A stretch of 64,000 bases of DNA. It comes from Bacteroidales bacterium. Its GTDB lineage: Bacteria > Bacteroidota > Bacteroidia > Bacteroidales > VadinHA17. Made by a program: the position numbers and the translations under genes. The notes below the pieces were generated by a model. The model did no database searches and was not told the DNA's origin. It was given only the letters and a program-made list of their open reading frames with translations. Position 1 is the stretch's first letter; the number at the start of each line of letters is the position of its first letter. Below, piece by piece: positions 1-64,000 of this stretch. The DNA lies in assembly GCA_025454815.1 (NCBI GenBank), contig JALONR010000007.1:2445-66444 (forward strand). The letters are read 5' to 3'.

Positions 1-3000
1 TTCCTGGATTATTCAATTGACCCTCCCCGTTACACCATTGATGAGTGTATCGAGCGCGGGCTGACCTTCAGCGTTCCGCTCAAGGCAAAACTGAAATTAT
101 ACTGCACCGATCCCGAGCACGAGGATTTCGATACGGTCATCCAGGATGTATACCTGGGTGTGATCCCCTATATGACCGAGCGCGGAACGTTCGTCATAAA
201 CGGTGCAGAAAGAGTGGTCGTTTCACAGTTGCACAGATCGCCCGGCGTATTCTTCGGCCAGAGCATCCATGCCAACGGCACCAAACTCTATTCCGCAAGG
301 ATCATCCCCTTCAAGGGTTCGTGGATAGAGTTCGCCACTGACATCAACAACGTGATGTACGCCTACATCGACAGGAAGAAAAAGCTCCCTGTCACAACAC
401 TTCTCAGGGCCATCGGGTTTGAAAGCGACAAGGATATCCTTGAAATCTTCAACCTGGCTGAGGAACATAAGGTCTCAAAAGTCAACATCAAGAAGCTCGT
501 CGGCCGCAAGCTTGCCGCCAGGGTGCTGCGCACTTGGGTGGAGGACTTCGTGGATGAGGATACCGGCGAGGTGGTCTCCATTGAGCGTAACGAGGTGGTT
601 CTCGACAGGGAGACAGTCATTGAAAATGAACATATTGACCTGATAGTCGATTCAGGGGCCAAGTCAATCCTGCTTCACCGCGATGACGTCAGCCTCTCTG
701 ACTTTGCAATCATATATAACACGCTGCAGAAAGACCCCTGCAACTCCGAAAAGGAGGCTGTGCTCTACATCTACCGCCAGCTCCGCAACGCCGAGCCGCC
801 GGATGAGGCCACTGCACGTGACATAATCGAGAAGCTCTTCTTCTCTGACAAGAGGTATGACCTGGGTGATGTAGGACGCTTCCGTATCAACCGCAAGCTC
901 AAACTCAGCATTGACATGAGCACCAAGATCCTCACCAGGGAGGATATCATTGCCATCATCCGTTACCTCATCGAGCTTATCAACTCAAAGACAGACGTTG
1001 ACGATATTGACCACCTGAGCAACAGGAGGGTCCGTACCGTCGGCGAACAGCTCTCTGCTCAGTTCAGCGTGGGTCTGGCCCGTATGGCACGTACCATCCG
1101 CGAGCGTATGAACGTGCGTGACAATGAGGTCTTCACCCCTGTTGACCTGATCAACTCGAAGACCCTCTCATCCGTCATCAACTCATTCTTCGGTACAAAC
1201 CAGCTGTCGCAGTTCATGGACCAGACTAACCCGCTTGCGGAGATAACCCACAAGCGCCGGCTCTCGGCCCTCGGCCCCGGCGGTCTGTCACGCGAACGCG
1301 CCGGATTCGAGGTGCGTGACGTGCATTACACCCACTACGGACGCCTGTGTCCCATAGAAACACCTGAAGGACCGAACATCGGTCTTATCTCCTCGCTGTG
1401 CGTATATGCCCGCATAAATGAGCTGGGTTTCATCGAGACCCCCTACCGTGACGTGAAGGAGGGAAAGGTTAATCTCAGCAATGCAGACGTGAAATGGCTG
1501 ACCGCCGAGGATGAGGAGTACCTCACCGTGGCACAGGCCAATGCACCTGTGAAGGATGACGGTGCCTTCGTCAATCCGAGAGCCAAGTCAAGGCTCGGGG
1601 CTGACTATCCGTACGAGGAGATTTCCAAGGTACAGATGATGGACGTTGCTCCCAACCAGATAGCATCAATAGCTGCATCGCTCATACCGTTCCTTGAGCA
1701 TGACGATGCCAACCGTGCACTCATGGGATCAAACATGATGCGCCAGGCAGTTCCCCTCGTAAGACCTGAGGCTCCCATAGTGGGAACAGGCCTTGAGGCT
1801 CAGGTGATCCATGACTCCCGCATCCTCATAGTAGCCGAAGGTGAAGGGGTGGTTGAATACGTTGATGCAAACGAAATTGTCATCCGGTACAGCCGCACCG
1901 ACGAAGAGAAATTCGTCAGCTTTGACGATGACATCAGGCGCTATACCCTTCCGAAGTATCACAAGACCAACCAGAACACCACCATAAACCTTATCCCCAT
2001 CGTAAGGAAGGGAGAGAAGGTTTCCAGGGGACAGGTGCTTACCGAAGGGTACGGCACCAAGAACGGTGAACTGGCACTCGGCCGCAACCTGAAGGTGGCA
2101 TTCATGCCCTGGAAGGGTTACAACTTTGAGGATGCCATCGTAATAAGCGAAAAGGTTGTGCAGGAAGACATCTTCACCTCCGTCCATATCGACGAGTACC
2201 TTCTTGAGGTACGTGACACCAAGCGCGGTATGGAGGAACTTACTTCCGACATACCCAACGTCAGCGAGGAGGCAACGAAGAATCTTGATGAGAACGGGCT
2301 TATCCGCATCGGGGCACAGATCAGGCCGGGAGACATACTCATCGGCAAGATCACCCCTAAAGGCGAATCTGATCCGTCACCCGAGGAAAAACTCCTCCGG
2401 GCCATATTCGGCGACAAGGCCGGTGATGTGAAGGATGCCTCACTGAAGGCAGGGCCGTCACTTGAAGGTGTCGTCATTGACAAGAAACTCTTCACCCGCG
2501 CCATCAAGGACCGCAAGGCCAAGACCGCAGAGAAGCCCCTTCTTGACAAGATCGATGCCGACTTCAACAGGGCAGCCGACGAGATTAAGGCAAGGCTGGT
2601 GGACAAGCTCTTCATCCTTGTCAACGGCAAGACCTCGCAGGGCGTTAAGGACTATCTCAACGTGGATATAATACCCAAGGGGGCTAAATTCACTCTGAAG
2701 CAGCTCCAGGAGATAGATTACCTGAACATCAACCCCAACAAGTGGACCACTGACAAGAAGAAAAATGACAGCATCAAACAGCTCCTTCACAACTATATCA
2801 TCAAGTACAAGGAGATAGACGGCGTCTACAAGCGCAAGAGGTACAACATTACCATCGGTGATGAACTGCCCGCAGGTATTGTCAGGCTTGCCAAGGTCTA
2901 TATTGCCAAGAAGCGCAAGATCAGGGTGGGAGACAAGATGGCCGGACGTCACGGGAACAAGGGTATCGTAGCCAAGATAGTCCGTGCTGAAGACATGCCT

Positions 3001-3603
3001 TTCCTGGCTGACGGAACCCCTGTTGACATTGTGCTTAACCCGCTTGGTGTTCCTTCACGAATGAACCTCGGACAGATATATGAAACTGTTCTCGGATGGG
3101 CCGGCAAAGAACTGGGGATGACTTTCTCAACTCCCATTTTTGACGGTGCAAAGCAGGAGGAGATCAACGGACTCACAGAAAAGGCAGGTATACCGCGCAA
3201 CGGTACAACCTACCTCTATGACGGGGGTACAGGTGAACGGTTTGACCAGCCTGCCACGGTGGGCATGATCTACATGCTGAAGCTGGGTCATATGGTTGAT
3301 GACAAGATGCATGCCCGTTCAATAGGGCCCTATTCGCTCATCACCCAGCAGCCTCTCGGAGGAAAGGCCCAGTTCGGAGGCCAGAGGTTTGGTGAGATGG
3401 AGGTCTGGGCACTCGAGGCATTCGGTGCTGCCCATATCCTTCAGGAGATTCTGACCATCAAGTCTGATGACGTGATCGGCAGGGCCAAGGCTTACGAAGC
3501 TATTGTCAAGGGCGAACCAATGCCGCTGCCCGGAATACCCGAATCGCTTAACGTGCTTCTGCACGAACTGCGCGGGCTGGGACTGAGCATCAACCTTGAG
3601 TAA
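1..3603 (+). CDS. rpoB: DNA-directed RNA polymerase subunit beta, 5'-truncated by window edge
   Basis: Frame 1 is open from nt 1 ([23 protein letters not shown]...) and runs into the 1147-aa ORF. It carries RpoB hallmark blocks [33 protein letters not shown] and [22 protein letters not shown]. Confidence 0.98.
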
Positions 3604-3646
3604 TTTAAGCTGAGGATTCACACAAGACAAAAAACGAAAACACAAT

Positions 3647-6600
3647 ATGTCATTCAGAAGGGATAACAAACAGAAGACCAGCTATACGAAAATCTCGATA
3701 GGTCTGGCATCGCCGGAGGAGATTCTTGACAAGTCAAGCGGTGAGGTCCTGAAGCCTGAGACAATTAACTACCGTACCTACAAGCCTGAACGTGACGGCC
3801 TCTTCTGCGAGAGGATCTTCGGACCGGTAAAGGACTATGAATGCCATTGCGGAAAATACAAGAGGATACGTTACAAGGGTATCGTCTGCGACCGCTGCGG
3901 CGTTGAGGTTACGGAAAAGAAGGTAAGGCGTGAGCGGATGGGACACATCTCGCTGGTGGTGCCCGTGGCCCATATCTGGTATTTCAGGTCACTGCCCAAC
4001 AAGATAGGATATCTTCTCGGCCTGCCGACGAAGAAGCTTGACAGTATCATTTACTATGAAAGGTATGTGGTCATCAACCCGGGAGTAAAAGCCGTTGACG
4101 GAGTCAAGTACCTTGATTTCCTCTCAGAGGAAGAGTACATGGAGATAGTGGAGACCCTGCCGAAGGAGAACCAGTATCTTGATGATGACCATCCTGACAA
4201 GTTTGTTGCCGAGATGGGAGCGGAGGCTCTCTACAAGCTCCTCGGAAAACTCGACCTTGATGAGCTTTCATATTCACTTCGCCACCGCGCCAATACCGAG
4301 ACATCGCAGCAGCGCAAGAGCGAGGCTCTCAAGAGACTGCAGGTTGTGGAAGCATTCAGGGAGTCAAAGAACGTAAACAGGCCCGAATGGATGATCGTCA
4401 AGATCGTCCCGGTAATTCCGCCCGAACTGAGGCCTCTGGTTCCTCTCGATGGCGGCCGTTTCGCCACAAGCGACCTCAACGACCTCTACCGCAGGGTGAT
4501 CATCCGCAATAACCGTCTCAAGAGACTCATAGAGATCAAGGCACCTGAAGTTATCCTCCGCAACGAAAAGAGGATGCTCCAGGAAGCTGTTGACTCGCTG
4601 TTTGACAACTCACGCAAGGCCAACGCCGTCAAGACTGACGCCAACAGGCCTCTCAAGTCGCTCTCTGACAGCCTTAAGGGAAAACAGGGACGATTCCGCC
4701 AGAACCTTCTCGGTAAGAGGGTTGACTACTCGGCCCGTTCGGTTATCGTCGTCGGTCCGGAGCTCAAGCTTCACGAAACCGGTATCCCGAAGGATATGGC
4801 AGCCGAGCTTTACAAGCCGTTCGTTATCCGCAAGCTCATTGAACGCGGCATCGTCAAGACGGTCAAGAGCGCAAAAAAGATTGTAGACCGCAAGGATCCG
4901 GTGGTATGGGACATTCTTGAGAACGTTCTCAAGGGCCACCCGGTGCTGCTCAACCGTGCCCCGACACTTCACAGGCTTGGTATCCAGGCCTTCCAGCCGA
5001 AGCTCATTGAGGGCAAGGCGATTCAGCTGCACCCGCTTGTATGTACGGCTTTCAACGCCGACTTCGACGGTGACCAGATGGCAGTGCACCTGCCCCTTGG
5101 CAACTCGGCAATACTGGAGGCACAGATGCTGATGCTGGCATCGCACAACATCCTTAACCCGGCCAACGGTGCGCCAATCACTGTCCCCTCACAGGACATG
5201 GTCCTCGGGCTTTACTATATCACCAAGGCCCGCAAAAGCACCGAATCCATAAAGGTCAAGGGAGAAGGCTCAGTATTCTATTCCCATGAGGAAGTACGGA
5301 TAGCCTATAACGAGAATAAGGTGGACCTCCATGCCATCATTAAGGTAAAGGTTGACGACGTTGTTGACGGTAAAAAGGTTAACCACCTGATAGAGACTAC
5401 GGTAGGACGCGTCCTTTTCAATGAGTTCGTTCCCGCGGAAGTTGGTTATATCAATGAGCTTCTGACAAAGAAATCATTGAGGGATATCATCGGCACCGTG
5501 CTCAAGAAGGCCGGCACTGCAAAAACCGCCGACTTCCTCGATGCCATCAAGGACCTCGGGTTCCGCATGGCGTTCACCGGGGGTCTTTCGTTCAACCTTG
5601 ACGACGTCATCATCCCCAGGGAGAAGGAGATGTTCGTGCAGGAGGGATATGAGCAGGTTGACGAGGTGCTCTCCAACTACAGCATGGGCTTCATCACCAA
5701 CAATGAAAGGTACAACCAGATCATTGACATCTGGACCCACGTCAACGCACGCCTGACCCAGAGCCTGATGAAGCAGCTGTCAAATGACAAGCAGGGCTTC
5801 AACTCGGTCTATATGATGCTTGACTCCGGTGCAAGGGGCTCGAAGGAACAGATACGTCAGCTCTCCGGCATGAGGGGCCTTATGGCCAAGCCTCAGAAAT
5901 CGGGCTCCACAGGTTCAGAAATCATTGAGAACCCGATCCTTTCAAACTTCAAGGAGGGTCTGTCGGTTCTTGAGTACTTCATCTCAACCCACGGTGCACG
6001 TAAGGGTCTTGCCGACACGGCTCTCAAGACCGCTGATGCAGGTTACCTTACCCGCCGTCTCGTTGACGTGTCGCAGGATGTGATCATCACCGAGGAGGAC
6101 TGCGGAACGTTGCGCGGCCTGGTGGCTACAGCAATCAAGAACAACGAAGAGATAGTTGAATCGCTCTACGAGAGGATCCTCGGACGTACCACTGTCCATG
6201 ATATCTACAACCCGCTCACAGGAGACCTTATTGTTACAGCAGGGGAGGAGATCACCGAAGATGTGGCAAACCGCATTGACGATTCACCCATCGAACAGGT
6301 GGAAATACGTTCGGTGCTTACCTGTGAATCAAAGAAGGGAGTCTGTGCCAAGTGTTACGGTCGTAACCTCGCCACCGGAAGGATGGTTCAGAAGGGAGAA
6401 GCGGTGGGCGTCATCGCAGCACAGAGTATCGGTGAACCCGGAACCCAGCTTACCCTTCGTACATTCCACGTGGGTGGTACTGCATCCAATATCACCACTG
6501 AATCAAGCCTTGTCGCAAGATACGGCGGTATCGCGGTCATAGAGGAGGTAAGAACAGTCACGAAAAAGGATCCTGAAAAGGGTAACGTGGATATAGTGAT

Positions 6601-7942
6601 CGGCCGCCTCGGCGAGCTCCGTATCATTGACAAGACAACCGGAATCGCCCTGACAACCCATACCGTACCCTACGGAAGCAGGCTTTACATTAAGCCCAAC
6701 CAGGAGGTACACAAGGGCGATCTCATCTGCGAATGGGATCCGTTCAACGCAGTAATCATCTCAGAAGTTGCAGGTAAGGTTGCTTTTGACTACCTCATTG
6801 AAGGGGTCACCTTCCGTGAGGAGTCAGACGAGCAGACCGGATTCAAGGAGAAGGTGATCATCGAGAGCAGGGACAAAACCAAAAACCCGACCATCAAGAT
6901 CATGTCTCCGGAGGGTGTCGAGATCAAGTCGTATAACCTTCCCGTGGGAGCACACCTGGTTACCGATCTCAACAAGACGGTGGATGCAGGTGACACCATC
7001 GTCAAGATCCCGAGGGCTGTAGGCAAGTCAGGTGACATCACAGGTGGTCTGCCGCGCGTAACAGAACTCTTCGAAGCCCGTAACCCGTCGAACCCGGCTA
7101 TCGTGACAGAGATTGACGGTGAGGTAACCTACGGCAAGATCAAGAGGGGGAACAGGGAGATAACCATCACCTCCAAGTCCGGAGAGATGAAGAAGTATCT
7201 TGTCCCCCTGTCAAAACAGATACTTGTACAGGAGAATGACTATGTCAGGGCCGGTACGCCGCTCTCTGACGGCGCCATCACTCCTTCGGACATTCTTGCC
7301 ATCAAGGGCCCGACAAAGGTTCAGGAGTATATTGTCAATGAGATCCAGGAGGTATACCGTCTCCAGGGTGTGAAGATCAATGACAAGCACTTTGAAACCA
7401 TCGTCAGGCAGATGATGCGCAAGGTTGAGATCATTGACCCGGGTGACACCAAGTTCCTTGAACGCCAGGTTGTTGACAAACTTGAGTTCATGGATGAAAA
7501 CGACTGGGTATATGGCAAGAAGATTGTCCTGGAGGCTGGAGACAGCCAGACACTGAAGCCTGGCATGGTTATCACAGCCCGCAAACTCAGGGATGAAAAT
7601 TCGCTGCTGAAGCGCCGTGACCTCAAGCTGATTGAGGCCAGGGATGCCGTACCGGCTACATCACAGCAGGTGCTGCAGGGTATCACCCGCGCAGCTCTCC
7701 AGACGAACAGCTTCTTCTCTGCTGCATCATTCCAGGAGACAACAAAGGTGCTTAATGAGGCTGCCATACTCGGTAAGATAGACTTCCTTGAAGGTCTCAA
7801 GGAGAATGTCATCGTGGGGCATCTCATACCTGCAGGTACCGGTCTGAGGGAGTACAACAACATCATTGTCGGCTCACTTGACGACTATGAGTCACTTGTA
7901 CATGCCGGACAGCAGACCGCCAGTGAGGTAGAACAGAACTAA
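3647..7942 (+). CDS. rpoC: DNA-directed RNA polymerase subunit beta'
   Basis: 1431-aa ORF starting 43 nt after the rpoB stop. It has the Zn-ribbon [20 protein letters not shown] and the catalytic motif [12 protein letters not shown]. Confidence 0.98.
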
Positions 7943-7954
7943 AAGAATGATATC

Positions 7955-8272
7955 ATGCCGGAAAACAAGAACCAGGGCCAGTTTAATATCGAACTCACCG
8001 AAGATGTCGCCGAGGGCATATATTCAAACCTGGCGGTAATAACACACTCGCCCGCCGAGTTTGTCATTGACTTCATAAGGATTATGCCTGGAGTACCGAA
8101 ATCAAAAGTAAAGTCAAGGATTATTCTTACTCCGGAGCATGCAAAGAGGTTTGTTGCTGCTCTCAGTGACAACATCTCAAAGTATGAGGCCGTTCACGGT
8201 CCCATTCGCGAGGTCAAGGGCTCCGGCCCTGTTATGCCTTTCACCTTCGGAGGGCCGACAGCACAGGCATGA
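7955..8272 (+). CDS. DUF3467-like small protein co-transcribed with rpoBC
   Basis: 105-aa ORF starting 12 nt after the rpoC stop. The segment FNIELTEDVAEGIYSNLAVITHSPAEFVIDF matches my memory of the DUF3467 family that follows rpoC in Bacteroidota. A terminator lies immediately downstream. Confidence 0.8.
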   Translation: MPENKNQGQFNIELTEDVAEGIYSNLAVITHSPAEFVIDFIRIMPGVPKSKVKSRIILTPEHAKRFVAALSDNISKYEAVHGPIREVKGSGPVMPFTFGGPTAQA

Positions 8273-8293
8273 TTCATGAATAAACTGAAGATT

Positions 8294-8327
8294 AGCCAGT
8301 TGAGAAATCAACTGGCTTTCTTTTTTG
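8294..8327 (+). terminator. Rho-independent terminator of the rpoBC-DUF3467 operon
   Basis: Perfect 10-bp stem AGCCAGTTGA / TCAACTGGCT with a GAAA tetraloop, followed by TTCTTTTTTGG. Confidence 0.85.
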
Positions 8328-8377
8328 GAGAGACCGAAAATAAACCGTATTTTGCACTGTCTAAACAGCTCATGACC

Positions 8378-8587
8378 ATGAAAGGAAAGAGGATAGCGGC
8401 TAACATAGCCCTGGTTTTCATAGTAGCAGCCGGGATAATACTTACGGGGAGTTGCAAGAAACAGCACAAATGCGGGTGTGACGGCGATGCACTTGACACA
8501 CTTAAGTCTGTACATGTCTATATATCGTATGATGCAGTCAACAAGACTGCTACTTCTGCAATCCCTCCGAATGGATCAGTGAACTGA
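8378..8587 (+). CDS. small Cys-rich lipoprotein, apparently frameshifted (possible pseudogene)
   Basis: Signal peptide plus lipobox MKGKRIAANIALVFIVAAGIILTGSC. The ORF-track start at 8276 would read through the terminator hairpin, so 8378 is preferred. A second frame is open from 8533 and continues with protein-like sequence (see findings). Confidence 0.45.
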   Translation: MKGKRIAANIALVFIVAAGIILTGSCKKQHKCGCDGDALDTLKSVHVYISYDAVNKTATSAIPPNGSVN

Positions 8588-8685
8588 CCAAGTTCAGCCA
8601 GGGTGAAGAGATACTTGTCTCAGGGCCATATTTTTACGAGTGCAATTACCTCATGAACAGCAGCAACTCATATGGTTACAGTTAT

Positions 8686-9495
8686 ATGAGGATTTACCAG
8701 GCTCAGATTACCGGTGTTGCTGCATATGATTACTTTATCGGCGCGGGTAACGTGGCGGAGTCACTTGCCACCGGGCTTGCCGCCTGCGGCCACAGGATAG
8801 TATCAGTTTCTTCACGTAACGGTCTTAACGCAAAGGCGCTGGCATCTGCCACAGGGGCGGAATGGAGGGATGATCTTACTCTTCCCGGCAAATGTGATGT
8901 GGTGATCATTTCAGTAACCGATTCGGCAGTGGCACAGGTGGCATCCGCACTGGTTGTCCCGGAAGGTACAGTCATAGCCCATACAGCAGGCAGCGTCCCC
9001 CTGGAAGCGCTTGGCCGTAAATCCGGCGCGGGTGTCTTCTATCCTTTGCAGACATTCACAAAAGGATTTCCGCCGGACCTGAAAAAAGTCCCCTTCTTCA
9101 TTGAAGCTACCGACAAACGGACGCTGGGGATACTGAAGCAGATGGGAGAAACAATAGGTGCCGGAGCCTGGGAATGTGATTCAAAGTCAAGGAAGCAGCT
9201 ACATGTGGCAGCCGTCTTTACCAACAACTTCTCGAATTATATGATGACAACAGGTGAGTCGATTGCTTCCGCGGCGGGCATTGACCCACGGCTTTTACGT
9301 CCGCTGATGGAGGAGACTGTCAGAAAGGCACTGAGAACCGGTCCCGAAGCTGCCCAGACAGGACCTGCCGTGCGACATGATGCCGGCACTGTTGAAAGTC
9401 ATATCGATTTGTTATCTTTCTCACCTCAATACAGGAAACTTTACCGGCTGGTAAGCAGAATGATAGCCGGTCATTACAGCAAAGCGAAAAAATGA
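8686..9495 (+). CDS. Rossmann-like / DUF2520 domain protein (NADP-oxidoreductase-like)
   Basis: Contains FIGAGNVAESLATGL (GxGxxA dinucleotide fold) and a C-terminal QTGPAVRHD block typical of DUF2520. The start is ambiguous (ATG at 8653 or 8686) because the frame is open upstream to 8533. Confidence 0.8.
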   Translation: MRIYQAQITGVAAYDYFIGAGNVAESLATGLAACGHRIVSVSSRNGLNAKALASATGAEWRDDLTLPGKCDVVIISVTDSAVAQVASALVVPEGTVIAHTAGSVPLEALGRKSGAGVFYPLQTFTKGFPPDLKKVPFFIEATDKRTLGILKQMGETIGAGAWECDSKSRKQLHVAAVFTNNFSNYMMTTGESIASAAGIDPRLLRPLMEETVRKALRTGPEAAQTGPAVRHDAGTVESHIDLLSFSPQYRKLYRLVSRMIAGHYSKAKK

Positions 9496-10013
9496 CCAAC
9501 TTCAAGGAAGAGCTGCGGGGGGTTAAGGCCTTCATCTTTGACATCGACGGTGTACTTTCAACACAGACTATCGCATTGTCAGTCTGGGGAATACCGTTGC
9601 GTACCGTCAACCTCAGGGACGGGTATGCAATACAGCTTGCCGTGAAAAAAGGATACCATGTGGGGGTGATTTCAGGAGCCAACTCGAAGGAGTATATCAA
9701 GCGTTTGAAAATATTGGGAGTCAATGATATATATCTGAATTCACGCACCAAGACGGAAAGCCTTAAGGAGCTTGTGGCCAAATGGAACGTTGACCCGGCA
9801 AAAGTCCTTTACATGGGGGATGACATACCTGATTATGAAGCCATGAAGATGGTTGGCCTGCCTGCCTGCCCGGCAGATGCTGACAGTGAGATAAAACAGA
9901 TTGCGGTTTACATTTCCGACAAAAAAGGGGGTGAAGGATGTGTTCGCGATGTTATAGAACAGGCACTCCGGCTACACAAAAACTGGATGGATCATGAAGC
10001 ATTCTCGTGGTGA
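9492..10013 (+). CDS. kdsC: HAD-IIIA phosphatase, KDO-8-phosphate phosphatase-like
   Basis: Contains FIFDIDGVLS (DxDG nucleophile motif) and GDDIPDYEAM. The size is 173 aa and the start overlaps the upstream stop as ATGA. Confidence 0.8.
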   Translation: MTNFKEELRGVKAFIFDIDGVLSTQTIALSVWGIPLRTVNLRDGYAIQLAVKKGYHVGVISGANSKEYIKRLKILGVNDIYLNSRTKTESLKELVAKWNVDPAKVLYMGDDIPDYEAMKMVGLPACPADADSEIKQIAVYISDKKGGEGCVRDVIEQALRLHKNWMDHEAFSW

Positions 10014-11004
10014 GAGGTTGAGAGACCTGCTTGATCTGGTCAGGCTGCCCAACCTGGTGGTGGTGGCACTGACTATGATACTGATCAGATACGCGGTCAT
10101 CAGGCCTCTGCTCGGCGCCATACCGGTGTACCTGGCTGGTGACCCGGTGGTATCAGCCGTGATGGAATTCAGGCTTGGCTGGATTGACTTTCTGATTCTG
10201 GTAGTCTCAACGTGCCTTATCACTGCGGCCGGTTACGTCATAAATGACTATTTTGATATCCGAGCTGACCTTATCAACAAGGGTACGATCATTGTCGGTA
10301 ACACCGTCACCCGGCGTATGGCAATGCTGTATCACAATGTATTAAACATCCTGGGGGTAACAGGCGGCACTTACGTATCTGCCCGGATTGGCTACATATG
10401 GCTGGGAATCTTTTTTGTCCTTATCTCAGGGCTTCTCTATTTCTATTCCGCAACCTACAAGAGGCAGTTTCTGATCGGGAATATCATCGTTGCCCTTCTT
10501 GTGGCTGCGGTGCCGATGGTGGTCGTGGTCTATGACGCTGCACCTGTCTACGCCTTCTATTCACAGGCTGCAGTAGATTTCCCCGGAGTGGCAATACTCT
10601 TCTGGTGGGTTGGAGGCTTTGCCCTGTTTGCATTCCTGACCACTCTCATCCGTGAAATAATCAAGGATATGGAAGACTGCGAAGGAGACAGGGAGACCGG
10701 CAGAAAGACTCTTCCGGTCATTTCGGGTCTTCTTGCATGCAGAACGGTTGTCGTCTTCCTGTCTGTTGCCACCGTTGCCCTGCTCTATTTCGTATGGTTC
10801 AGGTATCTTAATGATACAATCACACTTGTCTATATATCCCTGCTTCTTACCATCCCCTTTATCATAGTGATAACAAGGGTGGTAAGCAGCAATGAGAAGA
10901 GGCACCTTCACTTTGCCAGCAGGATGATGAAGCTGATCATGCTTGCGGGAATACTCTATTCATTTGTTGCAGGTGCCATCATCTCTTCAGGCAAAATTCT
11001 CTAG
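9994..11004 (+). CDS. UbiA-family prenyltransferase (integral membrane)
   Basis: NDYFDIRAD (NxxxDxxxD) motif with multiple hydrophobic helices over 336 aa. Confidence 0.85.
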   Translation: MKHSRGERLRDLLDLVRLPNLVVVALTMILIRYAVIRPLLGAIPVYLAGDPVVSAVMEFRLGWIDFLILVVSTCLITAAGYVINDYFDIRADLINKGTIIVGNTVTRRMAMLYHNVLNILGVTGGTYVSARIGYIWLGIFFVLISGLLYFYSATYKRQFLIGNIIVALLVAAVPMVVVVYDAAPVYAFYSQAAVDFPGVAILFWWVGGFALFAFLTTLIREIIKDMEDCEGDRETGRKTLPVISGLLACRTVVVFLSVATVALLYFVWFRYLNDTITLVYISLLLTIPFIIVITRVVSSNEKRHLHFASRMMKLIMLAGILYSFVAGAIISSGKIL

Positions 11005-11005
11005 G

Positions 11006-11611
11006 ATGCTATCTGACGGTTTGGAGCACATCGATCTCATTCTTGCATCGGCCTCACCCAGACGCCGGCAGCTCATGGAGGAGGCCGGGTTCAGGTTCAG
11101 GGTGGCTGTTACCATGTTTGATGAGAGTTATCCCCCGCACCTCCGGGGAAAGGAGATAGCTGAATTCCTTGCTGAAGGGAAGGCAGATTCATGGAATGAG
11201 CCGCTTGCTCCGGGGCAGGTCCTGATTACCGCTGATACGATAGTCTGGTGCCATGGTATAAATCTGGGCAAGCCTGCTGATGATGCCGAGGCAATGAGTT
11301 TCCTGAGGCAGCTTTCAGGATGCAGGCATGAGGTCATTACCGGCATCTGCCTCAGATCTGCTGATGACAGGACGGTATTCTCTGTTACCACAGGGGTGAA
11401 CTTCAGGCATCTCGGAGATGACGAGATAGAATACTACGTACTGAACTACCGTCCTCATGACAAGGCAGGCGCTTACGGCATCCAGGAATGGATCGGCCTC
11501 AGGGGCATCACTACCATTGAAGGGTCTTACTACAATGTGGTGGGATTGCCTGTAAGTGAGCTTTTTACCGAATTGATACGCTTTACGAAAAACAAAACAA
11601 GACCGATATGA
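11006..11611 (+). CDS. maf: Maf-like nucleoside triphosphate pyrophosphatase
   Basis: Contains LILASASPRRRQLMEEAGF and AGAYGIQE motifs. The ATG at 11006 removes the overlap with ubiA that the ORF-track start at 10943 would create. Confidence 0.9.
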   Translation: MLSDGLEHIDLILASASPRRRQLMEEAGFRFRVAVTMFDESYPPHLRGKEIAEFLAEGKADSWNEPLAPGQVLITADTIVWCHGINLGKPADDAEAMSFLRQLSGCRHEVITGICLRSADDRTVFSVTTGVNFRHLGDDEIEYYVLNYRPHDKAGAYGIQEWIGLRGITTIEGSYYNVVGLPVSELFTELIRFTKNKTRPI

Positions 11612-13776
11612 GAAAACAATTTCTGACAACCCTGCTGTTACTGGCATTTGCAATGCCTGTATCACTAGCCGACGAGGGGATGTGGATCCCTGTCCTGATT
11701 GAAAAGTACAACATTAAACTGATGCAGGAGAACGGCTTCAAACTGACAGCCGAAGATATCTACAGCATCAACAGGGCTTCAATGAAGGATGCCGTGGTGC
11801 TCTTCGGTGGCGGTTGCACCGGGGAATTCATCTCTGATAAAGGGCTGATAATCACCAATCATCACTGCGGTTACGGATACATACAGAATCACTCCACGCT
11901 TGATCATGACTATCTCACCGACGGTTTCTGGGCCGGTTCAAACAAGGAGGAGCTCTCAAACCCCGGTCTCTCGGTTACAATCCTGAAATATATGGAAGAT
12001 GTCACTGACAGGGTTCTCAACGGTGTGACGGAAGAGATGGACAAAGAGAAGCGTGATGCACTGATCAATGCAAACATCACTGCCATCAATGCCGATGCGG
12101 TGAAGGGGACTCATTATGTATCGGCCGTCAGGCCCTTCTTCCTTGGCAATCAGTATTTCCTGCTTGTTAATGAAGTTTTCCGTGATGTCAGGCTGGTAGG
12201 GGCTCCCCCTTCTGCCATAGGGAAGTTCGGAGGCGACACTGATAACTGGGTGTGGCCCAGGCACACAGGTGACTTCTCTCTTTTCAGGGTATATGCTGAC
12301 AGGGAAAACAAGCCTGCCGCATACTCTGCGGAGAATGTGCCTTACCGTCCGGCGTATCATTTCCCCGTCTCGCTTGCCGGCGTGAAGGAGGGCGATTTCA
12401 CCATGGTCTTCGGGTATCCCGGGAGAACACAGCAATACGCACCTTCGTATCACATCCGCATGCTGAAGGAGGTAATCTATCCGAAACAGGTTGAGATACG
12501 TGGTAAAAAGATTTCCATAATGGAACAGGAGATGGCAAAGGACCAGCTCGTCAGGCTTAAATATTCAGGTAAATCGTTCGGGCTGGCCAATGGCTGGAAG
12601 AAGTGGATAGGGGAGATACAGAGCCTTGATAAAATGAATGGCGTGGCACGGAAGGAAGCCTTCGAGAAGGAGTTCATGGAGTGGGTTGCAGCTGACCCTG
12701 AGCGGGTGAAGAAATATGGAAAAATACTCGATGAATACAGGGATATTTATAAAACCTACACCCATAACTACCTTGTAAACACCTACACCAATGAGGTATT
12801 CGGTTCCGCCGGTGTTGAACCGGCCTCGTTGGCTGCCGCATTCAGAAGAGCCGTTGAGATGGCAGAGAAGAAGGATCCGGGACTGGAGAAGGAATTGCAA
12901 AGGCTGCGTGATTATACTGACAATTACTTCCGCAACTTTGACCGGCATGTTTCCGAGCAGCTTTTTGTGGCTGTAATGGATCTTTATGGAAAGAATATTG
13001 AACCCGGGTGGCAGGCAGAAGCCTACAGGGAGCTTGCTGCAGGTTGCAGGGGTGATTTCGGCTCCGTGGCCGGAAAACTCTTTGATAAATCGATCTTTGC
13101 CGAAGAAAACAGGGTGAAGGATCTCATCTCCAGGTTTGACCCGAAGAAGGTGGAGAAGGATCCATTCTACAGGATGGCAGTATCTGCCGCAAACCTCATT
13201 GAATCACGGGTAAGGGGAGAGATGGTTGCCGCTGACACCAGGCTTGCAGAGCTGAACAAGCTTTATATGGCGGCACAGATGGAAAAGGAGAGCGACAGGA
13301 TCTTCTATCCCGATGCAAATTCAACTCTCCGGCTGGCATACGGCAGGGTTATGGGCTATGATTCACGTGATGCGGTCTACCACAAGCATCAGACAACGCT
13401 GACGGGAGTCATGGAAAAGGACAATCCGGAGATATATGATTATGACGTTCCTGACAGGCTCAGGGAGCTGTATCTGAAGAAGGATTTCGGCAGATATAAC
13501 GTTGACGGTGAAGTTCCCGTATGCTTCATTGCCAACAACCACACCACAGGAGGCAACTCGGGAAGTCCCGTTCTGAACGCCGATGGTCACCTGATAGGGG
13601 TCAACTTTGACCGCGCATGGGAGGGCGTTGCATCAGACATAATGTTTAACCCGAAGCAGAGCCGGAACATCAGCCTTGACATCAGGTATGTGCTGTTTAT
13701 TATAGACAAGTTTGCGGGCGCAGGTTATCTCATTGATGAGATGACACTGGTTGGTGAGCCTCAGCATACTCCCTGA
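11608..13776 (+). CDS. S46-family dipeptidyl-peptidase (DPP7/DPP11-like), secreted
   Basis: Signal peptide followed by ADEGMWIP. Catalytic His in ITNHHCGY and Ser in GGNSGSPV. 722 aa. Confidence 0.9.
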   Translation: MRKQFLTTLLLLAFAMPVSLADEGMWIPVLIEKYNIKLMQENGFKLTAEDIYSINRASMKDAVVLFGGGCTGEFISDKGLIITNHHCGYGYIQNHSTLDHDYLTDGFWAGSNKEELSNPGLSVTILKYMEDVTDRVLNGVTEEMDKEKRDALINANITAINADAVKGTHYVSAVRPFFLGNQYFLLVNEVFRDVRLVGAPPSAIGKFGGDTDNWVWPRHTGDFSLFRVYADRENKPAAYSAENVPYRPAYHFPVSLAGVKEGDFTMVFGYPGRTQQYAPSYHIRMLKEVIYPKQVEIRGKKISIMEQEMAKDQLVRLKYSGKSFGLANGWKKWIGEIQSLDKMNGVARKEAFEKEFMEWVAADPERVKKYGKILDEYRDIYKTYTHNYLVNTYTNEVFGSAGVEPASLAAAFRRAVEMAEKKDPGLEKELQRLRDYTDNYFRNFDRHVSEQLFVAVMDLYGKNIEPGWQAEAYRELAAGCRGDFGSVAGKLFDKSIFAEENRVKDLISRFDPKKVEKDPFYRMAVSAANLIESRVRGEMVAADTRLAELNKLYMAAQMEKESDRIFYPDANSTLRLAYGRVMGYDSRDAVYHKHQTTLTGVMEKDNPEIYDYDVPDRLRELYLKKDFGRYNVDGEVPVCFIANNHTTGGNSGSPVLNADGHLIGVNFDRAWEGVASDIMFNPKQSRNISLDIRYVLFIIDKFAGAGYLIDEMTLVGEPQHTP

Positions 13777-16700
13777 CCTGGAACATGAAGGCCTGCAGCC
13801 GGGTCTCCAGCGACACTGTATCCTGCCCGTCATAAGGTATATTGAGGAAGGGAATATTCTCGTGGTCCTTGCGAAATGAGTCGCTCACCGAAGCCACCAG
13901 TGTTCCGGGCATGCAGGTGAACGGGAGTATTGCGGCAATGCCGGAGACACCTCTCTCTGCAAGGGCAGCCGATGAACCCATGGCTATCGGCGGGTCACCG
14001 TCATAGAACTCGCTCACGTACCTGTTGCTCAGTTTAAGAATCTCATGGAGTGACACATCCTTGGTGGTGTCGGTATATTTGTTGATGCCACGGAGGAGAT
14101 AGTCCACTATCACCTCCTGCCCGATACCCTGTATCTTCGATTTGATCAGGCCCCTGGTGTCATTCTTCCACTTGCTGTCGCGTCCGTAGCGGTGTGTCGA
14201 ATAGGTGATCCACTCAGAGAATGGCCCTATAACAACTTCCGCACCCAGGGCCTCGAGCCTGTTGGCGATGTTGCCGTTGCACCCGGCGTTATCACGCATG
14301 TAGATCTCTCCCAGTACTGCAACCACAGGCCTTCGGCGGCTTCTGTCAACCTTAACAGCCATGAACTCATTGGCTATGCCCACAAGGATGCCTCGCAGAC
14401 CCCTGCTGTTATTTTCAATGCATTTCTCAACCTTTTTGATCGCTGCCTGGTACACCGCTTCAGTTTCGCCCGGGTTCAGCTCGTAGGGACGTATCTCACG
14501 GTACAGTTTCCTGATGTAGTCAAATGAGACGAAGCCTTTCCAGGCGTTGATCCTGAACTTCTGACTCTGGTCTCCGGCCAGGTCAGCGTAGGAGGTGTCA
14601 TTTGAAGGCGTCACCAGCTCTGCATCCCTGTAACCCAGCCTGTCAAAGAGAATCCTCTGGAACTGGTTGTACTGCCCGAAACGGCATGGGCCGTTGTGGT
14701 CAGGCATGAAAAAGCTCATCTTCGAGGGATCGCTACCCGGTTCCATGAGTTTTTTGAGGAAGCTCCCCGTGGTGCATATCATCGGGAAACACTCCTTTGA
14801 GGAGGTGTACTTCCTCCCCAGTTCAATATCCTCAGCAGTTTGCTTTGGCAGTACCTCCGAGGGTATGCCTATACTGCGTGCCGCGGCTGCCACAAAATAG
14901 GCTCCGTCATGCATGTAGGGAAAATAGAGGGTCCTGTCAACAGGAGGCTTGGACGGGCTGGGACGCGGCCGGATGACGATAAACTCTTTCTTCTCATTCT
15001 GTTCGGCTCCCCTGAGGCTGTCAAGGAAAGCCTCGATACGGGTCACCATGCCGGCGTCGGCAGAGTGCTCGTCAACCTCCAGGTGAAGGAACGGCTTGCC
15101 CTTCAGCTCTTCGGTGACATAGTGCCAGATGAATGAGTCGGGACCGCACCTGAAGTTGCTGATATAGACTGCATAAAGACCATCGGTTTTGGCAACATAC
15201 TGCGCTGCGGCAATCATCTTCTGCCCGTTGGGCCAGTACATGTTCCGGTAGTTGCTGTAGATATGCGACAGTGAGAGATCAAGCATATCAAGCGGAATGG
15301 GCATGACATCCTGTGCCAGCAGCTTCTCGGTGAGATTAAGGTTCAGGTGCGGGTCAGATCCGTTATAGGGCCGGCCCAGGATGACCACCGGCCGGAATCC
15401 GGCGGGGATGCTGGCCATCACCTCACGACCGTATGCCACAAGTGACTTTTCAAATGATACCTGAACACCGTCAGCCTTGTAGATGGCCTTTTTGATCCTT
15501 TCGCCGGTCAGACTGAACCTGTCGCCAAAGAATGCTGTGAGCTCCTTCACCAGGGCACGCTCAAAATACCTGAAGTGGAGGGTGGGAGTGAGGAACTTCG
15601 TTTCATCCACCTTGCCGCGCAGGGCCGCCCTGACCATGAAGGGATATGACTGTATCCAGGGACAGTTGGAGTTTGTTGTCTTATCTCCCTCCTTGTATTT
15701 GCCGCTCACAATGAAGGGGAGAAAGACGTAATCCACGTCCTTGTCAATCAGGTCAATGACATGTCCGTGCATCAGCTCTACGGGCAGGCAGGTCTCGGAT
15801 GTCATGGTCTCAATCGACTGAGTCATCAGTTTCTTGTCAGACTCCCTGGAGAGTACCACATTGAATCCCAGCTCTTCAAAAAAGGTCCTCCAGAACGGGA
15901 ACTGCTGATAATAGACCATCAGCGCCCTGGGGATACCCACGGTAGGCTTGCCGTCAGGCGCCTTCTCGCGGTAATCACCCATGAGCATCTCCGTTCTTTT
16001 GATGAAGAGGTTGGGGATGTGGTCTGTCTTCTTCTTCCGTCCGTCGGTCTCGTACTTCTCGCACCGGCCGCCGTAGAAGAGCGGCTTGTCTTCTCCTTCG
16101 ATCTTCACCCTGCTTATCTCGCAGTGGTTTACACACGCATTGCAGACGAACCTGCTTATCTCGTAGGTGGCATTGGCTATGCCGAAGCCCTTGAAGGTAG
16201 TCTTCTGTCCTTCAGCCATCGACTTCTGTGCAAGTATGGCTGCCCCTATGGCGCCTGTGACATCGAAGTGGGGAGGGATAATGATTTTCTTGCCGACAAC
16301 CTGTTCGAAGGCAGCCACCACGGCCTTGTTGTTGGTCACGCCTCCCTGGAAGAATATCTTGTCACCCACCTTGCGGTCAGCCACCACCTTCTGGAGGTAG
16401 TTGTATACGATGGAATAGGCCAGGCCGCCAACGAGGTTATCGTTTCTGGCACCCTTCTGCATGAAGGAGTTAAGGTCAGACTCCATGAAGACGGTACACC
16501 GGTCGCCGAGTTTGACGGGAGACTCTGACTTCAGAGCCATGCATCCGAACTCATCCACGATTTTTATATTCAGCTTCTCGGCCTGCTCCTCGAGGAATGA
16601 ACCCGTGCCCGCAGCACAGACCTTGTTCATCTCAAAGTCGACCACCACCCCGTTCTCAATGCTTATGTACTTCGAATCCTGGCCACCGATCTCGAAGATG

Positions 16701-17977
16701 GTGTCGACGGTAGGGTCATAGTCTATTGCGGCGGTTGCCTGGGCGGTTATCTCGTTACGGATGGTATCGGCACCGATAAAGTCGCCGGTAAGATAACGTC
16801 CTGACCCGGTAGTCCCGGCCCCGATAACCTCCACATGTTCTCCCACCTCGGCGAAAATCTCCGTCATTCCCCTCTGTATGGCTTCAAGAGGCTTGCCGGC
16901 GGTTGGCAGGTATCTCCTGGCCACCACATTGTGTTCGGGGTCTATCAGCACGACGTTGGTGCTGAGTGAGCCTACATCGATGCCCAGGTATACAGGGGTC
17001 TTTTCAGTGCCGTTCTTTTTGAATCTCACCTCTTTGTTGTAGGTGGCTTCAGATTCCTTCAGCTTAGGCAGGTTACTGAAGACCGAGCTGTTGTCTTCAA
17101 GGTACTTCTCCAGGCTGGACAGTCCCTGAAACTTACCCATTTGCAGCCCGTTGGAATGGGCATACATGACGGCACCGATGGCACCCATTGAGGCATGATG
17201 TTCAGGTATAATCAGCTCATCGCCGGTAAGGTCAAGGACCTCCCTGAATGCCCTTACCATTCCGATGTTTGCGGCGACACCACCTGAGAAGATGACGGGT
17301 TTGACTATCTCCTTGCTACGCGCCACCGTGCTCCGGAAGTTCCTTGCGAGGGCAAAGCAGAGGCCGGCCACTATATCATGCAGCGGGGTGGCCAGCTGCT
17401 GGTGGTGTATCATGTCGCTCTTGGCAAAGACGCTGCATCGTCCTGCTATGCGGGGCGGGTTGACGGAGCGCATGGCCATCTCACCGAACTCCTTCTCGAT
17501 GGGTACACCTATTCTCTTCGCCTGCTGGTCGAGGAATGACCCTGTTCCGGCGGCACATATGCTGTTCATCTCAAAATCGACCAGCCTGGGATATTCGTCG
17601 GATGGCAGCCTTTCAAGGATAATCAGCTTGGAGTCTTCTCCGCCTATCTCAATCACTGTGCGGGCATCTGGGAAGAGTTTTCCGGCCGCAGTGGCCTGGG
17701 CTATTATCTCATTGACGAAGATACCTCCTATGTGTCCGGCAGCTAGTTTGCCGCCGGTGCCCGTCAGGGCAACCCCCTTTATTGTATCGGCTGGATGGTC
17801 CTTAAGGATTGCGGTGAGACGCTCATGGAGAACATTGAATGGCTTGCCATGGACATAATCATAATAGTCTTCAAGGATGTTATGTTCTTCGTCCATAACA
17901 ACACAGTTCAGGGAGACTGAACCGATATCAAGACCGATTATAATACCTGCTTCCGGTAATCCTCCGCGCGTGTCCAT
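13730..17977 (-). CDS. fused 2x BcrAD/BadFG (HgdC-like) ATPase plus 2x dehydratase-like (DUF2229/HgdB-like) protein, annotated in databases as CoA-substrate-specific enzyme activase
   Basis: Two tandem ASKHA ATPase modules (LDIGSVSLN...CAAGTGSFLDQQA and IDVGSLSTN...CAAGTGSFLEEQA), a Cys motif CNACVNHC, and a ~750-aa C-terminal region. 1415 aa. Confidence 0.85.
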   Translation of the reverse strand: MDTRGGLPEAGIIIGLDIGSVSLNCVVMDEEHNILEDYYDYVHGKPFNVLHERLTAILKDHPADTIKGVALTGTGGKLAAGHIGGIFVNEIIAQATAAGKLFPDARTVIEIGGEDSKLIILERLPSDEYPRLVDFEMNSICAAGTGSFLDQQAKRIGVPIEKEFGEMAMRSVNPPRIAGRCSVFAKSDMIHHQQLATPLHDIVAGLCFALARNFRSTVARSKEIVKPVIFSGGVAANIGMVRAFREVLDLTGDELIIPEHHASMGAIGAVMYAHSNGLQMGKFQGLSSLEKYLEDNSSVFSNLPKLKESEATYNKEVRFKKNGTEKTPVYLGIDVGSLSTNVVLIDPEHNVVARRYLPTAGKPLEAIQRGMTEIFAEVGEHVEVIGAGTTGSGRYLTGDFIGADTIRNEITAQATAAIDYDPTVDTIFEIGGQDSKYISIENGVVVDFEMNKVCAAGTGSFLEEQAEKLNIKIVDEFGCMALKSESPVKLGDRCTVFMESDLNSFMQKGARNDNLVGGLAYSIVYNYLQKVVADRKVGDKIFFQGGVTNNKAVVAAFEQVVGKKIIIPPHFDVTGAIGAAILAQKSMAEGQKTTFKGFGIANATYEISRFVCNACVNHCEISRVKIEGEDKPLFYGGRCEKYETDGRKKKTDHIPNLFIKRTEMLMGDYREKAPDGKPTVGIPRALMVYYQQFPFWRTFFEELGFNVVLSRESDKKLMTQSIETMTSETCLPVELMHGHVIDLIDKDVDYVFLPFIVSGKYKEGDKTTNSNCPWIQSYPFMVRAALRGKVDETKFLTPTLHFRYFERALVKELTAFFGDRFSLTGERIKKAIYKADGVQVSFEKSLVAYGREVMASIPAGFRPVVILGRPYNGSDPHLNLNLTEKLLAQDVMPIPLDMLDLSLSHIYSNYRNMYWPNGQKMIAAAQYVAKTDGLYAVYISNFRCGPDSFIWHYVTEELKGKPFLHLEVDEHSADAGMVTRIEAFLDSLRGAEQNEKKEFIVIRPRPSPSKPPVDRTLYFPYMHDGAYFVAAAARSIGIPSEVLPKQTAEDIELGRKYTSSKECFPMICTTGSFLKKLMEPGSDPSKMSFFMPDHNGPCRFGQYNQFQRILFDRLGYRDAELVTPSNDTSYADLAGDQSQKFRINAWKGFVSFDYIRKLYREIRPYELNPGETEAVYQAAIKKVEKCIENNSRGLRGILVGIANEFMAVKVDRSRRRPVVAVLGEIYMRDNAGCNGNIANRLEALGAEVVIGPFSEWITYSTHRYGRDSKWKNDTRGLIKSKIQGIGQEVIVDYLLRGINKYTDTTKDVSLHEILKLSNRYVSEFYDGDPPIAMGSSAALAERGVSGIAAILPFTCMPGTLVASVSDSFRKDHENIPFLNIPYDGQDTVSLETRLQAFMFQVREYAEAHQPVSSHQ

Positions 17978-18170
17978 TGCTTAAGTATTATTAAAAGTAA
18001 AGAACTATCCCTTCTAAAATTGATAATACCAATTTAGTAATTTTTACACATTGATTTATTTAATGTGCACAAATATCATATGAAACAAAACACTTACGGG
18101 AGGCAGCTCCGGCCGCAGGAGCATCATTATTGTGGAACCGGATATTGATTTTGCGGCGACTCCATCGGGC

Positions 18171-18213
18171 AGGAAAAAGCAAAAGATCGCCACCCGGTGA
18201 GGGGACGATCTTT
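18171..18213 (-). terminator. Rho-independent terminator downstream of hcp
   Basis: On the minus strand there is a hairpin AAAGATCG(TCCCC TCACC GGGTGG)CGATCTTT followed by TTTTGCTTTTTCC. It lies 60 nt past the hcp stop. Confidence 0.7.
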
Positions 18214-18272
18214 GCACTGTACCGGTACCGCCAGTACCTGGTACATGGCAGACCGCTAAATCAAATATTCTC

Positions 18273-19919
18273 CTAGTTAAGCAGGATCTTCATATCCTCA
18301 TCGGGCGTAGTAACGCCTGTTATCCCGAACTTTTCCACAAGCACGCCGGCCACGTTGGCTGAAAGGAACCCGGGGAGTGTCGGCCCGAGATGAATATTCT
18401 TCACACCCAGGTAGAGAAGGGCCAGCAGCACGATCACGGCCTTCTGCTCATACCATGCTATGTTGTAAGCAATGGGAAGTTCATTTATATCGTTCTTGCC
18501 GAAGATATCCTTCAGTGTCAGGGCTATTACTGCCAGTGAGTAGGAGTCATTGCACTGGCCGGCATCGAGAATGCGCGGGATGCCGTTTATGTCTCCGAGC
18601 TTCAGCTTGTTGTAACGATACTTGGCGCAACCAGCAGTAAGGATTACAGTATCTTTCGGCAGTTTCTCCGCGAACTCGGTGTAGTAGCTGCGGCTCTTTA
18701 CCCTTCCGTCACAGCCTCCCATGACGAAGAACTTTCTTATGGCACCGCTTTTTACAGCTTCCACAACCTTATCGGCCAGCTGAACCACCTGGTTGTGGGC
18801 AAATCCGCCGATGATTGTTCCTTCTTCAATTGCCACCGGGGGGGCGCATCTCCTGGCATGCTCAATGATGGCAGAGAAATCCTTCTCCTTGCCGGGTTCA
18901 CGGTCTGGAATATGGGGGCACCCGGGGTAGCCTGACGACCCGGTAGTATATACCCGGTCACGGTAGCTGTCGCGTAGGGGAACGATACAGTTGGTTGTAA
19001 AGAGTATTGGTCCGTTGAAGGTCTCGAATTCGGTTGTCTGTTTCCACCATGAGTTGCCGTAATTGCCAACAAAATGGCTGTACTTCTTGAATGCCGGGTA
19101 GTAGTTGGCCGGGAGCATCTCACTGTGCGTGTAGACATCTACTCCCGTTCCCTCGGTCTGGCGCAGCAGTTCTTCCATGTCTTTCATGTCATGTCCGCTG
19201 ATAAGGATGGCCGGATTGTTTCTTACACCAATAAAGACCTCGGTCATCTCCGGGTTGCCATAGGTGGTTGTATTGGCCTTGTCAAGAAGGGCCATTACCT
19301 CAACACCGTGCTTGCCTGTCTCCAGGACCAGGGCTACCAGTTCATCAGCACTGAGGGAATTATCTGTTGTTGCGGCCAGAGCTCTCTGAATGAAGGCATC
19401 AACGGTGTCACTGTTAAAACCGAGGTTGCCTGCATGTTCGGCATATGCAGCCATCCCTTTCACGCCGTAGACCGTAAGCTCTCTCAGTGACCTGATATCC
19501 TCATTTTCAGTAGAGAGAACACCTACAGTCGCTGCCTTTGTCACAAGCTCAGATTCATTTGCCGGCTTCCAGGTAACGCTTTCATGAAGGTTCCCCGGGA
19601 TGGTTATACCGTGGGTTCTGATCTCATCTGCAAATTTATCCCGGAGAGCTATGCCTTCATGGATTTTTGCGATGATCTTTGCATTGTCGAAGTTGGCGTT
19701 TGTAATGGTGGTAAAAAGAGCCTCCTGCACAAAACGGTCAACCTTCGCATTTGAATAGCGGTTCTGCCTGGCTATGGTTCCGAGGATTGAAATCCCCTTG
19801 GCAATCCACACCAGCATGTCCTGCATCCTGGCTACATCCTCATCCTTTCCGCATACGCCCCTTATGACACATCCGGTTCCTTTTGCCGTCTCCTGGCACT
19901 GGTAACAAAACATACTCAT
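18273..19919 (-). CDS. hcp: hybrid cluster protein / hydroxylamine reductase
   Basis: N-terminus [17 protein letters not shown], about 548 aa, with conserved Hcp blocks throughout. The start is set at 19919; the ORF-track extension to 19997 overlaps the upstream gene. Confidence 0.95.
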
Positions 19920-19962
19920 GTCTTTAATTTTTTTCGTTTGTACTATAGTTTGATAATGTGTA

Positions 19963-20919
19963 TCAGATCCATTCTTCCTGTAATATCTTCCCGTCAATGC
20001 TTACGATTATGGTCTTGACGGGCACCTTCCGTGAAGCCCTTGCCATTGCGGCACGGACCATCTGTATCAACCCTCCGCAGCATGGCACCTCCATCATCAT
20101 TATTGTAATGGTATTTACTCTTGCGGTGTCAATCATGATTGTGAGCTTGTCAACATAGGTTTCGGTACCATGGTCAAGCTTGGGGCATGCTATTGCCAGT
20201 GCTTTACCCTTGAGGAAGCGGCTGTGGAATGAGCCCAGGGAAAATGCCACGCAATCTGCGGCCAGAAGGAGGTCCGCACCCCTGTAAACCGGAGAGTTTG
20301 GGTTGATAAGATGCATCTGCACGGGCCAGTGAGTCAGCTGTGAGGGAGCTTCAGAACCTGAAGCTGTAAAGAGAGGTGCAGGAGCTATAACTCTCTCTGC
20401 GCTTCCAGGACAACCGCCACCGTGATGCTGATGCTGATGCTGATGCTGATGCTGATGACCCTGGCTATGGCCCTGGTTCTGATTGTGATGCTGGTGTTTA
20501 TTGCCCGGCTCACCTTTCTTAACCGGATTGTTGCTGCCATTCACGGCAGTCAGAACATCCGCCAGGTCAAAAGCCAGCTCGCCGCTGTGAACCTCAAGCC
20601 AGGTGGTACCCTCTTCCAGGTAACCGTACTCATGGTGGTCCTTAAGGTGCTTCAGGTGCGCAATTACTGTGTTGGCGCCCTTTGTTACCATTTCACTGAT
20701 CACGGCAATCTCATCATAAGGCTCTGCCTCACGCTTCTCAATTGTGATCGCCCCTTCCGGGCAGTAACCGATGCAGGCACCAAGCCCGTCACACATAAGC
20801 TCTGATACCAGCCTGACCTTACCGTCTATCACCTGTAGAGCACCCTCATGGCAGTTGGGCACACACAGCCCGCAGCCATTGCACTTCTCCTCATCTATCT
20901 TTATTATGTCTCTCTGCAT
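19963..20919 (-). CDS. 2x[4Fe-4S] ferredoxin-domain protein with His-rich linker and Cys-containing C-terminal domain (hcp-associated, frdX-like)
   Basis: N-terminus contains [11 protein letters not shown] and [12 protein letters not shown]. The middle carries [26 protein letters not shown]. The C-terminus carries AIACPKLD and EVPCCGG. Confidence 0.75.
20422..20457 (-). repeat. in-frame hexanucleotide tandem repeat (CATCAG)n encoding (HQ)5HH
   Basis: The plus strand reads GTGATG followed by 5x CTGATG. The repeat lies inside the ferredoxin-like CDS. Confidence 0.95.
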
Positions 20920-20942
20920 TGTCCTTTTCCCTGTTTACAATG

Positions 20943-20950
20943 CAAATTTA
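20943..20950 (-). promoter_or_regulatory. Bacteroidota -7 promoter box (TAAATTTG) for the ferredoxin-hcp operon
   Basis: The reverse complement of CAAATTTA matches TAnnTTTG. It lies 24-31 nt upstream of the ATG at 20919. Confidence 0.5.
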
Positions 20951-20971
20951 CCATCCGGGCAGAAGATGGTC

Positions 20972-20987
20972 TGTAACATATGTTACA
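20972..20987. promoter_or_regulatory. perfect 16-bp dyad TGTAACATATGTTACA, candidate Crp/Fnr (HcpR) operator
   Basis: Perfect palindrome in the divergent hcp-operon / regulator intergenic region, centred about 33 nt upstream of the -7 box. Confidence 0.7.
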
Positions 20988-21119
20988 ATATACGATTTAT
21001 TTTTATTTTTATGAAGTTTAACTTGACCTTAACCCGGGAAGGAAAATGATCAGAAAACTTTGTAGAGGTTTCACCCTGCAAGTAAAACAAGACTTAAAAA
21101 ACGCAAAACAATAAAGTGA

Positions 21120-21791
21120 ATGAGGTTTCCGGTTCTGAAAAACTCTCCTCTTTTCGGAGGACTCAGTGATCCTGAGATAGAAAAACTGCTTGATTCGGTA
21201 AATTACAGGGTAAGATATTTTCATACAGGGTCAGTCGCTGCCCTGGCCGGAGAGGAAATTTCTTCACTGATGATAGTGCTGTCAGGAAGTGTAAGGGGAG
21301 AAATGACGGACCTGTCAGGGCGCACAATGAAGATAGAGGACATAAATCCGCCTCATGCGCTGGCAGCTGCAGTGCTTTTCGGCGGAGGGGCAAAATACCC
21401 GGTTAATGTCATTGCCAACATAGATTCGGAGCTTCTTATCATCAACAAGCATGATTACCTGACACTGATGGCGGGCGACAAAAGGCTCCTCTCCAATTAC
21501 CTGACCTTTATATGCAACAAGGCACAGTTCCTTTCAGGCCGGCTGAGGTTTCATTCTTTCCATACAATCAAGGGCAAATTTGCCCATTATCTCTCATCTC
21601 TTCCGGGTGCTTCTTCGGGAAAGGTACGGGTTGACCGTTCCCAGCAGGAACTCTCAGAATACTTTGGTGTGGCCCGGCCATCACTGGCAAGGGCGATAGG
21701 AGAGATGGAGCAGGACGGGCTGATTTCTGTCAACCGGAGGGAGATAAGGCTTCTTGACCTGAAGGGGCTCTCTAAACTCACCGGTGCCTGA
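21120..21791 (+). CDS. Crp/Fnr-family transcriptional regulator (HcpR-like)
   Basis: 223 aa with a cNMP-binding-like beta-roll and a C-terminal HTH (QQELSEYFGVARPSLARAIGEMEQDGLI). It is divergent from the hcp operon. Confidence 0.85.
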   Translation: MRFPVLKNSPLFGGLSDPEIEKLLDSVNYRVRYFHTGSVAALAGEEISSLMIVLSGSVRGEMTDLSGRTMKIEDINPPHALAAAVLFGGGAKYPVNVIANIDSELLIINKHDYLTLMAGDKRLLSNYLTFICNKAQFLSGRLRFHSFHTIKGKFAHYLSSLPGASSGKVRVDRSQQELSEYFGVARPSLARAIGEMEQDGLISVNRREIRLLDLKGLSKLTGA

Positions 21792-21848
21792 CATATCTGT
21801 CAGGGATGAAGCTGCCCTCAGGAGAATGAACATTTCAGCCGGTTCCGG

Positions 21849-23945
21849 CTACCTGAGCCTGCCAGCCTGTTCAGGACCGGGAAGGATCACGGTGAAGCAG
21901 CTTCCTTCGCCCGGAGTGCTTTCAACGGCAATAGTCCCTTTGCTCAGTGTGACAAGTTCATGAACAAGCCTGAGGCCGATTCCCGTTCCCTTTTCCGAAT
22001 CGGTGCCCGGGGTGGATTCAATCTCCTGTCCCGAGAAGAGTCTCTTCTGACGCTCGGGAGAAATGCCCACACCGTTGTCACAAATCCTGATGGTCACCCA
22101 GTCAGATGATTCCTCCTTTTCCCTGACATGGATTGTAACCCTTCCCCCGTGGTTCGTGTACTTGATGGCATTTGACAGCAGGTTCCGTATGACGATGTCC
22201 ACCAGGTCACGGTCAAACCACCCCCTGGATCTTCCCACCTGTGTGAAGTTGATGGAGATATTTTTCCTGTCTGCACCATCTTTCAGGATACTTATGTTTG
22301 TAAGGATGATTTCAGCAAGGTCATTTTCTGCTGGTGCATATCTGATCATGTCTTCCTGCCCCTTGCCCCATACAAGCATGTTTTCAAGGAGGCTTATAAG
22401 CTGCTGCGAATACTGTATGCATGAATCAGCGAGTGATTCCGTTTTGTCGCGGAACTCCTCCTCCTTGAGCATGTAGAGTGTATAGAGTATATTGACCACC
22501 GGGCTGCGGAGGTCATGTGATATGACTGAAAAGACCTTGTTTTTCAGGCTGATGGTTTCAGAAAGCTTTTTATTCTGGAGTGCAATCTGCTCATTCCGGG
22601 CATTAAGTTCCTCGGTTCTCTCCATAAGTTCCCTGGTCCTTTCCTTAACCCTGCTTTCCAGGTTGCGGTTCAGCTCCTCAAGCTGCACCGCCAGCTTCTC
22701 CCGCTCCTTGCCTCGACTGACCCAGTCACGAATAAGCAGTGTTGCCTGTATCAGAACGAATACCAGCATGAGGAAGGAGAGGATATAGAGATGCTGGTTC
22801 TCTTCCATGGCATTGGAGAGAAGAATGTCAGCAACCACCCCGATGATAATTGCCAGGAATGCCACCAGGTAAAGCATATCTGTCCTGCTCCCTTTTATTG
22901 CCCCTCTCAGGCTCATGCCTACCGCATAAAGAATCAACACCATGGCAACGGGCTGGATCACCCACACCAGCCAGGTGAATAGATGAACCGGCAGAAACAC
23001 AACAGAAGCAATACCGGCAACAAACAATACGTCCACCGCAAAAGCAACTCTCCTGAACCACATGGTGGGGTAAATCAGGTATGCCAGCCATGCACCGGAA
23101 GTAATCATGCACCAGAGGATAATATATTCGCCTCTGATGATGAGATGCCATTCCCTTATATCTATTATGGCGGCAAGGTAGGGAGCTGAAAGGAAGGGGC
23201 GAAGGGCAAGACTAAGAACCAGTATTGAAAACATCAGAAGCTTCCTGTCCCTCCTGTCGAGCATGTAAAATATGAAGAAGAAGAGGAATGATGCAAAGAG
23301 CATCCCGGATGCTGCGATGGATATAAACCACTGGTTGGTAAAGTTGGTCTGTATGGAATGGAAGGTGCCTGCCTTCATCGGCATCCAGAAACCTCCCCTC
23401 CGGTGCTCATAATTTGAGACCCTGATCAGCAGTTCCAGGGTGTCACTCTTAGGTACAAAACTGAAGAAGAGCGGTTCGTATGCCGGGATTGATTCAGCCC
23501 TGCTCCTGGCCGGGGTACCGTTCCTGGCCATTGTGACACCGTTTATGCTTATTTCATAGGAAGTGTCAAAGACAGGCATGTCAAAACCCATCCTGTCACG
23601 GTATCCCGATGGGAGCAGTATCAATGTCCTGTAAGTGCCGTAACCGAAACGGGGCAGATGCTGCCCGTCAACAGTGTAATCGCTCCAGTATCCAGGAACT
23701 TTCCCGTAGTGAGCCGGAGGCAGGGTATCGCATATTTCCCCCGGGGTACCATAGATGAATGTGCCGAAGTAGAATTCCCACTCACCGTTCATCCTGACGG
23801 TGAATTCATCTCCCTGCTCCAGATGCCTGAGATCAAGCACACCCTTCTCAACCCTTTCAGAGATGCCGGAGGCATTTCCCGGAAAGAGGGCAATAAGGAG
23901 CAGGATGAGGGATATCCTGCCCGGCACACCCATCCTGTAATACAT
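21849..23945 (-). CDS. sensor histidine kinase, 7TMR-DISM type
   Basis: Signal peptide and extracellular domain (GVLDLRHL...NGEWEFYFG), 7 TM helices, a coiled coil, H-box FSVISHDLRSPV, N box LLSNAIKYT, and G boxes DNGVGI / GTGIGL. Confidence 0.9.
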   Translation of the reverse strand: MYYRMGVPGRISLILLLIALFPGNASGISERVEKGVLDLRHLEQGDEFTVRMNGEWEFYFGTFIYGTPGEICDTLPPAHYGKVPGYWSDYTVDGQHLPRFGYGTYRTLILLPSGYRDRMGFDMPVFDTSYEISINGVTMARNGTPARSRAESIPAYEPLFFSFVPKSDTLELLIRVSNYEHRRGGFWMPMKAGTFHSIQTNFTNQWFISIAASGMLFASFLFFFIFYMLDRRDRKLLMFSILVLSLALRPFLSAPYLAAIIDIREWHLIIRGEYIILWCMITSGAWLAYLIYPTMWFRRVAFAVDVLFVAGIASVVFLPVHLFTWLVWVIQPVAMVLILYAVGMSLRGAIKGSRTDMLYLVAFLAIIIGVVADILLSNAMEENQHLYILSFLMLVFVLIQATLLIRDWVSRGKEREKLAVQLEELNRNLESRVKERTRELMERTEELNARNEQIALQNKKLSETISLKNKVFSVISHDLRSPVVNILYTLYMLKEEEFRDKTESLADSCIQYSQQLISLLENMLVWGKGQEDMIRYAPAENDLAEIILTNISILKDGADRKNISINFTQVGRSRGWFDRDLVDIVIRNLLSNAIKYTNHGGRVTIHVREKEESSDWVTIRICDNGVGISPERQKRLFSGQEIESTPGTDSEKGTGIGLRLVHELVTLSKGTIAVESTPGEGSCFTVILPGPEQAGRLR

Positions 23946-23948
23946 CGG

Positions 23949-26042
23949 CTACTGGTTGATAAAGCCCCTGTTTTCAAGCAGAGCCTCAATACCCGGCTCA
24001 CGGCCCCTGAATGCCACCCACATCTCGAGTTCATCCTTTGATCCCTTTCGGGCAAGGATCTCCTTCTCAAAACGGGCTGCCACCTCCCTGTTGAAGATGT
24101 CTCCAGTCTCCTTGAAGGCCTTGAATGCATCGGCATCAAGCTGCTCACACCAGATGTAGCTGTAATAACCGGCCGAATATCCGCCTATGATATGACCAAA
24201 GTAAGTTGACCTGTAGCGGGGAATGATCTCGCTGATGAGCCCGTACTTTTCCATGGCTTTCTTTTCAAACTCACCGATATTGAGCTCAACGGGTTCTGTA
24301 AGGGAGTGGTACTCCATGTCGAGCGATGAGGCTGCAAGGTATTCTACCGTGGTAAAGCCCTGGTTGAACTTGCCAGCCTTCTCAATCTTTTCAATGAGTA
24401 CATCAGGAATGACTTCTCCTGTCTGGTAGTGTTTTGCATATACCTTCAGCACTTCCGGTTCAAAAACCCAGTGCTCCATAACCTGCGAAGGAAGCTCCAC
24501 GAAATCGCGTGAGACTCCGCTGGTATACTCAGTATTTGAGAGGAGGCTATGAAGGGCATGACCGAATTCATGGAAGAGGGTGCTGGCTTCATCCGGGGTA
24601 AGGAGTGAGGGTGTATCGCCTGAGGGAGGAGTGAAGTTGGTGACCATGCTTACCAGCGGTGTTACGAATTTGCCCTTTTCGTCAAGTCTCTGTGGCCTCA
24701 TGGCGCTGCACCATGCACCGCCGCGCTTGGATGCCCTGGGATGGTAATCTATCATCAGTATACCTACATGCTTATTATCGCGCTTCACCTCAAACGTCTT
24801 TACATCAGGATGATATAGAGGAATGTCATTACGCTCGCTGAACTCCAGCCCGTAAAGTCTGTTGGCTACATAAAACATCCCGTCAGTGACGTTCTTGGCT
24901 GAGAAATAAGGTTTCGTCTCCTCATCACTCAGGTCATACTTCTCCTTGCGTATCTTCTCGGTATAGTAGAACCAGTCCCACGGCTCGAGTTTGAACTTGC
25001 CGCCTTCCCTGTCAATCAGTTCCTGCTGCGCTGCCGCTTCAGCCTTTGCAACCGGAAGTGCGGCATCCCATATCTGCGCAAGGAAGTTCAGCACTGTTTC
25101 AGGTTCCTTGGCCATGTTGCGCTCCAGCACATAGTCAGCATGACTCTCGTAACCGAGAAGCCTGGCTTTTTCAACACGAAGCCTGATTATGTCACCCAGG
25201 ATCTGGTTGTTGTCACGCTCGTTTCCGTTGTTGCCGCGCATCATGTATCCCCTGAACATCTTTTCCCTGAGCGCCCTGTTGTCAGCATAGGTCATGAAGG
25301 GGAAATAGCTGGGAGCCTGAAGGGTGAAAAGCCACTTCCCTTCCATACCCTTTGCCTTTGCGGCATCGGCAGCCTGTGCCCTCAGACCTTCCGGAAGTCC
25401 TGAGAGATCAGCCTCATTGTCGATTACCAGCGTAAAACCGTTGGTTTCGGCCAGAAGATTCTCACCGAATTTTACTCCCAGCAATGAGAGCTCACTGTTG
25501 AGCTTGCGAAGCTTTTCCTTGTCTTCCGGTGAGAGGCCGATTCCGTTGCGGATGAATCCCAGGTACTGGTCTTCAAGCAGCTTGCTCTCCTCGGGAGTGA
25601 GGTTGAACTTGTCACGGTTCTCATAAACCGATTTAACTCTTTCAAAAAGTTTCTCATTGAGTGAGATGTCATCCTGGTGTTTTGAGAAGAGAGGTGACAT
25701 TTCCCTCGACAGCGCCTGGATTGAATCATTGGTATTGGCGCCTGACAGCGGACCCCATGCGCGCTGCACTTTCTCAAGCAGCTTGCCGGTGAACTGGAGT
25801 GCCCTGATGGTGTTGTCAAAGGTGGCCTCTTCGGTGTTGTTTATGATGGCATTGACTTCAGCCATCTCTTCTTCCATCCCTTTCAGGAAAGCCGGCTTGA
25901 AATGCTCGAATTTTATCTGGTCAAACGGTGGTACCTCGAATGGAGTATCCCAGTCGCAGTAAAACGGATTCTCGCAGCTCTCCTTCTTGCAGGAGATAAC
26001 CCCGAGCGATGCAATCAAAAGCATAATCAGGAATTTTTTCAT
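23949..26042 (-). CDS. dcp: M3-family peptidyl-dipeptidase (lipoprotein)
   Basis: HEFGHALH zinc motif, 697 aa, and lipobox LIASLGVISC. Confidence 0.9.
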   Translation of the reverse strand: MKKFLIMLLIASLGVISCKKESCENPFYCDWDTPFEVPPFDQIKFEHFKPAFLKGMEEEMAEVNAIINNTEEATFDNTIRALQFTGKLLEKVQRAWGPLSGANTNDSIQALSREMSPLFSKHQDDISLNEKLFERVKSVYENRDKFNLTPEESKLLEDQYLGFIRNGIGLSPEDKEKLRKLNSELSLLGVKFGENLLAETNGFTLVIDNEADLSGLPEGLRAQAADAAKAKGMEGKWLFTLQAPSYFPFMTYADNRALREKMFRGYMMRGNNGNERDNNQILGDIIRLRVEKARLLGYESHADYVLERNMAKEPETVLNFLAQIWDAALPVAKAEAAAQQELIDREGGKFKLEPWDWFYYTEKIRKEKYDLSDEETKPYFSAKNVTDGMFYVANRLYGLEFSERNDIPLYHPDVKTFEVKRDNKHVGILMIDYHPRASKRGGAWCSAMRPQRLDEKGKFVTPLVSMVTNFTPPSGDTPSLLTPDEASTLFHEFGHALHSLLSNTEYTSGVSRDFVELPSQVMEHWVFEPEVLKVYAKHYQTGEVIPDVLIEKIEKAGKFNQGFTTVEYLAASSLDMEYHSLTEPVELNIGEFEKKAMEKYGLISEIIPRYRSTYFGHIIGGYSAGYYSYIWCEQLDADAFKAFKETGDIFNREVAARFEKEILARKGSKDELEMWVAFRGREPGIEALLENRGFINQ

Positions 26043-26149
26043 ATCGGTTCTGTTTTGGATTTGAGTGGCTAAAATATGTATTAATGGATTAATTTACAAA
26101 GAGACAGCTCTCAATTCGTCTGTTTTGCAGCATGAGAGGCTGCAACTTA

Positions 26150-27898
26150 TCAGCTATATTCTATCAGGGGATCACCCTTGCGTATCTTATCGCCGCTTTT
26201 TACAAGTATATGCCTGACGGTTCCGTCACGGTCAGCAAGGATTTCCCTGAATGTTTTTCCTATCATCAGGTACATCAGTATCTCACCCTTCTTTACTTCA
26301 TCACCCACGTTGAGCAGTTCCTCATCAGGCCAGAAGGTTGAGGTGGCACCTGAGTAGAGCAGCGCAATTCCCTCTTCCGGTGAGGTAAGCAGTTTTCTCG
26401 GAGTCACCTTTGCAGGTGTTCCTGATGACATTTCTGCCTCTTTTTCCTCAATCTCCTTCAGGAACCGTTTTTTTGCCACACCTGATTTGAAATCGCGGTA
26501 CTGCCTGTCATGCATGGCCAGCTCAAAGAGCTCTTCCTCATCTGGCCCGGTCTGCCAGCCGTTCTCCTCCATCTCCCTGCGATAGCCGTCAAGTGCATCA
26601 GGATAGTTATCCTGAGGGTTACCCTCGTAGAACTCCTTACCCTCCCTGTGTGCAAGGTCAATCAGTTCCTGTGCGAGAGGGCCGGGCAATGTGCCTGCCT
26701 TTCCCAGGAGCATGTCCCAGGTATTGGGGTCAATCATTGCAAACCGTTCCTTTCCGTTTACCAGGGAGACTATATTCATGAGGGCCACATTCTTGACATA
26801 CTGGCTGAAAGGAGTTACCAGTGGAGGATAACCCATCATGGGCCAGATATGCTCCACCTCCCTGAAGAGTGAGACAACAAGCTCATCTTCAGTCATATCA
26901 GGTTTATTTTTTGCTTTCAGGGCAGCATTGATCCCCTGGTGTACCCCCTTCAGGTCAGCCATCATGCTTCCCATCATTCCGCCTGGCAGCCCTGACCCGA
27001 TCAGCAGCGAGGTCATCTGCCTGTTGCGCTGATCAATGAAGTAACCGAGGAAATCATCAATGAATTCCTGTGTCAGTGACCTGACCTTCATGTAGGCGTC
27101 CATATTTATTTCCGGCACGTCAAACCCGGCATCCTTCATCACTGCGTGGACGGCAATCAGGTCAGGGTGCACCATCCCCCAGCTGAGCGGTTCCATGGCC
27201 ACGTCGAGGTAGTCGGCGCCTGCCCGGGCCACTTCAAGCATTGATGCCACCGACATTCCGGGGCCGCTGTGGCCGTGATACTGCACAATTATCCCGGGAT
27301 ATTTCTTCTTGATCCTCCGGACCAGTTCGCCAAGGGAGGCCGGCCGTCCCACACCAGCCATATCCTTAAGGCATATCTCATCTGCACCGTACTCCACTAC
27401 GCGGTCAACCACTCCCATATAATAATCAACGGTATGCACCGGCGAGTGCGTTATTGAAAGTGCTGCCTGCGATATCATCCCTGCCTCACGTGCGTACTTC
27501 ACTGAAAGTTCCAGGTTACGGTGGTCATTCAGTCCGCAGAAGGAACGGGCGATATCCACCCCCTGTGCCTTCTTGACCCTGAACATCAGACGCCTTACGT
27601 CAGCGGGAACAGGATACATCCTTATCCCGTTCAGGGCCCTCTCCAGCATATGAGTCTGTATGCCTGCACGGTTAAATGGTTTAACCCATTCCCTGACCGC
27701 GGTGTTCGGATTCTCACCGTAAAGAAGCTGAACCTGCTCAAAGGCGCCGCCGTTTGTCTCGATACGGTCAAAGCACCCCATCTCCACTATATGCGGAGCC
27801 ACGGCTGTAAGCTGCTCAACCCTTGGCTGATACTTGCCGGAGGACTGCCACATGTCACGGAACATGAGACTGAATTTTATCTTCTTCTTCATAGCCAT
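26150..27898 (-). CDS. carboxyltransferase 5S / oxaloacetate decarboxylase alpha-like subunit with C-terminal biotinyl-like domain
   Basis: N-terminus KIKFSLMFRDMWQSSGKYQPR, an HMGL-like TIM barrel (HGHSGPG), and a C-terminal lipoyl/biotinyl-fold domain with Lys in the non-canonical context MIGKT. Confidence 0.8.
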   Translation of the reverse strand: MAMKKKIKFSLMFRDMWQSSGKYQPRVEQLTAVAPHIVEMGCFDRIETNGGAFEQVQLLYGENPNTAVREWVKPFNRAGIQTHMLERALNGIRMYPVPADVRRLMFRVKKAQGVDIARSFCGLNDHRNLELSVKYAREAGMISQAALSITHSPVHTVDYYMGVVDRVVEYGADEICLKDMAGVGRPASLGELVRRIKKKYPGIIVQYHGHSGPGMSVASMLEVARAGADYLDVAMEPLSWGMVHPDLIAVHAVMKDAGFDVPEINMDAYMKVRSLTQEFIDDFLGYFIDQRNRQMTSLLIGSGLPGGMMGSMMADLKGVHQGINAALKAKNKPDMTEDELVVSLFREVEHIWPMMGYPPLVTPFSQYVKNVALMNIVSLVNGKERFAMIDPNTWDMLLGKAGTLPGPLAQELIDLAHREGKEFYEGNPQDNYPDALDGYRREMEENGWQTGPDEEELFELAMHDRQYRDFKSGVAKKRFLKEIEEKEAEMSSGTPAKVTPRKLLTSPEEGIALLYSGATSTFWPDEELLNVGDEVKKGEILMYLMIGKTFREILADRDGTVRHILVKSGDKIRKGDPLIEYS

Positions 27899-27944
27899 AT
27901 TTGTTACCTGCCGTTCACCGGAAAGGGAGCCGGCATTGAAGGCT

Positions 27945-27952
27945 CAAAGATA
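27945..27952 (-). promoter_or_regulatory. candidate -7 box (TATCTTTG) for the carboxyltransferase gene
   Basis: The reverse complement of CAAAGATA matches TAnnTTTG, 47-54 nt upstream of the ATG at 27898. Confidence 0.35.
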
Positions 27953-27990
27953 ATCCGGTTTGTGATTACAAAATTGATAATTGTCAAGGA

Positions 27991-28028
27991 TATAAAAAGA
28001 AAGAAGGCACTTATGCAAGCGCCTTCTT
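27991..28028 (-). terminator. Rho-independent terminator after the 28099-28557 gene
   Basis: On the minus strand there is a stem AAGAAGGC / GCCTTCTT (8 bp) followed by TCTTTTTATAT. Confidence 0.6.
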
Positions 28029-28098
28029 ATCAACCTAAACCTGATCGTAGACAGGCCGGACGGCCTGATTAAGGAAGGAAAAAATCTTTCTCCCCGGT

Positions 28099-28557
28099 CT
28101 ACTCCTTTATGAGTTCCGGGAAATAGGATGCAATAAGTACCGTTGCATCAAAATCCTGGGTCTGGCCCTGGGCAATGACCTTCTGATGGAAATAATCACT
28201 CCTGTCAAGTTTTTCATCGCAGGTGGAGAGGCCACTCTCCTTGTACTTGCCGTCAACCTTGTTGACCCCGAAGAATTTACCGTCACAGGTATACATCACT
28301 GAAAGCTCGTCGGAGATAACCACATAATTCTTGCATCTTTTTTCCTTGTCAACGAGTACCTTTACCTGTAAAGGTGACTTCTCATAACTGATGAGGTAAC
28401 ATTTCATTTCCTCACCTGCCAGCATCACCGGCTGATCACTCAACTCAATGGTGTAGGTGCCAAAGGAGGTGTTTGAATCACCCCTTGCAATGACTTTGCC
28501 GAACGAAAGGGCTGAGAATGCGGCAAATACCAGTAAAACAAACATAATTCTTTTCAT
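28099..28557 (-). CDS. hypothetical secreted protein
   Basis: The internal Met gives a clean signal peptide, MKRIMFVLLVFAAFSALSFG. I recognised no family. Confidence 0.6.
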   Translation of the reverse strand: MKRIMFVLLVFAAFSALSFGKVIARGDSNTSFGTYTIELSDQPVMLAGEEMKCYLISYEKSPLQVKVLVDKEKRCKNYVVISDELSVMYTCDGKFFGVNKVDGKYKESGLSTCDEKLDRSDYFHQKVIAQGQTQDFDATVLIASYFPELIKE

Positions 28558-28771
28558 GACTACCCGTTTTTGTTTAACACTTAACTGTCCTTTGAAAAAA
28601 GCGGAACTGTCCTTTTCCATCCTCTTTCCGATATAAAGACCGGCAACCCCCCTTTCTGTTGCATGTTTTTTTTGTTAAACTTTTGTTAAGCATGGGGAAA
28701 ATTTTATAATCGTCATATTATCAGCATTATAAGATCTAAAAAATATTTTTTCCTACAGGTCCGGACAGCCG

Positions 28772-28803
28772 TTTGGTTATCTCATATACCTTTTTTATCT
28801 TTG
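28772..28803 (+). promoter_or_regulatory. Bacteroidota sigma-A type promoter (-33 TTTG, -7 TATCTTTG) of the GRE operon
   Basis: TTTG at 28772-28775 and TATCTTTG at 28796-28803, with a 20-nt spacer. This predicts a ~158-nt leader before the ATG at 28968. Confidence 0.5.
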
Positions 28804-28967
28804 TGTTGCAAATTCAGGGTATGAACAGTCTGGAACACAGGTTTATGATGAACCGCCTCGGCAGAAGGCTCTATCATTGCCTCATGTTCTACGCCCGGTA
28901 GCCTTTCATGCAGGACAGGTAAATCCTGCTTCCCCGGTTATTTTTCCTGACCAACAGTTCATTTACT

Positions 28968-29768
28968 ATGAAAGGCTTGATATTCAGTATAAAAAAGTAT
29001 GCAGTTCATGACGGCCCCGGCATCAGGGTCACAGTCTTCATGAAAGGTTGTCCGCTCGACTGCTGGTGGTGTCACAATCCGGAGGGGAAGGAGAAAGCGA
29101 TCCGCATGGTTGAGAGGATTGACAGGGTAGGAGATAAGGAATTCAGGTCAATGGAGCAGGTGGGTCATGAGTATACCCCGGAGGAGATTCTGGCTAAGGT
29201 TGAAACAGACCGGGTATTCATGGAGCACTCGGGCGGAGGTGTCACTTTCTCCGGCGGTGAGCCCCTTATGCAGCCGGTGTTCCTCCGCGAAACACTGTCA
29301 TTACTGAAACAGTCCGGATTCCACACCGTGGTAGACACTTCGGGATATGTGCGGAGGGAGATACTTCAGTCGGTCATCCCTTTCACTGACCTCTTTTTGT
29401 ACGACATCAAGCACACTGATCCTGAGATTCATAAAAAATTCACCGGAGTGAGCAATGAACTTATCATCTCGAACCTTGACATGCTCCTGGCGGAAGGTAG
29501 GGATGTGATGATACGAATCCCGGTAATCCCGGGAGTATCTGCTGATGCATCATACATGCAGCAGTTGGCAGGCTTCATCGGGAGCCGTGACAACGGACAT
29601 ATAAAAGAGATTAACCTGCTGCCCTATCACAAGACCGGCAGCTCCAAGTACCGCCGTTTCGGAATGGGAGACAGGATGGTATCCTACAACCAGATATCAA
29701 ACGGCCACCTGGATGATTATATTGAAATTCTGAAACCGCTCGGAATTCATGTTAAGAAGGGCGGATGA
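28968..29768 (+). CDS. glycyl-radical enzyme activating protein (radical SAM)
   Basis: GCPLDCWWCHNPEG (CX3CX2C) and SGGGVTFSGGEPL motifs. 266 aa. Confidence 0.9.
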   Translation: MKGLIFSIKKYAVHDGPGIRVTVFMKGCPLDCWWCHNPEGKEKAIRMVERIDRVGDKEFRSMEQVGHEYTPEEILAKVETDRVFMEHSGGGVTFSGGEPLMQPVFLRETLSLLKQSGFHTVVDTSGYVRREILQSVIPFTDLFLYDIKHTDPEIHKKFTGVSNELIISNLDMLLAEGRDVMIRIPVIPGVSADASYMQQLAGFIGSRDNGHIKEINLLPYHKTGSSKYRRFGMGDRMVSYNQISNGHLDDYIEILKPLGIHVKKGG

Positions 29769-29799
29769 GATTAAAAGCAAAAAAGAAGGAGACATTTAT

Positions 29800-32169
29800 A
29801 TGAAAATGACAGACAGAGTTTTGAAGCTTAGGGAACAAAGCCTCAACGCAACAGAGACCATCACGGCCGAGCGTGCCCAGCTGATAACAAGGTTCTATTC
29901 CGGCCGCGAAGCCCAGGGGTTGTCGGCTCCAGTCCTGAGGGCCCGGGCCTTTGAATACCTGCTGAGTAACAAGGCTATATGCATCAATGAAGGTGAACTC
30001 ATTGTTGGTGAAAGAGGCCCTGCTCCCAAAGCTACTCCTACCTACCCGGAGATAAGCCTTCACTCCCTTCAGGATCTTGAAATACTCGACAGCCGCGAGA
30101 AGGTCTATTTCAGGGTCAGCGATGAGGTTAAGAAGATTTACAGCGAAGAGATTATTCCTTACTGGAAGGGACGGAGCAACCGAGACCGCATCATGGAACG
30201 GATGACCCCGGAGTGGCTTGCCGCCTACAGGGCAGGGATCTTTACCGAGTTCCAGGAACAGCGAGCCCCGGGGCACACCGTTCTGGGATACAAGATGTTT
30301 CATACAGGTTTTCAGGATCTTAAAAGGGAAATTGCCGATGCTGCCGCCGCCCTGGATTTCCGGAATGACCCGCATGCCTATGAGAGGAGTGAAGAACTGA
30401 AGGCAATGGATATAGCCTGTGATGCCATTATCATGTATGCCGGCCGGCATGCAGAGAAGCTGGAATCACTGGCCCTGGAGGAGAAGGATGCCGGAAGGAG
30501 GAGCGAGCTTGTGAAAATGGCTGCCGTATGCCGCCGCGTTCCGGCTCATGCACCGGAATCATTCCATGAGATGCTGCAGCACTACTGGTTCATACATCTC
30601 GGCGTAGTCACCGAACTGAATCCATGGGACTCATTTAACCCCGGAAGGCTCGACCAGCACCTGTGGCCCGTATACAGCAGGGAAGTCAGGAATGGCGCCC
30701 TTACACCGGAGGATGCATATGAACTCCTCGGATGCTTCTGGGTCAAATTCAATAATCACCCGTCACCTCCGAAGATGGGAGTCACAGCGCAGGAAAGCAA
30801 TACCTACACTGATTTCTGCCTGATAAACCTCGGCGGCGTGAAGCCTGACGGCACCGATGCCGTTAACCCGATGTCATATATCCTCCTTGATGTAATCAGG
30901 GAGATGCGGATACTGCAGCCCAGTTCAATGGTGCAGGTCAGCCGTAAAAATCCTGACTCATTTGTGCATAAGGCGCTGGATATAATCAGGACAGGATTCG
31001 GCCAGCCGTCGGTATTCAACACTGAAGCCATAATACAGGAACTGCTCAGGCAGGGCAAAAGCATAGTTGATGCACGCAACGGCGGAGCCTCTGGTTGCGT
31101 TGAGACGGGCGCCTTCGGCACCGAATGCTACTGGCTGACCGGATACTTCAACCTGGTGAAGATACTGGAGGTGACCCTCTACAACGGCTTCGATCCGCGC
31201 ACAGGTGTACAGGTAGGCCCGAAAACAGGGGACCCCGCCTCTTTCACCACGTTTGATGATTTCATGCTCGCCTACAGGGAACAGATCAGTTACTTCGCCG
31301 ATGTCAAGGTGAGAGGTAACAATGTGATCGAGAAGACCTTCGCACTCCATCTCCCGGTACCGTTCCTGTCGCTGCTGCTTGAAGACTGTATTGCCAACGG
31401 TAAGGATTACAATGCCGGGGGGGCAAGATACAACACCACATATATACAGGGTGTGGGCCTCGGAAGCATTACCGACATCCTCACCTCCGTAAGGTTCAAT
31501 GTTTATGACCGGAAACGGTTCACCTGGAATGAACTCCTTACAGCACTGAAAAACAACTTTGAGGGGCAGGAGCAGATGCAGTATGACATGATCTACAACA
31601 CCCCGAAGTACGGGAATGATGATGATTACGCGGATGCCCAGGCCGTGGCAGTGTTTGAATTCTTCCATGATGCCGTCAGCGGCAGACCAACCCCGCGGGG
31701 AGGCACTCACCGTATCAATATGCTCCCTACAACCTCACACGTCTATTTTGGAAATGTGACCGGCGCAACGCCTGACGGCCGTAAGGCATATGTTCCGCTC
31801 TCCGAAGGCATATCTCCGTTCCAGGGGGTAGACCGCCAGGGTCCCACAGCCGTGATCAAGTCGGCATCAAAGATTGACCACCTCAGAACAGGCGGTACAC
31901 TGCTCAACCAGAAGTTCTCACCCGAGTTCTTTGAGGACGAAGGGAGCTATCAGAAGCTTACTGCCCTCATACGCAGCTACTTCAGCCTTGACGGCCATCA
32001 TATACAGTTCAACGTTGTCAATGCCGCCACGCTTCGCGATGCTCAGAAAAACCCTGAAATGTACCGTGACCTCATTGTACGTGTAGCAGGTTACAGTGAT
32101 TACTTCAATGACCTTGGTGAAGACCTGCAGAACGAGATCATCCGTAGGACGGAACACCAAGGGATGTGA
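29800..32169 (+). CDS. glycyl radical enzyme, PFL2 / glycerol-dehydratase-like family, substrate unknown
   Basis: Glycyl radical motif RVAGYSDYF (Gly codon at 32089-32091) and Cys loop GGASGCVETG. About 789 aa from the ATG at 29800. Confidence 0.9.
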   Translation: MKMTDRVLKLREQSLNATETITAERAQLITRFYSGREAQGLSAPVLRARAFEYLLSNKAICINEGELIVGERGPAPKATPTYPEISLHSLQDLEILDSREKVYFRVSDEVKKIYSEEIIPYWKGRSNRDRIMERMTPEWLAAYRAGIFTEFQEQRAPGHTVLGYKMFHTGFQDLKREIADAAAALDFRNDPHAYERSEELKAMDIACDAIIMYAGRHAEKLESLALEEKDAGRRSELVKMAAVCRRVPAHAPESFHEMLQHYWFIHLGVVTELNPWDSFNPGRLDQHLWPVYSREVRNGALTPEDAYELLGCFWVKFNNHPSPPKMGVTAQESNTYTDFCLINLGGVKPDGTDAVNPMSYILLDVIREMRILQPSSMVQVSRKNPDSFVHKALDIIRTGFGQPSVFNTEAIIQELLRQGKSIVDARNGGASGCVETGAFGTECYWLTGYFNLVKILEVTLYNGFDPRTGVQVGPKTGDPASFTTFDDFMLAYREQISYFADVKVRGNNVIEKTFALHLPVPFLSLLLEDCIANGKDYNAGGARYNTTYIQGVGLGSITDILTSVRFNVYDRKRFTWNELLTALKNNFEGQEQMQYDMIYNTPKYGNDDDYADAQAVAVFEFFHDAVSGRPTPRGGTHRINMLPTTSHVYFGNVTGATPDGRKAYVPLSEGISPFQGVDRQGPTAVIKSASKIDHLRTGGTLLNQKFSPEFFEDEGSYQKLTALIRSYFSLDGHHIQFNVVNAATLRDAQKNPEMYRDLIVRVAGYSDYFNDLGEDLQNEIIRRTEHQGM

Positions 32170-32329
32170 CGCATCTGAAGGCCAGTAGTGCGTTTAAGTA
32201 TATTTCTCTTCCGAAAGCCATTTTTAATGGTTTTTAGTTGTTTTTCCGTTAAATTTTTACTATATTTTGTAAGATTTAACAGCTGCCCCTTTCCGTTGAT
32301 CCGGAAAATTAAGTGCAGCAGCTAAAGCC

Positions 32330-33034
32330 TTGGCCGTGAAGAAGATATTTGACTATTTCGACACCCGCTACAGGGCTGAGATGCTTGGCAGGCCTGCCGA
32401 TCAGACAGGCCCGGTGATCACGATATCAAGACTTACCGGTTGTGATGGCAGGGAGGTGGCTGCCGAGCTGGTGGCTCAGTTGAATATGAGGTATAATACC
32501 AACAGGTGGAAATGGGTTGACAAGGACATCATCTACCACGCAGCCCATGAGCTGAAGACTGACACCAACCGTGTTGAGACCTATTACCAGGGTCTTGGAA
32601 TGACTGACATTTCACAGATGATAATGGCTTTCTCAGGCTCTTTTGTCACTGACAGTTCGGTGAAGAAGGCCATTAAGGAGGTGGTTACCTCAATTGCCCG
32701 TGACGGTTATGCAGTGATTATTGGAAGGGGAGGGGTCTCAATCACCCATGATATGGCCAATGCGCTGCATGTAAGGCTTGTGGCTCCCATTTACTGGAGG
32801 GTCCAGAATGTGATGAAAAAGAAAGGGATGATCATTGAGAAGGCTGAGGAGTATGTTATCCAGACTGACGAAAAAAGAAACAGGCTTATTGTCGATTTCC
32901 TTGACAAAAAGCCGCAGAGCATTGATTTTCTCTTTGATGTAACGCTTAACAGGAGCAGCTTCACGCTGGAGCAGATCTCGTCGCTGATACTGACAATGTA
33001 CGAGACAAAGCTGGGTGTGAAGGTGCAAGGATAA
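32330..33034 (+). CDS. cytidylate kinase-like family protein
   Basis: Contains PVITISRLTGCDGREVAAELV, typical of the Cytidylate_kin2-like family. The start codon is non-ATG (TTG at 32330 or GTG at 32336). Confidence 0.7.
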   Translation: MAVKKIFDYFDTRYRAEMLGRPADQTGPVITISRLTGCDGREVAAELVAQLNMRYNTNRWKWVDKDIIYHAAHELKTDTNRVETYYQGLGMTDISQMIMAFSGSFVTDSSVKKAIKEVVTSIARDGYAVIIGRGGVSITHDMANALHVRLVAPIYWRVQNVMKKKGMIIEKAEEYVIQTDEKRNRLIVDFLDKKPQSIDFLFDVTLNRSSFTLEQISSLILTMYETKLGVKVQG

Positions 33035-33091
33035 AGCTGTGTTTTTTCAGAGTTTGGCACAGCTGGCTGGTTGTTTAACAGGAGGGTAGGT

Positions 33092-33135
33092 GAAAGGGCC
33101 GGGTTACTTTGGTTTCCGGCCCTTTCCGATTTTGT
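33092..33135 (+). terminator. stem-loop terminator between convergent genes
   Basis: 11-bp stem GAAAGGGCCGG / CCGGCCCTTTC followed by CGATTTTG. Confidence 0.55.
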
Positions 33136-33208
33136 GCCCGCATTTGCCGATAACTCCATTAAGAGAGTTCCGGATGGAACCTGATGCAGAGAGCAGCACC
33201 TCTGATCC

Positions 33209-34516
33209 CTAAAGGCAGCATATTTTAGCTATGCGGCTGATATGCTCTGATGTTCGTTTATCAAGTGACAGTGCATAGTTATCCCAGTCTTCAATCAGGA
33301 GGCGTGCTACCCCGGTCTCAATGGCTGCCCTGGCCACCGCCGGCGCTACCCTGGATATCAGCCTCGGATCCAGTGGCTTGGGGATGATGTATTCCCTTCC
33401 GAATTCAAGGCTTTCCAGGTTGTATGCTTTGAGAACCGATTCAGGAACCTTCTCCTTTGCGAGCTCTGCCAGTGCCCTTGTCGCACCCAGTTTCATCTCC
33501 TCGTTTATGGTTCTGGCCCTCACGTCCAGTGCTCCCCTGAAAATGAAAGGAAACCCAAGCACGTTATTGATCTGGTTGGGATAGTCAGACCTTCCCGTTG
33601 CGAAAATCAGGTCATCACGGGTGGCCATTGCATCCTCAAAGCTTATTTCGGGGTCGGGGTTTGCCATGGCAAACACAATCGGATCAGGAGCCATGGTGCT
33701 CAGCATTTCCCTTGTTAGCATGTTTGCCACCGAGAGACCGAGGAAGAGATCGGATCCCTTCACCGCCTCGGCAAGAGTGTTTATGTCACGGTCGGTGACC
33801 CACTCCATCTTGTATTTATTGAGGTCAGTCCTCTTTTTATTGATCACCCCCTTGCTGTCAACCATTATGATATTTTCTTTCTTCACGCCCAGGGCCACAT
33901 AGAGCCTGGTGCATGAGTTGGCGGCAGCGCCTGCGCCGCAGACCACCACCTTAAGGTCAGGCAGCTTCTTGCCGTTGATCTCAACTGCATTGAGCAATCC
34001 GGCCGCCGAAATGATGGCTGTGCCATGCTGGTCATCATGAAACACCGGGATGTCAAGCATCTCCTTCAGCCTTGTCTCAACTTCAAAGCATTCAGGCGCC
34101 TTGATATCCTCCAGGTTGATGCCGCCAAATGTCGGGGCAAGCTTTGCACATATCTCTATCAGCTTTTCAGGATCCTTTTCATCTACTTCAATGTCAAAGA
34201 CATCAACATCGGCAAAAACCTTGAAAAGAAGTCCCTTACCCTCCATTACCGGCTTCCCGGCAAGAGCGCCTATGTCTCCCAGGCCCAAAACGGCGGTACC
34301 GTTGGAGATCACTGCCACAAGGTTTCCCTTGGCCGTATAATTATAGGCATCATCAGGATTTTTTTCGATCTCAAGGCATGGATGGGCCACACCTGGTGTG
34401 TAGGCCAGACTTAAATCAAACTGGGTACAGTAAGGCTTCGTGGGAATGACCTCCACCTTGCCCTTCCGTCCGCGACTGTGGTAAAGGAGCGCATCCTCTT
34501 TAGTGGCTTTTGGCAT
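33209..34516 (-). CDS. NAD(P)-dependent malic enzyme (short form, no PTA domain)
   Basis: N-terminus [20 protein letters not shown]...[10 protein letters not shown] and Rossmann motif [11 protein letters not shown]. 435 aa. Confidence 0.9.
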
Positions 34517-34688
34517 GACAGAATGTGATTAGATTGTGAGTTTTCTGAAAGATCTTATTAGTACTACGAATTTATGATATTTCAGGGACAGCTCCTATTT
34601 TTTCGGAATATTATACAACATTCCCTTTGCACTCTTTGGGAAAATAGATATTTTCATTGCCTTAAACAGAACCCTGATCAGACATACT

Positions 34689-35633
34689 ATGAACTCAGCA
34701 ATTCAGAACACAGCCATTGGCGTTGACATTGGCGGCAGCCACATTACAGCAGTAGCCGTTGACATGGCGGCACATCGTATCATCAGCGGATCGCGTGCCG
34801 AAAGCCCTGTTGACAACAAGGCAGAGGCAGATGAGATCCTTACTATATGGAGTGACACGCTGAGGCAGGTTATGAAGGGAATTCAGATCTTCAACCTGAG
34901 GGGAATCGGATTTGCCATGCCAGGCCCATTTGATTATGCCAATGGCATATGCCTTATCAGGGGAGTTGATAAATATGAAAAACTTTACGGTGTCAATGTG
35001 GGTAAGGCTGTCAGCTCCCGGCTGGGACTTCCTTGTGACTGCAGGGTGAGATTCATGAATGATGCCAGCTCATTTGCGGTGGGTGAGGCATGGGCCGGTA
35101 AGGCTGCAGGCTTCAGAAGGATAATGGCTATCACCCTTGGTACCGGCTTCGGATCAGCATTCCTGGAAGACCGTATTCCTGTTGTTGAAGGCGACAGGGT
35201 ACCAAAGATGGGATGCGTTTATCACCTTCCCTTTGGCAAAGGCATAGCTGACGATTATTTTTCAACCCGTTGGTTCACTGCACGCTACCGTGAAGTGACC
35301 GGACAGGAGGCTGCAGGCGTCAGGGAGGTGGCCATCATGGCCGGCAGGGCACCCGAAGTACTTGAAATATTCAATGAATTTGGCACTTCCCTGGGAGGTT
35401 TACTCGCTCCCTGGCTGAACAGATTCGGTGCCGAGATCCTGGTCATCGGAGGGAATGTATCCTACGCATGGAACCTGTTCGGCCCGGCCATGGAAGAGGC
35501 TCTCCGGAGAGAGAACTGCAATGTGCAGACAACAATCTCCGAACTGAAGGAGGATGCTGCACTCCTGGGAAGTGCATATCTCCTTAATGATGGATTCTGG
35601 AAGGCTGTGCAGCCTGCCCTCCCCCTGATGTAA
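34689..35633 (+). CDS. ROK-family sugar kinase
   Basis: Contains GVDIGGSHITAV and ITLGTGFGSAF motifs. 314 aa. I did not see the classical CxCGxxGC zinc motif. Confidence 0.8.
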   Translation: MNSAIQNTAIGVDIGGSHITAVAVDMAAHRIISGSRAESPVDNKAEADEILTIWSDTLRQVMKGIQIFNLRGIGFAMPGPFDYANGICLIRGVDKYEKLYGVNVGKAVSSRLGLPCDCRVRFMNDASSFAVGEAWAGKAAGFRRIMAITLGTGFGSAFLEDRIPVVEGDRVPKMGCVYHLPFGKGIADDYFSTRWFTARYREVTGQEAAGVREVAIMAGRAPEVLEIFNEFGTSLGGLLAPWLNRFGAEILVIGGNVSYAWNLFGPAMEEALRRENCNVQTTISELKEDAALLGSAYLLNDGFWKAVQPALPLM

Positions 35634-35653
35634 GACTGAACAACCTTAATAAT

Positions 35654-36823
35654 ATGAATGAGAAAAAAATCGAGATGAGACTGGTGACGCCGGTGCTCCT
35701 CTCCTTCTTTGTGATGAGTTTTGTAGACCTGGTGGGAATCGGCAAGGACAGGGTTGCAGGTGACCTGGGACTAAGTGACTTCATCCTGGGACTTATACCA
35801 TTCGCTGCCTTCGTCTGGTTCTTCATCCTTTCCGTACCCGTTGGAATCATACAGGCCCGGGTAGGCAAAAGGAAGATGCTGAACATCGGTATGATCATTA
35901 CCGGGGTGGGGCTTTTCATACCCTATTTCTTCTATAACTTTGTGACTGTGATTGCAGGCTTCGCCCTGCTGGGAATAGGGAATACCATTGTGCAGGTCTC
36001 AGCAAACCCACTCCTGGTGGATGTGGTGCCTGGGCGCAGAGCCTCAAGTTTCCTCAGCTTTTCACAGTTCATCAAAGCCATAGGCTCAATGCTGGCAGCC
36101 CCGCTGGCAGCTATGCTCGCAAGCCGCTTCGGCGACTGGAAGCTTCTTTTCCTGGTTTACGGCATAATTTCATTCCTCAGTGTTCTCTGGCTGGGAACTG
36201 TAAAAATAGAGGAGAGCGCCGCAACGGAAACCAAGGCCTCAATGGCTTCAGCCTTCAGGTTGCTGGGCAATTCATACATCCTGATGATGGTGCTTTCAAT
36301 ATTCCTTGTCGTCGGGATTGATGTGGGGTTCAACTATTTCTCGGGTAAATACCTTGCAGCAAGGTTTGGCTTTGAGGAGGTAACCGCACAATCCGGACGC
36401 AGCGTCTATTTCTTCGGACGTATGCTGGGCACATTCGCGGGAGCGCTTATCCTTACAAAACTCTCCTCCACAAGGGGTTTTCTCTACAGTGCAATCCTGT
36501 CAATCGTTACTATCCTGCTGATCATGATCATCCCTGTGTCGAAGGGTGCAGCCTGGATACTTGTATTCCTCATCGGCCTCGGAGTGGCAAATATCTTTCC
36601 TCTTGTCTTCTCACTTACGGTACAGAGATACCCTGAGAGGAGCAATGAGATCTCCGGCCTTATGATGATGGCCATTTCAGGAGGCGCACTGATACCACCC
36701 CTCATGGGCCTTGTAAGCGATGCAATGGGGGTGGTGCCTGGTATGGGGGTGTTGCTGCTCTGTGCTGCTTACCTGCTTGTTGTGTCGTGGATCATTATCA
36801 GAAAGAAGATTGTCAACATCTGA
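35654..36823 (+). CDS. MFS sugar transporter (FucP/GluP-like)
   Basis: 12-TM hydrophobic profile with IGNTIVQVSANPLL, typical of the FucP/GluP subfamily. Confidence 0.8.
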   Translation: MNEKKIEMRLVTPVLLSFFVMSFVDLVGIGKDRVAGDLGLSDFILGLIPFAAFVWFFILSVPVGIIQARVGKRKMLNIGMIITGVGLFIPYFFYNFVTVIAGFALLGIGNTIVQVSANPLLVDVVPGRRASSFLSFSQFIKAIGSMLAAPLAAMLASRFGDWKLLFLVYGIISFLSVLWLGTVKIEESAATETKASMASAFRLLGNSYILMMVLSIFLVVGIDVGFNYFSGKYLAARFGFEEVTAQSGRSVYFFGRMLGTFAGALILTKLSSTRGFLYSAILSIVTILLIMIIPVSKGAAWILVFLIGLGVANIFPLVFSLTVQRYPERSNEISGLMMMAISGGALIPPLMGLVSDAMGVVPGMGVLLLCAAYLLVVSWIIIRKKIVNI

Positions 36824-36889
36824 TTCATGGGGCTGACAGGCAACTGCCCCACTGCCCTGTTCTTTGTAAATAATTAAAAAAGTGAAATC

Positions 36890-38413
36890 ATGAAGCGAAT
36901 CATTCCCGTTTTCATGCTGCTTCTCCTCTGGTCATGCACCAGGCAGGAGCCGTTGCGGCCGAACATCATCTACATCATGACGGATGACCATGCCTACCAG
37001 GCGGTCGGAGCCTACGGAAGTGAAATCAACAGTACACCCAACCTTGACCGTATTGCTGATGAGGGAATTATCTTCCGCAACAGCTTTGTGTGCAATTCAA
37101 TATGTGCTCCAAGCAGGGCGGCGCTCCTGACCGGAAAGCACAGCCATGCCAACGGCCATACTGACAACAGGGCCAGGTTTGACAGCTCACAGGTTACCTT
37201 TCCAAAATTGCTTCAGCAGGCCGGATATCAGACTGCAATTATAGGCAAATGGCACCTGAAGAGTGAACCGACAGGATTTGACTACTGGAGCATTCTGCCG
37301 GGTCAGGGGAGCTACTATAATCCTGATTTCATAGAGGCGGGCCGCACCTACCGTCAGACAGGCTATGCCACCACAATCATTACGGACAAGGCCATAGAGT
37401 GGCTGCAGAAGAGAGATACTGCCAGACCGTTCTGCCTCCTGGTGCATCACAAGGCTCCCCACCGCAACTGGATGCCTGATACCCTTGACTTTGATCTGTT
37501 TGACGGTGCCGAATTCCCGGTACCGTCCACCTACTTTGATACCTATGAGGGGAGGCAGGCGGCCGCCCTCCAGGAGATGAGTGTCATAAAGGACATGCGG
37601 TTGTCATCTGACCTCAAGATCACCGGCGCCGACGGTGACTCCCTTTCCCGGACCGAAAAGGACTACCTCTGGTATCTCAACCATCGCATGACTCCGGAAC
37701 AGAGAAAGGCATGGATGAAAGAGTATGACAGCATCAGCAGTGCTTTCCTCGCTCACAGGCCCGAGGGTGACTCCCTGGCTCTGTACAAACTGAACAGGTA
37801 CCTTACAGACTATCTGCGGACGATTGAATCGGTTGACCGGAACACCGGCAGGCTCCTGGATTACCTCGAATCAGCCGGGCTGATGAAGAATACCCTTGTG
37901 ATCTATACTTCTGACCAGGGCTTTTATCTCGGAGAACACGGCTGGTTCGACAAGCGATTCATGTACGAGGAGTCGTTCCGAACGCCATTGCTGATGCGTC
38001 TGCCTGAACCGCTCTCCGCACACGGTGACATAACGGAGATGGTTCAGAATATTGACTTCGCACCCACTTTCCTCGAGCTTGCCGGTGTGGAACCCCCGGC
38101 TGAGATGCAGGGAGTCTCCCTGGTCCCGCTCCTTAGGGGACATAAACCTGGAAACTGGCGTGATGCCCTTTATTACCATTATTACGAGTATCCTGCTGAG
38201 CACGCGGTGAGAAAGCACTACGGCGTTCGCACCGACAGGTATAAACTGATCCATTTCTATGATGAGATCGATGCGTGGGAACTCTTTGACCTCCAGGCAG
38301 ACCCTCATGAAATGCATAACCTGATTGACGATCCTGCCTATGAGAAGGTGGAACGGCTCCTCAGGAAGAAACTGGCTGCCCTGAGAAAAGAGTACAGGGT
38401 GCCGGAAGAATAA
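36890..38413 (+). CDS. S1-family sulfatase lipoprotein (N-acetylglucosamine-6-sulfatase-like)
   Basis: Lipobox LLLWSC, IIYIMTDDHA, and the formylglycine motif CAPSRAALLTG. Confidence 0.9.
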   Translation: MKRIIPVFMLLLLWSCTRQEPLRPNIIYIMTDDHAYQAVGAYGSEINSTPNLDRIADEGIIFRNSFVCNSICAPSRAALLTGKHSHANGHTDNRARFDSSQVTFPKLLQQAGYQTAIIGKWHLKSEPTGFDYWSILPGQGSYYNPDFIEAGRTYRQTGYATTIITDKAIEWLQKRDTARPFCLLVHHKAPHRNWMPDTLDFDLFDGAEFPVPSTYFDTYEGRQAAALQEMSVIKDMRLSSDLKITGADGDSLSRTEKDYLWYLNHRMTPEQRKAWMKEYDSISSAFLAHRPEGDSLALYKLNRYLTDYLRTIESVDRNTGRLLDYLESAGLMKNTLVIYTSDQGFYLGEHGWFDKRFMYEESFRTPLLMRLPEPLSAHGDITEMVQNIDFAPTFLELAGVEPPAEMQGVSLVPLLRGHKPGNWRDALYYHYYEYPAEHAVRKHYGVRTDRYKLIHFYDEIDAWELFDLQADPHEMHNLIDDPAYEKVERLLRKKLAALRKEYRVPEE

Positions 38414-38428
38414 TAAAAAGACCCGAAA

Positions 38429-39697
38429 ATGTCAGAAAATTCATTGAAGAGAAGAGATTTTATCAGGCGCGGGGCTGTTGCCGGTGCCGCACTTACAATT
38501 ATACCAAGGCATGTGCTTGGCGGCAGGGGTTACCTGCCCCCGAGTGACCAGCTGACAAAGGGTATCGTCGGTGTCGGGGGAATGGGACTGGGGCATTTCA
38601 ATTATGAAAACACGCGCCTCCTTGCCGTTTGTGATGTCGATGCATCACACCTGCAGAGGGCCCTTGACAGGGCTGGCAGCGGGGTTAAGGGTTACCGCGA
38701 TTTCCGGGAACTGATATCGAGGCCTGATATAGACATAGTCCATATTGCCACTCCGCCTCACTGGCATGGCGTGATAGCAAGCTTGGCCGCCGGTGCCGGA
38801 AAGGATATCTGGTGTGAAAAACCAATGACCCGCACCATCGGAGAAGGGAAAAGCCTGGTTGAGGCAGTCAAGGCAAACGGGAGGATGTTCAGGCTGAATA
38901 CATGGTTTCGATTTACCGGGCAATTCTACGGCCTGGGTACTACAGTGAAACCGTTGAAAAAGATTGTCGCCAGCGGTATACTCGGATGGCCGCTGAAGGT
39001 GACCATCAGCGGTATTACCGGCTATGACTGGAAATTCTACTGGAGCGGAAAAACTGACCTTCAGCCCGAACCGGTTCCCGGCGGCCTCGATTATGACATG
39101 TGGCTGGGGCCGGCACCATACAGACCATACAACAAACTCAGGGTTCATGAGAACTTCCGGGGATACTGGGATTATGACGGGGGAGGCCTCGGCGACATGG
39201 GGCAGCACTATATTGACCCCGTGCAGTACCTTCTTGACAAGGACCACACCAGCCCCGTTTCCGTGGAGGTTGACGCCCCGCAGCAACACTATGACGCAGT
39301 CGGATCATGGCGAAGGATTACCTATACATACGATGACGGCTGCCAGATAATCCTTGACGGTGAAAACCGCGATAAGGATGCAGCCTATATAGAAGGCCCT
39401 CACGGAAAAATATACAAGGGTTTCCTTTCTGATATCCCGAACCTCCCTGAACTTGTAAGCAGGCTTCCGGATCCGGAGCCACAGGTAACAATCTTTTCCG
39501 AGTCTGTCAGGACAAGGAAGCAGTTCGCCCTTAACGAGGAGAATGGCCACCGGTCATGCACCATAGTAAACATGGGCGTTGTGGCCCTCCGGCTGGGAAG
39601 GAACCTGAAATTTGACCCCGTCAGGCAGCTCTTCATCGGAGATGACGCCGCCAATGCACTCATAGAACAGCCTATGAGAGGTGAATGGCATATGTAA
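38429..39697 (+). CDS. Gfo/Idh/MocA-family oxidoreductase with twin-arginine signal
   Basis: TAT signal KRRDFIRRGAVAGAALTI, a Rossmann N-terminal domain, and the CEKPM motif. Confidence 0.88.
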   Translation: MSENSLKRRDFIRRGAVAGAALTIIPRHVLGGRGYLPPSDQLTKGIVGVGGMGLGHFNYENTRLLAVCDVDASHLQRALDRAGSGVKGYRDFRELISRPDIDIVHIATPPHWHGVIASLAAGAGKDIWCEKPMTRTIGEGKSLVEAVKANGRMFRLNTWFRFTGQFYGLGTTVKPLKKIVASGILGWPLKVTISGITGYDWKFYWSGKTDLQPEPVPGGLDYDMWLGPAPYRPYNKLRVHENFRGYWDYDGGGLGDMGQHYIDPVQYLLDKDHTSPVSVEVDAPQQHYDAVGSWRRITYTYDDGCQIILDGENRDKDAAYIEGPHGKIYKGFLSDIPNLPELVSRLPDPEPQVTIFSESVRTRKQFALNEENGHRSCTIVNMGVVALRLGRNLKFDPVRQLFIGDDAANALIEQPMRGEWHM

Positions 39698-39717
39698 TAA
39701 CGGAGATACAGTATATC

Positions 39718-42700
39718 ATGAACAGACTCATAAATCTTTTGACAGTTGCGGCATTGCTGCTTGTCACCACTTCTCTTTCCGCCCAGGATTTGAGAACTCC
39801 GGGAACAAAGGTGGCCGACCTGCTGGCAGGAATGCCGGCTGACAATCTTGAGCTTGCCTCCCGCCTGATGGAGGAAATGTATTCACTGGGAGAAGAAGGT
39901 TGGGCAATGATCTGCGGACAGGTGGTTCCTGCAGGCACAGGTGACGATGTAAGGGCCCGGTATGCAATTTCGGCTCTGACTGCCCACCTCTCGGCTGACA
40001 CTGATGAGACCAGGAAACGTCAATGGGAGGAACAGTGTATTCATTTTATGAAAAGGGCCCCTGACAGGGAGGTGAAATCATTTTTTATGAGACAGCTAAA
40101 CCTCATTGGATCGGAGCTGGCCGTCAAAGAACTGGCTGACTATGTCAACTCTGCAGATATATGTGATGATGCCGTTATCGTACTGCAGTCGGTTGGAACC
40201 GAAGCTGCTGCCGACCTTCTTTATTCTGCCCTGAAGGACGATGATTGTCCGTGTGCTGCCCAGGCTATGGTGGCCCTGGCAGAGACTCATCCCGGGAAAT
40301 CGACTGAGATCTTTAAGCAATGGTATGCCAGGGGAAGTGTTTCAGAAAAATCAGCCGCTCTGTATGCCATTGCATCCACCGGTATCCCTGAAGCTAACGA
40401 TTTTCTTGCAAGTGCTGCTGCCGCTGCCTCCTACCGTTGGGAACAGACAGGTGCTGTTCAGGCTCTCCTGCTGTATGCAAAAAAAATCGGACTCGCAGGT
40501 GAGGTAAAGAAAATGGAACGAATAGCAAGACAGGTGATTGATGCAAGCATGACACCTGAGACTGCCAGTCAGAGACTTGCTGCAATGAGCGTTATCACTG
40601 CTGTCAAGGGGAGCGGTGCCCTGGGCATGCTGCTGGATGCTGCGGCTGACCCGGATGTGGCCATCAGGGGAGGTGTGTTGCGTCTGGCTTCAGGGATATC
40701 CGGCAGCGAGGCTACCATGAAATGGATAAAAAGATATTCAAAGGTCTCGCCCCCTGCAAAGTCCGGGATACTTTACATGCTTGGCGAAAGAGGAGATCAG
40801 CTGGCGGTGCCTTTGATGATGAAGGCACTTGATGACCCCTCCCCGGAAGTATCTTCTGCGGCCGTCTCCGCCCTGGCCCGCCTGCAGGGACCGGGAGCTG
40901 TTGAGCCGATCCTTTCATGGATACTGAAATATGACCGGGAGCAGGGACACCGTATCGCCTCAGAGGCACTGACTGCCATACTTGACAGTACAGGCATGCG
41001 TAAGGTAGCTGCCGTACTGCCGGCATCAAAAGGGCTGTCAACAGTAACTCTTGTCAGGCTGATGGCATGGTCTGGCGACAAGAAATACTTCAGGGATGTT
41101 TTCCCGTATACCTCATCACCTGATTATGGTATCAGGGCGGCCGCCATTACCTCACTTGCAGCACTGGCCTCCTATAATGACCAGCCTCAGATCATTGGGC
41201 TTCTTGAGACAACCGGCGAGAAGGCAGAGGTGACTGAACTGCAGCGTGCAGTTCTTGCCGCTGCAATGCAACATAATGACCCTTCAGCAAGATCGGCACT
41301 GATTCTTGAAGCCATGGACAAGAGCCGTGACAGGTTGAAGCTGATCCCTCTGCTGTCAGCTACCGGAGGTGAGGAGGCGCTGAAACGGGTTGCAACAGAG
41401 TTTGAAAACGGCGACGCCATTACACGGGATGTCTGTTTTGATGTTCTGACCCACTGGAAAGACATCTCATCAGCCGGGATATTGCGCGCGATAACCGCTT
41501 CAGGGAACAAGACCTTCGGTATGCCGGCCTTCGATGCATACATGAGAATGGTTTCTGCTGCCAGACTGAATCCCGAACGAAAGCTTCTGATGATTAAGGA
41601 TATGGCACCGTATGCCGCAGATCCCGGCGCCAGGGCGGGAATGGTTGCCCTGGCCGGCTCCCTTGAAATGCGGCAGGCGGAATTTTTTGTCACCCCTTAC
41701 CTTTCTGACCCTTCGGAGGAGGTGAGGACAGCGGCAAAAGAAGCAATTCAATCACTCAACCTGCCCGACGATGAATTGTTCGGATCAATGTTCAACGGCA
41801 CTGACCTTACCGGCTGGAAGGGGCTGGTGGGTACCCCGCTGACCAGGGCTGCCATGAAACCAAAGGAACTGGCTGCCAGGCAGAAGGAGGCTGACCGGAA
41901 GATGCTTGAAAACTGGAGCGTGAGGGATGGCATGATCTGGTTCAGCGGAGAGGGTGATAACCTGTGCAGCATCAAGGAATATGGTGATTTTGAGATGTAT
42001 GTCGACTGGAAGATAACCAGGGGAGGAGACAGCGGCATTTACCTCCGCGGGACACCACAGGTGCAGATCTGGGATACATCACGGACTGACGCAGGAGCAC
42101 AAGTGGGGTCGGGAGGTCTGTACAACAACCAGGAGAACCCGTCAGTTCCACTTAAAGTTGCTGATAATCCGGTGGGGGAATGGAATACCTTCAGGATACT
42201 GATGATGGGAGATAAGGTAACTGTCTGGCTCAACGGAGACCTGGTAACTGACGATGTCATCCTGGAAAACTACTGGGACAGGTCGCTTCCGGTATTCAGG
42301 AAGGGGAGCGTAGAGCTTCAGGCCCATGGAACTGACCTTGTCTTCAGGGATTTATACATCAGGGAGATCAATACGGCTGAGTATAACCTGACAGAGAAGG
42401 AGAAGGAGGCAGGTTTCATCTCACTGTTCAACGGCAGGAACCTCGATGGGTGGATCGGCGACAAGGTTTCATATGCAGTTGAAGATGGTACGATTGTCAT
42501 CAGACCCGGTAACAGCGGAGGCGGAAATCTCTACACCGCGAAGGAGTACTCTGATTTCATCTTCCGGTTCGAGTTTCAGCTTACCCCCGGGGCAAATAAC
42601 GGACTCGGGATCCGGACCCCGCCTGAAGGTGATGCCGCATACGCGGGGATGGAGATACAGATTCTTGATAACACAGCATCGATATATTCAGACCTTGCAC

Positions 42701-42984
42701 CATACCAGTATCACGGTTCTGTTTACGGTGTAATACCGGCCAGGAGGGGGTTCCTCAGGCCGGTGGGTGAATGGAATTACGAAGAGGTGACTGCGGAGGG
42801 AACAAAAATAAAAGTGGTTCTTAACGGTGCTGTCATAGTCGAAGGTGACATAGCGGGTGCCATCGCTAACGGTACCCTGGACGGCAGGGAACACCCGGGA
42901 CTGAAGAACAAGAGCGGACATATAGGGTTTCTGGGACATGGCACGATTGTCAGATTCAGGAATATCCGAATCAGGCAACTGTGA
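39718..42984 (+). CDS. exported HEAT-repeat protein with two C-terminal DUF1080 (3-keto-disaccharide hydrolase-like) domains
   Basis: Signal peptide MNRLINLLTVAALLLVTTSLSAQ, then ~680 aa of Ala/Leu-rich HEAT-like repeats. Two DUF1080 copies follow (FNGTDLTGWKG...FRDLYIREI and FNGRNLDGWIG...FRNIRIRQL). Confidence 0.85.
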   Translation: MNRLINLLTVAALLLVTTSLSAQDLRTPGTKVADLLAGMPADNLELASRLMEEMYSLGEEGWAMICGQVVPAGTGDDVRARYAISALTAHLSADTDETRKRQWEEQCIHFMKRAPDREVKSFFMRQLNLIGSELAVKELADYVNSADICDDAVIVLQSVGTEAAADLLYSALKDDDCPCAAQAMVALAETHPGKSTEIFKQWYARGSVSEKSAALYAIASTGIPEANDFLASAAAAASYRWEQTGAVQALLLYAKKIGLAGEVKKMERIARQVIDASMTPETASQRLAAMSVITAVKGSGALGMLLDAAADPDVAIRGGVLRLASGISGSEATMKWIKRYSKVSPPAKSGILYMLGERGDQLAVPLMMKALDDPSPEVSSAAVSALARLQGPGAVEPILSWILKYDREQGHRIASEALTAILDSTGMRKVAAVLPASKGLSTVTLVRLMAWSGDKKYFRDVFPYTSSPDYGIRAAAITSLAALASYNDQPQIIGLLETTGEKAEVTELQRAVLAAAMQHNDPSARSALILEAMDKSRDRLKLIPLLSATGGEEALKRVATEFENGDAITRDVCFDVLTHWKDISSAGILRAITASGNKTFGMPAFDAYMRMVSAARLNPERKLLMIKDMAPYAADPGARAGMVALAGSLEMRQAEFFVTPYLSDPSEEVRTAAKEAIQSLNLPDDELFGSMFNGTDLTGWKGLVGTPLTRAAMKPKELAARQKEADRKMLENWSVRDGMIWFSGEGDNLCSIKEYGDFEMYVDWKITRGGDSGIYLRGTPQVQIWDTSRTDAGAQVGSGGLYNNQENPSVPLKVADNPVGEWNTFRILMMGDKVTVWLNGDLVTDDVILENYWDRSLPVFRKGSVELQAHGTDLVFRDLYIREINTAEYNLTEKEKEAGFISLFNGRNLDGWIGDKVSYAVEDGTIVIRPGNSGGGNLYTAKEYSDFIFRFEFQLTPGANNGLGIRTPPEGDAAYAGMEIQILDNTASIYSDLAPYQYHGSVYGVIPARRGFLRPVGEWNYEEVTAEGTKIKVVLNGAVIVEGDIAGAIANGTLDGREHPGLKNKSGHIGFLGHGTIVRFRNIRIRQL

Positions 42985-43012
42985 TTTTTTTTAGTCATGC
43001 CCCGGCAGCGGG

Positions 43013-43031
43013 TTATCAACGAATTATCAAC
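43013..43031. promoter_or_regulatory. direct repeat TTATCAAC x2 (11-bp phase) upstream of the EPS operon
   Basis: TTATCAAC occurs at 43013-43020 and 43024-43031. Related GTTATCAGC and GTTATATTA copies lie at 43112-43129. Confidence 0.3.
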
Positions 43032-43160
43032 AAATGTCAAATTGAGGCCTTCAATATTTTGCAGGAGCCGCAAAAAGAGCCATTTTTGACCCTCGGACAC
43101 AAATCGGATCTGTTATCAGCGTTATATTAAAAGCATCTGGGCTAAAGGAATTGACAAGGG

Positions 43161-43523
43161 ATGAAAATACTTATCTGTGAAGATAATCAGTTGGCTGCCA
43201 GGGCAATGTCTGTTGTCATTGAACGGGAGGGATATGATCCAGTGACTGTTGGTGACGGAAACAGGGCCATTGAAATACTAAAAAAGACTGATTTTGACCT
43301 GGTGATTATTGACATTCACATCCCCTATCACAGCGGCCTGGAGGTGGTAAGGTTCCTTCGCACGGAGCTGAAAAGGCAGACCCCGGTACTGGTAGTGTCG
43401 GCCTTCAGCGATCCTCAGATGCAGCGCCAGGCGGGTGAAATGAAGGTCAGCGGTTATATAACCAAACCTTTTGACCCGGATGATCTTCTCAGGAAAATCA
43501 GGGCCGCACTGGCAGTTGTTTAG
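43161..43523 (+). CDS. stand-alone response-regulator receiver (CheY-like)
   Basis: Acidic pocket ICEDN, phospho-acceptor LVIIDIHIP and conserved Lys in ITKPF. 120 aa with no output domain. Confidence 0.9.
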   Translation: MKILICEDNQLAARAMSVVIEREGYDPVTVGDGNRAIEILKKTDFDLVIIDIHIPYHSGLEVVRFLRTELKRQTPVLVVSAFSDPQMQRQAGEMKVSGYITKPFDPDDLLRKIRAALAVV

Positions 43524-43526
43524 ACG

Positions 43527-44618
43527 ATGGATTATAAGATACCTATAAGATTTCTTTTGCTGACGGTCATGTTTGTCATGACAGCAGGATCGTTATTCTC
43601 ACAGACCATAACTAACCCCGAGGAGGAGTACTCAAGGATCCGTTCGCTGGCGTTTGACGGCAGGTATGAGGAAGCGGAGCCGGCCGCCCTTCAGCTGGTG
43701 AGGGAATACCCTGAGTTCGGCGATGCACGTGTGCTCCTTGGCCGTATCCTGGCCTGGCAGGGGAAGTATGACGAGGGTGCAGCAGTGATTGACACCCTCC
43801 TGGTGTCTGACCCTGACAACAGCGATGCCCTGGAGGCAATTACCGATATCAGGCGATGGTCCCGCGACAGGTCACAGCAGGTCACGGCTCCGACAGATAT
43901 TAGGGCAGGCTATTCGTTTGATGCTTACAATGAGCCTTATGAACGGTTATGGCAGGTCTTCAGCCTGGGAGCAGGACATCGGTTCTCATGGGGTACTGCA
44001 GTTGCATCGGTTAACTACGGACACCTGAATACAGGTCCTCCTTCGGACACCACCGGCAATGATTTCCAGTTTGCCGCCGAAGCATGGCCCGAGCTTACTC
44101 CAAGAAATTATGCCTATGTTGCCTATGCATTCAGCGATGGTCCGTGGTTCCCCCGGCACAGGGCAGCCCTTGAACTGTGGCAGACACTCCCTGCAGGACT
44201 GGCTGTCTCTGCGGGCGTCAACTATTACTATTTTGATAATAGCATCTTCATCGGCACATTCTCCCTGGAGAAATACTTAAGCCGGTACTGGTTCTCGGGA
44301 AGAGCCTATTTCCATTTCAAGGAGATTGGAGTAACAACATCATTCTTCCTTACTGCAAGGAGATACCTCGGCACAACCGATTATCTTCAGCTTACAGTGG
44401 GTACCGGTACAGCTCCCGATGAACCGTATGATATACTGACAGACCTTGAACGACAGAAGGCATCTTCTGCCAGGCTCACCTGGTTCAACCAGATCAATAC
44501 ATGGTGGTCAGTAAGAATCGGTGCAGGCTATTCTTACGAGAAATACAATGCAACCTCATCCCGCAACCGGTTTGAAGGGAATGTCGGAATAATAAGAGGT
44601 ATCGGACGACCTGAATGA
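43527..44618 (+). CDS. TPR plus outer-membrane beta-barrel protein (YaiO/NfrA-like)
   Basis: Signal peptide, TPR-like helices (aa 30-115), then alternating amphipathic strands. The block FQFAAEAWPEL...YAYVAYAFSDGPWFPRHRAALELW resembles the YaiO family as I remember it. Confidence 0.65.
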   Translation: MDYKIPIRFLLLTVMFVMTAGSLFSQTITNPEEEYSRIRSLAFDGRYEEAEPAALQLVREYPEFGDARVLLGRILAWQGKYDEGAAVIDTLLVSDPDNSDALEAITDIRRWSRDRSQQVTAPTDIRAGYSFDAYNEPYERLWQVFSLGAGHRFSWGTAVASVNYGHLNTGPPSDTTGNDFQFAAEAWPELTPRNYAYVAYAFSDGPWFPRHRAALELWQTLPAGLAVSAGVNYYYFDNSIFIGTFSLEKYLSRYWFSGRAYFHFKEIGVTTSFFLTARRYLGTTDYLQLTVGTGTAPDEPYDILTDLERQKASSARLTWFNQINTWWSVRIGAGYSYEKYNATSSRNRFEGNVGIIRGIGRPE

Positions 44619-46354
44619 GAATGACGCTGACCATATTGATGGCTCTGGCTGCAAGCACTGTCACCCTGCAGGCTTCCAATACTACTGAAGAAAGCCGGAC
44701 TGATTCCATGCGCTCCCCGGAAACGGAATCTGCAGTCCCTGTCCTTTCAACATTCCCTTCAGAGCTTACCGTCGGCGGACTCGTTTCACTGGCAAACGGG
44801 CACTATGCCATCCAGATGGGTGCATTCGGCAGACGTGCCAATGCAGAGGCGCTGGGCAGGAAGATTTCTGAATTGTCAGGTCTCCCTGTTGATGTCATAG
44901 AGGATGGTGGCCTGTTCAAGGTATTCATAAACAGTGCACTGAGAGGCGGGGCGCCATGCCTTTACATACCGGTGCAATTCCAGGGTGAAATGGGAAGTAG
45001 CACTCCGCCTGACAATGAGTCCGGGAAGTCAGTTCCTGAGCCTGCAGTAAAGACTGAAAACGTGGTGCCGCCAGTCACATCAACAGTGAATGGGCAGGAT
45101 ACAATCACCCTGGCTTCAGCTGACAGACCAGCTTCCGTACCTGACACTGAAGTCATCCCTGCATCGGATATGCAGGGGGGACAGCAGGTGACTGCTCCGG
45201 ATGAAGAAGAACCTGCAGGAACACAAACCGCAAAACCAGGGATAAGGAACCTCTTTTTTCTCCGGGGAGACAGCCCCTGGCTTAACCGCTATAATTACTT
45301 CGGCAAATCTGTTGCCCTGGTAAATGCATTGATTTTTGCCATACTGGCATCCTTTGCCACTATGCTGATACTTCTCCTCGTCATCCTGCTCAACAGGCGC
45401 AGGATGGAAAGGGAGGCGAAACTGAGACAATATCTTCTTGAGCAGTACCAGTCACTGATAATCGATTACCTGTTCGGTAGCAGCAGTGCAGAACCGTTCA
45501 GGAAAATAGCATCGGATAACTACCGCAGGCAGGTGCTTATAGATCAGATGATTGACGTCAGCGTTAACCTTAAAGGTGATTCACGTGACAAGCTTATGAA
45601 GCTCTACATGGATCTTGAGCTTGACAGTGACTCACTGGCAAGGGCCCGCAGCCGTAGGTGGCACAAAAAAATCAAGGGTTTTCGCGAGCTGGCCTTCATG
45701 GGTATCAGGGAGGGCAATGATGAGATGTACAAGGTCCTCAACTCCAGGAATGAGATACTGAGAATGGAAGCGCAGATTGCACTGGTGAGGCTCAGCGAAA
45801 ATGACCATTTCGATTTTCTGTCACAGCTGAGGAGACCCTTCTCCCTGTGGGAGCAGATAACGCTTCATGACCTTATCATTCAGCATGAGCTGCCTGTTCC
45901 TGATTTTCAGAGATGGCTTTCTTCCGAAAACCCGACGGTGGTGATGTTTGCCCTCAGGATGATCAGGGAGTTCAGGCAGAAGGAGGCCGAGCCCGAGATC
46001 AGGAAAGTGCTGCTTCACAGGGATGCCCGTGTGAGCAGGCTGGCAGTTGAGGTAGCGGGTGACCTTGACTTGCGGACAACCCTGGATACAATGAAGCGCA
46101 TGTACAAGTTCCAGGAGTACAACAACTGCCTGGAAATAGTGAGATCAATGGGCAAAATGCCCGAAACATCCATGCTGGGATTCCTCAAGCTGGTGCTTGA
46201 CAAGGAGGATGATGTGCAGCTTCAGATAGAGGCTGTGAAGGCCATCGAGAACATGGGAGAGGTGGGAGTGCAGGCCCTTGTCAAGGTGATGAAATCAGAG
46301 TACAAGAATTATAACATCATAGTCAGGCACGTGCTTGACCGCAGGATATACTGA
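44615..46354 (+). CDS. SPOR-domain / single-TM / cytoplasmic HEAT-repeat protein
   Basis: Signal peptide, SPOR motif HYAIQMGAFGRRANAEALGRKISELSGLPVDVIEDGGLFKVFI, a Pro/Thr-rich linker, TM helix ALVNALIFAILASFATMLILLLVILL, then ~300 aa of HEAT-like repeats. Confidence 0.75.
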   Translation: MRMTLTILMALAASTVTLQASNTTEESRTDSMRSPETESAVPVLSTFPSELTVGGLVSLANGHYAIQMGAFGRRANAEALGRKISELSGLPVDVIEDGGLFKVFINSALRGGAPCLYIPVQFQGEMGSSTPPDNESGKSVPEPAVKTENVVPPVTSTVNGQDTITLASADRPASVPDTEVIPASDMQGGQQVTAPDEEEPAGTQTAKPGIRNLFFLRGDSPWLNRYNYFGKSVALVNALIFAILASFATMLILLLVILLNRRRMEREAKLRQYLLEQYQSLIIDYLFGSSSAEPFRKIASDNYRRQVLIDQMIDVSVNLKGDSRDKLMKLYMDLELDSDSLARARSRRWHKKIKGFRELAFMGIREGNDEMYKVLNSRNEILRMEAQIALVRLSENDHFDFLSQLRRPFSLWEQITLHDLIIQHELPVPDFQRWLSSENPTVVMFALRMIREFRQKEAEPEIRKVLLHRDARVSRLAVEVAGDLDLRTTLDTMKRMYKFQEYNNCLEIVRSMGKMPETSMLGFLKLVLDKEDDVQLQIEAVKAIENMGEVGVQALVKVMKSEYKNYNIIVRHVLDRRIY

Positions 46355-46359
46355 ATACC

Positions 46360-47778
46360 ATGGGATTTATCTTTGCACATCTGATATTCTACCTGACCCT
46401 CGTACTCTTCGGGTCATACCTGCTGCTCGGCATACACTCAGCACTGGCGCTGAGGAAGTACCTGCGCAAGAACAGTTATGTAAACTACAACTCACTGGTG
46501 CTCTCTCCCCTCAGCCCGAGGATCACCATCATTGCACCTGCATTCAATGAGGGTAAAACCATCATTGACAACGTCAGGACACTGCTCTCGCTCTATTATA
46601 ACAACTTTGAGGTGATAATAGTGAATGACGGCTCAACCGACGGCACATTTGAAAAGATAAGGGATGCCTATGAGCTGGTCAGGGTTAACTACTACTTTGA
46701 CTACCGCATCCCGTGCGAGAGAATCAGGGGAGTTTACAGGTCAAAGGATCCCGCATACAACAGGCTCACGGTAATTGATAAAAACAACGGCGGCAAGGCT
46801 GATTCACTCAATGCCGGAATCAATATCAGCCGCAGCAACCTTATCGTTACAATTGATGCCGATTCGATTATTGAGCCCGATTCAATTCTCAAACTGGTCA
46901 AACCATTCCTTGAGGAGAAGGAAAAGAAGGTCATCGGCACTGGCGGAGTGATCCGCATTGTCAACTCATGTGACATTGAACGAGGCCATATCAGGCAGAT
47001 AAACCTTCCGAAGAAATTCCTGCCCAGACTCCAGGTTCTTGACTACACGCGTGCATTTCTGCTTGGCCGCATGGCATGGAGCCACCTCGACGGACTTATG
47101 CTTATCTCAGGCGCCATGGGTATGTTTGACCGCGAGACGGTCATCAGGGCCGGCGGCTATAATGTCAAGACCGTGGGCGAGGATATGGAACTGGTGCTGA
47201 GAATGCGGCGCTACATGGCTGAACATAAACAAAAGTACGAAGTCACCTATATCCCTGACCCTCTCTGCTGGACAGAGGTGCCTTCTGACCTGAAATCAAT
47301 GCGTAAGCAGCGTACGAGGTGGACAAGGGGCCTGATAGAATCACTCTGGTCACACCGGAAGATGATGCTGAATACCCGTTACGGAAGGCTGGGATTGCTC
47401 GGTTATCCTTACTGGCTCTTATTTGAATGGGCTGCTCCTCTAATAGCTTTCCTTGGTATTGTTTATTCGATCTACCTGGCTGTTTCGGGCGCCCTTAACT
47501 GGCCATTCTTCCTGCTCCTCTTCCTGTTCGTGTACAGCTTTGCGGTGAGCCTGACAACCTGGGCCGTACTGTTTGAGGAGATCACATTCCACAAATACAG
47601 GAGAAAACGGGATGTTCTGAGGCTTATCGGCACAGCGATGCTCGAACCGTTCTTCTATCCGGTTCATACCTACTTCGCCGTAAGGGGTAACCTTGAGTCC
47701 CTGCGTGGTAAGAAGGGATGGGGCAAAGCCGAAAGAAGCGGATTCCAGAATAAAAAGAAGACAGGTACTGCCGTCTGA
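46360..47778 (+). CDS. processive family-2 glycosyltransferase (PgaC/IcaA/NfrB/YaiP-like polysaccharide synthase)
   Basis: Motifs VNDGSTDGT, TIDADS, VGEDMEL and RKQRTRWTRG (QxxRW), with N- and C-terminal TM helices. Confidence 0.88.
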   Translation: MGFIFAHLIFYLTLVLFGSYLLLGIHSALALRKYLRKNSYVNYNSLVLSPLSPRITIIAPAFNEGKTIIDNVRTLLSLYYNNFEVIIVNDGSTDGTFEKIRDAYELVRVNYYFDYRIPCERIRGVYRSKDPAYNRLTVIDKNNGGKADSLNAGINISRSNLIVTIDADSIIEPDSILKLVKPFLEEKEKKVIGTGGVIRIVNSCDIERGHIRQINLPKKFLPRLQVLDYTRAFLLGRMAWSHLDGLMLISGAMGMFDRETVIRAGGYNVKTVGEDMELVLRMRRYMAEHKQKYEVTYIPDPLCWTEVPSDLKSMRKQRTRWTRGLIESLWSHRKMMLNTRYGRLGLLGYPYWLLFEWAAPLIAFLGIVYSIYLAVSGALNWPFFLLLFLFVYSFAVSLTTWAVLFEEITFHKYRRKRDVLRLIGTAMLEPFFYPVHTYFAVRGNLESLRGKKGWGKAERSGFQNKKKTGTAV

Positions 47779-47790
47779 GGACTATACCAG

Positions 47791-50508
47791 TTACTCCACA
47801 AAATCCGGGATGGATGACAGTCCCTCCTCAATGATATGAAGTGATGCCTTTTCGCGCTCCTCAGTCGGCGGAACGACAAGCCACTTTGGCCAGCTGTACC
47901 TGTTCATTGTGTTGGTGACCACCCCCCTGTGCCATACTGAGACTGCAATACCGTCAGACGGTGTTGTGATTATCTCGAAGTTATACCCTCCGTCATATGA
48001 TACAGCTCCGTCATTTACCGTCATCTGTGTGGGGTCAAAGAAATGGAGCATGGTCCATGGAAGCCTGATTGTTATCTTTCTGCCGTTCCAGGCAACAGCT
48101 GCCCTGTTCCCTTCCGTGAATCCCGTGGCATGTTCAACGGGAACCATCCCGATGTCATGGTAGGTGAATTCAAATCCGTCATTGGTCCATCTCATCACCT
48201 TCCAGGGGGCACCGTCAGTGTTTGTGCTCCTGAACTGCTGCTCCGGTTCAGTGAGATTGAACCGCACTGTAAGGCCGTTCATATCATATGCCTCTGTCAC
48301 GTGATGCAGTGCCGTGTCATCCTCAAGGGTGAATGTAAGCAAAAACTCTGCCCTGTTGCCTGCGGTAATGCCTCCGGGCAGGGTTGACTCTCCTGTATTG
48401 CCCCGGTAGGTGTCGAATGCCACCATGAATTCATCTGTCGGAACGAGATCGGCTGCAGTGTTTATGTCAAGATAGAGGAATCCTTCGTCATGTGTGGCCC
48501 TGACCGAGCTCAATGGCCCTGCAGGCTGATCCGTGATGTAAGGAACGAAATCAGGCCTCTCTTTCTGTTCGAATGCGAGCAGGCCGAAGCACTGCTCCGG
48601 TGATGTCTCATTGTGCCAGAGCTGCCGGGTAGGGATTGTCTCCCCGCCCGAACTGATGCCGTAAGCCTCCTGGTAGAGTACTATCCATGTCCGCTTGAAC
48701 CATTCATCCATCCACGCAAACATAAACCCTCCGGCACACCCGGCGTCCAGCATGTTATTCATCATCCGCATGTTCTTTTCACCCTGTTGTATTTCAGAGT
48801 ATCCTCCATGGTGCATGGAGCTGTAAGACTGGTGGGCGCTGCCCCAGCTGGAGGGTACGCCGAACTCGGCTATCACCAGCGGCATATCCGAATAATGATT
48901 CTTCATTGCGGTGAGATAGCCAAGGTAACTGTTGGGTCCCTGGCTGTCACTGTATAACAGGTATGAAGGCTCCTGGCTGATGAAGTTCGGATAATACGGA
49001 TAGGCATGATAGCTTGCAAACAGCCCCGGACCTCCGTTGCGGGTTATCCTGGTGATATCAAATGACGCTACATCTTCGTCGGTGTAGATCTCGGTGGGGT
49101 GCTCCAGCGGGTCAAGGGTTGGCCAGCTTGAAAAGCTTACAGGCCTGCTGGATGAATACTCGTTTTCCTCAAATACAACCACCCTGTCGAGCATCTCGGT
49201 AACGAAAGCCTCCGAGGCACTCCGGCCGGTGATGCTGAATCGGGTACCGGAATAGGAAATGCTTCCGGGGTGGAACTTATTGGTAGTATCTATCTCCTGG
49301 GGAGCCACCTCCCGGCCAATGATATAACCTGCTGTCCATTGTGAGACATCGGTTTTGTAGATACCGTAGGATTTGCCGTACCTGAAGGCAATGTCGGCGT
49401 TCCCGTGGATACAGTCTATCACTTCTGCTATCTCCGAACTGAAGGCCTGCCGGCGCCTTATGAGATCATAACTTAAGGGATCCGTGCCGTCCTCCACCTC
49501 CTCGAGCCAAATACCCTGGAAGAGCAGAAGGGGCCTTCCGGGATGACGCTGGTTGTACTCGGCCAGCTTTTCATAGAAGACAGGGGGATGGAGGGTGTAT
49601 ACCCTGACGGTGTTGAATCCTGCTTCTGCCATCCGTCTGATCCATCTCTCATAAGTCTCAGCGGTGATTGCATATGCAATCTCGCCCGGAAAGTACCCCG
49701 GCGGTGATGAACCGAGATTGACACCCTTTAGTATCATCGGTTCATAATCATTTTCGATGAACCTGGCAATATAATTTCCGGCCACGGTAAAGGGCATCGG
49801 GTTGCTTGCCGTAAGCACGAAGTCAATTATCGTGTCAGCAGCAAGGGTAATGTCAGTGAGCCTGACGGGATAAAAGCCCCGGGCTGATACCTCTGCGGTT
49901 ACCGGAAAACGAAGCGAAGGCTCAGTAAGGGGTTCACCGGGCGGAAGCATCACCGGTTCCAGCCCGCTTCCGGAGGAGATCGATCCCTCTGAGGAAGCCT
50001 TGACCAGCCTGCCGCTGTAAGACCTTCCCCTGAAGGCGATGGCATAGATGTACAGCCCGGCACTCATCGGAGCATTATTCTGCCCGCAGCCGTCCCATAC
50101 AACATTGTAACTCCCCGCCGTTACATCCGGGAAAACCATTATCCTTACCTTCTCCCCGGCCAGGTTGTAAATGGTGAGCATCACATCTCCGGAAGTGTTG
50201 ATAATAAATGGAATATTTACGCTGTTGTCGAATGGATTGGGATATGGAGTGCCCGCCACGAAATCGCCTGCCACATCGCTGTAAGATCCAGTTATCTTGA
50301 CCGAGTATCTTCCGTCAGTACCTGTTGATACCCTGAACTCCCTGGAGTTCAGAAAGAAAGAGACTCCGGCATTCATTATGGGAGATCCTTCGCGGTCTGA
50401 TACGGTACCGGTAACCGTCACGTCACCGGCAAGGGCGGTAGCATTAAGGGCAAGTAAGATTACAGCGCTGATAAACAATTGTATACGTTGCCTGGCCATG
50501 CTGATCAT
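47791..50508 (-). CDS. secreted multidomain glycoside-hydrolase-like protein (clan GH-A TIM barrel) with CarboxypepD_reg-like and FlgD-Ig/T9SS-CTD-like domains near the N-terminus
   Basis: Signal peptide MISMARQRIQLFISAVILLALNATALA (start could be 50508, 50499 or 50556). The Ig-like block is YPNPFDNSVNIPFII...LTIYNLAGEKV...GLYIYAI. The TIM barrel shows ILKGVNLG, GYIIGREV and LVIAEFGVPSS. Confidence 0.75.
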   Translation of the reverse strand: MISMARQRIQLFISAVILLALNATALAGDVTVTGTVSDREGSPIMNAGVSFFLNSREFRVSTGTDGRYSVKITGSYSDVAGDFVAGTPYPNPFDNSVNIPFIINTSGDVMLTIYNLAGEKVRIMVFPDVTAGSYNVVWDGCGQNNAPMSAGLYIYAIAFRGRSYSGRLVKASSEGSISSGSGLEPVMLPPGEPLTEPSLRFPVTAEVSARGFYPVRLTDITLAADTIIDFVLTASNPMPFTVAGNYIARFIENDYEPMILKGVNLGSSPPGYFPGEIAYAITAETYERWIRRMAEAGFNTVRVYTLHPPVFYEKLAEYNQRHPGRPLLLFQGIWLEEVEDGTDPLSYDLIRRRQAFSSEIAEVIDCIHGNADIAFRYGKSYGIYKTDVSQWTAGYIIGREVAPQEIDTTNKFHPGSISYSGTRFSITGRSASEAFVTEMLDRVVVFEENEYSSSRPVSFSSWPTLDPLEHPTEIYTDEDVASFDITRITRNGGPGLFASYHAYPYYPNFISQEPSYLLYSDSQGPNSYLGYLTAMKNHYSDMPLVIAEFGVPSSWGSAHQSYSSMHHGGYSEIQQGEKNMRMMNNMLDAGCAGGFMFAWMDEWFKRTWIVLYQEAYGISSGGETIPTRQLWHNETSPEQCFGLLAFEQKERPDFVPYITDQPAGPLSSVRATHDEGFLYLDINTAADLVPTDEFMVAFDTYRGNTGESTLPGGITAGNRAEFLLTFTLEDDTALHHVTEAYDMNGLTVRFNLTEPEQQFRSTNTDGAPWKVMRWTNDGFEFTYHDIGMVPVEHATGFTEGNRAAVAWNGRKITIRLPWTMLHFFDPTQMTVNDGAVSYDGGYNFEIITTPSDGIAVSVWHRGVVTNTMNRYSWPKWLVVPPTEEREKASLHIIEEGLSSIPDFVE

Positions 50509-50656
50509 TCTGCAAAAAATATTGATGATGAATAGCTGTTTCCCCAAATGTAGCATAAACAGGTGTTAATTTCCCCGGAATTTTTCAACATAGGCGGGGG
50601 ATTTGTCTATATTGGAGGAAATCCATAAATTTATACTCTGCTGCCGGTTCACATAT

Positions 50657-51040
50657 ATGGAAAAAATAGACATCAAGGAGACCTCCAAAACCCCGTCGGT
50701 AAATTTTGATCCTGAGCGCGGATTGTTTGAAATGCGTGGCAAGTCAATACCCGAGAACTCAAACAGCTTCTATAGTCCGCTGCTTCAATATGTGGAAAAG
50801 TATGGCGGCAAGCCTGCCGAAAGAACCATTCTCAATGTGAGGTTCGAGTTTTTCAATACCAGTTCTTCAAACAGGATACACGCGCTTTTCAGACGTTTTG
50901 AAAGGATCTACCTAGCTGACAGTGACGTGCTTATCAGATGGTATTGCGAGAACGGCGACGATAACATGCGTGATGCCGGGAGGGACTTCAAGGCCATCCT
51001 GCAGGTCCCGTTTGAAATAGTCGAAGTTGATGAACTCTGA
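50657..51040 (+). CDS. DUF1987 / SiaC-like regulatory phosphoprotein
   Basis: Contains MEKIDIKETSKTPSVNFDPERGLFEMRGKSIPENS and FEFFNTSSS, which matches my memory of the DUF1987 family. 127 aa from the ATG at 50657. Confidence 0.75.
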   Translation: MEKIDIKETSKTPSVNFDPERGLFEMRGKSIPENSNSFYSPLLQYVEKYGGKPAERTILNVRFEFFNTSSSNRIHALFRRFERIYLADSDVLIRWYCENGDDNMRDAGRDFKAILQVPFEIVEVDEL

Positions 51041-51104
51041 ATTTGTCAACTGCCCGGCTCAAATGAAAATTTTCCCTATTTTTAGAATCTGAGACTATTA
51101 CCGG

Positions 51105-52337
51105 ATGGCACTCAACTATATCTGGATCGCATTTTTTCTGATAGGGTTCATCTTTGCCCTGACACAGCTTATCTTCAACGGTGACACCTCGGTATTCAAC
51201 CGGATAGTTGAGTCAACATTCACAAGCGCCAGAACCGGTTTTGAGATTTCACTCGGGCTGACTGGCGTCCTTACCCTCTGGATGGGACTGATGCGCGTGG
51301 GGGAGAAAGGTGGTGCTGTCAGGCTCCTTTCGAGGGCAATAGGACCCTTCTTCAGGAGACTATTCCCTCATCTGCCCTCCAACAGTCCTGCCCACGGCCC
51401 CATGATGCTCAACGTGGCTGCCAACATGCTTGGCCTCGATAACGCGGCCACCCCCATGGGCCTCAAGGCAATGAAGGAGATGCAGGAACACAACCCGGAC
51501 AAGGAGGTTGCTTCCGATCCGATGATAATGTTCCTGGTCCTGAACGCGTCTGGTCTCTGCCTGATTCCTGTTACGATCATGGTTTACAGGGCCCAGCTGG
51601 GTGCCGCAAATCCTGCCGATGTATTCATTCCTATCCTTATTTCGACATATATTGCCACACTTGCCGGTCTGATAAGCGTGGCAGTAGTACAGAAGATCAA
51701 CCTCCTCAACCGGGTTGTCCTTGCTTACCTTGGCGGACTGACCGCTATCATTGCAGGCATTGTATGGTATTTCAGTACCCTCCCCCAGGAGCAGATAAAC
51801 ACTATATCGACTTTCGCAGCCAACTTCATCCTCTTCGGCATAATAATCACCTTTATCGTTATGGCAATGGTGAAAAAGATCAATGTCTACGAGGCATTCA
51901 TTGAGGGGGCAAAGGACGGGTTCAAAACCGCAATCACAATCATTCCTTACCTGGTTGCCATACTTGTGGCCATTGGTGTATTCAGGGCCTCAGGGGCAAT
52001 GGATATGCTTGTTGACGGCATTACGGCTGTGGTTGCATGGACGGGGCTTGACACCTCATTTACCGAGGCGCTCCCCACGGCTCTCATGAAACCGCTGAGC
52101 GGCAGCGGATCCAGGGGTATGATGATTGACGCCATGACAATTCATGGCGCAGACTCATTCGTGGGCCGGCTGGCATGCTGTCTCCAGGGATCTACGGACA
52201 CTGTATTTTATGTACTCGCCGTTTACTTCGGTTCGGTGGGAGTGAAGAATTCAAGGTATGCAGTCATCTGCGGATTGTTTGCCGATATTGTCGGCAGCAT
52301 CGCTGCCATCTTCGTGGCTTACCTGTTCTTTGCATGA
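51105..52337 (+). CDS. nucleoside-recognition (Gate) domain membrane protein, fused SpmA/SpmB-like
   Basis: 410-aa polytopic membrane protein with the N-terminus MALNYIWIAFFLIGFIFAL typical of SpmA-like proteins. Confidence 0.7.
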   Translation: MALNYIWIAFFLIGFIFALTQLIFNGDTSVFNRIVESTFTSARTGFEISLGLTGVLTLWMGLMRVGEKGGAVRLLSRAIGPFFRRLFPHLPSNSPAHGPMMLNVAANMLGLDNAATPMGLKAMKEMQEHNPDKEVASDPMIMFLVLNASGLCLIPVTIMVYRAQLGAANPADVFIPILISTYIATLAGLISVAVVQKINLLNRVVLAYLGGLTAIIAGIVWYFSTLPQEQINTISTFAANFILFGIIITFIVMAMVKKINVYEAFIEGAKDGFKTAITIIPYLVAILVAIGVFRASGAMDMLVDGITAVVAWTGLDTSFTEALPTALMKPLSGSGSRGMMIDAMTIHGADSFVGRLACCLQGSTDTVFYVLAVYFGSVGVKNSRYAVICGLFADIVGSIAAIFVAYLFFA

Positions 52338-52499
52338 TAACCGCATCACCCTGCCAGGGTCCCTCCCTTCCCGGCTTTCTTCTCAAAGACTCGCTGATGG
52401 TTCATACTGAACTGCAGATGACCAGGAGGTGAATTATCTCTTTTTTCTTTAATGTGTGGTTTTTTCATCTTCCGGAAACAGATTCTCCGATCCAAGTTG

Positions 52500-52507
52500 T
52501 AATTTTG
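52500..52507 (+). promoter_or_regulatory. candidate -7 box TAATTTTG for yebC-like gene
   Basis: Matches TAnnTTTG, 70 nt upstream of the ATG at 52578. Confidence 0.4.
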
Positions 52508-52577
52508 CCCCGCCCCTGCATGAGTCACCAAATCCAGGTGACGGAGATGCCGGGAAACAAAACTTACCTTTATATAT

Positions 52578-53288
52578 ATGGGACGCGCATTTGAATATCG
52601 CAGGGCCTCGAAGGAAGCCAGATGGGACAAGATGTCAAAGCTTTTTCCAAAGCTTGCAAAGGCAATAACAATGGCTGCAAGAGAAGGGGGGACTGACCCG
52701 GAAATGAATCCCCGGCTTCGTACGGCCATCCTTAACGCCAAGGCACAGAACATGCCGAAGGATAATATAAAGGCAGCAATTGAACGAGCATCAGGGAAGG
52801 ATACTGCCGATTATGCCGAACTAACGTATGAGGGTAAAGGTCCTCACGGAGTGCTCGTTATGGTTGAAGCTGCAACTGACAACAACACCCGCACCGTTGC
52901 CAACGTTAGGGCGTGCTTCAATAAAAACGGCGGAACGGTTGTACCTACCGGCTCCCTTGAATTCATGTTCTCACGAAAGGCTGTGTTTGAGTTTGAACCC
53001 CCTGAAAACATCTCAAGGGATGACCTTGAACTTGAATTGATTGAAGCGGGACTTGAATCGCTCGAGGAGTATGATGATATCTGGTATGTTTATGGCGATT
53101 TCTCAACCTTCGGGGCGCTCTCCAGGGCTCTTGAGGATAAGGGCATAGAGGTCAGGAAGGCTTCTCTCAAGCGCATTCCGCTCAACCCGGTAAACCTCAG
53201 TGAGGATCAGATGGCTGATGTGGAGAAACTGGTTGACCGTCTTGAGGATGACGATGACATCCAGGCGGTTTATACCAACATTGCATAA
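52578..53288 (+). CDS. YebC/PmpR-family transcriptional regulator
   Basis: N-terminus [23 protein letters not shown], 236 aa, conserved throughout. Confidence 0.92.
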
Positions 53289-53292
53289 TGAT

Positions 53293-53994
53293 CTATTGCT
53301 GCAACCTTTTCCGCCGTTCCCTGTAATCAGGCATTATCCGGCCAAGCAGTTCATAATATTCCCTGCCATGATTGTGGTGGACAAGATGGCATAACTCGTG
53401 GATTATGACGTAGTCAATCAGCAAGGGGTCCTTCTTTATCAGTTCCCTGTTGAGCCAGATTGCCCCGCTGTTGTGACATGTGCCCCACCTCCGTTTCATT
53501 TTGCGGACATTTATCGCTGCGGGTGAGGGCAGCAACTTTGAATGCTCTGCGGCAAGCTGCCGGGTACGACTTGCCAGGTATGCCTTTGCCTCCCGGAGAT
53601 ACCACCCTTCTGTCATCCGGACAAGCTCCCCGGGGGTACTGCTGCTCCCCGGAGTCGTCAGAATGAGATTTCCTTCAGTATGTGAGGCGGTGCGGCGGCC
53701 CCCCCCTCTTACTGTAACGGTCAGCTCCCTGCCCATAAACGGTACCGTGGTGCCATGGCTGACCGCCAGCGGTTCTCCCGGCGGAGTTACATTCTTGAGG
53801 CGGTTAACCTGGCGCTCGATCCACCGTGATTTTTCTGCGGCAAAGTTCATCAACATCCTGACAGGCACATACCACGGTGCCCTGATCAGCAATGTCCCGC
53901 CCGGCCTCACGTAAAGCGCCACGGTCCTCCTTGCTGACCTTATTATGTCAACCTCAACCTCCCCGGTTGAGAGGGAGAGAGTTCTCCTACGCAT
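53293..53994 (-). CDS. DUF45 / YgjP-like (M48-type) metal-dependent hydrolase
   Basis: Contains WGTCH...IIHELCHLVHHNH (HExxH). Confidence 0.85.
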   Translation of the reverse strand: MRRRTLSLSTGEVEVDIIRSARRTVALYVRPGGTLLIRAPWYVPVRMLMNFAAEKSRWIERQVNRLKNVTPPGEPLAVSHGTTVPFMGRELTVTVRGGGRRTASHTEGNLILTTPGSSSTPGELVRMTEGWYLREAKAYLASRTRQLAAEHSKLLPSPAAINVRKMKRRWGTCHNSGAIWLNRELIKKDPLLIDYVIIHELCHLVHHNHGREYYELLGRIMPDYRERRKRLQQ

Positions 53995-54009
53995 GCTGCT
54001 GAAACCGGT

Positions 54010-55590
54010 TTATTGTTCCGCTGCCCTGGTGGGGAAATTTGGATGGGAAGCAACCCGGTAGCCTGTCAGGAATCCGGCCTTTGATACCTTGAGCAGCTTG
54101 GAGAAATCGATGAACTCATAGTCATCCGTCTGCTTGTGGTAATCCCTGTGCAGTCCTGTAAAGAAGAAAAGCGCCGGGACCTTCTTCCGGTAGAAAGGAT
54201 AGTGGTCAGACCCGGAGAAATGTGTTCCCTTGCCTTCGTCCATCGGGTAAACACCCGATTCCTTGCATGCCCGTGTGGCAAGTGTTACCAGTTCAGGACA
54301 ATCAGTACCGTGGATCACCTTGATTGTGTCCTGACCGGTGATATCTATTTCGCCGTTGAGTGATGCACCTTTGTCTGTATCGCGCCTTGATCTTCCTATC
54401 ATGTCAAAGTTTATTGCAGCAACAGTCCTGTCAAGGGGAAAGAGCGGGTTTTCTGTGTAATAGGTAGAGCCGTGAAGCCCTTCTTCCTCACCGGTTGTCC
54501 ACAGGAAGATTGCACTCCTGGCAGGTTTCTTCTCCAGTGCGGCAAAGGCTGCTGCAATGTTGAGCAATCCGACGCTGCCCGAAGCATTGTCATTGGCACC
54601 GTTGTAGATGTTACCGGCAGGGTCCTTCCCGACATGATCATAGTGAGCCGTGAAGATCACCGCTTCATTTTTCAGGTCGGAATCTGAACCTTCAAAATAA
54701 CCTATTATGTTGTTGCTGGTTACAGTGTCTTTAATCACATTGATTCTGACATTTGCCCTGAGGTCGGGAATGGTGAATGATGCCGGCCTGCGGGCTGATG
54801 CTATGCTGTCCTGAAGCTTCCTGAGTGTTGTTCCGGACCTGCTCAGCATCATGTCGGCAGTTTCGGTAGTGATGGCATAGGCGTTTATGTTGAAGCTGAA
54901 TACCTGTTTCCTGAAGAGTGGAACAAGCTGGTAAGATGAGCCCATGGAGAGCAGGTCAGAGGAGATGTCAGACCCGAGAGCAGGATCAGCCACGAAAAGA
55001 ACAGCTTTCGCCTGCTGAAGCATAATCATGGGCAGCTTCCGTGCCTCGGTCATCTCGCTGATGCCTGAACCGGCCTCCGGTATACCGCTTCCTTTTATCT
55101 CCGGGATCCTGGTCATGACAATGACAATTTTGTCCTTGACGCTCACCCCGGCAAAGTCGTTGTACTTTTCCGAGCTGTTCATGTAACCGTATCCGGCAAA
55201 TACTACCTCGCCAGTCAGGCTGACAGTGTCAGACGGAGGCATCAGGGGTATTATCCCGAGTGATCCAAGCGGGCAGGAAGAGCTGTCACTCAAAGAAAGC
55301 ACTGATTCACCGGGCACAAGAGAGACCTTCAAATACTCCAGAGACTGGAACAGATCATCATTGCCCGGAAGCGGAGCAAGACCAAGCCTCAGTGCCTCCT
55401 CCCTTATATATTCGGCTGCTGCGTCGTTACCGTCGCTACCTGTCCTCCTCCCTTCAAGTTCATCTGAGGACAGATATTTCATATGAACCTCCGAGTCCAT
55501 AAGGGTTATGGCTTTCAGGGCTTCCTTCTGTGAATAAACTGGTATGGCCGCCATCAGGGCGGCTAATACGATTACAGGCTTAAGTCTCAT
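54010..55590 (-). CDS. M28-family aminopeptidase with PA domain, secreted
   Basis: Signal peptide, plus FTAHYDHVG, GANDNASG and TTGEEEGLHGS motifs. Confidence 0.88.
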   Translation of the reverse strand: MRLKPVIVLAALMAAIPVYSQKEALKAITLMDSEVHMKYLSSDELEGRRTGSDGNDAAAEYIREEALRLGLAPLPGNDDLFQSLEYLKVSLVPGESVLSLSDSSSCPLGSLGIIPLMPPSDTVSLTGEVVFAGYGYMNSSEKYNDFAGVSVKDKIVIVMTRIPEIKGSGIPEAGSGISEMTEARKLPMIMLQQAKAVLFVADPALGSDISSDLLSMGSSYQLVPLFRKQVFSFNINAYAITTETADMMLSRSGTTLRKLQDSIASARRPASFTIPDLRANVRINVIKDTVTSNNIIGYFEGSDSDLKNEAVIFTAHYDHVGKDPAGNIYNGANDNASGSVGLLNIAAAFAALEKKPARSAIFLWTTGEEEGLHGSTYYTENPLFPLDRTVAAINFDMIGRSRRDTDKGASLNGEIDITGQDTIKVIHGTDCPELVTLATRACKESGVYPMDEGKGTHFSGSDHYPFYRKKVPALFFFTGLHRDYHKQTDDYEFIDFSKLLKVSKAGFLTGYRVASHPNFPTRAAEQ

Positions 55591-55633
55591 AAACTAAACA
55601 GTACTGTAAGAAAGAGTAAAGGTATAAAAATGA

Positions 55634-56827
55634 TCAATAGGTTGTTAAAGTAAGGATCACAATTTCCGGTGGCATGAAGAACCTTGCCGCCATGCCCATT
55701 GTCCCCAGGCCGGAGGTGACATACAGATGCCTGCCTTTGAACTCGTACAGACCCTTCCACCTTTCGTGAACCAGTGATGAAGGTGACCAGATTCCTCCGG
55801 GCAATCCGATCTGCAGGCCGTGCGTGTGGCCTCCAACAGTCAGATGGGGCAAACGGCCCGATACTGATGAAAGCAGCCATCCCTCAGGATCATGGAGGAG
55901 GAGTACGGTCAGGACAGAGTCCGGGAGGGGTGCGAGCACCTTCTCAAAATCACCGTAATTCATATCCAGGCGGTGACCAAGAGTATTCACTCCTGCGATG
56001 GCAATATCAGCACCCCGGTGATTGATGATCACGGCACTGTCGATAAGGAGAGTGTATCCTGATGCTTCGATCTTACTTTTCAGCCTTTCCCGGCAGAGGA
56101 TTCCGTAGTTCTCATCGTATCCCGGATAATAGGACCCGTCATCATGATTGCCCGGTACGGCAAATGACCCTGCCTCCCCGGCAGCCTTCAGAAGAATAGT
56201 GTCACATCTGCCGAACTCCTGCCAGCCGAAAGTTATAAAGTCACCTGTGTTCAGCACGAGGTCAGCCTTTTCATCGCCTACAGCCTGCATGGCCCTGTCA
56301 AGCCGCTCATAGCTTCCATGCCAGGAAGAGAGGTGAAGGTCGGAGACCAGAGCTATCTTCAGGCCGTTGAGCGCCGGATCAAGTCCCTGCACTTTTACCT
56401 CCTCCCTTACAAAACGGATTTCAAGTCTCTGGCGAAAATACCCGTCTGCAACGGCAAATACCGCGAGCAGGAAGATGATCAGGTTAAGCCGGCTTATCCA
56501 CCTGCTCTTTCTCTTCCTGAAATAAGCCATAAACCGGCCCAGAAGTGTCACTACAATGCATAACCCTGAGGCCGTTACCAGGAGAAAGGCTATTGTCCCC
56601 ATCTGTATCTGCCTGAATGCATTGGCAGGATCGGCAAACTCACCCCGGTAAAGCACTATCCTCAGGAAAAGGATAATGAATAGCACCGATACCGATGCTT
56701 TGACAAGGAGTACCACAAATCTGAGGATTCCTTTCTCCCCCCTGAGCTCCCTGAGCAGCAGAAACCAGAGAAACAGGTCAGCTATCAGCAGTATGAGATA
56801 AAACAACATTCTTTGACTTTGTGACAA
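55634..56827 (-). CDS. membrane-anchored metallophosphoesterase (YkuE-like)
   Basis: N-terminal TM helices followed by SDLHLS, TGDF, GNHD and GGHTHG motifs. Confidence 0.88.
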   Translation of the reverse strand: MSQSQRMLFYLILLIADLFLWFLLLRELRGEKGILRFVVLLVKASVSVLFIILFLRIVLYRGEFADPANAFRQIQMGTIAFLLVTASGLCIVVTLLGRFMAYFRKRKSRWISRLNLIIFLLAVFAVADGYFRQRLEIRFVREEVKVQGLDPALNGLKIALVSDLHLSSWHGSYERLDRAMQAVGDEKADLVLNTGDFITFGWQEFGRCDTILLKAAGEAGSFAVPGNHDDGSYYPGYDENYGILCRERLKSKIEASGYTLLIDSAVIINHRGADIAIAGVNTLGHRLDMNYGDFEKVLAPLPDSVLTVLLLHDPEGWLLSSVSGRLPHLTVGGHTHGLQIGLPGGIWSPSSLVHERWKGLYEFKGRHLYVTSGLGTMGMAARFFMPPEIVILTLTTY

Positions 56828-56885
56828 AAGTAATATTTAAGAGATAATCCGGTACAGAATTCTCTTTTTGATTTACTTTTGTTTA

Positions 56886-57311
56886 ATGGTAACTGTTGAA
56901 CTGGCAATTACAGGAGGCATTGAGCAGCCTCTTTCATATGTTGTTATTGCGGCCCGTTACAGTGACGGATGGCTTTTTGTGAAGCATCGAAGGAGGGGTG
57001 GTTATGAGCTGCCGGCCGGTCATCCCGGAGAGGGAGAGGGCAGCGTTGAGGCTGCAGTGAGGGAACTTACAGAGGAGACAGGTGCACTTGACTTCACACT
57101 GGAGCCGGTCACCTACTATTCAGTTGGTGCGGGCCGGGGAAGACAGTACGGAAGATTGTTCTATGCTGATATCGGGACTCTTGGCGAATTGACTGACACT
57201 GATGAGATTGAAGGTGTGAAAGTATTCCGCCGGTTACCCCGGAATCTCTCCCTGCCTGAGGTGATGTCATTCCTTTTCAGGGTGGCGAAGGAATACGCCA
57301 GGGGACTGTGA
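56886..57311 (+). CDS. NUDIX hydrolase
   Basis: Nudix box GHPGEGEGSVEAAVRELTEETG. The ATG at 56886 is preferred over the TTG at 56868. Confidence 0.85.
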   Translation: MVTVELAITGGIEQPLSYVVIAARYSDGWLFVKHRRRGGYELPAGHPGEGEGSVEAAVRELTEETGALDFTLEPVTYYSVGAGRGRQYGRLFYADIGTLGELTDTDEIEGVKVFRRLPRNLSLPEVMSFLFRVAKEYARGL

Positions 57312-57328
57312 TTCTGCTGCCTGCTGCC

Positions 57329-58543
57329 TCAGATGTAATCAATGGAGACCTGCTTCAGCCACTTATCCTCGAGGATGCGGGCAATACGCTTTACCACCGT
57401 TCGCCTTATTTCGAGGTCAACCGGCAGTGTCGGGTCCTGGTGGGCCACATTTATCCGGGTACCGACAAGGAAGTTGATCTCGTCGCTTTCCATTATCAGT
57501 TTTACTATTTTGTCTGCTGGCCCCTTGCCCAGCTTGACGCTGTTTTTGTAACCCTTGACAAGTTCATTTACCTTCTGCAGGGTCAGGATACCCTCTGTCA
57601 CCAGGTCAACCCCCTCCATGAAGCTTTCAGGCGGCAGGTCCGGGTCTTCGAATATCAGTTCGTCAACTATCTTTCGGTTCAGTTCCCGGGCTACAATATC
57701 GGCCGTGGTTCCTCCGCACAGTATCACTTTCCCCTTGTATCCGGTCACTTTTTCAGCCAGTTCCCTATCCTTTTCCTCATCATACGGAGGACCGGTGCAA
57801 ATTAGCAGCTTGCGGGGCTCCCTGAAATAGAGTATTGCGCATGAGATGTCGTCTTTTGCCTCGTAGTTGTCATGCTTGTAGGCCATGTTTACAATCTTGG
57901 CCGCCAGGGTGGAGGCTGAGATGGAGGGTTCACTGGCAACCAGTGAGGCGGCATACTGCTGTACGTTGTCACGTTCCCAGCCCAGCGGCCATGCGGCAGA
58001 TCCCATGCCGCTCTGTGCAACGCCGTCGGAGAGCAGGATTATACGGTCTTCCTTGGCAGGGTAGAAGGTGCACTTATGCAGACGCTTCCCGGCATTCCGT
58101 CCCTTGTCAAGCACCACATCCCTCCAGTCGGGTTCAAATGGCTGGCTCCCTCTCAGGATGATACAGCGGGGATTGTCATATTCAAGTATGTTTGCCCGGC
58201 CGTCACTTTCAATATCAACAATTGAAAAGGTGGCATAGCTGATCTTCCTTTCAGAGCAAACCGGGAGGGTGTTCATGATAATCTCCGCAATACGGTCAGG
58301 TTCCTTATGCTCACGGGTGAAGTTCAGCGACATGGTTGAGGTGAGAGTGGCCAGAATATTGGCCTTTACCCCGTGTCCCATGCCATCAGACAACACCGTG
58401 ATGATACGGTTCTCCTCGCGCACGTTCTCTGACAGGAACACATCTCCGCAGATACGCTCTCCGTGGTGGTTGCGCTGCTGGCTGTTGACCTCAATGAAGA
58501 ACTGCCTCTCCATGACTGCGGTGGCGCTACTTTCCGGGTACAT
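57329..58543 (-). CDS. PP2C/SpoIIE-family serine phosphatase with ~170-aa C-terminal domain of unknown function (hfsD-like)
   Basis: Contains GDVFLSE...ITVLSDGMGHGVKANILATL and IILLSDGV. An alternative start MERQFF at 58513 would remove the 17-nt overlap with hydS. Confidence 0.85.
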   Translation of the reverse strand: MYPESSATAVMERQFFIEVNSQQRNHHGERICGDVFLSENVREENRIITVLSDGMGHGVKANILATLTSTMSLNFTREHKEPDRIAEIIMNTLPVCSERKISYATFSIVDIESDGRANILEYDNPRCIILRGSQPFEPDWRDVVLDKGRNAGKRLHKCTFYPAKEDRIILLSDGVAQSGMGSAAWPLGWERDNVQQYAASLVASEPSISASTLAAKIVNMAYKHDNYEAKDDISCAILYFREPRKLLICTGPPYDEEKDRELAEKVTGYKGKVILCGGTTADIVARELNRKIVDELIFEDPDLPPESFMEGVDLVTEGILTLQKVNELVKGYKNSVKLGKGPADKIVKLIMESDEINFLVGTRINVAHQDPTLPVDLEIRRTVVKRIARILEDKWLKQVSIDYI

Positions 58544-60404
58544 TCTTCTTCTGTCGGAATGATTCTACAATTGAGTTGAGCATCTTCTCAGTATCGGATG
58601 CCCCTTCACCCAGCAGGAACCCTATCTTCTGAACCATCTCCAGGTTTTTGTCGATAACGTCGGATACCCTCGTTATAACCTCCTCACGCTGCACTTCAGG
58701 AGAGAAGAGGTCACGTATCACTGCCCCGGCTATCCTGTTCTGCCTGATGGGGAAGATGGATATGTTGAACATCCGGTCTTCAAGCTGAACGTCGCGGCTT
58801 ACGACCGATTCGTTTTCGCGCAGAACGAATGAGAAGATATTGTAGACATTGAACGGAAGCAGGGTCTTGAGGTCGGCACCGCGGAGTCCGGGTATGATCT
58901 CGGCGATCGCTTTTGCATCCTCACCGATTATCTCCAGGAAACGGGCATTTGACTGCAGGATTTTCAACTCATTATCTACAATTACCACCCCGTTGGGCAG
59001 TTTGTTGAGCATGCTGTTCATGGTGTCGGATGCATCCTGTGCCGCATCCTTTTCACGCATGGCCTGCTCCTCCGACTCCTTCAGGGCTTTCTTGGTCTCA
59101 GAGAGCTTTTTGTTTGTCTGCCTGAGGGTCTCAATGTACTCCTGCTTATTGCGGAGGTTGTAGGTGTGGCACATTTCGGGTACAGCCAGACCCTTGGCCA
59201 CGGTTGAAGCAAACTCCCGGCATGAGCCGTAGCCGCAGGCGTTGCAGTTGAGCTCTTCGGCACGGCTATCCTTCCCGATGATCTTCATTACCTCCATGAT
59301 GGCATCCTGTGACGGCTCCGGGATTCGCTGATCATTGGCCCTGAAACTGCGGGTCAGGTCAAGCCTCGACCAACGGTCCATATCCTTTTTCCACTGCTCC
59401 TTGTCGAGCGTCTCAACCCTCTTCTCGGCATACTGCTTGACCAGTGACCTGCGCCTGAACCGCTCATCATGCCTTATCATTCCCGGCCCGAGCATGCATC
59501 CCGGACAGAAGAAGAGGTTGAAATGGTGCCTGATTGTGTCAATATGATGATCGAAATCGCTGATGGCCTCCCTGACATCCTCGGAACCAGATGCTGTTAT
59601 CACCTGACTGGAGACAAGATCACGCTTGATTCCTGCAGCCTGAAGTATGCCGGCAGGGTAGGGGTAAAGCGCTCCCCAGTTGCCGTAGGGAGGATCAAAT
59701 TCAGCCATCTTCACGGTCTTCTCCTGTATCTCATACTCTTCAAAGAGCTGCCTGATCTCAATGAAGGTCAGGACAGCCTCCACGAGGTTCTTTTCCTGGT
59801 AGAGGGTTGCCTCGGCCTTAATGTCAATGCATGGACCTATGAATACGTTTGCCACATCATCCCCGTGGAGATCGCGGGTTACCATGGCCGTGGCCACCAT
59901 GGGAGAGACCAGAGGAGCAAGGTTTGCAACAAGGTGAGGATGGTACTTCTCAACCATCTCTACAATCGAGGGGCAGTTGGATGTAATGTAATACTTGCCG
60001 CTCGACTCCTCGAAGAGCTTCTTGTAGGCATAGGCAACCAGGTCAACACCGAAGGATACCTCATGCACATAGGTGAACCCCAGGCTGCGGATCATACCCA
60101 CAAACTTGCGGTAATCGGTTATGTCATCAAACTCCGAGGCTATGCTGGGTGCTATCAGGGCTGCTGTCCGGCGCCCTGACTTCAGTATCTGCTTGACCTG
60201 CGTGCGTGCATCCCTGAACTCAATTGCCCGGGGTGAGCACGAGAGGAAACAGAGGCCGCACCCGATGCACCTGTCAGCAATGATCACCGGATGTGCCCGC
60301 TCGGGCCTTACCTCCAGCGCATTTACCGGGCATACCCTAACACAGGAATAGGAGTTGCGGCACTTATCCTCGTTAATATATATTACCTGATCTGGTATCT
60401 TCAT
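58527..60404 (-). CDS. hydS: sensory-type [FeFe]-hydrogenase-like protein with PAS domain (HydS / HfsB-like, group C)
   Basis: N-terminal 2x[4Fe-4S] motifs; H-cluster ligand motifs TSNCP, GPCIDIK and FFCPGCMLGPG; an extra Cx2Cx4Cx16C motif (59169-59246); a coiled coil; and a C-terminal PAS-like domain. The start is set at MKIPDQVIYINEDKC. Confidence 0.85.
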   Translation of the reverse strand: MKIPDQVIYINEDKCRNSYSCVRVCPVNALEVRPERAHPVIIADRCIGCGLCFLSCSPRAIEFRDARTQVKQILKSGRRTAALIAPSIASEFDDITDYRKFVGMIRSLGFTYVHEVSFGVDLVAYAYKKLFEESSGKYYITSNCPSIVEMVEKYHPHLVANLAPLVSPMVATAMVTRDLHGDDVANVFIGPCIDIKAEATLYQEKNLVEAVLTFIEIRQLFEEYEIQEKTVKMAEFDPPYGNWGALYPYPAGILQAAGIKRDLVSSQVITASGSEDVREAISDFDHHIDTIRHHFNLFFCPGCMLGPGMIRHDERFRRRSLVKQYAEKRVETLDKEQWKKDMDRWSRLDLTRSFRANDQRIPEPSQDAIMEVMKIIGKDSRAEELNCNACGYGSCREFASTVAKGLAVPEMCHTYNLRNKQEYIETLRQTNKKLSETKKALKESEEQAMREKDAAQDASDTMNSMLNKLPNGVVIVDNELKILQSNARFLEIIGEDAKAIAEIIPGLRGADLKTLLPFNVYNIFSFVLRENESVVSRDVQLEDRMFNISIFPIRQNRIAGAVIRDLFSPEVQREEVITRVSDVIDKNLEMVQKIGFLLGEGASDTEKMLNSIVESFRQKKNVPGK

Positions 60405-60432
60405 AATCAGTAAATTAATTGTTCTGAAAGTC

Positions 60433-60735
60433 CTATACCAGCTCCTTCTCCAGGATCTTTTCAATATCCTGGACTCCTATGCCGGTAAAAGTCCTGCCGT
60501 TGATAATAATATAGGGTCCGTCACTGCAGCGGTTCATGCAGCGCGCTCCCCTGAGCACCACCTTATCATCAAGATGGTTCTTCCTCAGATAATCCCTTAT
60601 GACCTGCACCACTTCCCTGTTACCCCTTGAAAAACAGGAGCTTCCAAGGCAAATCTCAATGTTGTACGATTGTCCCAAAAGCCTGATGTTTAGTTCATAT
60701 TCACTCAAAAGTACAACAATTTCCAACGCATGCAC
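60433..60735 (-). CDS. thioredoxin-like [2Fe-2S] ferredoxin (NuoE/HydC-type, HfsA-like)
   Basis: Cx4C...Cx3C pattern (CLGSSC ... CMNRC). About 80-100 aa; the exact start is uncertain. Confidence 0.75.
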   Translation of the reverse strand: MHALEIVVLLSEYELNIRLLGQSYNIEICLGSSCFSRGNREVVQVIRDYLRKNHLDDKVVLRGARCMNRCSDGPYIIINGRTFTGIGVQDIEKILEKELV

Positions 60736-60762
60736 CCGGAAAATGCTAAATTCAGCAGTTAT

Positions 60763-60780
60763 TTGTTAATAAATTAACAA
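60763..60780. promoter_or_regulatory. perfect Rex operator TTGTTAATAAATTAACAA
   Basis: 18-bp dyad identical to the clostridial Rex box consensus TTGTTAANNNNTTAACAA. It sits in the divergent hydS / hydCBA promoter region. Confidence 0.7.
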
Positions 60781-60784
60781 TGTT

Positions 60785-60815
60785 TTTGGAATAACAATAA
60801 AAAACCATAGCTTTG
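60785..60815 (+). promoter_or_regulatory. Bacteroidota promoter (-33 TTTG, -7 TAGCTTTG) of the hydCBA operon
   Basis: TTTG at 60785-60788, a 19-nt spacer, and TAGCTTTG at 60808-60815. The ATG is at 60847. Confidence 0.55.
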
Positions 60816-60846
60816 TATTTCTCTGAAAAGTCAGATCATTTTTAAA

Positions 60847-61314
60847 ATGAGTAAGATAGATGATATTCTGAGCCGGTACAGGGAGGGAGGCCATGAAAGC
60901 CTGATACCCATCCTCCAGGATGTCCAGGAGGCTGAAGGGTATCTCTCCGAGAGTGCCATTGTAAGAATCGGCAGTTTTCTGCAGATGTCAACCACCAAGA
61001 TTTACGGGCTGGCAACCTTTTATGACCGGTTCAGGTTCATCCCGGCAGGCAAAATGCACCTGCGCATATGCAACGGAACCACATGCTTCATTAATGGTTC
61101 GGCATCGGTTGTGGCAGCCGTAAGGGATGCCCTCGGAATTGAACCGGGGCAGACCACTCGTGATGGAAGGTTCAGTTATGAGCTTACAGCATGCCAGGGA
61201 GGGTGCAATGAAGGGCCGGTGGTCTGTACCGGTGATACCTACTTCACTCACATTCGTCCCGAGGATGTACCCGAACTTATTTCCAAACTTAAAGCACTGG
61301 CTGATCTAAAATGA
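60847..61314 (+). CDS. hydC: [FeFe]-hydrogenase gamma subunit, NuoE-like [2Fe-2S]
   Basis: CNGTTC...CQGGCNEGP (Cx4C...Cx3C) pattern. 155 aa. Confidence 0.88.
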   Translation: MSKIDDILSRYREGGHESLIPILQDVQEAEGYLSESAIVRIGSFLQMSTTKIYGLATFYDRFRFIPAGKMHLRICNGTTCFINGSASVVAAVRDALGIEPGQTTRDGRFSYELTACQGGCNEGPVVCTGDTYFTHIRPEDVPELISKLKALADLK

Positions 61315-63260
61315 AAAAGAGTACAGACAACGGCCTGAAGGATTTCCTGGTCAGGGAGGTACTGTTGCACGGCTCTGATACCTTGCCGGCTGAGACAGCC
61401 CGTCGGCTGGCCGAAGTAAGGCGTGACAAGCCATCGGCACCAGTCATCTATGTGGCTTCCGGATCAGCAGCAATAATTGCAGGCGCCAACGCTACCGCAG
61501 CTGCAGCTGAACTTTACCTGGATGAGATGGGAATAATGGGAGAGGTTGTCAGGACCGGTTGTCACGGTCCTGCTGCATTTGAGCCCCTGGTTTGTGTTCA
61601 TCTGCCCGGAAAGAACAAGTTAATCTTCAGGAATATTACGGAAGATAAGATTGAACCGTTACTCAACGGGGTGTTCCATAATGATATGCCGGAGGAGGAT
61701 CTCGTGGCTCAGTCTGGCAGTTACGGATTTGAGGCATGGCATGATATACCTTTTTTGGAGGAGGTGCCTTTCTTCAGGCTGCAGAAGAGGGTGGTTCTCG
61801 GAAACTGCGGTTGTTATGACCCTGAGAGCATTGAGGAGTACATTTCACGTAGTGGTTACAGGGCCTTTCTGAAGACAATACGGAATTACACCCACGAGGA
61901 GGTGTGTGACATAGTTGAGCGCAGCGGGCTTCGAGGGCGAAGCGGCGGCGGCTTCAACACCGGGCTTAAATGGAAGTATGCCCTCAACTCGGCGTCTGAC
62001 AACAGGTACCTTATTTGCAATGCCAAGGAGAGTGACCCCGGGTCATACGCTGACAGGTCAGTGATGGAAGGTGACCCGCACAGGCTGATAGAGGGCATTT
62101 GCATTGCCTCATACGCCATAGGGGCCTCCACGGCGGTCATTTACCTGAAAACCGGGTCACCCCACCCCCTGGCACGGTTGCGCAAGGCACTCGCCGCCGC
62201 CGCTGAGTACGGCATTACAGGACACAATATACTCTCAAGCGGATTCAACCTGGAGATTATAGTCCGGGAAGAAGCAGGTGCATTCGTCTGCGGAGAGGAG
62301 ACAGCGCTGATAGCCTCCCTGGAGGGCAAGCGCGGTATGCCCGAGCTCAAACCGCCATACCCAACCACAAGCGGCCTTTACGGAAAACCCACCGTGATAA
62401 ACAACGTGGAGACACTTATGAATGTCCCCCTGATAATGTCACACGGACCTGAGTGGTTCAGGTCGATGGGCACGGAAGGGAGCAAGGGGACCAAACTCTT
62501 TTCCCTCGGAGGAAAAGGACGCTTCACCGGCCTTATCGAGGTGGAGATGGGAACAACCTTCAGAACCATTACAGAGGGGATAGCTGACGGCATCAGGGAC
62601 GGCAAGGCATTCAAGACCCTACAGATAGGAGGCCCGTCAGGCACCTTTATAACAGAAAAGAACCTCGACCTGCCTGTCGATTATGATGTCCTCAGGGCCA
62701 ACGGCATAGCCATGGGATCAGGAGGACTCATCATCATTGACGAGACCACCTGCCTGGTCGATTTCGTGAGGTATTACATGGAGTTCATTCACAGGGAAAG
62801 CTGCGGTAAATGCATCCCCTGCCGTGAAGGAACAGGCCGTATGCAGGAGATCCTTGAGAACGTAGTACGCAAGCCTCACAGCGAAGACTCCAATGCAACC
62901 CTTGAGAGGTTCAAGGGTGTAATGCAGCTTGAGACCATTGCTTCGGTGATGAAGGATACTTCGCTCTGCGGTCTCGGCCAGACAGCACCCAATCCCTTCA
63001 TCAGCGCCCTTGCCAATTACCGCGAAGAGTTTGAGGAGCATATCTTTGACAGGCGCTGCCGTGCCAATGTATGCCGCGGTCTCAGAACATTCAGCATTGA
63101 TGTTGAAAAGTGCACAGGTTGCACCGTGTGTGCCGCAAAATGCCCGGTTAATGCCATATACGGAACAAGGCTGCAGCCTTTCTTCATTGTTGAGGACAAA
63201 TGCATAGGGTGCGGTGTATGTTATGATGTTTGCAAGTTCAGTGCCGTTACAGTTAAATAA
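61311..63260 (+). CDS. hydB: [FeFe]-hydrogenase beta subunit, NuoF-like NADH/FMN-binding flavoprotein with C-terminal 2x[4Fe-4S]
   Basis: Contains GLRGRSGGGFNTGLKW, ESCGKCIPCREG and CTGCTVCAAKCP...CIGCGVCYDVC. The start overlaps hydC as ATGA. Confidence 0.9.
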   Translation: MKKSTDNGLKDFLVREVLLHGSDTLPAETARRLAEVRRDKPSAPVIYVASGSAAIIAGANATAAAAELYLDEMGIMGEVVRTGCHGPAAFEPLVCVHLPGKNKLIFRNITEDKIEPLLNGVFHNDMPEEDLVAQSGSYGFEAWHDIPFLEEVPFFRLQKRVVLGNCGCYDPESIEEYISRSGYRAFLKTIRNYTHEEVCDIVERSGLRGRSGGGFNTGLKWKYALNSASDNRYLICNAKESDPGSYADRSVMEGDPHRLIEGICIASYAIGASTAVIYLKTGSPHPLARLRKALAAAAEYGITGHNILSSGFNLEIIVREEAGAFVCGEETALIASLEGKRGMPELKPPYPTTSGLYGKPTVINNVETLMNVPLIMSHGPEWFRSMGTEGSKGTKLFSLGGKGRFTGLIEVEMGTTFRTITEGIADGIRDGKAFKTLQIGGPSGTFITEKNLDLPVDYDVLRANGIAMGSGGLIIIDETTCLVDFVRYYMEFIHRESCGKCIPCREGTGRMQEILENVVRKPHSEDSNATLERFKGVMQLETIASVMKDTSLCGLGQTAPNPFISALANYREEFEEHIFDRRCRANVCRGLRTFSIDVEKCTGCTVCAAKCPVNAIYGTRLQPFFIVEDKCIGCGVCYDVCKFSAVTVK

Positions 63261-63263
63261 GCC

Positions 63264-64000
63264 ATGCAGTTCACCATCGAAGTCAATAACAAGAGCATCA
63301 GGGCTGAAAAGGGAGAGACCATCCTCTCGGCCCTCAACCGCAACGGCATTATCATTCCCACACTCTGCCGTATGGCGGAGTTCACCCCTACCGGGGCATG
63401 CCGTATGTGTGTGGTGGAGGTTGAGGGGCGTGACAGGCTTGTCACCGCCTGCTCTGCACCCGTCGAAGAGTGGATGAAGATAAAAACCCATTCACCTCGT
63501 GTCATCAGGGCCAGGAAGACGATCGTTGAACTCCTTCTTTCGAATCATCCCGATGACTGTCTCTACTGTGACCGCAATCTTGACTGCGAGTTGCAACGCC
63601 TCTCGGATGAGATGCAGGTGAGGGAACGGCGCATCCGAGGAAGCAAGATCAAGCCCCGCCGTGACCAGTCGAGCCCGGCAATTGTCCGCGAGCTTTCAAA
63701 GTGTATCCTCTGCGGACGCTGCCTGAGGATATGCGAGGAGGTGGTCACCGCAACGTCAATAGACTTTATCGGCAGGGGTCGCTATACCCACGTTGGCCCG
63801 GCCATGGACCGCGACTTCAACTTCTCGAGCTGTATCCACTGCGGTCAGTGCGTACTGGTTTGCCCCACCGGAGCCCTGCATGAGAAGCATTATCTTGCAG
63901 AGGTGCAGGAGCAGCTCAGCCGCCATGATGTGACACGCGTTATCCAGTACTCCCCGCTGGTGCCATATGCCCTGGCCGAGGAACTGGGAATAAAATACAA
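63264..64000 (+). CDS. hydA: [FeFe]-hydrogenase catalytic subunit, N-terminal part (3'-truncated by window edge)
   Basis: My own translation from the ATG at 63264 gives MQFTIEVNNKSIRAEKGETILSALNRNGIIIPTLCRMAEFTPTGACRMCVVEVEG... This shows a 2Fe-2S domain, HPDDCLYCDRNLDCELQ, and CILCGRCLRICE / CIHCGQCVLVCP. The frame is open to the window end. Confidence 0.88.
   Translation, partial: MQFTIEVNNKSIRAEKGETILSALNRNGIIIPTLCRMAEFTPTGACRMCVVEVEGRDRLVTACSAPVEEWMKIKTHSPRVIRARKTIVELLLSNHPDDCLYCDRNLDCELQRLSDEMQVRERRIRGSKIKPRRDQSSPAIVRELSKCILCGRCLRICEEVVTATSIDFIGRGRYTHVGPAMDRDFNFSSCIHCGQCVLVCPTGALHEKHYLAEVQEQLSRHDVTRVIQYSPLVPYALAEELGIKY

Follow-up and report, generated by a model that had tools for sequence, protein, structure and literature searches.

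A candidate synthase-dependent polysaccharide system in Bacteroidales that pairs a processive GT2 with a HEAT-repeat membrane protein

Locus layout and synteny

Five closely packed genes in a Bacteroidales genome raise the question of what machine they might encode together, and how such a machine could be controlled. The window (the whole 64,000-nt stretch of DNA that was analyzed) comes from an uncultured, anaerobic bacterium. The original prediction placed four tightly packed genes on the plus strand and a fifth converging on them; the ORF list of the window returned all five at exactly the coordinates it gave. The features are as follows.

42985..43160, + strand: leader and presumed promoter region, 176 nt, 5' of the REC gene (sequence read; the promoter itself is unidentified)
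43161..43523, + strand: stand-alone receiver (REC), 120 aa, an orphan single-domain response regulator (Pfam Response_reg, 9.4e-26)
43527..44618, + strand: outer-membrane protein, 363 aa, with a signal peptide, a short TPR region and a YaiO-type beta-barrel (Pfam, NCBIfam)
44615..46354, + strand: SPOR-TM-HEAT protein, 579 aa (Pfam SPOR 9.4e-7, HEAT_2 6e-11; AF2)
46360..47778, + strand: processive GT2 synthase of the membrane, 472 aa, resembling PgaC/IcaA without being an equivalog (Pfam GT2 families)
47759..47776, - strand: hairpin and T-tract, a possible terminator of the convergent GH transcript (terminator-like site)
47791..50556, - strand: Sec-exported, probably periplasmic clan GH-A/GH2-like glycoside hydrolase (GH), ORF of 921 aa (AF2, Foldseek)

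Base-level reading verified the coordinates and every junction. The REC gene is separated from the barrel gene by 3 nt (TAG-acg-ATG, 43521-43529), the barrel gene overlaps the SPOR-TM-HEAT gene by 4 nt (ATGA, 44615-44618), and a gap of 5 nt precedes the GT2 gene (TGA-atacc-ATG, 46352-46362). The stops of the GT2 gene (47778) and of the convergent 921-aa gene (47791) lie 12 nt apart. The leader gave no Rfam match at E<=1 and is thus without a c-di-GMP riboswitch, and sigma-70-type sites in the region did not exceed the number expected by chance. The hairpin sits inside the final codons of the GT2 gene; since terminator-like sites also occur at chance level here, we regard it as a lead only.

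The same five genes were found in identical order and orientation in all 67 fully covered loci, each from a different Bacteroidales species (13 further loci, cut by contig ends, were left out of this count), while the genes flanking the module differ between two subclades. Because order and strand are kept as the flanks change, the arrangement is not due to chance. The original prediction had named a lack of synteny between GT2 orthologs and the REC, barrel and SPOR-HEAT genes as a result that would refute it, and it withstood this test. The idea that the five genes are accidental neighbors with unrelated functions has only the short intergenic distances common in compact genomes in its favor; it conflicts with the synteny and with a HEAT-GT2 adjacency that holds down to ~22-30% HEAT identity. 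We give it virtually no credence, as these genome comparisons already refute it.

Predicted parts of the module

The fourth gene had been read as a processive membrane GT2. In addition to the family matches, the motifs D90GSTD, D166AD, G273ED and Q317RTRW were conserved to at least 96% at each position among 81 orthologs, and GT2 identity was at least 80% across 80 species. The top NCBIfam match was PgaC_IcaA (131.7 bits, cut-off 422), and the closest characterized relative is E. coli PgaC (25% identity, E 6e-27).

Directly upstream lies the protein proposed to combine a periplasmic SPOR domain, one TM helix and cytoplasmic HEAT repeats, an architecture borne out by Pfam, an AF2 model and Foldseek. 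The N-terminal half comprises a signal peptide, a periplasmic SPOR-like domain (aa 60-118) and a disordered linker (122-227), and the C-terminal half a single long TM helix (228-287) and a cytoplasmic HEAT/ARM solenoid (293-573) whose model matches ARM, alphaRep and importin-alpha. The last 60 aa are nearly invariant. The AF2 models of the GH and of this protein reached moderate confidence only (pLDDT 72 and 67, the former being 71.7 before rounding).

A profile search expanded the TM-HEAT family to 1,483 clusters at 50% identity, and the N-terminal domain of its members was SPOR (16/91), LysM (7/91) or absent. We sampled nine distant contexts of TM-HEAT relatives, one carrier being the cultured Segetibacter aerophilus. 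In all nine, the TM-HEAT gene lay directly upstream of a GT2-type gene, and the seven GT2s for which identity was measured were 45-66% identical to that of the window. YaiO was present in six contexts, as was an upstream receiver gene (L087, L089/L090, L091, L092, L094, L095), and each was absent from the visible context of the other three; both are therefore accessory rather than obligate. By sequence comparison, TM-HEAT and GT2 make up the invariant core: a predicted processive inner-membrane GT2 is always paired with a putative single-pass HEAT/ARM-solenoid membrane protein, whose periplasmic part is a peptidoglycan-binding module or nothing, SPOR being exchangeable with LysM or missing. 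To this pair the putative TPR+YaiO barrel, the orphan receiver and, in this clade, the predicted Sec-exported GH-A/GH2-like hydrolase are genetically locked. We found no published description of the five-gene system.

The second gene was expected to encode a signal peptide, TPR repeats and a YaiO-type barrel, and we observed matches to Pfam YaiO PF19413 (3.7e-36, 125 bits, compared with 92.7 for E. coli YaiO), TPR_16/TPR_19 and NCBIfam TIGR04390 (95.9 bits, cut-off 32). The TPR region spans ~aa 30-115 and the barrel ~aa 122-357, with ~14 amphipathic beta segments by our own count, without a 3-D model. Distant orthologs end in a C-terminal F, which we take to be the OMP beta-signal. There is no solved structure for any YaiO-type barrel, and the top-ranked literature mentioning YaiO contained no functional study, the gene mostly serving as a PCR marker. 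The barrel, at ~235 aa, falls short of the 16-18-strand porins PgaA, BcsC and AlgE in size, and its ability to conduct a polymer is therefore unproven.

The convergent hydrolase had been called clan GH-A-like, consistent with Foldseek matches of its model to GH2 beta-glucuronidases, LacZ and beta-mannosidase (E ~1e-11). N-terminal beta-sandwich domains precede a (beta/alpha)8 core (~aa 270-615), followed by C-terminal beta domains. Translation probably starts at Met18 (window position 50505), as judged from homologs of ~905-908 aa and a predicted signal peptide after that Met. No Pfam family was matched on aa 200-921; a Por_Secre_tail-like match lies at aa 105-186, which is not C-terminal, and all 550 homologs are unnamed. 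Two glutamates at canonical catalytic positions are invariant, E416 at the end of beta4 and E564 at the end of beta7, the latter aligning, weakly, with IITEYGV of E. coli GUS. However, the residue pair at the putative acid/base position is R-E, not the N-E usual before the acid/base residue of GH-A enzymes, which leaves room for a binding module or an unusual substrate. The GH is restricted to the clade of the window; in other lineages its place is taken by an unrelated "x392" protein, and a canonical GH2 gene adjoins the Segetibacter locus.

Comparison with known systems

PgaABCD, which makes poly-beta-1,6-GlcNAc in E. coli, shares with the module an inner-membrane processive GT2 (motifs D, DxD, (T/G)ED and QxxRW), a membrane partner for the synthase (small PgaD there, TM-HEAT here), an outer-membrane porin of TPR plus beta-barrel, and glycoside hydrolase activity in the periplasm. 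However, PgaC is only 25% identical to the window GT2, which falls far under the equivalog score; PgaA has its own PgaA_barrel family with ~500 aa of TPR, as opposed to a YaiO barrel with a TPR of ~85 aa; a CE4 deacetylase is present there and absent from the module; PgaD has 137 aa and the SPOR-TM-HEAT partner 579; and the module has a receiver gene while a c-di-GMP module went undetected.

Could the locus nonetheless be a diverged Pga/Ica-type system for PNAG? On that reading the GT2 would be a PgaC ortholog that makes beta-1,6-GlcNAc and the barrel a truncated form of PgaA; the HEAT protein would replace PgaD, and the GH would fill in for the PgaB hydrolase half. The top NCBIfam match, the similarity to PgaC and the weak match of both synthases to Chitin_synth_2 speak for this, and the absence of a dedicated sugar-nucleotide gene from the module fits UDP-GlcNAc as substrate. 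Taken as a whole we nevertheless consider it improbable, given the GT2 score, a barrel of the YaiO rather than the PgaA_barrel family, and the failure to find a PgaD homolog. A CE4 deacetylase, which E. coli needs for polymer export, is neither in the module nor conserved beside it, and the GH resembles GH2/GH-A, unlike the C-terminal domain of PgaB, which is GH153.

NfrB-NfrA-YbcH of E. coli is the N4 glycan receptor system (PMC8669469). Its likeness to the window, raised in the original prediction, stands for the operon logic, in which a processive GT2 is joined by an outer-membrane TPR-barrel protein and a periplasmic accessory (YbcH there). It does not extend to the proteins themselves: the window GT2 has no detectable similarity to NfrB and lacks its C-terminal MshEN c-di-GMP receptor, the NfrA barrel belongs to the NfrA_C family, and Nfr has neither a HEAT partner nor a REC. 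The cryptic, uncharacterized yaiO-yaiX-yaiP-yaiS cluster of E. coli also encodes a YaiO-family barrel with a GT2, and with YaiP the window GT2 shares 28% identity over 225 aa (E 3e-13). However, the E. coli YaiO lacks a TPR region, and its cluster further contains an IS2-disrupted acyltransferase and the putative deacetylase YaiS and lacks the HEAT partner, REC and GH. Cellulose synthesis by BcsA-BcsB-BcsC-BcsZ follows the same overall plan, in which the TM anchor of a single-pass periplasmic partner completes the synthase complex, and a porin of the TPR-barrel type is accompanied by a periplasmic glycosidase. BcsA is activated via a fused PilZ domain, in contrast, BcsB has neither a cytoplasmic domain nor a peptidoglycan-binding module, and the sequence kinship is very distant (CelA 33.5 bits; BcsA structures E ~1e-4).

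Proposed mechanism and its alternatives

On balance, we favor the view that the five genes form a synthase-dependent polysaccharide synthesis and export system of Pga/Bcs-type logic, with parts undescribed for such systems. The polymer made, its identity, the function of the system and its regulation are inferred, without experimental data. The substrate of the GT2 would be a housekeeping UDP-sugar, which it would polymerize into a beta-linked glycan and thread through its own membrane channel; the module contains no sugar-nucleotide gene, and the closest relatives make GlcNAc polymers. Through its TM helix the HEAT protein may pack against the synthase, like PgaD or the BcsB anchor (there are no contact data), while SPOR and the long disordered linker would hold the complex at the wall, perhaps where glycan is denuded, as at the septum. 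The TPR+YaiO protein would take up the chain and pass it over the outer membrane, and the periplasmic hydrolase may trim or clear it, in the manner of BcsZ, PslG or the PgaB C-terminal domain.

The stand-alone receiver domain assigned to the first gene was upheld, with its phospho-site residues E7, D8, D51, S/T80, Y99 and K102 invariant in 68 orthologs. As anticipated, Pfam and NCBIfam recognized no PilZ, MshEN or GGDEF in the module; diguanylate cyclases were absent from early Bacteroidetes genomes (PMC1183210). Orthologous REC genes (~100 bits against the clade profile) adjoin distant versions of the system, and a REC-Hpt gene adjoins REC in two lineages. The earlier suggestion of phosphorylation control thereby gains comparative support, while its mechanism remains an inference: the module is probably switched by protein phosphorylation, not by the usual messenger c-di-GMP. 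In our model, a receiver whose phosphate comes from a kinase or phosphorelay encoded elsewhere would dock, when phosphorylated, on the HEAT solenoid and switch the synthase on or off there (no REC-HEAT contact data exist), replacing the c-di-GMP role known from Pga, Bcs, Alg, Pel and Nfr.

Single-domain receivers often serve as phosphorelay intermediates or sinks, and REC might have no post-translational action on the synthase at all, being a phosphate sink or a connector within a phosphorelay whose actual output is transcription, with HEAT purely structural or a chaperone. The REC-Hpt neighbors fit this, and the three distant contexts without REC imply that the synthase can exist without it. 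We regard this as possible but unlikely: REC is the first gene of the very operon under its supposed control, in at least two Bacteroidota classes a specific REC ortholog accompanies the HEAT-GT2 pair, conserved DNA-binding regulators are lacking near the module, and the cytoplasmic HEAT surface shows the extreme conservation expected of a protein-docking site. A further alternative concerns the site of the product. The glycan could be periplasmic or wall-associated and not a secreted exopolysaccharide, made where peptidoglycan is remodeled, for example at the septum; YaiO would then serve as an outer-membrane anchor or a TPR scaffold and not conduct the polymer. Denuded septal glycan is the known target of SPOR domains, SPOR or LysM is repeatedly fused to the inner-membrane partner (the Segetibacter barrel protein itself carries LysM too), the barrel is small, and three distant loci show no YaiO in their visible context. 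We doubt this reading and retain export of the polymer, since to our knowledge a TPR domain plus beta-barrel adjoining a processive GT2 is an export module in every characterized Gram-negative synthase system. Exported polymers would call for a periplasmic hydrolase just as well, and the YaiO gene, which shares bases with the gene after it, persists in six of the nine distant contexts.

A conserved five-gene module

The original prediction had placed an exopolysaccharide locus at 43161-50556, and our six-frame list of open reading frames agreed exactly with the coordinates that it gave for five genes.

Genes of the module (window positions, strand, product and length, from the six-frame ORF list)
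43161-43523, + strand, receiver (REC) protein, 120 aa
43527-44618, + strand, TPR+YaiO barrel protein, 363 aa
44615-46354, + strand, SPOR-TM-HEAT protein, 579 aa
46360-47778, + strand, GT2, 472 aa
47791-50556, - strand, convergent hydrolase (GH), 921 aa

At base level, the junctions between the plus-strand genes read TAG-acg-ATG, an ATGA overlap and TGA-atacc-ATG, bearing out the proposed tight packing, and the predicted 12 nt lie between the stop codons of the GT2 and hydrolase genes. The domain calls also held, each being backed by Pfam and NCBIfam. A scan for sigma-70 promoters and intrinsic terminators returned counts equal to those of shuffled controls and was therefore uninformative; Bacteroidota promoters lie outside its coverage. 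We noted a hairpin with a T-rich tail at 47759-47776 (- strand), inside the last GT2 codons and ~15 nt 3' of the hydrolase stop, which could serve as a terminator and end the convergent transcript inside the GT2 gene.

We then asked how far the five genes stay together, using one genome per species. The linkage scan returned 80 loci, all in Bacteroidales metagenome-assembled genomes (MAGs), with GT2 proteins 81-100% identical to that of the window; a 100% identical one is in a MAG labelled 'uncultured Rikenella sp.' (L046). All five genes were present in the window order and orientation in 67 of the 80 loci, and in the remaining 13 a contig end cuts exactly where the missing gene is expected. 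Loss of synteny between GT2 orthologues and the REC, barrel and SPOR-HEAT genes would have refuted the original prediction, and no such loss was seen beyond these contig ends. In the window, the module is preceded by the gene of a HEAT/3-keto-disaccharide-hydrolase protein and followed by SiaC-like, SpmAB-like and YebC genes; these flanking genes are confined to the closer half of the loci, and the farther half has DUF5916 upstream and GNAT downstream. Because gene order is kept while the flanking genes differ, we infer from the sequence comparison that the five genes are a bounded, selected unit. GT2 identity stayed at or above 80% throughout the 80 species; the other four proteins drop to 50-57%.

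In the farther subclade (L047-L080), the gene for a 172-aa GNAT acetyltransferase is divergent from the hydrolase gene, with its start ~9 nt away, in 26 loci, and a DUF5916 protein gene lies upstream of REC in 27 loci (for example, L056:14235-14750 and L056:3813-5966, respectively).

Synthase, membrane partner, barrel and hydrolase

The window synthase matches GT2 Pfam families and has the motifs of processive membrane-embedded synthases (PgaC/BcsA/HAS/NodC class): D90GSTD, D166AD, G273ED and Q317RTRW, with conservation of 96% or more at every position in 81 sequences. Hydrophobic stretches are apparent in the translation at aa 4-31 and ~340-445 (read by eye, without topology prediction). We also observed a conserved insertion of ~25 aa, at aa 105-134 (VNYYFDYRIPCERIRGVY...), that splits the Pfam GT2 match.

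The protein encoded upstream of the synthase matched both SPOR (PF05036; 9.4e-7, 29.5 bits versus a gathering score of 21) and HEAT_2 (6e-11). In an AlphaFold2 (AF2) model built from 35 sequences (pLDDT 67), a signal helix is followed by a SPOR-like domain at aa 65-118 (beta-alpha-beta-beta-beta, pLDDT 79-89), a disordered linker of ~100 residues, a single long TM helix with NRRR directly after it, and an alpha-solenoid at aa 293-573. The modelled SPOR-like domain lacks the second helix of the full beta-alpha-beta-beta-alpha-beta fold; in its Q-x-G-A-F strand, Q67, G69, A70 and F71 are invariant. The NRRR after the TM helix places the C-terminal side in the cytoplasm. The final 60 residues are almost invariant, and a Foldseek search with the model retrieved generic ARM/HEAT proteins only. 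A profile search of a 50%-identity library returned 1,483 representatives of this TM-HEAT family, with 286 reaching E<=1e-30; it is the TM+HEAT part that is matched, and the N-termini differ. Among 91 diverse members, HEAT_2 was found in 88, SPOR in 16 and LysM in seven. Since two unrelated peptidoglycan-binding modules occupy the same position, a wall tether appears to be a selected, though not obligatory, feature of the family; we have no binding data.

The second gene product is a YaiO-family barrel protein by family model, scoring 125.2 bits against PF19413 (3.7e-36; threshold 23.9), above E. coli YaiO itself (92.7 bits), and 95.9 bits against TIGR04390 (cut-off 32). It also matches TPR_16/19. 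Assignment to the YaiO family rests on these Pfam and NCBIfam models and not on pairwise comparison: phmmer, BLASTP and hhalign of the window barrel against E. coli YaiO, PgaA and NfrA gave nothing significant, and a PDB search by sequence found no relative of the barrel part. On the alignment, without a 3-D model, we counted ~14 amphipathic segments or strands. As regards a C-terminal aromatic beta-signal, distant orthologues terminate in F (FTF, YYF, YPF), and in the window clade the protein runs on for 4-5 residues beyond the last strand. The signal peptide (43527-43610) ends in LFS|Q, and the Gln at the predicted +1 position is conserved in the alignment of the window protein with its orthologues; this fits the 'Q-rule' that applies to substrates of signal peptidase I in Bacteroidota.

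For the convergent hydrolase, a clan GH-A-like fold had been proposed. Its ~550 homologues are named only 'hypothetical' or 'T9SS sorting domain-containing', and none has a Pfam match on the main body; aa 200-921 of the window protein likewise matched no Pfam model, Glyco_hydro_2 included. The AF2 model (32 sequences, pLDDT 71.7) has N-terminal beta-sandwiches, a beta/alpha core at ~aa 270-615 and C-terminal beta domains, and Foldseek against the PDB retrieved GH2 beta-glucuronidases, LacZ and beta-mannosidases (E ~1e-11, probability 1.0, ~10% identity). From the alignment and the model together, invariant glutamates fall after strand 408-414 (E416, beta4) and at the end of strand 560-565 (E564, beta7). 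The (beta/alpha)8 model, the GH2 matches and these two residues support the proposed clan. The usual acid/base motif of clan GH-A is an Asn-Glu dipeptide; here, the putative acid/base context is G-R415-E416, invariant in the 32 sequences, with Arg replacing Asn. By hhalign, the family showed no significant overall match to E. coli UidA (beta-glucuronidase, GUS; E 0.12), and the sole local match, a weak one, aligned VIAEFGV with IITEYGV of the nucleophile strand, the peptide that contains the GUS nucleophile E504.

The hydrolase gene probably starts at Met18 (window 50505) rather than at 50556, because the homologues are 905-908 aa long and a typical signal peptide follows Met18. This signal peptide ends in ALA|GD, without a lipobox. 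Cargo of the type IX secretion system (T9SS) was considered and rejected: the Por_Secre_tail/TIGR04183 match occupies aa 105-186 of the 921-aa protein, away from the C-terminus, and is therefore an Ig-like domain rather than a sorting signal. With no lipobox and no sorting signal, the protein is most likely periplasmic, a location predicted from sequence alone.

Distant versions, known systems and control

We sampled nine distant contexts of the TM-HEAT gene, in which the HEAT protein is ~22-33% identical to the clade representative. A GT2-type gene was immediately downstream in nine of nine. The distant GT2s, measured for seven contexts, were still 45-66% identical to that of the window where the HEAT partner was down to ~30%.

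Gene content of distant loci from other genomes (L0xx and P0399, locus or contig handles; x plus a number, an unnamed protein without a Pfam family, by length in aa)
L087: REC-Hpt, REC, TPR/YaiO, SPOR/HEAT, GT2
L091: as L087, plus an extra 345-aa gene
L092: x392, x117, REC, TPR/YaiO, HEAT, GT2
L093: x392, YaiO, HEAT, GT2
L088: YaiO (without TPR), HEAT, GT2
L089/L090: REC, SPOR/HEAT, GT2
P0399 contig: SPOR/HEAT, GT2
L094: receiver-like gene (cut by the contig start, 69% identical to the Segetibacter REC), HEAT, GT2
L095, Segetibacter aerophilus (cultured): divergent GH2; REC, HEAT, GT2, sulfatase-superfamily enzyme; convergent x392, LysM+TPR+YaiO

Carriers with a taxon name are MAGs of Bacteroidota, Bacteroidia and Marinifilaceae, and Segetibacter, whose HEAT protein has the UniRef name LysM-containing. 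We infer that GT2 and TM-HEAT form the core of the system and that the window holds a clade-specific edition of it, the system itself being present in at least two classes of Bacteroidota. The original reading of the locus is upheld, over a broader range than had been thought.

A conserved, membrane-anchored family of ~392 aa (x392/x394; 29-47% mutual identity) recurs in the distant loci at L087:11703-12887, L092:4313-5491, L093:5506-6684 and L095:13289-14467. Neither the window nor its clade has a copy, the GH-A protein being present there instead, and we found no Pfam or PDB relative for the family. The hydrolase profile matched no neighbour in the distant loci, including those that lack a Pfam family (x345 to x394), and PDB sequence and profile searches with the barrel, HEAT, GH and x392 proteins gave nothing beyond generic TPR and HEAT. 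In Segetibacter, a 680-aa sulfatase/alkaline-phosphatase-superfamily protein (L095:11262-13304) overlaps the GT2 stop by 23 nt. This superfamily also includes BcsG, LtaS, OpgB and EptA; by analogy, the protein may decorate the polymer. A canonical GH2 gene and a GH16 gene flank this locus.

The overall design is familiar from known systems, and membership in two of them had to be weighed. The GT2 scored 131.7 bits against the PgaC/IcaA equivalog TIGR03937, far below the cut-off of 422.3, and the PgaB-type CE4 deacetylase, PgaA_barrel porin and PgaD of the Pga system are all absent from the module; E. coli PgaA matches PF21197, whereas the window barrel is YaiO-type. We therefore rejected Pga. 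In the Nfr system (PMC8669469), the E. coli proteins match MshEN, NfrA_C and DUF4434 (YbcH) in Pfam; the window proteins do not, and their GT2 has no detectable similarity to NfrB, so that Nfr was rejected as well. A YaiO barrel is otherwise known to be paired with a GT2 only in the cryptic E. coli cluster yaiO-yaiX-yaiP-yaiS. In the searchable literature, we found no functional study of this cluster, nothing relevant on YaiO function or on synthase-dependent exopolysaccharides of Bacteroidota, and no description of a HEAT/SPOR partner or a receiver in such Bacteroidota systems. An anti-phage defence reading was also rejected, as PADLOC gave merely weak generic REC matches. We read the module as a synthase-dependent polysaccharide secretion system, by analogy and with its function inferred, because the parts match: a processive GT2 of the inner membrane with its membrane partner, a TPR-barrel protein of the outer membrane, and a glycosidase in the periplasm.

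To our knowledge, c-di-GMP is the switch in all of the well-studied synthase-dependent exopolysaccharide systems of Gram-negative bacteria (cellulose, PNAG, alginate, Pel, Nfr). No PilZ, MshEN or GGDEF domain had been recognised in the module, and Pfam and NCBIfam gave no such match in the five proteins, although an unrecognised c-di-GMP site is not excluded. An Rfam search of the leader and module returned nothing at E<=1 save a spurious scaRNA, and so no c-di-GMP riboswitch; nor was a GGDEF protein found in the window. Early Bacteroidetes genomes contain many histidine kinases and zero diguanylate cyclases (PMC1183210), which is the rationale for considering control by phosphorylation. The 120-aa protein matched Response_reg at 9.4e-26, and it has every phospho-site residue of a receiver, from the acidic pocket and phospho-acceptor Asp to Ser/Thr, the aromatic switch residue and Lys: E7, D8, D51, S/T80, Y99 and K102, all invariant in 68 sequences. 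The REC genes of four distant loci (L087, L089, L091 and L092) scored ~87-107 bits against the clade REC profile, versus ~55 bits for the adjoining REC-Hpt proteins, which marks REC as a specific orthologue travelling with the system.

These REC-Hpt phosphorelay proteins (251-252 aa) are encoded directly upstream of the single-domain REC at L087:5376-6134 and L091:4380-5135; the two are homologous over their full length, and Hpt was detected in that of L087 at the Pfam threshold. No equivalent lies beside the window REC, and no histidine kinase adjoins the module in either subclade. The sole histidine kinase of the window is a 7TMR-DISM-type sensor kinase at 21849-23945 (- strand), 19 kb upstream of the module, and belongs to a sensor type with links to carbohydrate sensing.

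Proposed mechanism and surroundings

The original interpretation stands, and the mechanism beyond the parts list is inference, with no barrel structure and no functional data. In the scheme that we propose, the TM helix of the HEAT protein would complete or stabilize the synthase in the manner of PgaD and the BcsB anchor, and the HEAT solenoid would be the docking site for phosphorylated REC. The YaiO barrel would conduct the polymer, and the GH would trim it. The polymer would be beta-linked, since GT2 enzymes invert and clan GH-A enzymes mostly act on beta-glycosides, and it might be built from a housekeeping UDP-sugar, for which UDP-GlcNAc is a candidate, PgaC being the nearest relative of the GT2. 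A more far-reaching proposal, that Bacteroidota have their own synthase-dependent class in which a phosphorylated single-domain REC gates the synthase by docking on the cytoplasmic solenoid of a peptidoglycan-tethered HEAT co-subunit, a His-Asp phosphorelay replaces c-di-GMP and a minimal YaiO porin handles export, is speculative, and we regard it as rather unlikely on present evidence. If true, it would provide a first function for the YaiO family and, within it, for the cryptic E. coli yaiO-yaiP cluster. The module itself suggests a way in which bacteria of a major phylum in gut, sediment and digesters make and regulate a matrix or surface polymer in the absence of c-di-GMP. It also gives testable roles to three orphan families: YaiO-type barrels, TM-HEAT proteins (~1,500 clusters at 50% identity) and unclassified GH-A-like hydrolases. 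As the system is found in the cultured Segetibacter aerophilus, these hypotheses are directly testable.

The window comes from the chromosome of a strict anaerobe and encodes, besides rpoB/rpoC, a hybrid-cluster protein, a glycyl-radical enzyme and an Fe-hydrogenase. Divergent from the hydrolase gene is that of a SiaC-family (DUF1987) regulatory phosphoprotein (50603-51040, + strand), which is probably not part of the module because it is syntenic only in closer relatives (41 of 80 loci). A SpoIIE/PP2C-type phosphatase gene lies 6 kb from it (57329-58543, - strand), and the two products could form a SiaA/SiaC-like partner switch. A single plus-strand run at 34689-42984 encodes a ROK kinase, an MFS transporter, an SGSH-type sulfatase, a GFO/IDH/MocA oxidoreductase with a twin-arginine-like N-terminus, and a 1099-aa secreted protein with HEAT repeats and two 3-keto-disaccharide hydrolase domains. 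This run resembles a sugar-catabolic cluster and may encode a 3-keto-sugar pathway for a sulfated glycan.

Follow-up and report, generated by a model that had tools for sequence, protein, structure and literature searches.

TmHydS of Thermotoga maritima is a biochemically characterised group C [FeFe] hydrogenase. It keeps measurable activity although its relay residue is Ala, and published traits of the sensory class include Gly at CpI M353 and a residue other than Cys at C299 (PMC10055695). An H-cluster subunit, a PAS domain and a Ser/Thr phosphatase subunit are common to this class (PMC6776011), and HydDB holds a subgroup C3 of 'phosphatase-linked (putative)' group C [FeFe] hydrogenases (PMC5037454), in agreement with the original prediction for the locus described here. 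In the bfu cluster the HydS-type gene is named as the T subunit, BfuT, and one sensor gene lies on either side of the hyd genes in Perlabentimonas gracilis, Tenuifilum thalassicum and Williamwhitmania taraxaci (PMC11406978). In the hfs operon of Thermoanaerobacterium, hfsA encodes an unassignable protein with partial resemblance to the large subunits of hydrogenases, hfsC a serine phosphatase and hfsD a ferredoxin-linked catalytic hydrogenase (PMC11837493), and a predicted Rex site (TTGTTAATAAATTAACTA) lies upstream of hfsABCD in T. saccharolyticum (PMC5886521). In TamHydS, a group D enzyme, 1 atm H2 leaves the C-terminal cluster unreduced (PMC13104023), which speaks against this cluster acting as a simple redox relay.

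We analysed a window of 64,000 nt from an uncultured Bacteroidales bacterium (VadinHA17; contig JALONR010000007.1 of GCA_025454815.1, positions 2,445-66,444). It carries a module that we consider, with somewhat better than even confidence, to be a putative H2-sensing, phosphatase-linked [FeFe] hydrogenase in the regulatory locus of a bifurcating-type, NADH/ferredoxin-linked HydABC; H2 sensing, the phosphatase substrate and the output are what we infer. The module is assigned to the C3 type from architecture and context rather than by the HydDB classifier, and its HydS domains and motifs are, as predicted, those of the group C [FeFe] hydrogenases regarded as putative sensors. Like C3/BfuT systems, it has a four-Cys H-domain, a non-Cys relay position, a C-terminal 4-Cys motif, a PAS-like domain, an adjoining Ser/Thr phosphatase gene and a group A3-type hydABC alongside; this lineage differs in its relay Asn (7/135 family representatives), its Ser18 and a residue other than Lys at K358. 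The adjacency of C3 enzymes to bifurcating HydABC, Bacteroidota included, is already known, and the module is a further member. The claim that such modules are unstudied by experiment in Bacteroidota stands in so far as the published arrangement comes from genomes alone, but that arrangement had already been noted (PMC11406978). The downstream operon content, the conserved Rex box, the phosphatase C-terminal domain, the absence of the K358 Lys from the Bacteroidota HydS subfamily and the absence of the relay Cys from HydA are new here.

The locus resembles the hfs operon, where a HydS-PAS protein (HfsB) likewise precedes a serine phosphatase (HfsC), and the predicted Rex site TTGTTAATAAATTAACTA is almost identical to TTGTTAATAAATTAACAA found here. 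The flanking genes had been equated with hfsA and hfsD, and an hfsC-type kinase had been reported missing; this mapping is wrong, because the phosphatase corresponds to hfsC, and no such kinase exists (PMC11837493). HfsA is not a thioredoxin-like ferredoxin (PMC11837493), unlike the small protein of this locus. In hfs and in Ruminococcus albus the operon itself also encodes the partner hydrogenase, a ferredoxin-only enzyme (HfsD/HydA2), whereas here the partner is the divergent HydABC, and there is no report of a histidine-kinase-fused second sensor in the hfs operon.

Gene arrangement and the divergent promoter region

Three minus-strand ORFs, 60433-60735(-), 58527-60464(-) and 57329-58543(-), contain the small [2Fe-2S] gene, hydS and the phosphatase gene. 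These genes are co-oriented and close-set, the small gene and hydS being 28 nt apart and the hydS/phosphatase junction having a 17-nt overlap or 13-nt gap, and hydC-hydB-hydA lies opposite across 111 bp. The sensor genes are one close-packed unit with predicted transcription pointing away from hydCBA; the ORF layout, motifs and domains bear out the three-gene module facing HydCBA that had been proposed. The phosphatase (PP2C) gene is immediately 3' of hydS in 139/142 loci, the small gene is immediately 5' of it in 145/149, and a divergent hydC is present at 132 of 136 related loci. The synteny of the module is kept at all 80 genome loci (80/80), and the same layout is also found in Bacteroidota with a HydS of only 51-54% identity. 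This arrangement of the module genes and hydC is far from chance.

The hydC gene (60847-61314(+)) encodes a NuoE-like protein of 155 aa (PF01257, 6e-43), whose closest counterparts in the PDB are NfnC, NiFe-HydC and T. kivui HydC. The hydB product (61311-63260(+)), 649 aa long and with a 2x[4Fe-4S] domain at its C-terminus, is NuoF-like by Pfam/NCBIfam and PDB matches and aligns with the bifurcating B subunits 7t2r, 9n5u, 7q4v, 7p5h and 8a6t over their full length. The window ends inside hydA, of which the first 245 codons are present (63264-64000(+); NF040763, 1.2e-81 on the fragment); the full-length orthologue at locus L001 has 571 aa. The facing operon is of bifurcating type, as predicted, since HydB and HydC match solved bifurcating B and C subunits over their full length. 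At 102/102 related loci the gene after the complete hydA encodes a HydS-like protein fused to HisKA-HATPase, followed in relatives by a receiver and then a receiver-kinase, and the hyd operon of relatives ends with a Rex gene. The earlier observation that no kinase was seen is partly an effect of the window edge: relatives encode kinases past hydA, and these are histidine kinases, not Ser/Thr kinases.

A perfect 18-bp palindrome resembling a Rex operator, TTGTTAATAAATTAACAA, lies amid the divergent promoters (60763-60780). It is the sole match in 64 kb with 2 mismatches allowed (0.13 expected), and a Rex-box match is found 5' of the sensor operon at 133 of 143 loci. The predicted Rex-type operator in this shared region would therefore make NADH/NAD+ a second input, and with the HydS-like histidine kinase of relatives the locus seems to bring together two H2 sensors and an NADH sensor. 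Candidate Bacteroidetes-type -7 boxes are TAGCTTTG (60808-60815(+)), 32 nt 5' of the hydC ATG, and TACTTTTG (60706-60713(-)) for the sensor operon. Both match TAnnTTTG, the established -7 consensus of Bacteroides promoters; boxes of this type occur 25 times in the whole window on both strands.

The maximal ORF of the small protein reaches GTG 60735, and because the -7 box sits within this longer ORF, TTG 60678 is favoured as the probable start, giving 81 aa (60433-60678(-)). The product is a truncated NuoE-like, thioredoxin-type [2Fe-2S] protein (PF01257, 2.1e-10) that corresponds to the C-terminal half of NuoE/HydC: its match to 2Fe-2S_thioredx spans profile positions 65-143 only, and its CxxxxC...CxxxC aligns with HydC and with orthologues of 81-93 aa.

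Domains and active-site residues of HydS

HydS, a HydS-type [FeFe]-hydrogenase homologue and putative H2 sensor, was identified by Pfam, NCBIfam, motifs and an alignment made with HMMER against T. maritima HydA and CpI, both of solved structure. It starts at ATG 60404 (58527-60404(-)) and has 625 aa, as do its homologues; homologues in the wider search fall into 820 clusters (50% identity, E<=1e-30). Pfam finds Fe_hyd_lg_C (1.5e-38), two Fer4 motifs and PF04060 over the extra-cluster motif. The N-terminal 2x[4Fe-4S]-type ferredoxin domain (aa 8-61, 60222-60383(-)), assigned from Fer4 family matches and its list of Cys, has seven Cys instead of eight, the second Cys of the first motif being Ser18; this position is Cys in 130/135 family representatives and Ser in 120/120 close homologues.

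The H-domain (aa 80-307, 59484-60167(-); Pfam, motifs and alignment) keeps all four H-cluster ligands, C144, C192, C300 and C303. TSNCP occupies aa 141-145, with Asn143 encoded by AAC at 59976-59978, GPCIDIK begins at aa 190, and CPGC is aa 300-303; every motif and coordinate of the original prediction proved exact, and the substitutions it expected against CpI are seen at C299 and M353. Asn143 aligns with the first Cys of TSCCP (CpI C299), Gly190 with M353 and Ile195 with K358, while Phe298/Phe299 lie around M497. Among the 135 representatives, the residue at position 143 is most often Ala (74), followed by Pro (14), Thr (12), Ser (10), Cys (8) and Asn (7), and position 190 is Gly in 114; at these aligned positions the frequencies match published figures for sensory enzymes (PMC10055695).

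C-terminal to the H-domain, an exact Cx2Cx4Cx16C extra-cluster motif (aa 387-412, 59169-59246(-); PF04060, 6.8e-08) keeps its four Cys in 134/135 representatives. Where a coiled coil had been predicted, it is followed by a charged linker (aa 413-461, 59022-59168(-)), delimited by composition alone as part of a 50-residue stretch (aa 413-462) without Pro or Gly, which is presumably a single long helix. The predicted PAS-like domain (aa 462-565, 58710-59021(-)) is upheld by matches in subfamily members (PAS_8 in 8/10, PAS_9 in 6/10) and by the subfamily profile, which matches the Aer2 PAS domain in the PDB (3vol, 4hi4; E ~1e-3), but its HMM support is marginal: the whole protein scores 17.9 bits with PAS_8 and 17.2 bits with PAS_10, both below cut-off, and the isolated C-terminus 23.0 bits with PAS_10 against a cut-off of 22.1. 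The best-conserved C-terminal stretch (aa 580-618, 58551-58667(-)), defined by invariant alignment columns and without a family, has the consensus ...NLxMVQxIGFLLGEGAxxTExxLNS... and might, speculatively, be a docking surface.

HydS is like TmHydS in its N-terminal [4Fe-4S] clusters, H-domain, C-terminal cluster and PAS domain, in Gly at M353, and in a non-Cys relay residue (Ala131 in TmHydS, Asn here). Its linker appears to be about 45 aa longer than that of TmHydS, and its L3 motif is CxGC versus CxGGC in the class of representatives of about 575 aa.

In catalytic enzymes, the Lys at the CpI K358 position hydrogen-bonds a cyanide ligand. This Lys is present in 108/135 members of the wider family and in 0/243 members of the Bacteroidota HydS subfamily, so the [2Fe] site of HydS may be altered or absent. 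HydS could then sense redox state, through ferredoxin or the small [2Fe-2S] protein, via its [4Fe-4S] clusters and PAS domain, and not H2. Ser18 in the ferredoxin domain, the related representative P0242 that lacks every H-cluster Cys ligand and the unresponsiveness of the TamHydS C-terminal cluster to H2 (PMC13104023) point the same way. We nevertheless regard this reading as unlikely. The four H-cluster Cys, Pro-Ser at aa 86-87 (aligned with CpI P231/S232), SP at aa 167-168 and the neighbouring Lys196 are invariant or almost so in the subfamily, a pattern not easily explained unless a cofactor is bound. Moreover, the neighbouring, presumably catalytic HydA, which likewise lacks the relay Cys, also has Met at the K358 position and keeps the next Lys, so the next Lys may substitute.

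Alternatively, HydS could be an accessory, low-activity hydrogenase subunit (BfuT) that joins or feeds HydABC, with the small [2Fe-2S] protein as a wire and the phosphatase as a co-located regulator only. The constant proximity of hydS to hydCBA, its designation as a bfu T subunit gene (PMC11406978), the measurable activity of TmHydS with its relay Ala (PMC10055695) and the homology of the small protein to the cluster-binding half of HydC are consistent with this. However, hydS is divergent from hydCBA with its own -7 box and is close-packed with the phosphatase gene in the 139 loci counted above, the PAS-like and linker regions play no part in electron transfer, and the non-Cys relay with Gly at M353 is as in the sensory class; we therefore give this role a similarly low probability.

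The adjoining phosphatase

The phosphatase is a PPM Ser/Thr phosphatase of the SpoIIE/RsbU/RsbX type (57329-58543(-); Pfam SpoIIE, 2.8e-13, aa 44-238). Its 404-aa ORF shares 17 nt with the end of hydS, and because most homologues have 394 aa, Met11 at 58513 is probably the start, which gives 394 aa. The AF2 model (pLDDT 79.9, pTM 0.77) has SpoIIE, Rv1364c RsbU, RsbX, RssB and SiaA as its top Foldseek matches. The GD, DGMGHG, SDG and DD motifs are invariant in 41 sequences that take in relatives at 62-64% identity; in 107 phosphatases the GD Asp is kept in at least 90% and the other three motifs are invariant. The predicted metal-binding motifs are intact. Known members of the SpoIIE/RsbU/RsbX branch dephosphorylate small phospho-Ser/Thr switch proteins.

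Fold and metal-binding motifs are shared with SpoIIE, RsbU, RsbX and SiaA (Foldseek E 3.7e-12 to 8.6e-07); unlike them, the phosphatase here has no N-terminal regulatory domain, carries at its C-terminus an alpha/beta domain of about 160 aa, and has no STAS/SiaC substrate or RsbW/SiaB-type kinase gene adjoining. This C-terminal domain (aa 242-404 of the 404-aa ORF, 57332-57820(-)), delimited by AF2 secondary structure with the element order b-a-b-a-b-a-a-b-a-b, is 61-82% identical in distant Bacteroidota. A Pfam search of it gave no family match, and its sole lead is a weak profile match to phosphoheptose isomerase, a SIS-domain enzyme (E=0.029).

That the phosphatase acts on a SiaC-family phosphoprotein in a SiaABC-like partner switch, with an output other than hydrogenase expression, is very improbable: a SiaC-family gene (50603-51040; PF09345, 1.9e-34) lies 6.3 kb off, the SiaA PP2C domain is among the Foldseek matches (rank 36, E 7.7e-07) and another SiaC-family gene lies within 10 kb of the module in L163, but the SiaC gene is syntenic in the close clade only, none lies within 10 kb in the ~72% HydS-identity clade, L161 or L162, the L163 copy is only 33% identical and so a paralogue, the intervening genes are unrelated and no SiaB-like kinase is nearby.

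A proposed route from H2 to HydABC

Under the favoured H2-sensing reading, HydS would bind or slowly turn over H2 at its H-cluster, and the small [2Fe-2S] protein may be its redox partner, so that the sensor could relate the H2/H+ couple to the electron pool of the cell. The signal would reach the phosphatase, which probably forms a stable complex with HydS, by way of the C-terminal cluster region and the PAS domain. The phosphatase might then shift the phosphorylation state of a target protein and thereby adjust HydABC synthesis or activity.

Several observations count against this route: the lack of the K358 Lys, an N-terminal cluster short of one Cys ligand, the marginal PAS domain and the TamHydS C-terminal cluster that stays unreduced under 1 atm H2 (PMC13104023). 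In addition, none of the 163 loci has, next to the module, a gene for a substrate, a Ser/Thr kinase, a STAS protein or a DNA-binding output.

The [NiFe] system HoxBC-HoxJ-HoxA (group 2b) offers a functional analogy only, as a crippled hydrogenase that acts as an H2 sensor controlling hydrogenase genes. HoxBC has an unrelated metal site and belongs to another protein family, and its output is a histidine kinase versus a phosphatase here; in relatives of this locus a histidine-kinase-fused HydS paralogue is encoded 3' of hydA.

HydS and its place among [FeFe]-hydrogenase homologues

HydS (58527-60464, minus strand; 625 aa counted from ATG 60404) matches Fe_hyd_lg_C (PF02906) at 1.5e-38 and carries two Fer4 motifs in Pfam. 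We scanned 1.84 billion representatives for HydS homologues, obtained 820 clusters at E<=1e-30 and aligned 135 of these. The four H-cluster cysteines of HydS (C144, C192, C300, and C303, corresponding to C300, C355, C499, and C503 of CpI) are all present and are kept in 133-134 of the 135 aligned representatives, and HydS has the H-domain of the [FeFe] hydrogenase superfamily. The features that mark the catalytic groups A and B, namely the relay Cys of TSCCP (C299), Met353, Lys358, and Met497, are replaced in HydS by Asn143, Gly190, Ile195, and Phe298/299. HMMER alignment with T. maritima HydA and CpI bears out the substitutions suspected in the original prediction, with Asn143 lying under C299 and Gly190 under M353, while Ile195 and Lys196 align with K358 and K359. 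HydS also scores far too low for the NCBIfam models of group A (87.7; cut-off 405.95) and group B1 (163.4; cut-off 450).

The extra C-terminal four-Cys motif of group C is found as Cx2Cx4Cx16C at aa 387-412 (PF04060 at 6.8e-08), and its four cysteines, together with those of the H-cluster, are nearly invariant in the 135-representative alignment. Position 143 is Ala in 74 of these representatives, Pro in 14, Thr in 12, Ser in 10, Cys in 8, and Asn in 7, and position 190 is Gly in 114; both counts agree with published figures for sensory enzymes (PMC10055695). In the ~620-aa and 660-700-aa classes, CxGC is the usual form of the third motif, and the sensory architecture is common to all nearest relatives of HydS. 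In HydDB, group C3 carries the label 'phosphatase-linked (putative)' (PMC5037454), and an H-cluster subunit, a PAS domain, and a Ser/Thr phosphatase subunit are described as typical of the class (PMC6776011). A SpoIIE-family phosphatase gene overlaps or abuts the hydS stop. On the strength of these two descriptions we file HydS under group C, C3-type, an assignment drawn from architecture and context and not from HydDB classifier output.

The PAS domain gives weak but consistent signals. Matches on whole HydS fall below the Pfam cut-offs, and PAS_10 on the isolated C-terminus reaches 23.0 bits, just above its cut-off of 22.1. PAS_8 is matched in 8 of 10 HydS subfamily members and PAS_9 in 6 of 10, and a subfamily profile searched against the PDB matches the Aer2 PAS domain at E ~1e-3, consistent with a putative PAS domain in HydS. 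Conservation in the C-terminal region peaks after this domain, at aa 580-618, in a helix-turn-helix-like stretch that matches no family.

All source names given for the ~620-aa subfamily are Bacteroidales, Tenuifilaceae, or Bacteroidota, and the subfamily therefore appears to be confined to Bacteroidota. None of its 243 members has Lys at the CpI-K358 position, which is Lys in 108 of the 135 representatives of the wider family, and the adjacent Lys196 is invariant. Asn143 occurs in 120/120 close homologues and is also the commonest residue in the remaining 123 members (54), and Ser18 stands in place of a ferredoxin-domain Cys in all close homologues. The non-Lys residue at K358, Asn143, and Ser18 raise the possibility, as one rival explanation, that the [2Fe] site of HydS is altered; all four H-cluster ligands are nonetheless in place. 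A full-length representative from the protein search (P0242; 48% identical to HydS) has lost these ligands, with SNDP for SNCP, GPDI for GPCI, and no CxGC, and is, as read from its sequence, a degenerate pseudo-hydrogenase version of the sensor.

Gene packing and the linked phosphatase

All motifs and coordinates quoted in the original prediction proved exact on checking against the sequence, including the Asn143 codon at 59976-59978. The small [2Fe-2S] protein gene (60433-60735, minus strand) encodes 100 aa counted from GTG, and its PF01257 match in Pfam covers only the part of the thioredoxin-like [2Fe-2S] family that binds the cluster, its C-terminal half. Because a candidate -7 box of the Bacteroidetes type (TAnnTTTG; 60713-60706, minus strand) for the sensor operon lies inside this ORF, the protein is most likely 81 aa long from TTG 60678, and its orthologues, at 81-82 aa, resemble this version. 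Twenty-eight nt separate the end of the small gene from the hydS ATG. The longest phosphatase ORF (57329-58543, minus strand; 404 aa) overlaps the hydS stop by 17 nt, and a start at Met11, which is used in most homologues, leaves a 13-nt gap after hydS.

This packing is strongly conserved. Among the 163 related loci surveyed, the phosphatase gene directly follows hydS in 139/142, the small gene directly precedes it in 145/149, and hydC is divergent in 132/136. The source organism is of an uncultured Bacteroidales lineage, as are its closest relatives, which are MAGs that NCBI labels Rikenella or Rikenellaceae; relatives come from fermentation, activated-sludge, and other metagenomes. The genome and metagenome scans covered HydS relatives at >=69% identity, and the same layout recurs in Bacteroidota with HydS as low as 51-54% identity, where the contexts come from three exact-sequence look-ups.

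The phosphatase contains a SpoIIE-type PPM domain (PF07228 at 2.8e-13, residues 44-238 in Pfam). An AlphaFold model built with a 107-sequence alignment (76-97% identity) has a pLDDT of 79.9 and a pTM of 0.77, and its best structural matches in Foldseek are SpoIIE, the RsbU domain of Rv1364c, RsbX, and RssB, with SpoIIE, RsbU, and RsbX at E<=3e-11 and SiaA lower down. The GD, DGMGHG, SDG, and DD motifs show little or no variation, even with orthologues as low as 62-64% identity included. By model and motifs, the phosphatase has a PPM fold with the metal-binding Asp residues and belongs to the SpoIIE/RsbU partner-switching branch. The ~165 C-terminal residues match no Pfam family. In the model, residues 232-394 form an alpha/beta domain of the order b-a-b-a-b-a-a-b-a-b, which is 61-82% identical across distant Bacteroidota. 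Foldseek with the whole model returned PP2C matches only and none for this domain, and the sole lead on it is a weak profile match to a SIS-domain enzyme (E 0.029).

No STAS/SiaC substrate or Ser kinase gene adjoins the module in the window or in the 163 loci, and the locus thus departs from a standard partner-switching set. A 3-kb insertion after the phosphatase gene in one related locus (L057) appears, from its ORF translations read by eye, to contain only a transposase-like ORF, lipoproteins, an OmpA-like protein, and a thioredoxin-like protein, with no evident kinase or substrate. The only partner-switch-type phospho-substrate among the window proteins scanned is a SiaC-family phosphoprotein (50603-51040, plus strand; PF09345 at 1.9e-34), which lies 6.3 kb from the module and has no SiaA- or SiaB-like neighbour; its gene is syntenic only in a close clade, and we rejected it as a conserved linked substrate. 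Immediately downstream of the phosphatase gene are a NUDIX hydrolase (56868-57311, plus strand) and a membrane-anchored calcineurin-like phosphoesterase (55634-56827, minus strand). Relatives of both lie near the module in most genome loci and are only 33-51% identical in the clade with ~72% HydS identity; no functional link to the module is evident.

The facing HydABC operon, a candidate Rex operator and a second putative sensor

The hydC (60847-61314), hydB (61311-63260), and hydA (63264 to the window end at 64000; first 245 codons only) genes face the module on the plus strand. The matches of HydB and HydC to bifurcating enzymes of known structure extend over the full length. Judged by a NuoE-like HydC, a NuoF-like HydB with C-terminal 2x[4Fe-4S], and a HydA with an N-terminal 2Fe-2S/4Fe-4S domain, the operon is predicted to encode an electron-bifurcating HydABC of the Bfu family. 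A complete HydA orthologue is encoded in the related locus L001 (5425-7140, minus strand), whose HydS is 97% identical to that of the window. HydA of the relatives is without the relay Cys: its L1 motif is [ST]ACPAW, which gives Ala at C299, and its L2 motif, [TS]PC.AMK[FY]E, gives Thr/Ser at M353 and Met at K358. These forms prevail in the 102 loci where HydA is complete; alignment to T. kivui HydA1 (8a6t) bears out the positions. The relay (P1) position of HydA also varies in other phyla (PMC11406978).

The 111-bp gap between the module and hydC contains a perfect 18-bp palindrome, TTGTTAATAAATTAACAA (60763-60780), which resembles a Rex operator of the TTGTTAAnnnnTTAACAA type. No other match occurs in the window, even when two mismatches are tolerated (0.13 expected), and in 133/143 loci the sensor operon is preceded by a Rex-box match. 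A Rex site, TTGTTAATAAATTAACTA, has likewise been predicted upstream of T. saccharolyticum hfsABCD (PMC5886521). For hydC, a candidate Bacteroidetes-type -7 box (TAnnTTTG) lies at 60808-60815 on the plus strand. In relatives, rex is located at the end of the hyd operon (NF003995 at 4.1e-56). The operator-like site in the promoter and the rex gene of relatives point to a Rex regulon, in which Rex at low NADH would repress one or both divergent promoters.

In L001, and in each of the 102 loci where hydA is complete, the gene after hydA encodes a second HydS-like protein fused to HisKA-HATPase; in L001 it is a 654-aa protein (3448-5412, minus strand), corresponding to a position just past the right end of the window. 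This sensor has the Cx2Cx4Cx16C motif as in HydS; its relay residue is Asp in 96/96 loci, and the Lys-Lys pair is retained. The genes after it encode a 130-aa stand-alone receiver, a receiver-histidine kinase, Rex, and RibF, and among the second sensor and these genes Rex alone has a DNA-binding output domain. The observation in the original prediction that no kinase is present holds for the module itself and is in part a window-edge effect, given the kinase-fused sensor beyond hydA in relatives. The gene correspondences drawn with hfs need correction: hfsC encodes the phosphatase, hfsD a catalytic hydrogenase linked to ferredoxin, and hfsA something other than a thioredoxin-like ferredoxin (PMC11837493), so that equating the small protein and the phosphatase with hfsA and hfsD was mistaken, as was the notion of a missing hfsC kinase. 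Two group C3 'bfuT' genes flank bfuABC in three cultured Bacteroidota (Tenuifilum, Perlabentimonas, and Williamwhitmania), and nearly all C3 genes of Hydrogenedentota adjoin A3 genes (PMC11406978).

Proposed signalling and neighbouring genes

With its architecture, conserved packing, intact phosphatase motifs, operator-like site, and bifurcating-type target, the module is a real, well-conserved member of a known, functionally unproven class. The class itself offers little that is new; moderately novel are the Rex box, the dual-sensor context, the phosphatase C-terminal domain of no assigned family, the lack of the K358 Lys, and the relay-less HydA. In the sensory reading, HydS would bind H2 or turn it over slowly, with the small [2Fe-2S] protein as its probable redox partner; the signal would pass through the C-terminal region and PAS domain of HydS to the phosphatase, whose substrate would control the synthesis or activity of HydABC. 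Work on TamHydS speaks against a simple redox relay via the C-terminal cluster, and the same study states explicitly that the partner, substrate, and output of the HydS class are unknown (PMC13104023). No H2-dependent change in signalling output is reported for this class.

A broader reading, which we regard as improbable when taken as a whole, is that the locus is a three-input controller of a non-canonical HydABC, with a pair of paralogous H2 sensors and with Rex reading NADH. The active-site chemistry of the sensors would then be deliberately different, the phosphatase-linked one having Asn and no K358 Lys and the kinase-fused one Asp and Lys-Lys, and the two would respond at different H2 thresholds or in different directions, their pathways meeting at the orphan receivers. 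The alpha/beta domain at the C-terminus of the phosphatase, which may be SIS-like and bind a metabolite, would be the meeting point of the pathways or a fourth input.

The module bears on how anaerobes sense H2 and adjust their fermentation, and members of the HydS class abound in guts, digesters, and sediments. The locus offers a clean, highly conserved example, with sensor, phosphatase, redox partner, target operon, and Rex operator within ~15 kb, which in relatives also holds the second, kinase-type sensor. The cultured Bacteroidota with the two-sensor layout (PMC11406978) could be used for experiments.

Elsewhere in the window, a Crp/Fnr-type regulator gene (21120-21791) adjoins a 7TMR-DISM sensor histidine kinase gene (21849-23945, minus strand; 7TMR-DISM_7TM, HisKA, and HATPase_c), and an ORF at 18273-19997 is hybrid-cluster-protein-like by eye from its translation. 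Four adjacent genes at 43161-47778 (plus strand), encoding a stand-alone response regulator, a TPR+YaiO beta-barrel protein, a SPOR/HEAT-repeat protein, and a family-2 glycosyltransferase, look like an exopolysaccharide synthesis/export cluster. Two long ORFs at 160-7942 (plus strand; 1147 and 1431 aa) are rpoB/rpoC-like by eye from their translations and could be used for taxonomic placement.
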